Assembly (NCBI GenBank): GCA_043825275.1
Contig: JBDRSA010000004.1
Coordinates: 1 to 17,560, forward strand
Source: Candidatus Omnitrophota bacterium
GTDB lineage: Bacteria > Omnitrophota > Gorgyraeia > 2-01-FULL-45-10 > JBDRSA01
Direction of reading: 5' to 3'
DNA length: 17,560 nt
Shown here: one piece after another, positions 1 to 17,560 of the stretch
Layout of the letters: each line of letters starts with the position of its first letter
Numbering within the stretch: the stretch's first letter is position 1
Notes under the pieces: model-generated
What the model was told of the DNA's origin: nothing
Databases searched by the model: none
Seen by the model: the letters and a program-made list of their open reading frames with translations, nothing else
Made by a program: the position numbers and the translations under genes

Positions 1-865
1 ATGATTCATCTTGCCGCAACACCTTTGGCTTTCGCATCCTGCCCTTGCGGGCAAACTCAAAGACCGTAACTTCCGGACGGCAGAGAAAACGGACCCCTTT
101 CTGCGAAACGATCCCTCTGTTAACATACATAAGCGTGTCCCGAACTTTAAAGAGCCCCGCGATATAGACAGAATGTGTCGAGTACGGAAAGATCTTCCGC
201 AGGATCGGCACGCCGCACTGGCCGCCGTGTGTATCTCCGGCAAGCACAAGCTCCGCTTTTTCGATCGCCGCCTGCTTAATTATCTCGGGAAAGTGATATA
301 GAACGATCACGGGGTCCTCATCGGGAATATTTTTGATCACCCCGGCGAGCGATCCCGGATCAGCGGGATTTACGAGCCAGAAAAACGACGATTCATCATT
401 CTTCAAATTCAGGCGCACCGCTTCATTATTCAGGATCGTTACCCCCGCCGCGTCCCACATTTTAGACTTCAGGGTCTTCGCTGCCCAGGCGTCCCCCGGA
501 GCCTCTCCGAGAACCATGTACGTACGAAATCGCGGCTCAAAGAGGCTCAACACATCAACTGCCGGCTGGACCCCCTGGCCGCTCTCAACGACATCGCCTG
601 TTATCAGTATAAGATCGGGCCGTAATTTTTCAATAATACCGATCAGCGACCGCTCGACATATCCGATCCGTTCCATGTGAAGATCGGATAATTGAACGAC
701 CGTAAGGCCTTCAAGCGCCCGGCCGAGCTTCTCATTAACGATCCGGACCCGGTCCACCCGTATCCAGTTCGGCTCGATGAAGAACATGTCCAGATAGATG
801 AGCTGGAGCGTTATCATCGCCGCGACGAAGACGATCCATAGTTTTGAGGTGACGCTTTTGATCAT
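1..865 (-). CDS. Membrane-anchored calcineurin-like metallophosphoesterase (COG1408/YkuE-type); the C-terminal end runs off the left window edge
   Basis: Absent from the supplied ORF track because there is no stop in the window. My own minus-strand translation from ATG 865-863 gives an unbroken 288-codon frame down to position 2. It reads MIKSVTSKLWIVFVAAMITLQLIYL (N-terminal TM) ... VVQLSDLHMERIG ... LILITGDVVE ... YMVLGEAPGD ... VIVLYHFPE ... LAGDTHGGQCGVP ... MYVNRGIV ... RPEVTVFEF. This is the DxH / GD / (GNHD position) / H / GxxHGGQ motif order of the family. The plus-strand track ORFs 11..301 and 333..680 are its antisense shadows. Confidence 0.8.
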   Translation of the reverse strand, partial: MIKSVTSKLWIVFVAAMITLQLIYLDMFFIEPNWIRVDRVRIVNEKLGRALEGLTVVQLSDLHMERIGYVERSLIGIIEKLRPDLILITGDVVESGQGVQPAVDVLSLFEPRFRTYMVLGEAPGDAWAAKTLKSKMWDAAGVTILNNEAVRLNLKNDESSFFWLVNPADPGSLAGVIKNIPDEDPVIVLYHFPEIIKQAAIEKAELVLAGDTHGGQCGVPILRKIFPYSTHSVYIAGLFKVRDTLMYVNRGIVSQKGVRFLCRPEVTVFEFARKGRMRKPKVLRQDES

Positions 866-958
866 ACCGGTTTTCTCATAAGGATATAACAAGCCCCGCG
901 CCTCCGGTCATGAGGACGCGCAAGGGCGGGGCGGGGCGAGCCATTATCAATAAAGCAG

Positions 959-1141
959 CTATCTCTTTTCTATGAGCACAAGTAACAAAAGAGCGATCGT
1001 AAGCAGCAGGCAGACCGCGGAAAAACTCATAATGGCGGTCGGAAAAGAGCCGAGAAGCGGAAGATTGGCCAGTTTGGATATCACCGCGACAATCAGGCTG
1101 ACGGCTCCAACAACTAATAACGTCCTTGAGAGATTCAACAT
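959..1141 (-). CDS. Small (60 aa) two-TM membrane protein, function unknown
   Basis: Track ORF 959..1225 trimmed to the internal ATG at 1141. The product is MLNLSRTLLVVGAVSLIVAVISKLANLPLLGSFPTAIMSFSAVCLLLTIALLLLVLIEKR, with two hydrophobic helices. An SD AAGGAAGGG lies 7 nt upstream of this ATG. The longer N-terminal extension would run through the promoter-like TTGACA. No family recognised. Confidence 0.5.
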   Translation of the reverse strand: MLNLSRTLLVVGAVSLIVAVISKLANLPLLGSFPTAIMSFSAVCLLLTIALLLLVLIEKR

Positions 1142-1165
1142 ACATTCACCCTTCCTTTTACTCAA

Positions 1166-1195
1166 ATACTTAGCATATATAGTGTATGATGTCAA
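1166..1195 (-). promoter_or_regulatory. Putative sigma70-type promoter for the small membrane-protein gene
   Basis: The minus strand has a perfect -35 TTGACA (plus coords 1190-1195), an 18-nt spacer, then AAGTAT (1171-1166), which keeps only A-11, A-8 and T-7 of TATAAT. The SD follows about 10 nt later. The -10 is weak, so the call is tentative. Confidence 0.3.
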
Positions 1196-1213
1196 GCGCG
1201 CTTCGTGAAAATA

Positions 1214-1280
1214 ACTAGAGGCCATCTCATAAATATCTGTGATGGCCTCTAGTCCCGTTAGAAGCTTTGCTTCTAACGGG
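1214..1280 (-). terminator. Two back-to-back perfect hairpins directly after the stop of the 476-aa gene; likely an intrinsic terminator or RNA-stability element
   Basis: Hairpin A: cccgttagaagc (1254-1265) / ttt / gcttctaacggg (1269-1280), a 12-bp perfect stem that begins 1 nt after the TAG stop (1282-1284 on plus). Hairpin B: actagaggccatc (1214-1226) / 14-nt loop / gatggcctctagt (1241-1253), a 13-bp perfect stem. On the minus strand hairpin B is followed by TTATTTTCAC (a U-rich tract). Confidence 0.5.
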
Positions 1281-1281
1281 G

Positions 1282-2712
1282 CTAGCTGGTCCAGACGGCG
1301 TAATCATACGCGGTATCGATGATCGGCTTAAAAGGGGCCCCGGGAGAGCCGACCGTCTCAAAGATAAGCGTAACTTCTTCTCCGGCATAACGCGAGAGAT
1401 CGACATCTCCCTGGAACCATCTTCTGTCGGACTTATTCTCTTTCGGATTGATATACCTCGAAAAGAGAATAACCGCGGGTGCGTCCGGGCCGACATCCTC
1501 AACAACCCTGAACTCAACACCGTCGCCCGGCTTATCCCACGCTTCTTCCAGGACGCCAAACCCAAAGACAATGTGAACGTTCTTGCTTTGTACGGGGAAC
1601 GTTACCCGGATCTTCGTCGGCGCCGGCGCGAAAACCGCGTATTTTTCCAGGCCTCCTATCCGCACATATTTTTTAAGGGAATCGACAGTATACCTTTTTT
1701 GTGCCGCCATCTCCCGCAGACGATCAATGGTGAACTTTTCTATAAAGAACGTGATCAGCGCATTTTTCTCCTGGATGGGATGAGACCGAAAATAATGAAA
1801 AGTACCGGCGGAAGACAGATAATATTCGGCAAACTCCTCTTTGACGAACAGTACGATCTTTTGAAGGAATAGATCCTGATTGATCTTGAAAATCATTAGT
1901 TTGCGCCGAAGCCGCTGCTTCAGATCCTCAGCCGTAGAGGCGTTCGCGAACATGATGATCAGATTATGCCACCCTTCTTCGACAGTTCCCCAGAAATGAT
2001 AGTCTTGTAGCTTATTGGGATCATATTTTCTGACCAGAGCTGACCCGAGCGTGTTGTCGTCTATCGCGAACTCCATCTTACAATTCGTATCGAGCATCGG
2101 GTCATCGGGTTTGGTTGAGTCATTCCGCGCGCATACGACAAACCGATGGAGGCCTTTATTTAAATGCACCGTCTTATGCATGGCCCCTTTGCTGGAAAGA
2201 CCTTTGAAGCCGTGCCGTTCTGCGCTTTTCACCGAAGAGCTTACCCCCATATCCGCTCCTTGAATAGCCAGGGTCGGGCCGCTTTGTATCAGAAAATAGC
2301 TGCCGAAGATCTCCCGACCTTCTGGAGCGCCAGATCTCACTACTTCTATCTCGCTATCTTCTACAGTCAGATACATCTCTTCGGTGAGCGGAACGCTCTT
2401 TGGCGAGAAAGACGCGATCGCATACCCCTCCAGATCCCATTTTTTGGCGGCGGGGTTCATCTTTATCAGGTCATCGCGCGTAATGCGTTCCCACTGCTCC
2501 ACTTTTTCCCGGGTCAACAAAGAACCTATCGCGTCAAAAAGCGTGGATTCAACCTTCACGTTCCTCACATTTTCCATCAGGGTGTAAGCATAAATATCTT
2601 CTTTCTTTTTTGCGGTAAGCAGAAAGAGAGTTACACCGAAAATAAGGATCATCAGGATCGACAACTTCAGTACGACACCGAATATCCTGTTGTATACTGA
2701 CGCGCTTGACAT
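1282..2712 (-). CDS. Membrane-anchored exported protein of unknown function (476 aa) with a beta-rich C-terminal domain
   Basis: Long ORF with an ATG start and AAGGAG 13 nt upstream. It has an N-terminal signal-anchor (IFGVVLKLSILMILIFGVTLFLLTA). The C-terminal segment ...GDGVEFRVVEDVG...RRWFQGDVDLSRYAGEEVTLIFETVGSPG...DYAVWTS resembles beta-sandwich tails I have seen on envelope-glycan proteins; this is recollection, not verified. The gene starts 17 nt after the Wzy_C-like gene, so the two look co-transcribed. Confidence 0.75.
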   Translation of the reverse strand: MSSASVYNRIFGVVLKLSILMILIFGVTLFLLTAKKKEDIYAYTLMENVRNVKVESTLFDAIGSLLTREKVEQWERITRDDLIKMNPAAKKWDLEGYAIASFSPKSVPLTEEMYLTVEDSEIEVVRSGAPEGREIFGSYFLIQSGPTLAIQGADMGVSSSVKSAERHGFKGLSSKGAMHKTVHLNKGLHRFVVCARNDSTKPDDPMLDTNCKMEFAIDDNTLGSALVRKYDPNKLQDYHFWGTVEEGWHNLIIMFANASTAEDLKQRLRRKLMIFKINQDLFLQKIVLFVKEEFAEYYLSSAGTFHYFRSHPIQEKNALITFFIEKFTIDRLREMAAQKRYTVDSLKKYVRIGGLEKYAVFAPAPTKIRVTFPVQSKNVHIVFGFGVLEEAWDKPGDGVEFRVVEDVGPDAPAVILFSRYINPKENKSDRRWFQGDVDLSRYAGEEVTLIFETVGSPGAPFKPIIDTAYDYAVWTS

Positions 2713-2729
2713 ATCTTTATCAAAACTCC

Positions 2730-3983
2730 TTACTTCCCTTCTTCCGCGCTCCTTTGTTCACAAGCAGTCGAGGCGACCCCTGCTCCGACCAGCACCCAGA
2801 AGAGTCCCGCGATCTCGCTCTGGCTCCAAAAATAGTCGACCAGTCCATGCCCCAGGAATCCTGCCAGTGAACAGAGGATCCCCAGCGTAATATATGTCTG
2901 TCCGAAACCATCTGACGCCCGTATGCCTTTATACAGCTTCCGCATAACAGCTCCGTACAACCACAAGAGCGCGAGCAGCCCGAAAAAACCGAGGTTGACC
3001 GTCGTTTCCAAAAAAATATTGTGCGTCCTGAAACGAGGAACGTTCTTCCAAAAGAACATATCCGCGCCCTGACCGCGAAAAGGGTACTCCTGAATAGATC
3101 GCAGAGCGCTCTTCGCATACTCGAGCCGGATCTTCTCCGTCGGCTCAAGGGTTCCTGTCGTGAACGAGCGAAAACCGAAAAGGTTAAATAAGAACGCTGA
3201 TACTATAATACCACAGAGCAAAAAGAAGAGGGCGATAATTTTCGGCTTTCTGTATTGTACCGCGAATATGGCCACGAAACAGGCAAAGGCGAAGAAGAGC
3301 CCTATGAGCCAGCCTTTCGTCCCCGAAAGAACCGCGCAAAAGATAAATAAAACAGTTAAAGATCCGTAGACGGCTCTCCGAAAAACGCTCGAATGAGGCC
3401 GGAAGATCCAAAAACACGCGGCGAGCGGAACAAGCGCGCCGAAAAATACGCTCATATTCGTCGGCCATCCAAACAGCCCGCAGATCCGGTGAGAACTGAC
3501 CTCGGCGCTTTCGAAGAATCGCCGGAGGCCATCTATCGCGTCATGACGAAAATACTGCGCGGCCACAAATACCGAGGCAATGCAGGCGCCGGCAAAAACA
3601 CAGGAGATCAGCCGCTCAAGCCGGCGTTCACTTGTTATAAAATTAATTATCGCGAAGGCGACGATGCCGAGGCCAAAGAACCGCGCCGTGTATTTCAACG
3701 ACCAGATCATCTTTTCTGACGGTATGACGCTTGAAAAAAGATGGATCCCTAAAAAAACGATGAAGGGATAAACGAGACCTCCCCCGTTCGGGACGTTCTC
3801 CCTGTTCGACAATATCGCGATCTCCCACAATATGATGAGAATGACGACCTCAAGCGCGAAAAAACTCTTTATCGCGGGAATCGTTAATCCGAGATTCTCC
3901 AGGGAAAAATCAAACGGAAGGAATAGAGCTATGCAGCAGCAGCAGTAAAAGACGGCGCGCCGAACGAACAAGGATAGTTTCAT
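2730..3983 (-). CDS. O-antigen ligase / O-antigen polymerase family (Wzy_C-like) polytopic membrane protein
   Basis: About 10-12 hydrophobic helices. The characteristic loop-plus-motif is RLEYAKSALRSIQEYPFRGQGADMFFW...RFRTHNIFLETTVNLGFFGLLALLWL, matching the R..W....P.G.G...F....HN..L....G..G pattern of PF04932. The track start at 3989 is TTG. I prefer the ATG two codons in (3983, MKLSLFV...). Confidence 0.8.
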   Translation of the reverse strand: MKLSLFVRRAVFYCCCCIALFLPFDFSLENLGLTIPAIKSFFALEVVILIILWEIAILSNRENVPNGGGLVYPFIVFLGIHLFSSVIPSEKMIWSLKYTARFFGLGIVAFAIINFITSERRLERLISCVFAGACIASVFVAAQYFRHDAIDGLRRFFESAEVSSHRICGLFGWPTNMSVFFGALVPLAACFWIFRPHSSVFRRAVYGSLTVLFIFCAVLSGTKGWLIGLFFAFACFVAIFAVQYRKPKIIALFFLLCGIIVSAFLFNLFGFRSFTTGTLEPTEKIRLEYAKSALRSIQEYPFRGQGADMFFWKNVPRFRTHNIFLETTVNLGFFGLLALLWLYGAVMRKLYKGIRASDGFGQTYITLGILCSLAGFLGHGLVDYFWSQSEIAGLFWVLVGAGVASTACEQRSAEEGK

Positions 3984-4124
3984 GGGCAATTATCGGGAAG
4001 AGCCGGCGCGGGAATACCGCCGATCGTTCTTCGAACCGCGGGACAATGGCCCCGTCCGCGAACATAGGGAACGGCCGGATGTCCGCCGGGAAGAAATCCG
4101 CGGTCTCGTTCTATGGCGAAGGCG

Positions 4125-5111
4125 TCACTTAACTTCTGACTGTACGCCATCAGAACTCACAAAGCAGATCCTGTTCCTTCCCGTCTCCTTCGCGTAGTAC
4201 AGGCACTCATCGGCTTTCGCGACCAACGACCTCGGGTCTTTCGAGTCATCCGGATAGGACGAGAGGCCGATGCTGATGGTAAGATGGGCGGTCGTGAGAG
4301 CTTTCTTATCGATGAATTTTGAATTCGCCACGAGCATCCGCAGGCGCTTCGCCACAATAATGGCCTTTGCCTTATCCGTCTCCGGCAGCAGCGTCACAAA
4401 CTCCTCACCGCCGTACCTGAAAACGTGGTCGGTGAACCGGACGCTTCCTGAAAGGATCTGCGCGACCTTTTTCAGGGCCCAATCACCCGCCTGGTGCCCC
4501 TGAGAATCATTAAAATTCTTGAAATGGTCGACATCGATCATCATGCACGAAAGAGGCTTCATGTATTTTGCCGCCCGCATCAGCTCATCGGGAAGCATCG
4601 CGTCAAAATGCCTCCGATTGTAGATCTCGGTCAACCCGTCAAGGATCGACAGCCGCTGATACTGCTCCTTCTCTTTCGCCTCCTTCAAGAGGAGCTGGCG
4701 CTCAACCGCCCTGCGCACGACGACCTTGATCTCCTCAATGTTGAACGGCTTTGAGATATAGTCGTACGCGCCCTCTTTCAGGACCTCCATAGCGGATTGT
4801 ATTGACGCGTAGCCGGTTATGACAATGACGCAGACATCCGCCTTCGCGCTTCTGAATTTTTTTGTGACCTCTACGCCGTCAATACCCGGCATTCTCATGT
4901 CCGTTATCACAATGCTGAAATCGCTGTTGTTGACGAGCCTCACCGCCTCTTCGCCGCTTGACGCCGTACACACCTGGTAGCCGGATTCGGTCAAGACATC
5001 CTTCAGCATGCTGCGCATAATGTCTTCATCGTCTACCACCAGAATGCTAACCGCGGCCATCGCGTTCGCGACGGCGTCTCTCGATCTCTTAACGTTCTCC
5101 CGCTCAGCCAT
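4125..5111 (-). CDS. Response regulator with GGDEF output (REC-GGDEF diguanylate cyclase, PleD/WspR-like)
   Basis: REC domain: ILVVDDEDIMRSML...FSIVITDMRMPGIDG...VIVITGYAS, giving the acidic pocket, phospho-acceptor Asp and conserved Lys region. GGDEF domain: LDGLTEIYNRRHFD...IDVDHFKNFNDSQGHQAGDWALK...RFTDHVFRYGGEEFVTLL...ADECLYYAKETGRNR. The active site GGEEF is intact and an RxxD I-site (RFTD) lies 5 residues upstream. SD AGAGGAG precedes the ATG. The gene starts 23 nt after the kinase gene. Confidence 0.95.
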   Translation of the reverse strand: MAERENVKRSRDAVANAMAAVSILVVDDEDIMRSMLKDVLTESGYQVCTASSGEEAVRLVNNSDFSIVITDMRMPGIDGVEVTKKFRSAKADVCVIVITGYASIQSAMEVLKEGAYDYISKPFNIEEIKVVVRRAVERQLLLKEAKEKEQYQRLSILDGLTEIYNRRHFDAMLPDELMRAAKYMKPLSCMMIDVDHFKNFNDSQGHQAGDWALKKVAQILSGSVRFTDHVFRYGGEEFVTLLPETDKAKAIIVAKRLRMLVANSKFIDKKALTTAHLTISIGLSSYPDDSKDPRSLVAKADECLYYAKETGRNRICFVSSDGVQSEVK

Positions 5112-5134
5112 GATTTTTTGCCGCTCCTCTTTTT

Positions 5135-6898
5135 TTATTTTTTAGGCTCTTTGGATTTCACTATCGGGAAGCTCAGTATAAAAGTGGTTCCTTTCCCCTC
5201 TTCACTCTCCGCGGCAACCGTCCCTCGGTGGGCCTGAACGATCGTATGGGTTATTGAAAGCCCGAGGCCTGTTCCGGATCTTCCTACCTTGCTCGTAAAA
5301 AAAGGATCGAAGATATTTGCCAGGTTCTCCTTCGAGATCCCGCTGCCGGAATCCGAAACACGGACCTCCACATACTCAAGCGGAGGCCTGTATCTCGTAT
5401 CGCTCTTGTTCAGAGCGGTCACCTTGATCACGCCGTTCTCGCCCATAGCGTCCTGAGCGTTCTGAATAAGATTCGTGAACACCTGCTGCAGCTGATTCGC
5501 GTTCCCGTTGATCTTCCTGAGGCCTTCCGGAGAGAACGCGGCCGATACTTTCATGTTCTTCTGTGAGAGCTGGAACTCCATCATGCTGACGGTATTCTCA
5601 ATAACGTCCTGGATATTTATCTCTTCCATCTCTTCGGACGATTTCCGCGAAAAATTCAGCAGGTTCGATATGATCCACTGACAGCGCTTCGATTCCTTCT
5701 CAACCATCTCAAGGTATCTGATCGACGTATCAATGACATCCTGTGAGGGGGTAGAGGATTTAAGCCTGGATAATATCAGCTGCACGTACCCGAGGATCCC
5801 GCCGATAGGATTGTTCAGCTCGTGGGCGACGCCGGCGCTGAGCTGGCCGAGCGAGGCCATTTTCGAGGATTGGACGACCTGGTTATACGTCTGCCGCAGT
5901 TCATCCATCTGATCCTTGGCCTTCCCACGGTCGACCTGTTTATATTCGATCAACCGGTCCTCTTTCACCCTAAGCTCATCGGTTACCCGGAGGTGCGCGG
6001 CCTTCAAGGCGATCAGGCCGGTTATACTCTGAATGAGGCGGATCGCCCCTTTCAACAGCATCTCATCTCTTTTCGCGGCCGCCCCGATGACGCCGAAGAA
6101 TGCCCCCCGGTACTCAATGGGCACCAGAATAACCCCCCGGGACCCCTGCTGAAAAAATATCTTTTCTACTTCTTCAAATTTCTTCCCCCCCAAAAGACTC
6201 TTCTTAAAAACGGCTTCCTTCAATCGTATCTCGCGTATCGACGTCCCCTCTTCGTCAAGAGGGATATCTCTTCTTTCGGCCAGGCCTTCGGGGAAGAGCG
6301 GGTAAATGGTCGCCTTCTTCTTATCGCCGCTTATCAGTAGAAGAGCCGCGGAGTCTATATATTGGATCGATCGAAGGCCGTTCCTGGCTGCCTCGAGCAG
6401 ATCGCTCGTCGTTACCCCTGACGAGAGGATCTCCTGGAATTTTTGAAGGAATGAATTGCTTTGGCTGAAACTGCCGAGCGAAGATATCATCTGAGAACAG
6501 GCATGATCGATGTAGGCGATCTCGCCTTTCTCTTCTTCTATATGGCCTTCGCCGCAATACCCTTTTACTTTCTTTACCAGAACGGTCATCGGAGACAGGA
6601 TCCTGTCAAACAACGGAAAAGTAATGAGACAGACCGCCCCCAGGCTTAAAACCGCTACGAGCGCGGAAGAAAATATTACGGTGGTAAACTCCTTGCTCGC
6701 GAAAATACTGACAAGCAGCCCCGCCTCAATAAACAGAACGACCAGAACCACTCCAATAACAAAGATTTTTATGATTTTATCTTTCAAGAACGGCCATCTT
6801 TCTTTTTTCTTGAGGCTTTTAATGAAATATAGCACCACTCTTTGTGCTTTGTCAAGTTTAAATTCCTCTGTCGAAATTCCTCTGTCGGTTATTGACAC
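5135..6898 (-). CDS. Membrane-bound sensor histidine kinase (2 TM, GAF-like domain, HisKA, HATPase_c)
   Basis: Two adjacent TM helices (IIKIFVIGVVLVVLFIEAGLLVSIF / VIFSSALVAVLSLGAVCLITFPLF) with almost no periplasmic loop. GAF-like core: ...IDSAALLLISGD...GVILVPIEYRGAFFGVIGAAAKR. H-box: SLGQLSAGVAHELNNPIGGILGYVQL. N-box: QVFTNLIQNAQDAM. G-boxes: VSDSGSGI and GTGLGLSI. The annotated start is GTG at 6898. The true start is uncertain because of the 14-bp tandem repeat at 6860-6887 (see findings). Confidence 0.9.
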   Translation of the reverse strand: MSITDRGISTEEFKLDKAQRVVLYFIKSLKKKERWPFLKDKIIKIFVIGVVLVVLFIEAGLLVSIFASKEFTTVIFSSALVAVLSLGAVCLITFPLFDRILSPMTVLVKKVKGYCGEGHIEEEKGEIAYIDHACSQMISSLGSFSQSNSFLQKFQEILSSGVTTSDLLEAARNGLRSIQYIDSAALLLISGDKKKATIYPLFPEGLAERRDIPLDEEGTSIREIRLKEAVFKKSLLGGKKFEEVEKIFFQQGSRGVILVPIEYRGAFFGVIGAAAKRDEMLLKGAIRLIQSITGLIALKAAHLRVTDELRVKEDRLIEYKQVDRGKAKDQMDELRQTYNQVVQSSKMASLGQLSAGVAHELNNPIGGILGYVQLILSRLKSSTPSQDVIDTSIRYLEMVEKESKRCQWIISNLLNFSRKSSEEMEEINIQDVIENTVSMMEFQLSQKNMKVSAAFSPEGLRKINGNANQLQQVFTNLIQNAQDAMGENGVIKVTALNKSDTRYRPPLEYVEVRVSDSGSGISKENLANIFDPFFTSKVGRSGTGLGLSITHTIVQAHRGTVAAESEEGKGTTFILSFPIVKSKEPKK

Positions 6899-6968
6899 TA
6901 AGGCGATTTAGTGCTATATTTAAATGTAAATTAGGCATTAATATTGTCGATGGAAAGATTTGGCTCTT
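6899..6968. promoter_or_regulatory. AT-rich divergent intergenic region between the kinase operon and the LysM/motor operon; presumed to hold promoters for both
   Basis: It is the only AT-rich gap between two divergent operons: ctaaggcgatttagtgctatatttaaatgtaaattaggcattaatattgtcgatggaaagatttggctctt. It contains several TATA-like hexamers (TATATT, TAATAT) and a TAAA-N15-GTCGAT motif. No confident sigma70 -35/-10 pair with 17-nt spacing could be assigned. Confidence 0.4.
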
Positions 6969-7673
6969 ATGCATACTTCACATAGTACCATCCGGCGGAG
7001 CGGGAAGATATTATTGACAACTCTCTTCGCTCTTCTCGCGCTCTTTTTTTCCGCTTCCGAATCCTCCGCCCGGGATCCGATGCGGTCAGGTTCCCGAGAG
7101 GCCGAGGCCTACGACGATGGCATCTTCCGGGAAAACAGAGGCTACCTTGTCAGTAACGAGAATATCCCCGAGGAGCGCTCAAAATCAACCCTCTTCAGAC
7201 GCGGAGCGTTCAATAGGACTGAGACGTCTCGTCAGCGAAAGAAGAGAGCTCCGATAACAAAAATATCGTACGGGCAAAAAAAATCCCGGGAGATCTCTAA
7301 ACCGTCTCAACAGGAGTCTTCGTACATTCGTACTCTTGAAGACGCTCTCCTGCAGGAACGAGAGCGCTCGCTGCGCCAAACGAAAGAGATCGAGACGCTC
7401 AGGAGTAAACTGGAACGGGCTCTCAGGCAGCTGTCGCTGGCGACCCAGAAGATAATGGACCTCAAACAGGAGCGCCCCGCGTCTTCAAAGAGAATTTCAC
7501 AGACCTACCAGGTCAAAGCGGGCGATTCTCTCTGGTCGATCGCCGCGATGAAAGAGATCTACGGCAATCCGAAGAAGTGGCTTCTTCTCTATCACGCCAA
7601 CAGGGATCAGATCTATGATCCGAACCTTATCTTCCCGAACATGGTACTCTTGATCCCGCGTCTCAACGATTAA
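6969..7673 (+). CDS. Exported coiled-coil protein with a C-terminal LysM peptidoglycan-binding domain
   Basis: Signal peptide: KILLTTLFALLALFFSASESSA. Heptad-like charged segment: RTLEDALLQERERSLRQTKEIETLRSKLERALRQLSLATQKIMDLKQE. C-terminal LysM: YQVKAGDSLWSIAAMKEIYGNPKKWLLLYHANRDQIYDPNLIFPNMVLLIPR. The track start at 6960 is TTG. I prefer ATG 6969, which has GGAAAG 11 nt upstream. The stop lies 10 nt before the next gene. Confidence 0.85.
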   Translation: MHTSHSTIRRSGKILLTTLFALLALFFSASESSARDPMRSGSREAEAYDDGIFRENRGYLVSNENIPEERSKSTLFRRGAFNRTETSRQRKKRAPITKISYGQKKSREISKPSQQESSYIRTLEDALLQERERSLRQTKEIETLRSKLERALRQLSLATQKIMDLKQERPASSKRISQTYQVKAGDSLWSIAAMKEIYGNPKKWLLLYHANRDQIYDPNLIFPNMVLLIPRLND

Positions 7674-7683
7674 GGAAATATCT

Positions 7684-9726
7684 GTGGGGACCGACAACTA
7701 CACTACGGTTGGACGCTTGAAAACAACGCGCAAACTGTTTTACAGTACTCTGCCGCTGAAGGCGGCCTTCTCTGTATTGGTATGTTCGCTGGCGATCCTG
7801 CCGCCTGCCGCGGCTGCTCAGAGACGGGCCGACGAAGCGATATTGGAAAGTGACATGGCGACCCGCCTCGAATCGATGGTAGAAAAAGTCGTCGGAAAGG
7901 AGCGCTCGATCGTAAAGGTAAAGGTCACCCTTTCGCGCCCCCAGGCTGAAGCTCCTCTCGGCAGCTTAAGAGGGAAGCTGGGCGACATGCCCGGTGTCGC
8001 GTTCTCGAAGGCGGAGCCCAAAAAAGAAGAGACGGTAAAACTCTCGGTCGGCCCCACGATCGAAAAGATCGCGATCACGATCTTTCTCGACAACAAGATC
8101 GCCTCCGATAAGATCGACAGCATAAAAGAATCCATTCCCCGGTGGATGGATCTCGATTTCGAACGCGGCGATACGCTGAAGATCGAGCTGAAGCCGTGGA
8201 AAGAGCTTCCGCCGGAAGATATCGCGATAAAACAGCTGTCGTTCCTGAAAGGAAATCTTTTGGCGATCGTCGCCATCGCCAGTATCGTCATCCTGGTCTT
8301 CGTCCTTATGGCCGTACTTGCCGTACCGGCCAGGAAAATGATCAAACAGCGGTTGAAGATGCCGTCCGACGAGAAAAAGCTCAAGGATCTCGCCAAGGTG
8401 ATGGGTGACCTGAAAAACGTTATCATTAAATCGACCGCCGGCGCGGCGAAGAACGTCGATACCCTTCTTGAGGATATCAAAGGGATCCTCGCGAGAGCCC
8501 CCTCGAGAAGCGACGGCCTGCTTGAAGAAATACGGGATGTGCTTGAAAATATCGCCACAAAATCGATGAAGGGGGGCGAGGGAGGCTCCGGCGGGGCCGG
8601 CGGCTCGGCCGGATCCGCCGCCGGTTTACAGGCGCCCGAGTTCCTCCAGGCACTCAGGGATACGCTCGCGCCGATGGGCGGCGACGGAGGGTTATCCCCC
8701 GAGGCGCTCCAGGTGCTCCAGAGCATCGAGGAGCACATCAAAAGACAGGTTGACGGCGTTGCCGCGGGCGACATTCTTGACGAGCCGTTCAAATATCTCA
8801 ACTCTATCTCGACCGGTGAGATCTCCCTGTATATCGACGGCGAGGAGCCGAGGATCGCCGCCATAATACTGGGACATATCGACCCGAACAAAGCGGCGGA
8901 AGTCGTAGCTGAGCTATCCGACGAAAGAAAGATAGAGGTTTCGGTCGCCATGGCAACCCTTGTCGAGACCGATAAAGTCGCCGCCGAAATAAAGGACTTT
9001 ATCCGCCGCAAAATGCCCGAAGTCAAGCTGAGAAGCGACTTTCAGCCTATTACGGGAAGCAAGGCGCTCGCGGAGCTTTTGAGCTCTTCAACGCTTGATA
9101 TTACGAATTATGTCCTCGACAATCTCCAGAAGAGTAACCCCTCGATCGCGGAAGCGGTAAAGAAGGAGATGTTCCTCTTTGAGGATATCGCGGGCCTGCA
9201 GAATGAAGGCGTCGCGGAGCTGTTAAAAAGCACCGACCGGCATCGTCTTAGTCTTGCCCTTCTGAAGGCGTCGGACGCGGTTAAGACCAAATTTTTTAAC
9301 AACATGACCGAGCGCGCCGTCGCGATGGTCAAGGAGGAGATGAGCGCCCTGCAGCCCGTATCCGATGAGGGTTTGAAAGACGAAATTCTGTTTTTTGAGG
9401 ATATCGTAAATCTCGGCCAGAAGAGATTTCAGCAGATCTTTTCGAATATCGACCGAAATATGATAAAGCTCGCGCTCAAAGGGTCGTCCGAAGAAGTCCG
9501 TACTAGGGTCTTCGCGGTCATGACCGAGCGCGGAGCGGCAATGCTGCGGGAAGATATCGAGGTTATGCCGAACATCGCGCGGGAACGCACGCTCGAGGCG
9601 CAAAAAGAGATACTGGATTACGTGCGTAAACTGGAGATGGAACCTATTGTCGCTCAACAGGAGATCATCGCCAAGGTCAGAGAGCTCGAACGCGCCGGAA
9701 GGCTCTCGCTCGGATCGCGGTCCTGA
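7684..9726 (+). CDS. 680-aa fusion protein: signal/TM, FliF/YscJ-like periplasmic module, TM, long flexible linker, FliG-like middle domain, and two tandem FliG C-terminal units
   Basis: GTG start with AAGGAAA 5 nt upstream. aa 25-45 hydrophobic (LKAAFSVLVCSLAILPPAAAA). aa 46-190 are periplasmic with ring-building-motif-like strings (ATRLESMVEKVVGKERSIVKVKVTL ... IEKIAITIFLDNKIASDKIDSIKESIPRWMDLDFERGDTLKIEL). TM at aa 191-214. Gly-rich tether: GGEGGSGGAGGSAGSAAG. FliG ARM_M-like: GEEPRIAAIILGHIDPNKAAEVVAELSDERKIEVSVAMATL. FliG_C unit 1: MFLFEDIAGL...LSLALLKASDAVKTKFFNNMTERAVAMVKEEM. Unit 2: ILFFEDIVNL...IKLALKGSSEEVRTRVFAVMTERGAAMLREDIEVMPNIARERTLEAQKEILDYVRKLE. Confidence 0.8.
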   Translation: MGTDNYTTVGRLKTTRKLFYSTLPLKAAFSVLVCSLAILPPAAAAQRRADEAILESDMATRLESMVEKVVGKERSIVKVKVTLSRPQAEAPLGSLRGKLGDMPGVAFSKAEPKKEETVKLSVGPTIEKIAITIFLDNKIASDKIDSIKESIPRWMDLDFERGDTLKIELKPWKELPPEDIAIKQLSFLKGNLLAIVAIASIVILVFVLMAVLAVPARKMIKQRLKMPSDEKKLKDLAKVMGDLKNVIIKSTAGAAKNVDTLLEDIKGILARAPSRSDGLLEEIRDVLENIATKSMKGGEGGSGGAGGSAGSAAGLQAPEFLQALRDTLAPMGGDGGLSPEALQVLQSIEEHIKRQVDGVAAGDILDEPFKYLNSISTGEISLYIDGEEPRIAAIILGHIDPNKAAEVVAELSDERKIEVSVAMATLVETDKVAAEIKDFIRRKMPEVKLRSDFQPITGSKALAELLSSSTLDITNYVLDNLQKSNPSIAEAVKKEMFLFEDIAGLQNEGVAELLKSTDRHRLSLALLKASDAVKTKFFNNMTERAVAMVKEEMSALQPVSDEGLKDEILFFEDIVNLGQKRFQQIFSNIDRNMIKLALKGSSEEVRTRVFAVMTERGAAMLREDIEVMPNIARERTLEAQKEILDYVRKLEMEPIVAQQEIIAKVRELERAGRLSLGSRS

Positions 9727-9785
9727 CCGCTCTCGATTCATTGATCTCAGTCATCAAAAGAAACCGGTGGAAGAAAGGATCAAGC

Positions 9786-9980
9786 ATGATCATCGTTACA
9801 AAGTTTGACGGCAAGGAACTGGTAGTGAACGCCGACCTTGTAAAGTTCGTCGAAGCGAAACCTGACACTATCATGACGCTCACCACCGGTGAAAGGATCA
9901 TCGTAAAAGAACCCCGCGATGAAGTTATCAGCCGGATCATTAAGTATAAGCAGTTGGTACATCAACCCCCCGTCCAATAG
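9786..9980 (+). CDS. flbD: FlbD (small flagellar stator-associated protein, PF06289-type)
   Basis: MIIVTKFDGKELVVNADLVKFVEAKPDTIMTLTTGERIIVKEPRDEVISRIIKYKQLV matches the FlbD consensus pattern (..lTrlnGkef.lNadlIe.ie..PDT.itLt.G.k..VkEs.eEV...i..yk). The track ORF begins at 9741, but ATG 9786 has the SD GGAAGAAAGGA and gives the canonical 64-aa size. Confidence 0.85.
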   Translation: MIIVTKFDGKELVVNADLVKFVEAKPDTIMTLTTGERIIVKEPRDEVISRIIKYKQLVHQPPVQ

Positions 9981-9995
9981 AACAGAGAGGCGACC

Positions 9996-10751
9996 ATGGC
10001 GATAACAACTATAACCGGGCTTCTCCTGGCGGCGTTCTTTCTTCTTTTCGGTATCGCGACACGCGGCGGTATGTCCCGGATCATGGTCTTCGTCGATCCG
10101 GGATCTCTTATGCTGGTTGTCGGCGCCAGTATTTCGGCGCTCATCACGAACTATACGTTTAAAGAGATATGGCTGGCCATGAAAGCTATCCGTTTCGCCT
10201 TTCTGCCGAAACCCCCGATGCCTGAAGCGGTTATCGATCTGATCGTGCGCATGGCCATCAAAGCGCGCAAAGAAGGGTTCATTTCACTGCGGGAAGAGTC
10301 ATCCGGCGAAAAATTTCACCTGGTCGACCTGGGTGTCGGCCTCATCGCCGACGGGACCGATCCCGAGGTGACCCGGGAGATCCTCGACGCCGCGAGCTTC
10401 ACCGAGGGCGGCATGCTCGCTTCAAACGAGCGTGTCTGGAGGGACCTGTCGGTTTATACTCCCATGTTCGGTATGGTCGGAACGCTGATCGGCCTTATCC
10501 TGATGCTGCGGGGTTTGTCCGACCCCGCGACCATCGGCCCGGCAATGGCCATGGCGCTCATAACAACGCTCTACGGCATCGTTATCGCGGGTGTGCTTTG
10601 TCTTCCGATCGCCGGAAAGATCAAAAATTATAACGATCGGGTAGCGGTCCTGAGAACGCTTATGATCGAGGGCCTCATCTCCATCCAGGCGGGTGACAAC
10701 TCCCAGATCGTTGAGGCGCGCCTCAAGGCTCATATCGCCAAAGAATCCTAA
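9996..10751 (+). CDS. motA: MotA/PomA-type flagellar stator channel subunit (251 aa, 4 TM)
   Basis: The four-TM layout has a large cytoplasmic loop between TM2 and TM3. That loop contains AIKARKEGFISLREE, the ARxxGxxxLE-type charged loop of MotA/PomA. TM3 is YTPMFGMVGTLIGLILML and TM4 is GPAMAMALITTLYGIVIAGVLCLPIAGKI, so both conserved prolines are present. The gene sits 15 nt after flbD and 7 nt before motB. Confidence 0.9.
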   Translation: MAITTITGLLLAAFFLLFGIATRGGMSRIMVFVDPGSLMLVVGASISALITNYTFKEIWLAMKAIRFAFLPKPPMPEAVIDLIVRMAIKARKEGFISLREESSGEKFHLVDLGVGLIADGTDPEVTREILDAASFTEGGMLASNERVWRDLSVYTPMFGMVGTLIGLILMLRGLSDPATIGPAMAMALITTLYGIVIAGVLCLPIAGKIKNYNDRVAVLRTLMIEGLISIQAGDNSQIVEARLKAHIAKES

Positions 10752-10758
10752 TAAAAGA

Positions 10759-11553
10759 ATGCCCGTTCACAGCCTCTATAAAAAAAAGAAAGCTTTCCCT
10801 TCGGTCTCCGGAGAAAGCGAGCTTGAAGACAGCTGGCCGCCTACCTGGTCCGTCAGCTTTGCCGACCTGACGACGCTGCTAATGTCGGGGTTCATCCTCT
10901 GGTACGCTCTTACCGCGATGAAGATCCCGCCGGAACTTCTCGCGATCAAAGAGATCGATCAGGTTATTCCCGCCGATATCAAGATCATGGAAAACTTCGA
11001 ACAGGCGGGCGCCGATCAATCAAGGATCATGCTCAAGATCAAGGCCCTCACCCCCAAACAGCGCAGGCTTGTCAGAGAGATGAAGGCCCTGAGGGAGCTC
11101 AAAGAGACGATCGAGCGCCAGATAACCCAGGCCGGCCTTGACGACAAAGTAGACGTTCGGGTAGAGATCGACGCGGTGCTCATAACGCCGCGTGAGCCTT
11201 TTCTCTTCGGGGAGGGGGACGCCCGGCTCAAACAGAGCTCGTTCGCGCTGCTTGACACAATTATCGAAACGATACGGTCACGGTCATACTACCGGATACG
11301 CGTCGAGGGCCATACCGACAGCGCGCCGATCGGCCCTTTCCGCAAGATCCTGTTCCCCACGAATTGGGAGCTTTCCTACAAACGGGCGATAACGGTAGCT
11401 CAATATCTTATTGCCGGAAATATATCGCCCGCGGCCATCGGGGTGACCGGATACAGCGATACAAAACCGAAGGTTGTGGGCGATGACCCGGAAAGCAGAG
11501 AGAAGAACAGAAGGGTCGACATTTATATTTATCTCAAGAAGGTCGAAAGGTAG
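10759..11553 (+). CDS. motB: MotB-type stator subunit, paralogue 1 (TM with conserved Asp, coiled-coil linker, OmpA-like peptidoglycan-binding domain)
   Basis: The start is trimmed to ATG 10759, because track start 10693 would overlap motA by 59 nt. N-terminus: SWPPTWSVSFADLTTLLMSGFILWYALTAM, with the channel Asp in FADL. C-terminus: YRIRVEGHTDSAPIG...FPTNWELSYKRAITVAQYL...GVTGYSDTKPKV...NRRVDIYI (OmpA_C-like). Confidence 0.9.
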   Translation: MPVHSLYKKKKAFPSVSGESELEDSWPPTWSVSFADLTTLLMSGFILWYALTAMKIPPELLAIKEIDQVIPADIKIMENFEQAGADQSRIMLKIKALTPKQRRLVREMKALRELKETIERQITQAGLDDKVDVRVEIDAVLITPREPFLFGEGDARLKQSSFALLDTIIETIRSRSYYRIRVEGHTDSAPIGPFRKILFPTNWELSYKRAITVAQYLIAGNISPAAIGVTGYSDTKPKVVGDDPESREKNRRVDIYIYLKKVER

Positions 11554-11565
11554 CGTCCTCAAGCC

Positions 11566-12318
11566 ATGATCGAATCAAGAATTCAACGGCGCGATCAAGC
11601 GACATCAACGCTTCAGGAGGTTTGGCCGCCGAAGTGGTTCTTTTCGTATTCGGACCTGTCGGTGCTCCTGATGACCTTCTTTATCATTCTCGCCACGATG
11701 CTTTCCCTGAAGATCCCGCTCTACGTGTTTGCCGACGCGAGATTAAAACCGCTCCTGGATGAACGGATGGTCGTCTTTGAAGAGATCAGGCGGCTCACGG
11801 AACTCGAGAAGATGATGATGGATGAATTTCAATCAATGCGGCCCGATCAGGTCAAGCGCCTCATCGCGCTCGAGAAGATGAATGAGTTGAAAAAAAGTAT
11901 CGATAAGTACATCAAGAAGATGCAGCTGGAAAATTTTATCAAGATCGAAGCCGGAAAGTGGAAGCTCCGGCTGGTGCCCTTGTCTCCCTTGCTGTTCGGC
12001 CGCGGCGACGCCGTTCTGCGTCAGGAAGCGAAAGATTTTCTCGATCAGATAGCGGAATTCGCCGCAATGTACCCGTCGCGCCTTTCGATCGAGGGGCACA
12101 CGGACGACACCCCTATCAACACCCGTCAATTCTCCTCAAACTGGGAACTTTCCGCGGCCCGCGCGAACAGCATTATGCGCTATCTGGCCACCGAACACAA
12201 GATCCCCTCTGATAAGATCGACGCGGTCGGATACGGGGAATACCGGCCGCTCGTCCCCAACGACTCGGATACAAACCGCGCCTCCAACCGCCGGGTCGTT
12301 ATCGAACTGCTTATTTGA
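11566..12318 (+). CDS. motB: MotB-type stator subunit, paralogue 2
   Basis: N-terminus: VWPPKWFFSYSDLSVLLMTFFIILATM, with the Asp retained. C-terminus: RLSIEGHTDDTPINTRQFSSNWELSAARANSIMRYL...AVGYGEYRPLVPN...NRRVVIELL. It has the same architecture as paralogue 1, including an alignable coiled-coil linker, and starts 12 nt after it. Confidence 0.9.
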   Translation: MIESRIQRRDQATSTLQEVWPPKWFFSYSDLSVLLMTFFIILATMLSLKIPLYVFADARLKPLLDERMVVFEEIRRLTELEKMMMDEFQSMRPDQVKRLIALEKMNELKKSIDKYIKKMQLENFIKIEAGKWKLRLVPLSPLLFGRGDAVLRQEAKDFLDQIAEFAAMYPSRLSIEGHTDDTPINTRQFSSNWELSAARANSIMRYLATEHKIPSDKIDAVGYGEYRPLVPNDSDTNRASNRRVVIELLI

Positions 12319-12387
12319 ACAGTCGTAGAGCTTTTACATGCCACGACTGTTCATCCTGAGCGAAGCGAACGATCTCATTCCATAACT

Positions 12388-12410
12388 TCCTCTCCCCGGA
12401 GGGGAGAGGA
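12388..12410. repeat. GC-rich perfect hairpin (10-bp stem, 3-nt loop) in the convergent intergenic region; possibly a bidirectional terminator or a REP-like element
   Basis: tcctctcccc-gga-ggggagagga. It is flanked by tcatcctgagcgaagcgaacgatctc upstream and ttgaggtgagggg downstream. There is no U-tract on either strand, so it is not a canonical intrinsic terminator. Confidence 0.4.
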
Positions 12411-12467
12411 TTGAGGTGAGGGGTACCCTTGAATGCTTGTACATTGCTACCGGCTTCGGTATCCCGG

Positions 12468-12761
12468 TCAAAACTTCATCTGGGATCTCACCCTCGTAGG
12501 ACTGCCGTCTTCTGACGAGTGATACTTTATCTGAGGATTCATCCAATACCTAAGATAGCGGGTAATAGTCTTTCCTCCGACAATATACCCGCAAAGAGCC
12601 GCCATTATCACAATAAAAACCTTGAGCAGTATCGTGGCTCTAAATCGGCTCTTCCTTGCTATCTTCTCTTTTATCTTTATTTTAATACGGTTTTGCGAAC
12701 GGCCAAACGTATTCCCGCCCGGAGCTTTTTCCGTATTCTCATCATGTCTGAAATTATCCAT
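12468..12761 (-). CDS. Possible small single-pass membrane protein (97 aa), hypothetical
   Basis: Track ORF 12468..12872 trimmed to the internal ATG at 12761. The product is MDNFRHDENTEK...RIKIKIKEKIARKSRFRATILLKVFIVIMAALCGYIVGGKTITRYL..., i.e. a basic N-terminus followed by one TM. It is co-directional with, and 76 nt downstream of, the three-gene cluster. There is no recognisable family and the region is AT-richer than the neighbouring genes, so it may be non-coding. Confidence 0.3.
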   Translation of the reverse strand: MDNFRHDENTEKAPGGNTFGRSQNRIKIKIKEKIARKSRFRATILLKVFIVIMAALCGYIVGGKTITRYLRYWMNPQIKYHSSEDGSPTRVRSQMKF

Positions 12762-12837
12762 GTACTTTTCCGTTATCTTTTGCCATGAACGATCTTTGTT
12801 CCCGTCAATTATCCGGCTTCCGCTGTATCTCCGGCCT

Positions 12838-14316
12838 CTACTCAACGGTAAAAGTACCGACCACCCAGTCACCGTATTTTTCGTAGTTTACATACGGCTG
12901 TTTGAACGTATCGCTTGGATAAGTCGGCTGGTCGATTTGATAAACCCCGTCCTTTCCTCTGTAGTATCTTACATAGCTTGCTCCCTCCTGAGTCTTTTGT
13001 TCAATAAAAAGACCTGCTTCAATATCATAAATGCCGGGGGGCGTATCATCAGGTATGTACACTCGCTTCGGCCCCTGGGTAATAATCTCACCAACCTTCC
13101 ATTCCGTCGCTTGAGGAATCAGTGAAGAATCGGCATTAATATAGCCGGCCTTATCGTTCTGTCGATAAATATGCATGAATAACGCGTAATTTTTCTTAAA
13201 CTTTCTTGATATTGAAAAAGATAACTCTATATCGATCGTTCCACCGGGTCGTACACTGTTTTGAGAAAGTTTTGTCCCTTCGAAAGTAACAAAAGGGCCC
13301 GTCTCATTGCCCAGATTGAAAGAGACAAGCCAAACATCATCGAGATATATTGTCGCCTGAGCGCCGCCGCGATAAAAATTAAAATCGTCTATATCGCCAA
13401 GGTCGATCTTCTCGCCGACAGCCGATAAATTAATAACATACGGCTTATCTTTCTCCGTTGTACCGGGTATTCCAACCGTAAATCTTCGTCCCGTTCTGTC
13501 TTTGATCTGCAAGGTAAGGGGAGTATTTGAATACGTGTGGCCATCCTTCTCCGGTCCATAGACGTAAAAACGCAATTCATCATAGAGTAACCAATCGTGG
13601 TATTTCGGATTACTATATCTAAAAAAATTGTTGAGTCGAACCGTAGGCATGCCGCCTTCGTTGAATGTTATTTTGGCCGCCTGCTTCCCTTGAGCAACAT
13701 TCTCTTTTTCCTGCTCAATAACGGCGCCGGATAGCTCCCATTTCCTTACATCGACCAGATCTTCAAAATCACTTATTACAAGATCTTCGATCTTCTTTTC
13801 CTCATTCTCATCTGCCGGCTCGACCACACGCAACGTCCCGACAATAAAATCTTTTATATCCGCGTTGGTATACGGCTCCCTGATATAGATCGGTCCCGCA
13901 GATGTCTGTTTCGTCGAATAGAGCCCCATCCTTACACCATACTCTCCCGCCGGTATGTCAGAAGGAATAAAAACATTGACCGGACCTACGGAAACCGCGT
14001 CACCAACTACCCACATCGTTGTAGGCGTCGCGGGCGAAAAATCATTATTGATAACGATCGCGTGCGTCTTGAGATCTACAATATGCAGATAAAACCCGTA
14101 ATCTTCCCAAATATTCTTGGTGATCGAAAAATCAGCGTTCAAGAAGAAGATCTCCCCTTTTTGGACCTTATCGGGAATATCGAGCGTCCCTAAAGTTATG
14201 ATCGCCTTTCCTTCCCGGACAATAGATTTCGCTTGAACGGTAAAAGAAAAGATGGTGCCAATTAAAAGAATAGGTATAGATACCCGCCGAATATGATAAA
14301 ACAGCATCTTTTTCAT
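12838..14316 (-). CDS. Secreted modular protein (492 aa): module A, CBM-like module B, module A
   Basis: ATG start with AGGAGA 9 nt upstream. Signal peptide: MKKMLFYHIRRVSIPILLIGTIFSFTVQA. N-terminal module A: ...FYLHIVD...INNDFSPATPTTMWVVGDAVSVGPVNVFIPSDIPAGEYGVRMGLY...VGTLRVVE. Central module B: ISDFEDLVDVRKWELSGAVIEQ...DWLLYDELRFYVY...LQIKDRTGRRF...IYLDDVWLV. C-terminal module A: ...LFMHIYR...INADSSLIPQATEWKVGEIITQGPKRVYIPDDTPPGIYDIEAGLF...VGTFTVE. Confidence 0.85.
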   Translation of the reverse strand: MKKMLFYHIRRVSIPILLIGTIFSFTVQAKSIVREGKAIITLGTLDIPDKVQKGEIFFLNADFSITKNIWEDYGFYLHIVDLKTHAIVINNDFSPATPTTMWVVGDAVSVGPVNVFIPSDIPAGEYGVRMGLYSTKQTSAGPIYIREPYTNADIKDFIVGTLRVVEPADENEEKKIEDLVISDFEDLVDVRKWELSGAVIEQEKENVAQGKQAAKITFNEGGMPTVRLNNFFRYSNPKYHDWLLYDELRFYVYGPEKDGHTYSNTPLTLQIKDRTGRRFTVGIPGTTEKDKPYVINLSAVGEKIDLGDIDDFNFYRGGAQATIYLDDVWLVSFNLGNETGPFVTFEGTKLSQNSVRPGGTIDIELSFSISRKFKKNYALFMHIYRQNDKAGYINADSSLIPQATEWKVGEIITQGPKRVYIPDDTPPGIYDIEAGLFIEQKTQEGASYVRYYRGKDGVYQIDQPTYPSDTFKQPYVNYEKYGDWVVGTFTVE

Positions 14317-14407
14317 TGTTATCTTTCTCCTTTTTTAAAATACTAAAAATACATATATCAGACAGAGGGTCTATCTTTTTGTCAGCCAGTTTTCGACGCA
14401 AATGGCT

Positions 14408-15499
14408 TTACTTCACTACTTCAATATATCCGACTATATGATCTTTAAAAGCTTGGCTTGCGTACCGCAAGCGGGGATAGCCGGTACGAAAATCAAAGGC
14501 TCCACTGTTGAGCGCGCCTCTTGAATACGATCCTCTTGATCGGGGATTAAATAGCCCGATCTGCACCGCATAGGCGCCCGGTTGAAAATCTTTCGGAATA
14601 AAGATCCTTTCCGGGCCAATTTCATATATGCCGCTTTCGGCCCACTGAGAAGTAGGGACTAATGGATCTCTGTCCGCGTTGATAAACCATCGCCGTTTTG
14701 ATGACTTTTTTTTCAATTCATTTGATTTTGAAATATGAATAAACGCTTTATACTTTTTGTCCAGCGCTTTTAAGGCCACCATACTGCAGGAAAGTAAAAT
14801 TTCCGTGCCGCGTCGAACAGTATCCGGAGCGCGCAACGAAACAAAGTCTACCATAGGATCTTCCAGGATATCTCTCTTTGCAAGATCTTCCCTATCAAGC
14901 CTTACATTGTCCAAATAAAACTCGCGATCTTCGTTTTGGGGACCGGTAAAGAGTTTAAGATAGACGATATTCGTTAGATCAACTGTATCAGCAATATCTT
15001 TGAGATCGATCCGAATATTATTTTTCCCACTTTGCATCTTTATTTTCTGCTGCGCATATCGGCCGGCTTTATCCTTTATTTTTATGTCAAGGAGTACAGG
15101 GGCATCCTGCGGGTTCCATAGCTCAAACCGTAAAGATTTAAAACGAGACCAATCTTTTTCCCCGCGAGGACCTATATTAGTGTCTTCAAGCCCTACTCCT
15201 GGAGTAGCGCTCCCTCCATGTTCTTTACTGTATAGAGTTACATGGGCGGAGTGTTTTCCAGATGACGCGTACCGGGAAGAAAGCTCAACAAAGCTTCCGT
15301 CAAGATCCCACGCCCAAAAATCCTTCGACCCCTCAAAATCACTAAGAACTTTTTCGTGAGGCGTATAAAAATAATTGACTGCCGGTTTTGTATAATTAAT
15401 AAACGTGTTAATAACTCCCGTTCTTTTTATGGAAAACCCGATCAATAAGAGCCATCCGAGGATAACACTAAATATAACTAAAAAATAATTTTTTTTCAA
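14408..15499 (-). CDS. Membrane-anchored/exported modular protein (363 aa): CBM-like module B, then module A
   Basis: TTG start; there is no in-frame ATG before the N-terminal TM (YFLVIFSVILGWLLLIGFSI). Module B: LSDFEGSKDFWAWDLDGSFVELSSRYASSGKHSAHVTL...DWSRFKSLRFELWNP...IKIKDKAGRY...FYLDNVRL. Module A: ...AFIHISK...INADRDPLVPTSQWAESGIYEIGPERIFIPKDFQPGAYAVQIGLF...VGYIEVVK. Confidence 0.85.
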   Translation of the reverse strand: MKKNYFLVIFSVILGWLLLIGFSIKRTGVINTFINYTKPAVNYFYTPHEKVLSDFEGSKDFWAWDLDGSFVELSSRYASSGKHSAHVTLYSKEHGGSATPGVGLEDTNIGPRGEKDWSRFKSLRFELWNPQDAPVLLDIKIKDKAGRYAQQKIKMQSGKNNIRIDLKDIADTVDLTNIVYLKLFTGPQNEDREFYLDNVRLDREDLAKRDILEDPMVDFVSLRAPDTVRRGTEILLSCSMVALKALDKKYKAFIHISKSNELKKKSSKRRWFINADRDPLVPTSQWAESGIYEIGPERIFIPKDFQPGAYAVQIGLFNPRSRGSYSRGALNSGAFDFRTGYPRLRYASQAFKDHIVGYIEVVK

Positions 15500-15532
15500 A
15501 ATATAGCCTGCCGTTCGAATGCCGAGAAATAT

Positions 15533-17560
15533 TCACTTCGCCAATTCCTCTATCAACCTTCCGATCCTCTCTCTTTCTTCAAAAACCCGCTTATTGTCTC
15601 TCGTATAGTAGATTGAGGTTTTGACAATAGCGTTATTTACGCGCAACGCGTCTTCGGCCTCAGATAAACCAGCATGATAATCGCTCGAAAAGCCGTTCTT
15701 TTTTATTAAGTTTACCGTATCGTTTAACAGATAAAAGTACTCGTAATCCTCGAGGCCATCCCGAAGGACCTCGAGCCGGATAGAGCCGACCGGGTTCTCT
15801 CCTTCCGGATCCGGATAATACAACGACCCGTTTCCGTTCTGCTCTGAAAAGGTCATAGCGCTCTTCCACGGATCGGTTTTGCTCCAATAGTTTACACACC
15901 AATAGAGCAACCCTTTGGCGCCGTACTTCCAGCATATCCATGGGATGATCCGGTGCTCGATCGCGGGAACATCCAGATTGAGGTTCGGGCATGGCCTCGT
16001 CGTTCCGGCAACATACATCCAGATATCCTTGCCGGATCTTTGAAATTCGGAAACGGCGGGCTGGACCAATTCATCAACTCTTACACACCATATATCAACA
16101 TCGGGATATCCTTTCCGCGGCGCCATAGTAACAAGATTCTTTATTCCCGGATTACCCTCATGAATAAGCCGGGTAAAATCTTTGACCCGATGAAGGGTTT
16201 CATCGAATATATACGCGTAGGAGATGTTGAGCCAGCCTTTTTCTTCCAGGTGCTTTCCGTATTCTCCAAAGACGCCTACCACAGCGTTTTGATCGGTATA
16301 TCCGTACCACTTATCCGTCCACTCTCCCCGGTATCCCCAGGGCCATTCCTGGGCAATGCCGAAACAGGCTTGGCCGTTTTCAAGATAGAACGCCGCCTCT
16401 TTGTCGAATTTGTCAAACGCCAGATGATATTTCCCATCCTCTTCACCTAAGAACTTCGGATTGCCTACATTGTGTATCGGGCTGATGCGGTGCTTGAGCA
16501 TATCAAGATAATAGCTCTCAAGCAGCCTTTGGACCCGAAGTTTCCAAAATACGCCATCTTCATGCTGTTTCCGCGGATGACTTGATTTGATATGATGGGC
16601 ATAAAAGTCAAAAGCGGTTTTCAGGTTCGCTCTTTTGGGAATAGAGAAACCCCAAACGTGAAGCGTTACATCTACGCTTTTTGCCTTTTTCCCCGATGGA
16701 TGTATGATCACCGTACTCTTATATTTCCCGGGTAGAGTTTCCTTTGGGACATACACCGTGGCCCAGACCGGTTGAACAGTCTCTTTTGGGACATCAAAAG
16801 GCTCCTTGAGCGGGATCAGAGGATCGGGCCATAATCCGACTTTAACGGTATTGTAGTATGGTTTTTCTGTTTTGACATAGCCCACTTTATATAACGTTAC
16901 ATTCTCTTTTCCGATCCCGCGGCCATTCTTCTCAAAAAAATCATCTTCCAACAAAACCTCTACGTTTTGCAGATCATCCTCTCCGGGAACAACCACGATC
17001 TGAAAGCTCTCGTATTCTCCCCTTGCCGCGTAAATAGTTACGCTATCTCGATCGCTCGTATAGTCCAAATAAGCTCTCTCCTGAAATATCTTCTTGAGGG
17101 AATCAGCGGCCATTACTCCATAACCGTATTCATCTGCAAATATAACCGGTTCAGGAGACCTCTTTTTTATCGAGATCGCGCCGACCGCCCAATCATGAAT
17201 ATCCTGATTGCTGTAAGGTAACTTTTTATAGTATGCCCCGGTCGCTGTTCTCGTTTGGGAGGAAAGCCCCATAGTCACCCTATATTCTCCCTCGGGAAGA
17301 TCAAGCGGAACGTATATATAGAACGGTCCCAGATCTATCCTTTTATTGGGCTCCCAAAGCTTCTGTGGTCCCAAAGCATGGATATCAGCGTTTACATACG
17401 CCCCCGGCCAGGTTCCTTCAAGGTGTAAAAAAAGAAAATGTTCTTTCGGAAGTCGTTCCGTGATCTCCAAGCCGCATGAAATCGCAACCATATCCCCCGT
17501 AAACAGCTCAGCGGGAGATATATCAATGTTCAAAAGGTTCACCTGTTCTTCGCCATATGA
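15533..17560 (-). CDS. DUF4091 / GH123-like glycoside hydrolase with an N-terminal module A; the 5' end probably lies beyond the right window edge
   Basis: The track ORF starts at GTG 17542, but the frame stays open to the window end (...SYGEEQ-VNLLNIDISP) and no signal peptide is present, so the true start is likely outside. N-terminal module A: ...LFLHLEG...VNADIHALGPQKLWEPNKRIDLGPFYIYVPLDLPEGEYRVTMGL...VGAISIKK. Then ARGEYESFQIVVVPG, YAYIFDETLH (an adjacent Asp-Glu pair), and the DUF4091 signature LLYWCVNYWSKTDPW...GNGSLYYPDPEGENPVGSIRLEVLRDGLEDYEYFYLL. Confidence 0.85.
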   Translation of the reverse strand, partial: SYGEEQVNLLNIDISPAELFTGDMVAISCGLEITERLPKEHFLFLHLEGTWPGAYVNADIHALGPQKLWEPNKRIDLGPFYIYVPLDLPEGEYRVTMGLSSQTRTATGAYYKKLPYSNQDIHDWAVGAISIKKRSPEPVIFADEYGYGVMAADSLKKIFQERAYLDYTSDRDSVTIYAARGEYESFQIVVVPGEDDLQNVEVLLEDDFFEKNGRGIGKENVTLYKVGYVKTEKPYYNTVKVGLWPDPLIPLKEPFDVPKETVQPVWATVYVPKETLPGKYKSTVIIHPSGKKAKSVDVTLHVWGFSIPKRANLKTAFDFYAHHIKSSHPRKQHEDGVFWKLRVQRLLESYYLDMLKHRISPIHNVGNPKFLGEEDGKYHLAFDKFDKEAAFYLENGQACFGIAQEWPWGYRGEWTDKWYGYTDQNAVVGVFGEYGKHLEEKGWLNISYAYIFDETLHRVKDFTRLIHEGNPGIKNLVTMAPRKGYPDVDIWCVRVDELVQPAVSEFQRSGKDIWMYVAGTTRPCPNLNLDVPAIEHRIIPWICWKYGAKGLLYWCVNYWSKTDPWKSAMTFSEQNGNGSLYYPDPEGENPVGSIRLEVLRDGLEDYEYFYLLNDTVNLIKKNGFSSDYHAGLSEAEDALRVNNAIVKTSIYYTRDNKRVFEERERIGRLIEELAK

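Follow-up and report, generated by a model that had tools for sequence, protein, structure and literature searches.

What would the torque-making parts of a flagellar motor be doing where no other flagellar gene is found? The question is raised by six plus-strand genes at positions 6969-12318 of a 17,560-nucleotide stretch of DNA from a Candidatus Omnitrophota bacterium (contig JBDRSA010000004.1; the whole stretch is called the window below). They encode a LysM protein, a FliF-FliG fusion, FlbD, MotA and two MotB paralogues, and Pfam searches found no flagellar families in any of the other window genes. The answer that we favor, with moderate confidence, is that the six genes specify a stand-alone rotor-stator module, derived from the flagellum and driven by ions but not itself flagellar, that works in the export or assembly of envelope polymers. 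That it rotates, and what it acts on, remain inferences, and a flagellar regulon elsewhere in the MAG of the window has not been excluded.

Gene 2 (7684..9726, +) encodes a 680-residue protein having, from N- to C-terminus, a hydrophobic segment, a periplasmic RBM3-like domain, a transmembrane (TM) helix, a linker, FliG_M, ARM_C and two torque-helix units, and is thus a FliF(RBM3)-TM-FliG(M+C+C) fusion and a putative self-anchored rotor ring subunit. The periplasmic domain (about residues 47-175; 7822..8208, +) has the alpha-beta-beta-alpha-beta secondary structure of FliF RBM3/S-ring domains in the AF2 model, with a short insertion in place of the FliF beta-collar and a conserved RGDTLKI motif that closes the domain. 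Its top 18 Foldseek matches in the PDB were all FliF RBM3/S-ring domains (E 3e-4 to 2e-3, probability about 1.0). The rmsd values were large owing to poor modelling of the collar loop, and the structure models were of only moderate confidence (pLDDT 61-63). In a PDB profile search FliF was the sole match to this domain (E 0.3), and hhalign gave 97.5% probability against a relative (P0055) whose N-terminus passes Pfam YscJ_FliF_C. The TM helix (about residues 190-221; 8251..8346, +; hydropathy peak 3.24 over residues 184-221, model helix 192-220) comes after the periplasmic domain, like TM2 in FliF. FliF RBM1 and RBM2 are absent from the fusion.

The cytoplasmic linker (residues 222-366; 8347..8781, +), delimited by the family alignment, stands where the FliF C-terminus and FliG_N would be. 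It contains two conserved helices (LEDIK.IL and D.LL.EIRD.L) plus a Gly-rich disordered stretch (pLDDT <50 over residues 290-364), and the fusion gave no significant Pfam match to FliG_N. The remainder is FliG, the M and C parts aligning to T. maritima FliG (PDB 1lkv) with E 1e-25. Pfam (FliG_M, E 3e-13), residue-level alignment to 1lkv and the family alignment all place the middle domain, ARM_M, at residues 367-447 (8782..9024, +). Here the FliM-binding EHPQR motif is altered to E-E-P-R...A, and all aligned family members have EEPR/K...A. FliG_C matched two stretches (Pfam E 3e-43). The first (residues 458-565; 9055..9378, +), which covers positions 1-82 of the 108 of FliG_C and was also placed by the 1lkv alignment, comprises ARM_C, an MFLFEDI hinge and a torque-helix unit lacking its last helix; the charged K536, R and E551-E are retained, and the unit contains invariant columns in the family alignment. 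The second (residues 568-652; 9385..9639, +) is a complete FliG C-terminal six-helix unit with an ILFFEDI hinge that matched PDB 1qc7 over the whole domain (E 1.3e-13), and R616, E623 and D624 on its torque helix do not vary among 12 aligned sequences. Homology, motifs and fold match show that the protein is a genuine FliF-FliG fusion. Because FliG_N and the FliM-binding motif are missing, we infer that it cannot attach to FliF or FliM as canonical FliG does. The family is rare and distinct, about 14 cluster representatives scoring >250 bits before a sharp fall to canonical FliG proteins at <200 bits.

Covalent linkage of FliF to FliG is compatible with ring assembly, as shown by fusions that were engineered or arose spontaneously in Salmonella and Vibrio (e.g., PDB 8z4d, which was among the PDB matches of the window fusion), and FliF-FliG fusion motors are functional in Salmonella. 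However, those fusions and natural full-length ones (P0049, 787 residues, YscJ_FliF + YscJ_FliF_C + FliG_M + FliG_C) have full FliF (RBM1-3) and full FliG (N-M-C) inside complete flagella, whereas the window protein retains only RBM3 and FliG M+C+C.

Genes 3-6 encode FlbD and the stator. Gene 3 (9786..9980, +) specifies a 64-residue FlbD/SwrD-family protein (Pfam FlbD, E 2e-23) that is kept in all loci at 47-77% identity. The product of gene 4 (9996..10751, +) is a MotA/PomA-type stator A subunit of 251 residues with four TM helices (Pfam MotA_ExbB, E 6e-23), which matched PomA (8brd) over its full length with E 2e-39 and scored 180-184 bits with the NCBIfam PomA/MotP models, under their equivalog cut-offs. 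The ARKEGF motif (PomA R88/K89) and both channel prolines are conserved. In each of the six MotAs examined, Arg replaces the acidic residue equivalent to PomA E96, and only five of the six keep the neighbouring acidic residue; charge pairing between stator and rotor is therefore only partly canonical. Gene 5 (10759..11553, +; 264 residues, SFADLTTLLM) and gene 6 (11566..12318, +; 250 residues, SYSDLSVLLM) encode MotB paralogues 1 and 2, each with an Asp-bearing TM helix and an OmpA-like domain (peptidoglycan binding in MotB1). Both contain Pfam OmpA and MotB_plug and retain the channel Asp. The two paralogues fall into distinct orthologous groups that diverged anciently, and 15 loci retain both.

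Gene 1 (6969..7673, +) encodes a secreted protein with a signal peptide (hydrophobic N-terminus at residues 11-32), a coiled coil and a C-terminal LysM domain (Pfam LysM, E 1.6e-6); alternative starts lie at 6960 (TTG) and 7080. Its LysM motif WLLLYHANRDQI is invariant among six aligned orthologues. Upstream is a sigma-70-type promoter-like site with an extended -10 TG (TTGACA-17-TATATT; 6892..6920, +) that matches 11 of 12 consensus positions, and a mirror-image site (6855-6826, -) faces the divergent histidine kinase gene. Across the region 13 promoter-like sites were found vs 4.0 expected from shuffles; terminator-like matches numbered 10 vs 7.8 expected, with a few weak ones inside the six-gene block. 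The terminator scan detected no strong stem plus T-run within the block or downstream of motB2. The initial annotation, made from the sequence alone, had claimed six plus-strand genes separated by 10, 59, 15, 7 and 12 nt, a FliG-like rotor protein with its own membrane/periplasmic anchor and a flagellar-type stator. The gene layout held exactly in the ORF listing and in the genes called independently on a public 4.6-kb contig of identical sequence, which were the same six. The protein assignments also held: the 680-residue protein is FliG-related by profile searches (1lkv and 1qc7), its anchor is FliF-type by Foldseek and hhalign, and the stator reading stands on the PomA match and the two channel Asp residues. 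Gene content, domain homologies and motif conservation are in this sense established.

Synteny and genomic context are likewise established. The same gene order is kept in 25 independent loci of Omnitrophota and Auribacterota, the fusion proteins being about 31-70% identical, and the arrangement is therefore far beyond chance. A LysM orthologue lies immediately 5' of the fusion gene in 18 of the 25, that is, in all loci whose contig reaches upstream. Almost all of the 25, including every one on a long contig, lie within polysaccharide loci of the Wzx/Wzy or exosortase type. The flanking genes encode a priming glycosyl-phosphotransferase, exosortase EpsH/EpsI, GT4s, polysaccharide deacetylases, Wzy_C, Wzx and GH123 proteins, of which EPS_sugtrans, exosortase and EpsI pass curated NCBIfam cut-offs. 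No Wza-type outer-membrane polysaccharide exporter was seen next to the block.

These data bear on the simplest alternative, an ordinary mot operon in which FlbD-MotA-MotB(-MotB) powers a flagellum encoded elsewhere and the 680-residue protein is an accessory FliG paralogue acting as a brake, clutch or extra ring. MotA and FlbD resemble ordinary flagellar versions, which counts against a non-flagellar reading: MotA is typical of PomA/MotP-like stator subunits of the flagellar type, and FlbD is not otherwise known outside flagellar operons. Moreover, Omnitrophota and Auribacterota both have flagellated members (PMC8542988, PMC9324843), and the rest of the window MAG might yet contain flagellar genes. 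Against this, no flagellar gene was found within about 10 kb either side of the block in any long locus, or in any flank. The block is carried by Ca. Erginobacter occultus, a 95%-complete MAG, and according to the authors none of the Ace Lake Auribacterota MAGs, this one included, encodes flagella (PMC9324843). A ring-building periplasmic domain and a TM helix are part of the fusion itself, which has neither FliG_N nor the FliM-binding motif, and the surroundings are consistently those of polysaccharide biosynthesis. We consider an ordinary mot operon unlikely. The claim that the block has no other flagellar genes around it held for the window and for the flanks of the long loci; its order, when checked for synteny, is not tied to flagellar genes, given the polysaccharide loci in every long contig and the MAG reported without flagella. 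The envelope or exopolysaccharide (EPS) link, formerly pure inference, is now a conserved-neighbourhood result across 31-70% identity, although the functional output is still inferred.

The flanks within the window were as annotated, a c-di-GMP two-component pair, an O-antigen-ligase-like gene and secreted glycan-active proteins: we found a histidine kinase (5135-6898, -; Pfam; true start probably further downstream), a response-regulator-GGDEF diguanylate cyclase (4125-5111, -; Pfam), a Wzy_C protein, a GH123 protein and two secreted proteins of unknown function. The latter, of 492 residues (12838-14316, -) and 363 residues (14408-15499, -), are paralogues without a Pfam family. Both occur beside the block in 12 loci, and a repeated domain found in them recurs in the N-terminal part of the neighbouring GH123 protein; possibly they are accessory parts of the module. 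A truncated Metallophos gene lies at the left edge of the window.

The two-component pair suggests a second alternative, that the block signals and does not itself actuate anything: ion flux or stator-rotor load would be read out via c-di-GMP to control polysaccharide production. The Na+ flagellar motor controls EPS expression in Vibrio cholerae, and stator/c-di-GMP coupling occurs in Pseudomonas. In favor are the divergence of the kinase/GGDEF pair from the same intergenic region in the window and two other loci (L005, L008) and the EPS setting of almost all block loci. However, the pair is conserved only in the window's own subclade and is absent from the examined loci of a distant clade, where all six genes persist. 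In addition, the torque-helix charges, the channel Asp of both MotBs and the ring-building domain are strictly conserved, which argues for selection on force generation itself. Pfam detected no PilZ or other c-di-GMP-binding domain in the six proteins. A signalling role is therefore also unlikely. The Bacillus subtilis EpsE clutch and the YcgR/MotI PilZ brakes link the eps locus, c-di-GMP and the FliG-MotA interface, but there an EPS-locus protein or c-di-GMP receptor acts on a real flagellar motor, whereas the block encodes rotor and stator within the EPS locus with no flagellum evident.

A third alternative is that nothing turns: the fusion would be a static inner-membrane platform, with MotA/MotB using the pmf to exert force on the LysM protein as a partner in the periplasm, in the manner of TolQR/ExbBD, or the whole block would be a decaying flagellar relic. 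Other MotA/ExbB-family motors do work on periplasmic partners rather than rings (PMC9389320), and leftover flagellar genes persist in some non-flagellated bacteria. However, MotA is of the flagellar type with an enlarged cytoplasmic torque domain and not of the ExbB/TolQ type (classification in PMC12505986), both MotBs have peptidoglycan-anchoring OmpA domains as in stators, and the FliG torque-helix residues are invariant. We regard this alternative as unlikely too. Decay as such is excluded by the intact reading frames and by the number (25) and divergence (31-70% identity) of the loci.

The rotor-stator module that we prefer resembles the flagellar motor core (FliF MS-ring, FliG and MotA/MotB or PomA/PomB) in its FliF RBM3-type ring-building domain followed by a TM helix, its FliG ARM_M, ARM_C, MFxF hinge and charged torque helix, its PomA-like A subunit, and its MotB with channel Asp and OmpA-like peptidoglycan anchor. 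FlbD also lies upstream of motA in spirochaete and Firmicute operons. It differs in having FliF and FliG as one polypeptide devoid of RBM1/RBM2, FliG_N and EHPQR, a duplicated torque unit, two MotB paralogues per MotA, no nearby C-ring, export gate, rod, hook, filament, FliL or chemotaxis genes, and a polysaccharide locus as its genomic home. Like GldLM/PorLM (gliding, T9SS), AglRQS (gliding, spore-coat polysaccharide), TolQR, ExbBD and ZorAB, it would put an ion-driven MotA/ExbB-family motor to envelope work; AglR pairs with two MotB-like proteins, AglQ and AglS (PMC9389320), which parallels MotB1/MotB2, and Agl-Nfs and GldLM-SprB are also associated with surface polymers. Unlike the block, none of these 5:2 motors has a FliG/FliF partner, and their A subunits are of the small-cytoplasmic-domain type. 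In profile comparisons the block's MotA gave no ZorA match, and the ZorB matches were weaker than those to flagellar MotB models.

A sister family of RBM3-FliG-TPR fusions occurs in Elusimicrobiota (P0054, P0055, P0090 and 49 relatives). These have a short FliF domain that passes Pfam YscJ_FliF_C, a TM helix, FliG_M and FliG_C, and in two loci (L011, L012) genes for FlbD, MotA, an OmpA/MotB-like protein and MotB come after the fusion gene in the same orientation. They differ in having a single FliG_C and a C-terminal TPR domain, and their neighbours are giant surface-protein genes (ORFs of 14,454-18,879 residues), CHU_C and PorP_SprF/LysM proteins, not EPS genes. In the literature searched we found no paper describing either fusion family.

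Given these homologies, the 680-residue protein is predicted to insert in the inner membrane and form an S-ring-like ring via its FliF-RBM3-like periplasmic domain. The ring would bear its own FliG belt on the cytoplasmic face, as FliG_M, ARM_C and the torque units belong to the same polypeptide, and would need neither the FliF C-terminus/FliG_N joint nor FliM/FliN. The stator would be a PomA-like MotA pentamer around a probable, though only inferred, MotB1:MotB2 heterodimer tied to peptidoglycan through two OmpA-like domains, with H+ or Na+ passing via the conserved Asp residues and force falling on the conserved R...E-D torque helices. FlbD may aid the stator, as SwrD does in Bacillus, and the likely partner in the periplasm is the secreted coiled-coil/LysM protein, which would bind a GlcNAc-type glycan that may be peptidoglycan or the polymer itself. 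The most likely output, inferred from the conserved neighbourhood only, would be mechanical work on export, assembly or organisation of the exopolysaccharide that the enclosing Wzx/Wzy or exosortase-type locus produces, and in the window's subclade the module would answer to the c-di-GMP two-component pair. If this is true, the six genes would encode an undescribed rotary machine that acts on the cell envelope and is built from only the torque-making core of the flagellar motor.

The six genes of the block all lie on the + strand and encode, in order, a LysM protein (6969-7673), the 680-aa fusion protein (7684-9726), FlbD (9786-9980), MotA (9996-10751), MotB1 (10759-11553) and MotB2 (11566-12318), as given by both the ORF listing and independent gene calls on the identical public contig. 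For the LysM gene the ATG at 6969 yields a signal peptide; the gene callers chose 7080. The initial annotation had placed 10, 59, 15, 7 and 12 nt between successive genes and had assigned each gene to a family; the spacing held and all the family labels were confirmed by Pfam. A family search of the other window genes found no flagellar families outside the block. A 402-aa antisense ORF within the fusion gene (7818-9026, - strand) was dismissed, as it had neither homologues nor domains whereas the + frame has both, and it is probably a by-product of coding-strand codon bias.

Pfam detected both FliG_M (E 3e-13) and FliG_C (E 3e-43) in the fusion protein. Residues 367-567 match the middle and C-terminal domains of T. 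maritima FliG (1lkv, E 1e-25) and residues 570-652 match the complete FliG C-terminal domain again (1qc7, E 1.3e-13). Hence, the order of elements is ARM_M, ARM_C, an MFLFEDI hinge, torque unit 1, an ILFFEDI hinge and torque unit 2, with unit 1 lacking its last helix and unit 2 being complete. The ARM_M, ARM_C, MFxF and six-helix domains by which FliG membership is judged are all present, and the FliG requirement for a charged torque helix is also met. In a 12-sequence family alignment R616, E623 and D624 of torque unit 2, the equivalents of E. coli FliG R281, D288 and D289, were invariant. In torque unit 1 residue E551 and K536 of the preceding helix were invariant, and the position equivalent to R281 varied (R/K, with T in two members). 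The sole match to FliG_N, the domain that binds the FliF C-terminus, scored 22 bits against a cut-off of 25 and overlapped ARM_M, and was thus not significant; the place of FliG_N is taken by a membrane-tethered linker. The FliM-binding EHPQR motif is also missing, EHPQ being replaced by EEPR or EEPK and the distal Arg by Ala, invariantly throughout the family. The score of the fusion against the TIGR00207 fliG model (170.7 bits) was under the cut-off of 226.7.

The N-terminus of the fusion consists of a hydrophobic segment (aa 21-46), a periplasmic domain of ~130 residues and a strong TM helix at ~aa 190-221. AlphaFold2 models of moderate confidence (pLDDT 61-63 overall, 70-83 in the core) gave the periplasmic domain an alpha-beta-beta-alpha-beta fold, and when this domain was compared with the PDB by Foldseek the first 18 matches were all FliF RBM3/collar (S-ring) structures (E 3e-4 to 2e-3, probability ~1.0), followed in the ranking by the injectisome proteins PrgK and EscJ. 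The window fusion N-terminus did not reach the Pfam YscJ_FliF_C threshold, and a fusion-family profile searched against the PDB had FliF as its sole match, a weak one (E 0.3) aligned on the RGD(T)L motif. The same profile also matched P0055, a distant relative, over its N-terminus (97.5% probability in hhalign), and this N-terminal segment of P0055 is itself over the YscJ_FliF_C threshold. Given the null Pfam result and the marginal PDB profile match, the FliF assignment rests on the fold search plus transitive profile homology. An RBM3/S-ring domain followed by TM2, the arrangement taken as the test of FliF membership, is present in the fusion. FliF RBM1/RBM2, which surround the export gate, were not found: there were zero PF01514 matches in the fusion and only ~130 periplasmic residues are available. 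The fusion fails two defining features of FliG (FliG_N and EHPQR) and one of FliF (RBM1/2), although its parts belong to known families.

The block MotA gave a full-length match to Vibrio PomA (E 2e-39) and retains the ARKEGF motif (PomA R88/K89) plus both channel prolines. Having four TM helices, a large cytoplasmic torque domain, the conserved charges and the channel prolines, it passes as a flagellar-type A subunit. Its scores against the NCBIfam PomA/MotP models (180-184 bits) were under the equivalog cut-offs of 341-394. Within MotA residues ~88-99, all six MotAs compared have Arg at the position of PomA E96 (E. coli MotA E98), and five of the six have an acidic residue at the next position (E97). 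Charges on rotor and stator may therefore pair in a non-canonical way. Both MotB proteins keep the channel Asp in the TM helix (SFADL in MotB1, SYSDL in MotB2) and have OmpA-like peptidoglycan-binding domains (E 2e-17 and 5e-19, respectively), and both qualify as flagellar-type B subunits. MotB1 and MotB2 form two old orthologous groups (147-397 bits within a group versus 113-158 between groups) and are found together in 15 loci. Since a single MotA is accompanied by two conserved MotB paralogues, we infer that the axle may be a MotB1:MotB2 heterodimer. The arrangement resembles AglR with AglQ and AglS, although the AglRQS stoichiometry is itself unknown (PMC9389320); to our knowledge there is no other precedent for a heterodimeric MotB-type axle. 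The block FlbD is a member of the SwrD family. Bacillus without SwrD produces less torque, and SwrD builds hexameric rings; MotA has been predicted, but not validated, as its partner (PMC13232269).

The fusion protein is rare. A word-indexed search of 5.8 billion proteins returned only 14 relatives. When 1.84 billion cluster representatives were searched exhaustively with a profile, ~14 of them scored above 250 bits, followed by a steep fall to canonical FliG proteins at <200 bits. Context look-ups together with two collection scans gave 25 distinct loci containing the block; a genome-collection scan with single-sequence patterns gave only three. GCA_042566865.1, GCA_030765265.1 and GCA_002412545.1 are among the assemblies in which the block occurs. 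By use of HMMs built from the six proteins, we found the order LysM-fusion-FlbD-MotA-MotB1-MotB2 at every locus as far as the contig extends, with identities to the window proteins ranging from 59-77% (locus L005) down to 33-50% (loci L006, L007 and L009). Fusions with a single FliG_C occur among the more distant members (proteins P0018, P0021 and P0023). In one more distant member with a single FliG_C, locus L013 (821-5167) has both motB genes inverted and convergent with motA, and since these genes are on the opposite strand the block can be split into two adjacent transcription units. One alternative is that the ring is a static scaffold and MotA/MotB a Tol/Exb-like energiser, or that the block is a relic. 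We consider this very unlikely, and decay is excluded because reading frames are intact and functional residues invariant across 25 loci.

The exhaustive search also returned unusual FliG architectures outside this family. P0026 (996 aa) is a FliM-DUF4116-FliG_M-FliG_C fusion and P0049 (787 aa) is a natural full-length FliF-FliG fusion. P0029 (560 aa), an ornithine-cyclodeaminase-like domain joined to a complete FliG, may be a gene-call artefact.

A sister family has the architecture RBM3(YscJ_FliF_C)-TM-FliG_M-FliG_C-TPR, with the TPR repeats at the C-terminus. It had 49 matches, and all named sources are Elusimicrobiota. At two of its loci (L011 and L012, 10001-17672) a 14,454-aa ORF precedes the TPR-type fusion, and genes for FlbD, MotA, an OmpA/MotB-like protein and MotB come after it in the same orientation. 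At two others (L014 and L015, 10001-11953) the neighbours are an 18,879-aa ORF, CHU_C proteins (CHU_C being the T9SS type-B C-terminal domain) and a PorP_SprF/LysM protein; TPR/UPF0164 proteins are also found beside TPR-type fusions. The giant ORFs, CHU_C and PorP_SprF neighbours suggest a broader tie, which we put forward only as possible, of RBM3-FliG fusions to surface polymers or adhesins. The Elusimicrobiota arrangement recalls the logic of GldLM-SprB gliding, but with flagellar-type parts.

No flagellar genes (fT3SS, C-ring, rod, hook or filament) were seen in the window or in the ~10-kb flanks of the related loci, eight of these flanks having been inspected only via a census of the top-25 families. 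The flanks across loci instead encode a priming polyprenyl glycosyl-phosphotransferase, exosortase EpsH, EpsI, GT4 glycosyltransferases, PgaB-like deacetylases, Wzy_C, a Wzx flippase, a Wzz-like protein, Metallophos, radical-SAM enzymes and GH123. The set of exosortase, EpsI, priming transferase and glycosyltransferases adjoins the block in a distant clade that includes locus L007, where TIGR02602 scored 131 bits (cut-off 105.6), TIGR02914 81 bits (42.8) and TIGR03025 412 bits (295.6), the curated NCBIfam families over cut-off being EPS_sugtrans, exosortase and EpsI. The window has Wzy_C, Metallophos and GH123 and lacks an exosortase within its 17.5 kb. L007 comes from a 95%-complete MAG of Ca. 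Erginobacter occultus (Auribacterota), and the Ace Lake Auribacterota MAGs are stated to encode no flagella (PMC9324843). Of the Omnitrophota genome studies, three large ones make no mention of flagella, MotA or FliG. We lean, without great confidence, to the view that the block encodes a rotor-stator module that is not flagellar and is linked to the biology of envelope polymers; the remaining genome of the Candidatus Omnitrophota MAG that holds the window was not scanned for flagellar genes. The more conventional explanation, a stator operon of an ordinary flagellum that carries an accessory FliG paralogue, seems unlikely.

The window and L005 have the same left-flank order: Metallophos, a 60-aa ORF, a 476-aa membrane protein, Wzy_C, RR-GGDEF and HK. 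The Metallophos phosphoesterase gene (2-865, - strand), 66% identical to its L005 counterpart, is truncated by the left window end and was missing from the ORF list because it runs off that end; beside it lies the conserved 60-aa ORF (962-1141, - strand). To the right of the block are genes for two paralogous secreted proteins of 492 and 363 aa (12838-14316 and 14408-15499, both - strand), which have no Pfam family, and the adjoining GH123 glycoside hydrolase gene (15533-17542, - strand). The paralogues have a repeated domain in common with the N-terminal part of the GH123 protein. The pair is found beside the motor block, to its left or its right, in 12 loci, and could consist of accessory components or polymer-processing proteins. 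In several loci a small convergent ORF just 3' of motB2 encodes an R/K-rich basic stretch (RIKIKVKER) followed by one hydrophobic helix (window ~12468-12872, - strand; L005 14910-15191; L006 14786-15070; L007 14668-14970; L008 15973-16287). It is poorly conserved (13-35% identity), and thus homology is uncertain.

A sigma-70-like promoter (TTGACA-17-TATATT with an extended -10 TG; 6892-6920, + strand) faces the motor operon, and its mirror image on the other strand faces the HK/RR-GGDEF operon. The two lie back to back at 6826-6920 in an AT-richer intergenic region, and both are near-perfect (TTGACA/TATATT with TG). This divergent arrangement suggests that the two operons might be under coordinated control, a possibility inferred from sequence alone. 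The annotated GTG start of the kinase (6898) is upstream of its own promoter, and hence translation probably begins 35-45 codons downstream of that GTG. No regulatory RNA or riboswitch was found, as the window had zero Rfam matches at gathering thresholds. Coordinated control would be in keeping with a rival reading in which the block is a device for signalling that feeds into the control of EPS by c-di-GMP. The HK/RR-GGDEF pair is conserved only in the subclade of the window, and we regard this reading as improbable.

Zorya (ZorAB) and other defence systems were considered and rejected: PADLOC gave no ZorA match for MotA and only generic ZorB/MotB similarity (29-65 bits, weaker than the flagellar MotB models), and the remaining block proteins had no PADLOC match; a ZorA with its long cytoplasmic tail and the ZorC/D/E partners, both expected of Zorya, are missing. 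The known non-flagellar 5:2 motors lack FliG, unlike the block (PMC9389320), and flagellar-type stators have been treated as a class specialised for flagellar rotation with no non-flagellar FliG partner listed (PMC12505986; PMC9389320). We found no description of the module in the searchable literature and no paper that joins FliG, MotA and exosortase.

What has been shown for the block is homology, motif conservation, synteny and context. In the mechanism we infer for a non-flagellar module, the fusion would assemble into an S-ring-like ring that has its own FliG belt built in, and a peptidoglycan-anchored MotA5:MotB1:MotB2 unit would push the torque helices by ion flow. The LysM/coiled-coil protein would link the ring to a GlcNAc-type glycan and the output would be export or assembly of the polysaccharide of the locus. 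This precise output is much less certain than the non-flagellar reading itself.

A bolder reading, to which we give rather less than even credence, is that RBM3-FliG rings plus flagellar-type MotA/MotB constitute an unrecognised class of stand-alone envelope rotary motors spanning no fewer than three phyla that are mostly without flagella (Omnitrophota, Auribacterota and Elusimicrobiota). Rotation passed on to the periplasm would drive the export, spooling or movement of surface polymers, these being exopolysaccharide in the window family and giant adhesin-like proteins with T9SS-type C-terminal domains in the Elusimicrobiota family. In a more radical form of this reading, which is possible and not excluded, the module would resemble the pre-flagellar rotor-stator core and not a flagellum in reduced form.

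The prevailing view is that FliG and flagellar-type stators occur only in the flagellum. If a conserved module does retain no more than the ring domain, torque interface and stator, and resides in the polysaccharide loci of organisms in which no flagella are evident, it would follow that the torque core can work, or can at any rate be kept by selection, in the absence of an export apparatus, C-ring and axial structures. As a minimal rotor-stator pair found in nature, with a single rotor protein, one MotA and two MotBs, the module would be of use in structural and single-molecule studies, and it would bear on how the flagellar motor arose or was reduced. It would also pose the question of what rotary work contributes to the exopolysaccharide or giant-adhesin biology of Omnitrophota, Auribacterota and Elusimicrobiota.

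Follow-up and report, generated by a model that had tools for sequence, protein, structure and literature searches.

The window analysed here, a stretch of 17,560 nucleotides of Candidatus Omnitrophota DNA, carries on its forward strand a run of six genes separated by gaps of 7-44 nt and preceded by a putative sigma-70-like promoter at 6892-6920 (TTGACA-17-TATATT with TG, 11 of 12 consensus matches). The gene that stands first in this order is not the fusion considered below; its product, either secreted or anchored, has an ENRGY motif and a coiled coil, with a peptidoglycan-binding LysM domain at the C-terminus (6969-7673; LysM, 28.4 bits). It is followed by a 680-codon gene (7684-9726) whose product joins a FliF ring-building motif (RBM3), a transmembrane helix and a linker to the middle domain and two C-terminal domains (M, C and C') of FliG; by an FlbD/SwrD-family gene of 64 codons read from the ATG at 9786 (9786-9980; PF06289, 83.2 bits); by a gene for a flagellar-type MotA/PomA stator subunit (9996-10751); and by two motB paralogues. 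The first of these (10759-11553) encodes a plug, a channel Asp within SFADLTT and an OmpA-like peptidoglycan-binding domain, and the second (11566-12318) a plug, a channel Asp within SYSDLSV and an OmpA-like domain. Two perfect inverted repeats at 12316-12410, one with 11-nt arms and a 16-nt gap and the other with 10-nt GC-rich arms and a 3-nt gap, possibly mark the end of the operon; neither has a T-run behind it, nor were they picked up by the terminator scan. The fusion is thus predicted to be co-transcribed with the LysM protein, FlbD, MotA and both MotBs, in an operon that the first-pass annotation had not described. Elsewhere in the window, genes for a histidine kinase and a PleD-like receiver-GGDEF cyclase diverge from the operon, as they also do in the related locus L001, and the conserved neighbours at 12838-14316 and 14408-15499 gave no informative NCBIfam or PDB match.

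The fusion gene starts with a GTG, with AAGGA lying 7-11 nt upstream, and forms the single 680-aa frame joining a FliF-like module to FliG that the first-pass annotation had described; NCBI calls it from the TTG at 7717 as a 669-aa 'FliG C-terminal domain-containing protein' of a Candidatus Omnitrophota MAG. The origin of the sequence in a 17.6 kb metagenome-assembled contig and the low complexity of the linker could point to an artefact, in which two genes were joined by assembly or frameshift, or to a decaying relic devoid of function. Against this, the architecture is shared by 12 homologues at 31-70% identity and is found unbroken in 13 close homologues and no fewer than 83 distant ones (at least 83 distinct protein clusters), which stem from independent samples and assemblers; tblastn matches on independent contigs of other genomes cover query residues ~17-677. 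Moreover, at 31% overall identity the residues at functional positions are invariant among 12 homologues (the RGD closing RBM3, the MFLF motif and R616/E623/D624). The preservation of the architecture down to 31% identity on independent contigs and the span of the tblastn matches argue that the fusion is not a frameshift join; the ORF is real, and its recurrence in independent assemblies refutes the artefact or relic reading for practical purposes. A 402-aa antisense ORF (7818-9026) was rejected as a gene, since it sits entirely within the conserved coding frame of the fusion.

Two hydrophobic segments, at about residues 21-39 and 193-214, flank the periplasmic domain, bearing out the earlier description of a hydrophobic N-terminus followed by a transmembrane stretch at about residues 191-214. 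The first (residues 1-45, 7684-7818) may be either a signal peptide or a first transmembrane helix. It is poorly conserved among homologues and looks like a cleavable Sec signal, with a basic n-region, a 13-aa core and a cleavage site predicted at PPAAAA/Q; were it cleaved, the mature fusion would be a single-pass protein. The second (8260-8325), modelled by AF2 as a helix spanning residues 192-220, is equivalent to the FliF TM2 helix.

The domain between these segments (residues 46-170, 7819-8193) is homologous to FliF RBM3 (PF08345, YscJ_FliF_C). Its layout is that of an alpha1-beta1 unit, a 42-aa loop with a conserved L..PG motif and a beta2-alpha2-beta3 unit closing in an invariant RGD, and the AF2 models, which are of modest confidence (mean pLDDT of 63 and 59), place a helix at 43-70, strands at 75-83 and 126-135, a helix at 141-154 and a strand at 164-169. 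With the single sequence, PF08345 scores a sub-threshold 15.3 bits (cut-off 23.8), and the sole PDB sequence match is FliF. Out of 1.84 billion proteins, the family profile of the domain matched 485 at E<=1e-3; among these are true FliFs, with E-values of 4e-12 to 1e-6 and two matched stretches lying on either side of the beta-collar. Within the set of 83 fusion proteins used for domain counts, 36 match PF08345 at E<=1e-3. Some relatives, such as P0064 (36.1 bits), P0084 (33.4) and P0159 (27.0), align to the whole profile and exceed the Pfam cut-off. Foldseek comparison against the PDB agrees, as the best 17 matches are all FliF RBM3/S-ring structures (E-values of 8e-5 to 5e-3, probability 1.00). 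The proposal of a periplasmic FliF-type ring motif thus stands by profile and by fold, but its assignment to PF01514 does not: this family, which covers RBM1/RBM2, gave no match in the fusion at E<=0.1 and is found in none of the 83 fusion proteins at E<=1e-3, whereas the true FliFs recovered with the periplasmic profile score 185-223 bits against it. The two alpha-beta-beta strings originally read as distinct motifs are, in the AF2 model, the halves of a single one (alpha-beta and beta-alpha-beta), which rules out two separate RBMs; the one RBM is split by the 42-aa loop at the position of the FliF beta-collar. This collar is mostly absent, since only 42 residues (84-125, of low pLDDT) lie between beta1 and beta2, as compared to about 60 or more between the matched stretches of the FliFs found, and the conserved L..PG may be its remnant. 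The resemblance to SctJ/YscJ suggested alongside that to FliF fared differently from the latter: PrgK and MxiJ are weak fold matches (E-values of 0.015-0.24), ranking below OsmC-like chance folds, and SctJ-type rings were discarded as the closest relatives.

Beyond the membrane, residues 215-367 (8326-8784) constitute a cytoplasmic, helical, Gly/Ala-rich linker with pLDDT below 50 over most of its length. Neither FliG_N nor the FliF tail was matched in residues 215-372, be it as a single sequence, through 11 family members or as a profile; the linker profile against the PDB and the members against Pfam returned designed helical bundles, Pup and low-complexity noise alone, and with 0 of 11 linkers matching, the notion of a FliG_N or FliF tail hidden in the linker was rejected. 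The sole FliG_N signal in the fusion is a sub-threshold cross-match of 22.1 bits at residues 390-431, inside FliG_M, so the reported lack of a recognizable FliG_N is confirmed. The distant fusion P0151, on the other hand, retains a bona fide FliG_N (36.6 bits, residues 276-368) ahead of FliG_M. Judging from its sequence, the loss of FliG_N is clade-specific, and its retention there is consistent with the earlier proposal that FliG no longer needs its docking domain once it is fused.

The remainder of the protein is FliG. The middle domain, helix MC and ARM_C occupy residues 368-494 (8785-9165), with FliG_M (PF14841) recognized at residues 380-447 (50.1 bits, cut-off 25). The segment EEPRIAAIILGHIDP falls opposite the EHPQ segment of Thermotoga maritima FliG (1lkv, E 4e-26), so that the earlier alignment of an ARM_M-like segment to the EHPQ region is sustained, with EHPQ, part of the EHPQR motif of the FliM-binding surface, replaced by EEPR and a family consensus of DEEPR. 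The MFLF hinge motif at residues 496-499, opposite MFVF of T. maritima FliG, is invariant in the 12 homologues. FliG_C is present in tandem, a duplication that the first-pass annotation had missed, both copies being above the PF01706 cut-off and 33% identical to each other (E 2e-13). Unit 1 (residues 479-560, 9118-9363; 81 bits, profile positions 1-82) contains MFLF and the torque helix NMTERAVAMVKEEM and misses the last helix; its invariant residues are M496, F497, L498, F499, K536, N540, M541 and E551, and the residue at the R281 position is mostly basic. Unit 2 (residues 563-653, 9370-9642; 84.3 bits, profile positions 13-103) contains the torque helix MTERGAAMLREDIE and matches 1qc7 at E 1e-12; its K595, R616, E623 and D624 are invariant among the 12 homologues. 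In E. coli FliG we take the torque-helix charges to be K264, R281, D288 and D289, and by sequence comparison both units keep the charged residues of the torque helix. Among the 83 fusions, FliG_C is found in 81 and FliG_M in 73. The NCBIfam model TIGR00207 scores 170.7 bits, below its equivalog cut-off of 226.7, and aligns over profile positions 111-301 only. Taken together, the profile, fold and comparative tests uphold the central claim of the first-pass annotation, namely that a miniature FliF-like module and a FliG without recognizable N-domain are covalently joined in a natural protein.

The fusion therefore combines likenesses to and departures from both of its flagellar counterparts. 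Like FliF, it has an N-terminal hydrophobic segment, a periplasmic ring motif, a transmembrane helix and a cytoplasmic tail, and the homology of its RBM3, in profile (E down to 4e-12) and fold, extends to the terminal RGD-x-L strand; unlike FliF, it dispenses with RBM1/RBM2, its N-terminal segment is probably cleaved and the tail that docks FliG is replaced by a covalent link. Like FliG, it possesses ARM_M, helix MC, ARM_C, MFxF and the C-terminal torque-helix charges (R..ED), but it lacks FliG_N, has EEPR for EHPQ, carries the C-terminal domain in tandem and is anchored to the membrane. The Vibrio FliF-FliG construct, which appears among both its sequence and its fold matches, is reported to form rings, and its S-ring structure to have been solved (PDB 8z4d/8z4g; PMC10941966, PMC11481574). 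Such engineered or spontaneous Salmonella and Vibrio fusions share with the Omnitrophota protein the 1:1 covalent coupling of ring protein to FliG, but they are laboratory constructs of full-length FliF and full-length or nearly full-length FliG operating in a complete flagellum, whereas the fusion described here is natural, half the size and located outside a flagellar cluster.

The stator genes of the operon are likewise of flagellar type. MotA is closest to PomA/MotP and not to TolQ/ExbB (PomA 8brd, E 2e-39; NCBIfam PomA, 183.5 bits for a cut-off of 341; TolQ, E 0.037); all stator scores fall below the NCBIfam equivalog cut-offs. In common with MotAB/PomAB stators, the PomA-like MotA preserves the arginine of PomA R88 and MotA R90 (here R91, conserved in 12 of 12 orthologues) and the MotBs preserve the plug, the Asp and the OmpA-like domain. 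The system differs from them in that two MotB paralogues are always present and in that the PomA-E96 position is an Arg (R99) in the MotA of the PVC clade, which implies a rotor-stator charge pairing unlike the textbook one.

The six genes of the cassette keep their order in some 13 further distinct loci of the PVC group (L001-L014, of which L008 is a repeat of L003, as L015 is of L002; loci at contig ends show only part of the cassette). The LysM gene occupies the same position in L001-L003, L005-L008 and L010-L015, the PVC-group loci with upstream flank, and its counterpart ahead of the L002 fusion is an orthologue (E 1e-24); FlbD is present in all PVC-group loci and in L018. Around these cassettes lie exosortase/polysaccharide clusters, with exosortase EpsH/EpsI, a priming glycosyltransferase, a polysaccharide deacetylase and a Wzy-like protein, although this synteny may partly reflect descent rather than function. 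In the distant loci L016-L019 and L021 the fusion and MotA-MotB are retained, with an ~800-aa gene and FlbD between fusion and MotA in L018, and in L020 no stator gene was found within 10 kb. A homologous outer-membrane (OM) barrel/TPR partner recurs in L016-L018, L020 and L021, and the neighbours of distant relatives include PorV, PorP/SprF-like barrels, CHU_C/Por_Secre_tail proteins and giant surface proteins of 14,000-17,000 aa. No informative NCBIfam or PDB match was obtained for the 494-aa and 344-aa proteins of L002 or the ~800-aa proteins of L017, L018 and L020. A word-indexed protein search with a profile of 26 diverse N-terminal regions returned only two proteins, and one with P0033 returned four, so that both yielded a few taxon names rather than a distribution.

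Discussion of FliG and MotAB is normally confined to the flagellum, and every recognizable component of the cassette (FliF RBM3, FliG, FlbD, PomA-like MotA, MotB) is flagellar. The order fliF-fliG, flbD-motA-motB moreover mirrors that of spirochaete and Firmicute flagellar operons. The fusion might accordingly be the rotor of a genuine, streamlined flagellum, with export, rod, hook and filament genes elsewhere in the genome; at least one Omnitrophota species is flagellated, and in Salmonella and Vibrio engineered fusions of FliF to FliG are reported to function or to assemble (PMC10941966, PMC11481574). We nonetheless regard such a flagellum as distinctly unlikely. RBM1/RBM2 are missing from all 83 fusions and the collar is cut to 42 aa; in FliF, it is RBM2 that encloses the type III export gate, and the rod is held by the collar. 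No other flagellar Pfam family was found within 10 kb on either side in the nine loci with called-gene Pfam tables, and in 11 further loci, mapped by tblastn in the genome-collection scan, only cassette and polysaccharide genes were matched. The genes nearby belong to polysaccharide/exosortase clusters or encode giant surface proteins. A genome survey reported no motility genes in 14 Omnitrophota MAGs from Ace Lake (PMC8542988), and two phylum-wide surveys of the Omnitrophota do not mention flagella.

The genetic context also bears on a second alternative, in which the ring-stator pair would act mainly as a sensor or regulator, reporting envelope load or ion-motive force to control polysaccharide production, for instance via c-di-GMP. 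Effectors encoded in polysaccharide operons or acting through c-di-GMP, such as EpsE and YcgR, are known to target FliG; a PilZ protein is encoded near the distant relative in L017, and the histidine kinase and the cyclase diverge from the operon. This pair, however, is confined to the two closest loci (the window and L001) and absent from the other PVC and distant ones, and the features that a working motor would need, namely the charges of the torque helix together with the plug and Asp of MotB, are strictly conserved. A primarily sensory function hence seems unlikely, and a sensor reading does not in itself exclude rotation.

By homology, the cassette is best read as a small ion-driven rotary machine made of flagellar parts but acting without a flagellum, in which MotAB would drive a rotor ring whose FliF and FliG modules are covalently coupled in one polypeptide; we assign this reading a probability of roughly 0.6. 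The RBM3 motif builds the 33/34-mer S-ring in FliF, and the RBM3 domains of the fusion would similarly oligomerize into a periplasmic ring, so that the FliG units, equal to them in number, would be arrayed in a circle beneath the membrane, with the covalent link standing in for the dock between FliF tail and FliG_N. Stators of composition MotA5B2, perhaps with B1/B2 heterodimers, would be anchored to the peptidoglycan, possibly with the help of the LysM protein, and ion flow would turn MotA against the torque helix of FliG_C, spinning the ring. The LysM protein binds static peptidoglycan, and a stator-scaffold role is consequently as likely for it as an output role. Counting against the motor reading are the Arg at the PomA-E96 position, the change of EHPQ to EEPR and the absence of FliM and FliN from the locus. 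The conserved neighbours, exosortase/polysaccharide genes in the PVC group and OM-barrel-TPR and giant proteins elsewhere, suggest that the output would be delivered to a cell-envelope or surface process, not to a filament.

Non-flagellar 5:2 motors have been reviewed and comprise GldLM in T9SS gliding, ExbBD-TonB, TolQR-TolA and AglRQS (PMC9389320). The cassette resembles them as a putative ion-driven inner-membrane motor encoded beside adhesin, OM-barrel or polysaccharide genes. These systems, however, transmit force through the periplasmic arm of the B subunit or through a TonB, TolA or GldM partner and have no FliG ring, whereas the Omnitrophota cassette would set a flagellar-type stator against a FliG rotor. 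When a GldL/GldM-type motor was considered, the cassette proteins matched the MotA_ExbB, MotB_plug/OmpA and FliG families only, and T9SS-type neighbours (PorV, PorP/SprF, CHU_C) occur beside distant relatives only. Full-text searches of the openly accessible literature brought up no natural FliF-FliG fusion, nor any FliG and MotAB module outside flagella.

We give even odds to a broader proposal, namely that a flagellum-independent rotary motor made of an RBM3/FliG ring and MotAB exists in Omnitrophota, Auribacterota, Elusimicrobiota, Electryoneota and other uncultured phyla, and that it powers an envelope process: polysaccharide/exosortase output in the PVC group and, elsewhere, movement or deployment of giant surface proteins via the OM-barrel-TPR partners. 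Depending on the branching point, it would be either a flagellar rotor-stator module put to new use once the export apparatus had been lost, or a surviving relative of the rotor as it was before the flagellum gained its type III secretion core. The fusion would represent a minimal rotor of natural origin, made up of a single ring-building motif, a single transmembrane helix and FliG, served by its own stators and devoid of export-gate housing, rod socket, FliG_N and switch proteins. If this is true, it would show which parts of the MS-ring and C-ring suffice to make a torque-accepting ring, and the fusion would offer a small, tractable object for the structure of the rotor-stator contact, with a 1:1 stoichiometry set by the covalent link. 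It would also extend the non-flagellar ion-driven envelope machines by a new class, in phyla without cultured members, and bear on whether the flagellar rotary and secretion modules had separate histories, a long-standing question that phylogenies of RBM3, FliG_MC and MotA including the fusion proteins would make directly testable.

The 17.56-kb contig derives from a Candidatus Omnitrophota metagenome-assembled genome. On its plus strand, an ORF at 7684-9726 comprises 680 open codons from a GTG preceded, 7-11 nt upstream, by AAGGA; the NCBI start is the TTG at 7717 (669 aa), and the product is named there only as a 'FliG C-terminal domain-containing protein'. All the features listed for it by the first-pass annotation were found: a hydrophobic N-terminal segment (about aa 21-39 in a KD scan), a periplasmic region of ~145 residues, a transmembrane helix (aa 193-214 in the KD scan; helix 192-220 in the AF2 model) and a long linker (aa 215-372) that precedes FliG-like sequence. 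The natural FliF-like/FliG fusion proposed on these grounds is borne out, and that the gene is an artefact or a relic is next to inconceivable. A frameshift or assembly join is contradicted by the recurrence of the same part order in 13 homologues of 31-70% identity (NCBI, JGI, ENA and Logan assemblies), by tblastn matches in 12 species-representative genomes that cover roughly aa 17-677 of the query, and by an RBM3-TM-FliG plan common to at least 83 clusters at 50% identity. The gene also contains an antisense ORF of 402 codons (7818-9026, minus strand), most likely a shadow of the conserved plus-strand frame.

The periplasmic domain is homologous to RBM3 of FliF, its two halves flanking the position of the beta-collar. 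Homology to FliF in this region had been the avowed weakest link of the earlier proposal; it stands as RBM3 (PF08345) and fails for PF01514 (RBM1/RBM2), which matches none of 83 fusion proteins. Searched alone, aa 1-190 give a sub-threshold match to PF08345 (YscJ_FliF_C; E 0.029), in which aa 115-168 align to profile positions 87-143 of 147. A profile built from 11 homologues (A2) was used for the periplasmic-domain searches, and its sole match at E<=10 among PDB sequences is the FliF chain 9yh6 (E 0.37), the alignment of which covers the beta-alpha-beta half and ends in RGD-x-L. Among 1.84 billion representative proteins, A2 matches 485 at E<=1e-3. The 161 A2-matched proteins collected comprise 84 with FliG M/C, 51 bona fide FliFs and 26 short fragments; all four FliFs tested with Pfam match both PF01514 and PF08345, at 100-223 bits. 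The FliFs are matched with per-domain scores of up to 36 bits and whole-library E down to 4e-12, in two stretches: A2 positions about 5-50 (alpha1-beta1), equivalent to FliF residues about 220-300, and about 65-135 (beta2-alpha2-beta3), equivalent to residues about 330-430.

The AF2 model orders this part of the protein as helix 43-70, strand 75-83, a loop, strand 126-135, helix 141-154 and strand 164-169, an order shared by a domain-only model. The collar has shrunk to the 42-residue loop that follows strand 75-83, which is of low confidence in AF2 and carries a conserved L..PG motif. In a Foldseek search of the PDB with the domain-only model, the best 17 matches are FliF RBM3/S-ring chains (E 8e-5 to 5e-3, probability 1.00, TM about 0.5), followed by OsmC-like folds and, weakly, PrgK/MxiJ; at a mean pLDDT of 59, this result is support for that obtained from sequence and not independent proof. 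Members of the wider fusion family with a fuller, collar-sized RBM3 insertion include P0064 (locus L020) and P0159 (locus L018), both also among those above Pfam's cut-off for PF08345, and two members of that wider family end in TPR repeats.

In the cytoplasmic part, Pfam identifies FliG_M at aa 380-447 (50.1 bits) and FliG_C in two stretches (146.8 bits in total). The alignment to Thermotoga maritima FliG-MC (1lkv, E 4e-26) takes in both the EHPQ region (EEPR in the fusion) and the MFxF hinge (MFLF, aa 496-499). As the first-pass annotation had stated, no FliG_N is recognisable, the sole signal being a 22-bit cross-match within ARM_M. The linker is helical and Gly/Ala-rich, with AF2 pLDDT mostly below 50, and no match to FliG_N or to any FliF sequence resulted from searches with the single sequence, with 11 members or with a profile. 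Since a distant fusion, P0151 (604 aa), keeps an authentic FliG_N (36.6 bits, aa 276-368) immediately N-terminal of FliG_M, this domain was probably present at the origin of the fusion and then lost in the clade of the window, which fits the earlier argument that a covalent link renders the docking domain dispensable.

The first-pass annotation had not noticed that FliG_C is duplicated. Unit 1 (aa 479-560; 81 bits, profile 1-82) and unit 2 (aa 563-653; 84 bits, profile 13-103) are 33% identical (E 2e-13), and both keep the torque-helix pattern (NMTERAVAMVKEEM in unit 1, MTERGAAMLREDIE in unit 2). Across 12 homologues, no variation is seen at K536 and E551 of unit 1 or at K595, R616, E623 and D624 of unit 2; on the strength of the T. 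maritima alignment and of what is established for FliG, these residues are the counterparts of E. coli K264, R281, D288 and D289. Among the collected proteins, the duplication is limited to the close clade, the more distant fusions (450-580 aa) having a single FliG_C. In P0014 (537 aa, ENA), the FliG module takes part in another kind of fusion, a cytoplasmic one, in which a ROK-family domain (PF00480) is joined to FliG_M and FliG_C.

By its sequence, the protein is clearly homologous to parts of both FliF and FliG, and it belongs to neither family proper: it is without the PF01514 region and the collar of the former and, besides wanting the N-domain of the latter, falls short of the TIGR00207 cut-off (170.7 against 226.7 bits).

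Six genes on one strand, spaced 7-44 nt apart, make up a cassette in which the fusion comes second. A near-consensus match to a sigma-70-type promoter lies 5' of the first gene (6969-7673), which encodes a protein, secreted or anchored, that combines an ENRGY motif with a coiled coil and a LysM domain. Downstream of the fusion follow FlbD (64 aa from the ATG at 9786; PF06289, 83 bits), MotA (9996-10751) and two MotB paralogues (10759-11553 and 11566-12318), all on the plus strand. Two perfect inverted repeats, neither with a T-run, are located just 3' of the MotB2 stop codon (12316-12353, 11-nt arms and 16-nt gap; 12388-12410, 10-nt GC-rich arms and 3-nt gap). The MotA is closest to PomA (8brd, E 2e-39; NCBIfam PomA, 183.5 bits), with TolQ reaching only E 0.037 in NCBIfam, and the stator hence groups with PomAB/MotPS rather than with ExbBD/TolQR (classification in PMC12505986). 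Within the stretch compared (MotA aa 91-101), R91, equivalent to PomA R88 and MotA R90, is conserved in 12 of 12 orthologues, and Arg (R99) takes the place of PomA E96 (E. coli MotA E98) in the Omnitrophota/Auribacterota (PVC) clade, the MotAs of distant cassettes having Glu there; FliG was inspected for a change that would compensate, and none was found. A plug, a channel Asp (SFADLTT and SYSDLSV, respectively) and an OmpA-like peptidoglycan-binding domain are retained in both MotBs, a hint that MotB1 and MotB2 pair as a heterodimer. The tandem pair follows MotA in every PVC-group locus with its 3' flank present; in the distant locus L018 (MotBs at 15680-17051), the Asp is missing from the first paralogue (WYWSYTGMALL) and present in the second.

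The same six genes, in the same order, are found in the PVC-group loci (L001-L015), which amount to about 13 distinct loci besides the window (L008 repeats L003, and L015 repeats L002), the cassette being seen in part where a contig end cuts it. Their taxa include Omnitrophota, 'PVC group' MAGs, Candidatus Erginobacter occultus (Auribacterota) and an 'uncultured Planctomycetia' MAG. The surroundings are always the same: on one flank a coiled-coil protein and a Bac_transf priming transferase, followed by exosortase EpsH/EpsI, a polysaccharide deacetylase, a metallophosphoesterase and two uncharacterised secreted proteins, and on the other glycosyltransferases. Three further genes form an insertion beside the cassette in the window and in L001, its closest relative; they encode a histidine kinase, a PleD-like receiver-GGDEF protein and a Wzy-like protein. 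In the window, the diguanylate cyclase (4125-5111) and the kinase (5135-6898) are on the minus strand, divergent from the operon. That the ring is mainly sensory or regulatory is an unlikely reading; the kinase/GGDEF pair is absent from all other syntenic loci.

Two related secreted genes ('494-aa' and '344-aa') adjoin the cassette in all PVC-group loci with the flank present and form a paralogous family (6242-8840 in L002) for which no database match was found. Matching stretches occupy the 3' third of the window (12838-14316, 14408-15499 and 17162-17554, minus strand), where G+C drops from about 0.53 to 0.42-0.46. The last of them, identified by tblastn with the L002 494-aa protein, coincides with the 5' end of a gene for a GH123-family glycoside hydrolase-like protein (15533-17542, minus strand, at the contig end; catalytic domain 85.7 bits), on the same strand and in a different reading frame.

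An Elusimicrobiota MAG and Candidatus Electryonea clarkiae (FCB group) are further named carriers. The distant fusions are about 20% identical to that of the window. MotA-MotB follow the fusion directly in four distant loci (L016, L017, L019 and L021), L018 presents the order fusion, ~800-aa uncharacterised protein and FlbD, MotA, two MotBs, and no stator gene was seen within 10 kb in L020. These fusions adjoin homologous outer-membrane-barrel/TPR proteins (UPF0164/PorV/PorP-like), and their other neighbours are a PilZ protein, 1,550-aa FG-GAP/CHU_C proteins and two very long ORFs, one of 16,931 aa (L017, 1-8090) and one of 14,454 aa (L018, 1-7823). Each of these ORFs ends about 2 kb upstream of the fusion, with a single outer-membrane-barrel/TPR gene in between. 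Across the nine loci for which called genes were tabulated with Pfam, the 10 kb on either side of the fusion contain no other flagellar family. The window fusion would work in the manner of the engineered FliF-FliG fusions of Salmonella and Vibrio (PMC10941966, PMC11481574), from which it differs in being natural and minimal. That it is the fused rotor of a true flagellum we consider improbable, somewhat more so than a sensory role.

Homology establishes a periplasmic ring-building motif covalently tied to a FliG torque domain, and a complete flagellar-type stator encoded beside it. The reading that we favor, with a probability of roughly 60%, is that of a rotor ring driven by MotAB stators outside a flagellum. 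RBM3 would oligomerise into a ring with one FliG unit per subunit beneath the membrane, peptidoglycan would anchor the MotA5B2 units, in which the two MotBs possibly form heterodimers, and ion flow would turn the ring through the contact between R91 and the acidic pair. Secretion or the carrying of a rod is unlikely, because RBM1/2, the collar, FliG_N, FliM/FliN and nearby export or axial genes are all missing. The gene surroundings point to polysaccharide/exosortase products in the clade of the window, and to giant surface proteins elsewhere, as the candidate load. The closest functional analogy lies with the 5:2 motors of non-flagellar systems, GldLM for one (PMC9389320), and no FliG ring is used in any of them.

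No published description of such a fusion or module was found in the full-text literature searched, most subscription papers lying outside its scope; the parts are all of known kinds and, priority not being certain, their combination and setting appear to be new. A flagellar-motor specialist would not expect FliG to be membrane-anchored and equipped with an RBM3 ring and stators of its own away from a flagellar cluster, and with the fusion family the question whether the rotary and secretory modules arose separately can be put to the test, by phylogeny and by surveying complete genomes.

Follow-up and report, generated by a model that had tools for sequence, protein, structure and literature searches.

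A rotor subunit of the FliG type normally has a single C-terminal helix bundle, and to our knowledge FliG is the only track against which a MotAB stator pushes. A 17,560-nucleotide stretch of an Omnitrophota genome (contig JBDRSA010000004.1; hereafter the window) encodes a protein, called FliGx here, in which this bundle seemed to be repeated, and the gene lies among genes for exopolysaccharide (EPS) synthesis. How are the two copies arranged, what kind of protein carries them, and what might such a protein do in this setting? The answers bear on whether rotor–stator pairs operate outside flagella, and on what form a minimal or ancestral rotary core may take. The features discussed below are collected in Table 1.

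Table 1. Features of FliGx and of the genes around it, in positions of the window
Feature	Position	Strand	Basis or remark
LysM protein: signal/TM segment, coiled coil, C-terminal LysM peptidoglycan-binding domain	6960..7673	+	Pfam LysM
FliGx: FliF RBM3-like domain fused to FliG M and C domains	7684..9726	+	680 aa; membrane-anchored
FliGx N-terminal hydrophobic segment (signal peptide or TM1)	7750..7818	+	aa 23-45; hydropathy scan
FliGx periplasmic ring-building-motif-like domain	7840..8190	+	FliF RBM3-like, without beta-collar
FliGx transmembrane helix 2	8257..8325	+	aa 192-214; hydropathy scan, AF2
FliGx cytoplasmic linker, Gly/Ala-rich	8329..8778	+	mostly predicted disordered; AF2 pLDDT
FliG middle domain (ARM_M), then helix-MC/ARM_C region	8779..9156	+	Pfam FliG_M; alignment to 1lkv
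Host C unit, helices 1-5 (copy 1)	9157..9375	+	canonical-unit HMM positions 1-69
Inserted, nearly complete C unit, helices 1-6 (copy 2)	9376..9645	+	canonical-unit HMM positions 2-90
Second helix-6-like segment IVAQQEIIAKVRELERAGRLSL	9646..9723	+	completes host unit in register; HMM positions 76-95
FlbD, 64 aa	9786..9980	+	Pfam PF06289, E 1e-23; conserved in all loci
MotA/PomA-type stator subunit	9996..10751	+	Pfam MotA_ExbB; PDB PomA and MotA, E 2e-39
MotB paralogue 1: plug, TM Asp (codon at 10864), OmpA-like domain	10693..11553	+	orthologue kept in all loci
MotB paralogue 2: plug, TM Asp (codon at 11653), OmpA-like domain	11566..12318	+	31% identical to MotB paralogue 1
Two secreted/anchored proteins, 492 and 363 aa	12838..15499	-	conserved adjacency to module

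Two FliG C units, one nested in the other

A preliminary description of this DNA had reported a repeat at an offset of 72 residues, and the repeat is real: aa 493-559 (nt 9160-9360) and aa 565-636 (nt 9376-9591) align in BLASTP with 24/71 identities (34%), no gaps, and an E-value of 1e-14, and a self-scan of the whole protein scores 25 identities per 67-aa window at the offset of 72 and at most 14 at any other. Its end had been placed at 9633, which is slightly generous, as the second of the quoted peptides ends at nt 9591. The 13-mer TTTGAGGATATCG does occur at 9178-9190 and again at 9394-9406, 216 nt apart; it is no trace of a recent duplication, since the copies are 51% identical as DNA and 30% identical at third codon positions, figures that rule out a recent tandem DNA duplication. 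The 13-mer reflects the conserved FEDI peptide together with common codon choice, and the duplication event, as judged from the sequences, is ancient and fixed in a small family. Chance resemblance and faulty assembly are both extremely improbable origins of the repeat. This reading could draw on the short exact 13-mer and on nothing more; against it stand the significance of the copy–copy match, the independent match of each copy to FliG_C models, the divergence of the two copies as DNA, which excludes a collapsed or duplicated assembly, and the recurrence of the arrangement in independent MAGs and metagenome contigs, more than 13 in all.

Both copies are FliG C-terminal helix-bundle units. 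Pfam FliG_C (PF01706) matches FliGx in two stretches (E 3e-43), confirming the suggested alignment of both units to this family, and an HMM trained on 97 canonical FliG C units aligns its positions 1-69 to aa 492-560 (E 3.7e-20) and its positions 2-90 to aa 565-653 (E 3.2e-26). Each unit has a torque-type helix of the pattern R...(E/D)(E/D), reading TER...KEE in the first unit and TER...RED in the second, as the HMM, matches to the Thermotoga maritima FliG_C structure 1qc7, and the family alignment agree. In the first unit, the MFLF hinge lies at 9169-9180 and the torque-type helix MTERAVAMVKEEM at 9304-9342; in the second, ILFF lies at 9385-9396, the torque-type helix MTERGAAMLREDI at 9520-9558, and a helix 6 of its own at 9577-9645. 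That both copies keep an MFxF-type hinge is true of the window's subclade; in a distant subclade, the second copy reads ELPFNEA and has no such hinge. Copy 1 had to be distinguished from the normal ARM_M or helix-MC region, and this identity is ruled out: FliG_M occupies aa 380-447, upstream of copy 1, which itself aligns to the T. maritima FliG C domain.

The layout of the two units differs from the tandem duplication first proposed. The canonical-unit HMM finds a third segment, in which its positions 76-95 match aa 657-676, and this second helix-6-like segment at aa 655-676 gives an A-A-B-B order of parts, i.e., a nested arrangement instead of one tandem repeat. When aa 565-654 are removed in silico, the remaining host matches HMM positions 1-95 without a gap (80.2 bits, versus 58.6 for copy 1 alone) and aligns, again gapless, to residues 1-91 of 1qc7 (E 9e-16); the insert alone aligns to residues 3-84 of the same structure (E 1.6e-13, 53.8 bits). 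A single tandem duplication is ruled out by the order of the parts and by the gapless unit that is restored once the insert is removed. The FliGx C-terminus is thus a domain within a domain, with aa 565-654 lying between helix 5 (aa 492-564) and the second helix 6 (aa 655-680) of the host. By sequence, the A-A-B-B order may stem from one complete unit nested in the helix 5–helix 6 loop or from two separate duplications.

AF2 models the C-terminal module (pLDDT 80.2, pTM 0.69) as two sets of five helices, separated by a disordered 10-residue linker, and then one long helix that runs across 6a and 6b. From sequence register, pLDDT, and pTM, helix 6b is predicted to pack onto the host unit. A Foldseek comparison of one C unit with 1qc7_B and 8ucs_H, the latter being FliG_C in complex with MotAB (PDB 8ucs), gave TM scores of 0.76-0.79 and an rmsd of 1.8-2.2 Å.

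The nested arrangement is found in 21/21 distinct family sequences, which were drawn from some 13 MAGs of Omnitrophota, Auribacterota, and the PVC group, and all family members keep the second helix-6-like segment. The torque helices are conserved to different degrees. In the insert, the R, E, and D residues are invariant (21/21) and the mean pairwise identity is 0.74; in the host, R/K is present in 17/21 sequences, E in 20/21, and D/E in 21/21, the R is replaced by T, Q, or A in the other four, and the identity is 0.50. By this measure, the insert's torque helix is more constrained than the host's. The host's MFLF hinge is invariant in the family alignment, and helix 6b (0.57) is conserved on a par with the insert. 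A sister clade (P0137, P0138, P0139, P0141) has one complete C unit in the same general architecture and the same gene module. A neighbor-joining (NJ) tree of the units, built to date the duplication and to tell which copy is ancestral, places the insert with the sister clade's single unit and the host copies on longer branches, a suggestive topology with weak bootstrap values (31-56%; 56% for monophyly of copy 2).

Double units proved rare in ordinary FliG, as the proposal of an unusual duplication required. Among the best 120 homologues listed, 118 are standard FliG (FliG_N present, mostly ~335 aa), and the best alignment of FliGx to each of these covers ~61% of its length. Among 279 proteins examined, eight outside the family (P0149, P0151, P0152, P0156, P0188, P0189, P0237, P0275) carry two or three C units per chain as FliGx does; unlike FliGx, all eight have plain tandem, complete copies (A-B-A-B) and no detected TM segment. 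Their partner domains also differ; P0149, for example, is built of FliM, DUF4116, FliG_M, and two FliG_C. As a natural case of one torque domain set within another, FliGx offers a ready way to ask how many stator contacts one rotor subunit can use and how firmly its torque helix has to be held.

FliGx and its gene module

FliGx, described earlier as the rotor protein, differs from canonical flagellar FliG: it is a membrane-anchored fusion that lacks FliG_N, stays below the NCBIfam FliG equivalog cut-off (TIGR00207, 170.7 bits against 226.7), and has no flagellar genes within ~10 kb other than those of its module. Its parts run from a signal/TM segment through a single periplasmic domain of FliF RBM3-like type, a TM helix, and a Gly/Ala-rich linker to FliG_M and the nested double C unit; NCBI annotates the gene from codon 12 (TTG), as a 669-aa protein (P0001). 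The middle domain is clear, with Pfam FliG_M (PF14841) matching aa 380-447 (E 3e-13; 50.1 bits, cut-off 25) and the M region aligning to T. maritima FliG 1lkv. A Pfam FliG_N hit to FliGx (22.1 bits, under the cut-off of 25) is a cross-match, since it falls on the FliG_M region, and the residues before aa 366 are made up of the TM segments, the periplasmic domain, and the disordered linker. At the position of the EHPQ(R) FliM-binding motif, FliGx reads EEPR, and the first E alone is invariant across the family.

The periplasmic domain resembles FliF at a distance. AF2 predicts an alpha-beta-(disordered loop)-beta-alpha-beta fold, for which Foldseek returned ~15 FliF RBM3/S-ring chains with a probability of 1.0, weak E-values (5e-3 to 8e-2), and TM scores of 0.4-0.5. 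Similarly, the family profile weakly matches FliF structures in the PDB (6scn, E 0.017; 9yh6, E 0.035), and Pfam YscJ_FliF_C is weak on FliGx itself (E 0.16) and passes its threshold in the relatives P0158, P0166, and P0211. The beta-collar insert of FliF RBM3 is absent. On the precedent of FliF, SctJ, and SpoIIIAG, the single RBM-like domain is assumed to form rings. In the linker (aa 215-364), pLDDT is below 50 over most of the corresponding residues of the P0001 model; it contains the conserved helix motifs LLEDIKgIL and LLEEIRDVL, and residues L251, I254, L258, D266, and L269 are invariant in the family alignment. A near copy of the 13-mer mentioned above also lies in the linker, at 8463-8478, where the peptide is LLEDIK.

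In every locus with enough flanking sequence, FliGx belongs to a conserved module of a LysM protein, FliGx, FlbD, MotA, two MotB, and two secreted proteins. The LysM gene is conserved directly upstream of FliGx. The two secreted proteins have no match in Pfam or NCBIfam and share a ~120-aa domain with the N-terminus of a neighboring GH123 protein; their genes always adjoin the module, including in the sister-clade locus L017. In the window and in L002, genes for a histidine kinase and a response-regulator diguanylate cyclase (GGDEF) are found upstream in divergent orientation; the pair is absent from distant-subclade and sister-clade loci and is ruled out as a core part of the module, being confined to the window's subclade.

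The stator looks functional, judging from the TM Asp present in both MotB paralogues and the invariant equivalent of MotA R88/R90. The cytoplasmic charged residues of MotA are R90 and E98 in E. coli, and R88, K89, E96, and E97 in PomA. In the family, the K equivalent is also kept; 17/17 MotA sequences carry R or K at the E96/E98 position, followed by a variably acidic residue; the canonical charge pairing is thus altered, since the equivalent of E. coli E98 is basic. The MotA and MotB proteins of the window all fall under the NCBIfam equivalog cut-offs, though their Pfam domains match. A pairing of the two FliG_C units with the two MotB paralogues is ruled out, as the sister clade has one unit and still two MotB. 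The Zorya (ZorAB) anti-phage system is likewise ruled out: MotA has no PADLOC match, there are no other Zorya genes, and the MotB paralogues match ZorB models through generic MotB/OmpA similarity alone.

The module is always embedded in EPS loci, with genes around it for exosortase EpsH/EpsI, glycosyltransferases, Wzy, Wzz, Bac_transf, polysaccharide deacetylases, and GH123. No other flagellar gene was found within ~10 kb of the module in the window or in loci L001-L018. When the window and 19 loci were probed for FliF RBM1-2, FliM, and FliG_N, the sole match was a weak one in L019, to the FliF-like domain of a TPR-clade protein (see below) itself. None of the Auribacterota MAGs from Ace Lake encodes flagella, including the 95% complete Ca. 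Erginobacter occultus, and Ca. Auribacter fodinae is a flagellated relative (PMC9324843). The Ca. Erginobacter occultus MAG carries family member P0012 and is the one family-bearing MAG to which this published statement (PMC9324843) applies.

Candidate functions of the module

Gene content and domain architecture suggest that the FliGx module works as a small, flagellum-independent rotor–stator machine. The explanation that we prefer, and to which we give somewhat better than even chances, is a joint one, in which the nested double C unit belongs to a reduced FliF–FliG rotor subunit of a flagellum-independent MotAB module. FliGx would be a covalently fused subunit with one RBM3-like ring-building domain, one TM helix, and a flexible linker, in which ARM_M and ARM_C would serve ring polymerization and two torque-helix units would be carried by each subunit. 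It would have no more need of FliG_N, and the poor conservation of the EHPQR motif makes FliM binding improbable. FliGx and the co-transcribed FlbD, MotA, and two MotB would together make up an ion-driven inner-membrane module, anchored to peptidoglycan via the MotB OmpA-like domains and the LysM protein, and functionally tied to EPS production or processing. Each subunit would offer two MotA-facing charged helices, fixed relative to each other by the contiguous helix 6a-6b. As the preliminary description supposed, two such helices may alter rotor–stator stoichiometry or geometry, with the refinement that they are unequally constrained: the inserted unit would probably be the main MotA contact, and the host unit a second, more variable contact or a support, whose torque helix, having lost the basic residue in 4/21 sequences, may not bind MotA.

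Such a subunit would be a stripped, covalent FliF–FliG rotor that has its own stator and lacks rod, hook, export gate, and switch; at least one member of its lineage is reported to be non-flagellated. The consistent link to EPS loci suggests an undescribed use of MotAB-type motors. A more ambitious and tentative version, one that we would not bet on as a whole, is a free-standing inner-membrane rotary motor (a minimal MS/C-ring on MotAB) in Omnitrophota/Auribacterota, used for EPS export, surface movement, or envelope remodeling. Here, the nested torque domain would be an adaptation for binding two MotA per subunit, or for continuous engagement in a small ring that lacks FliM/FliN.

Other readings give the insert, the rotor, or the flagellum a different part. 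The insert alone may bind MotA, the host (helices 1-5 and 6b) being a pedestal or spacer that sets it farther from the membrane or ARM_C and replaces FliM/FliN support. The stronger constraint on the insert's torque helix, the loss of the R in some host helices, the clustering of the insert with the sister clade's single unit, and the combination of a degenerate EHPQR motif with no FliM or FliN gene nearby would all fit; against it stand the host's invariant MFLF hinge, its E-(D/E) pair in 20-21/21 sequences, a helix 6b as conserved as the insert, and the weak support for the tree. We find this division of labor possible but doubtful. It is unlikely that the module does not rotate at all and that FliGx docks on MotAB, gating or sensing its ion flow and so controlling EPS synthesis or c-di-GMP signaling, in the manner of stator-dependent surface sensing. 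The constant EPS setting, the upstream histidine kinase and diguanylate cyclase in the window and L002, and a long disordered linker that would transmit torque poorly speak for such a sensor; the kinase–cyclase pair, however, lies outside the core, and a protein that still has ARM_M, ARM_C, and an RBM-type periplasmic domain is more readily seen as assembling into rings than as sensing in monomeric form.

A further reading makes FliGx a second, diverged FliG in a flagellated organism, serving an ordinary flagellum together with its own stator set. This would account for the FlbD-MotA-MotB order, which is typical of flagellar operons, and for the clearly recognizable FliG_M and FliG_C, and flagella do occur in some Omnitrophota/Auribacterota relatives, such as Ca. 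Auribacter fodinae (PMC9324843). Two TM segments and a periplasmic domain in place of FliG_N, a score under the FliG equivalog cut-off, the lack of any other flagellar gene within ~10 kb in the loci examined, and the Erginobacter MAG reported to be without flagella (PMC9324843) make it a very improbable alternative to the flagellum-independent module.

Known FliG fusions and membrane-anchored relatives

Flagellar FliG (1lkv, 1qc7, 8ucs) shares with FliGx the ARM_M and ARM_C regions, the MFxF hinge, the six-helix bundle with its torque helix, and an adjoining MotA/MotB stator and FlbD. By comparison, FliGx has no FliG_N, has a covalently joined FliF-like membrane-spanning part, has lost EHPQR, carries two nested C bundles, scores under the equivalog cut-off, and has no FliM, FliN, FliF, or export-gate genes nearby. 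A published parallel to its reduction is in Chlamydiaceae, a PVC-group lineage that is non-flagellated, in which a reduced FliF is likewise joined to a FliG-derived domain. Bergeron (2016, PeerJ, PMC4768692) described this short fusion of ~330 aa as having fewer RBMs, two TM segments, and a FliG-derived cytoplasmic domain limited to an M-like region, with no FliG_C or torque helix reported; FliF, FliL, and FlhA are the only flagellar genes kept by Chlamydia (PMC4768692). FliGx differs in its single RBM3-like domain, its FliG_M with doubled FliG_C, and its dedicated FlbD, MotA, and two MotB.

Full-length fusions also place FliF and FliG in one chain, both natural (P0261, 869 aa; P0268, 920 aa) and engineered in Salmonella and Vibrio (PDB 8z4d, among the PDB matches of FliGx). 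The family profile aligns to the two natural fusions from the C-terminal periplasmic part through FliG_C. Unlike FliGx, full-length fusions have a complete FliF (RBM1-3) and one FliG_C unit.

Two further clades resemble FliGx in the order of signal/TM segment, RBM-like domain, TM helix, Gly/Ala linker, FliG_M, and FliG_C. In literature searches, neither the FliGx family and its module nor the membrane-anchored FliF_C-FliG_MC proteins of these clades turned up in any publication. The sister clade has the same module of FlbD, MotA, two MotB, the two secreted proteins, and GH123, with a single C unit. A TPR clade (P0158, P0166, P0211, and others) differs from FliGx in having a single C unit followed by C-terminal TPR repeats; in one TPR-clade locus, the gene has T9SS-type genes in its vicinity and MotAB is absent.

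A nested double FliG C unit in FliGx

The FliGx protein, which is 669 aa in the NCBI gene model (P0001, start at codon 12, 'FliG C-terminal domain-containing protein', Candidatus Omnitrophota MAG), carries two copies of the FliG C unit. As the preliminary description had claimed, the two peptides align without gaps (34% identity, E 1e-14), and when the whole protein is scanned against itself, offset 72 stands out with 25 identities per 67-aa window (next-best offset, 14). Pfam FliG_C matches FliGx twice, and the T. maritima FliG structures divide in the same region, 1lkv aligning to aa 367–567 and 1qc7 separately to aa 570–652. A 13-mer DNA repeat, regarded earlier as a visible trace of the duplication, was found at both of its positions; it does occur twice, but because the FEDI peptide is conserved. 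The two copies are only 51% identical in DNA overall, and 30% at third codon positions, and the duplication is therefore old.

The arrangement was resolved with a unit HMM of 105 positions, built from 97 canonical FliG C units and starting four residues ahead of MFxF to run as far as the C-terminus. Two units are indeed present, but they are nested rather than in simple tandem: the three matches follow in the order A-A-B-B (helices 1–5, helices 1–6, and a second helix 6), which excludes one tandem duplication. The simplest reading of the sequence is that a nearly complete unit, the insert (aa 565–654), entered the helix 5–helix 6 loop of a host unit made up of copy 1 (aa 492–564) and aa 655–680, the latter with helix 6b (aa 655–676); the sequence would look no different after two independent tandem duplications, one of A to AA and one of B to BB. 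With the insert removed in silico, FliGx aligns gaplessly to HMM positions 1–95 with 80.2 bits, where copy 1 by itself scores 58.6, and the host unit so restored matches residues 1–91 of 1qc7, also gaplessly (E 9e-16). The excised 90-aa insert matches residues 3–84 of the same structure (E 1.6e-13).

A full-length AlphaFold2 model (13 sequences, mean pLDDT 64.6, with 70–87 for FliG_M, ARM_C, and both units) places a disordered linker between the two C units and interrupts helix 6a/6b near Pro654. Modeled alone, aa 478–680 (pLDDT 80.2, pTM 0.69) joins helices 6a and 6b into a single long helix. Helix 6b probably packs on the host unit. One FliGx unit superposes on 1qc7_B and on 8ucs_H, FliG_C bound to the MotAB stator, with an rmsd of 1.8–2.2 Å and a TM-score of 0.76–0.79.

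Features of FliGx and of the surrounding gene module
Feature	Position	Strand	Remark
LysM + coiled-coil protein	6960–7673		upstream of FliGx
FliGx ORF	7684–9726	+	680 aa
Hydrophobic signal or TM segment	aa 23–45
Periplasmic domain	between aa 23–45 segment and TM helix		alpha-beta-(disordered loop)-beta-alpha-beta
Strong TM helix	aa 192–214
Linker	after TM helix		~150 aa, mostly disordered, Gly/Ala-rich
Copy 1 peptide	aa 493–559 (9160–9360)	+
Copy 2 peptide	aa 565–636 (9376–9591)	+
Unit-HMM match 1	aa 492–560		HMM 1–69, helices 1–5
Unit-HMM match 2	aa 565–653		HMM 2–90, helices 1–6
Unit-HMM match 3	aa 657–676		HMM 76–95, second helix 6
Torque helices	9304–9342, 9520–9558		charged residues R544/E551/E552 (host) and R616/E623/D624 (insert)
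FlbD	9786–9980		Pfam E 1e-23
MotA	9996–10751
MotA charged region	aa 88–100 (about 10257–10295)
MotB paralogue 1	10693–11553
MotB paralogue 2	11566–12318
Secreted/anchored proteins	12838–14316, 14408–15499	-	no Pfam or NCBIfam match
GH123 glycoside hydrolase	15533–17542	-

Domain make-up and relatives of FliGx

The N-terminal half of FliGx is not FliG. In a Foldseek search with the full-length model, about 15 FliF RBM3/S-ring chains rank below the FliG matches (probability 1.0, E 5e-3 to 8e-2, TM 0.4–0.5), and the best PDB matches of an N-terminal-region profile are FliF (E 0.017 and 0.035). More distant relatives of like architecture pass the Pfam YscJ_FliF_C cut-off, and in natural full-length FliF-FliG fusions the alignment to the family profile starts at the periplasmic domain. 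FliGx thus has a FliF-like/FliG fusion architecture, for which the best description is a single RBM3-like domain lacking the beta-collar, followed by a TM helix, a linker, FliG_M, ARM_C, and the double C unit. Otherwise disordered, the cytoplasmic linker includes the amphipathic motifs LLEDIKgIL and LLEEIRDVL (8463–8478 and 8517–8532; aa about 261–285), both conserved and common to the sister clade too; the family alignment shows no variation at L251, I254, L258, D266, or L269. These motifs may be left over from the FliF C-terminal helices that bind FliG, or may act as a docking site.

Among 1.84 billion cluster representatives, a profile search picked up 9,662 FliG-like proteins, only about a dozen of them in the FliGx family. 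Among the best 120 homologues listed for the C-terminal half, where the best alignment to each covers ~61% of the query, 118 are standard FliG (FliG_N present, most ~335 aa). Canonical FliG was expected to have one C unit, and a single unit was found in 252 of the 279 proteins scanned with the unit HMM, a set enriched for high scorers to the double-unit profile. Doubled units are accordingly rare in this survey, and the nested form appeared in the FliGx family only. In eight unrelated proteins without a detected TM segment, among them P0149, P0151, P0152, and P0188, complete units follow one another in plain tandem, two or three per protein. P0149 (996 aa) fuses FliM and six DUF4116 repeats to FliG_M and two FliG_C.

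Two related clades are also membrane-anchored. The sister clade (P0137, P0138, P0139, P0141) shares the membrane architecture of FliGx but has one complete unit, while the TPR clade has a single unit followed by C-terminal TPR repeats. For instance, P0166 (L019, 10001–12019) consists of FliF_C (Pfam-significant), a TM helix, FliG_M, one FliG_C, and TPR repeats; its neighbors include PorV, Por_Secre_tail, and CHU_C (T9SS-type) and a Roadblock/LC7 gene. L019, the one TPR-clade locus seen, has no MotAB. In a neighbor-joining tree of units with weak bootstrap values (31–56%), all inserts form one group beside the sister-clade single units, and host units have longer branches.

A conserved module with its own stator genes

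FliGx belongs to a conserved gene module, in which the order LysM protein–FliGx–FlbD–MotA–MotB–MotB is kept in every locus with enough flank. The two secreted or anchored proteins always adjoin it, upstream or downstream; a repeated ~120-aa domain is common to them and to the N-terminal end of the GH123 protein next to them. The module, with both MotB genes, is shared by the sister clade, which has a single unit. Thus, the FliG_C doubling came later, inside an existing module, and was not coupled to the MotB pair.

The window MotA is nearest to PomA and Aquifex MotA (E 2e-39). The residue corresponding to E. coli R90 (PomA R88) does not vary among 17 family sequences, in which the position of E. 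coli E98 (PomA E96) is always R or K and the residue after it is variably acidic. In both torque helices of FliGx, the position right before the conserved Arg is acidic (TER), where the canonical consensus is K or Q; this acidic residue and the basic E98 position may form a compensatory charge swap at the rotor–stator interface. The MotB paralogues are 31% identical, each with a plug, the TM Asp, and an OmpA-like domain, and each keeps its orthologue in all loci. With one MotA and two MotB, the MotB proteins may form a heterodimer, or one MotA may serve two stator types. The longest MotB1 ORF begins at a GTG and shares its first 59 nt with the end of MotA (10693–10751); an internal Met (MPVHSLYKK) just past the MotA stop is the more likely start. 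A Zorya system was rejected, as PADLOC models gave no ZorA match.

A putative rotor outside the flagellum

FliGx would assemble a small MS/C-ring-like rotor through RBM and ARM_M–ARM_C contacts, with MotA5B2 units, possibly containing a MotB1–MotB2 heterodimer, pushing on its torque helices. The insert would be the main MotA contact, and the host unit a second contact or support. Among 21 distinct family sequences, 30–70% identical to the window FliGx, the basic residue of the torque helix is R in 21/21 inserts and R or K in 17/21 host units (T, Q, or A in four); the first acidic residue is E in 21/21 and 20/21, respectively, and the second is D in 21/21 inserts and D or E in 21/21 host units. 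The mean pairwise identity of the helix is 0.74 for the insert and 0.50 for the host. The MFxF hinge, previously said to be kept by both copies, is invariant in the host (MFLF) and present as ILFF/IVFF or similar in inserts of the window subclade, but it is lost (ELPFNEA) from inserts of the distant subclade. That the host unit is a mere pedestal is a tentative alternative to a rotor with two MotA contacts; that the module is a non-rotating regulatory complex seems unlikely.

Still less probable is that FliGx is a divergent flagellar paralogue. FliG_N is absent from FliGx by Pfam, the EHPQR FliM-binding motif is not conserved in the family, and the whole protein scores under the NCBIfam FliG equivalog cut-off. 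Neighboring flagellar genes are absent around the module: probes for FliF RBM1-2, FliM, and FliG_N found no match in the window or 19 loci, except in L019, where a weak match falls on the FliF-like domain that the TPR-clade protein carries. The 95% complete MAG of Ca. Erginobacter occultus (Auribacterota) encodes family member P0012 and, as reported in the paper describing it, no Ace Lake Auribacterota MAG encodes flagella (PMC9324843). We give almost no credence to the repeat being an artefact; the A-A-B-B layout recurs in all 12 full-length homologues of the first search and in all proteins translated from 10 further loci, and the double unit is old and fixed in the family.

The nearest described precedent for the fusion is a short Chlamydiaceae FliF-FliG(M) protein, from a non-flagellated PVC lineage, in which a FliG M-like region only is described; stator genes are not named among the flagellar genes that Chlamydia retains (PMC4768692). 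In a full-text literature search covering part of the journals, the FliGx family, a nested FliG_C, and a FliG-MotAB module in EPS loci were undescribed. The parts of FliGx are familiar; the domain-in-domain torque module and its flagellum-free setting appear to be new.

The module is surrounded by polysaccharide genes, i.e., exosortase EpsH and EpsI, GT2 and GT4 glycosyltransferases, Wzy, Wzz, Bac_transf, polysaccharide deacetylases, and GH123, and may serve exopolysaccharide production or a related envelope process. Divergently upstream of it, the window encodes a histidine kinase and a response-regulator diguanylate cyclase (REC-GGDEF; 4125–6898, minus strand). These genes recur in the closest subclade only (L002), not in the distant one, and a c-di-GMP link is possible for the window lineage only.
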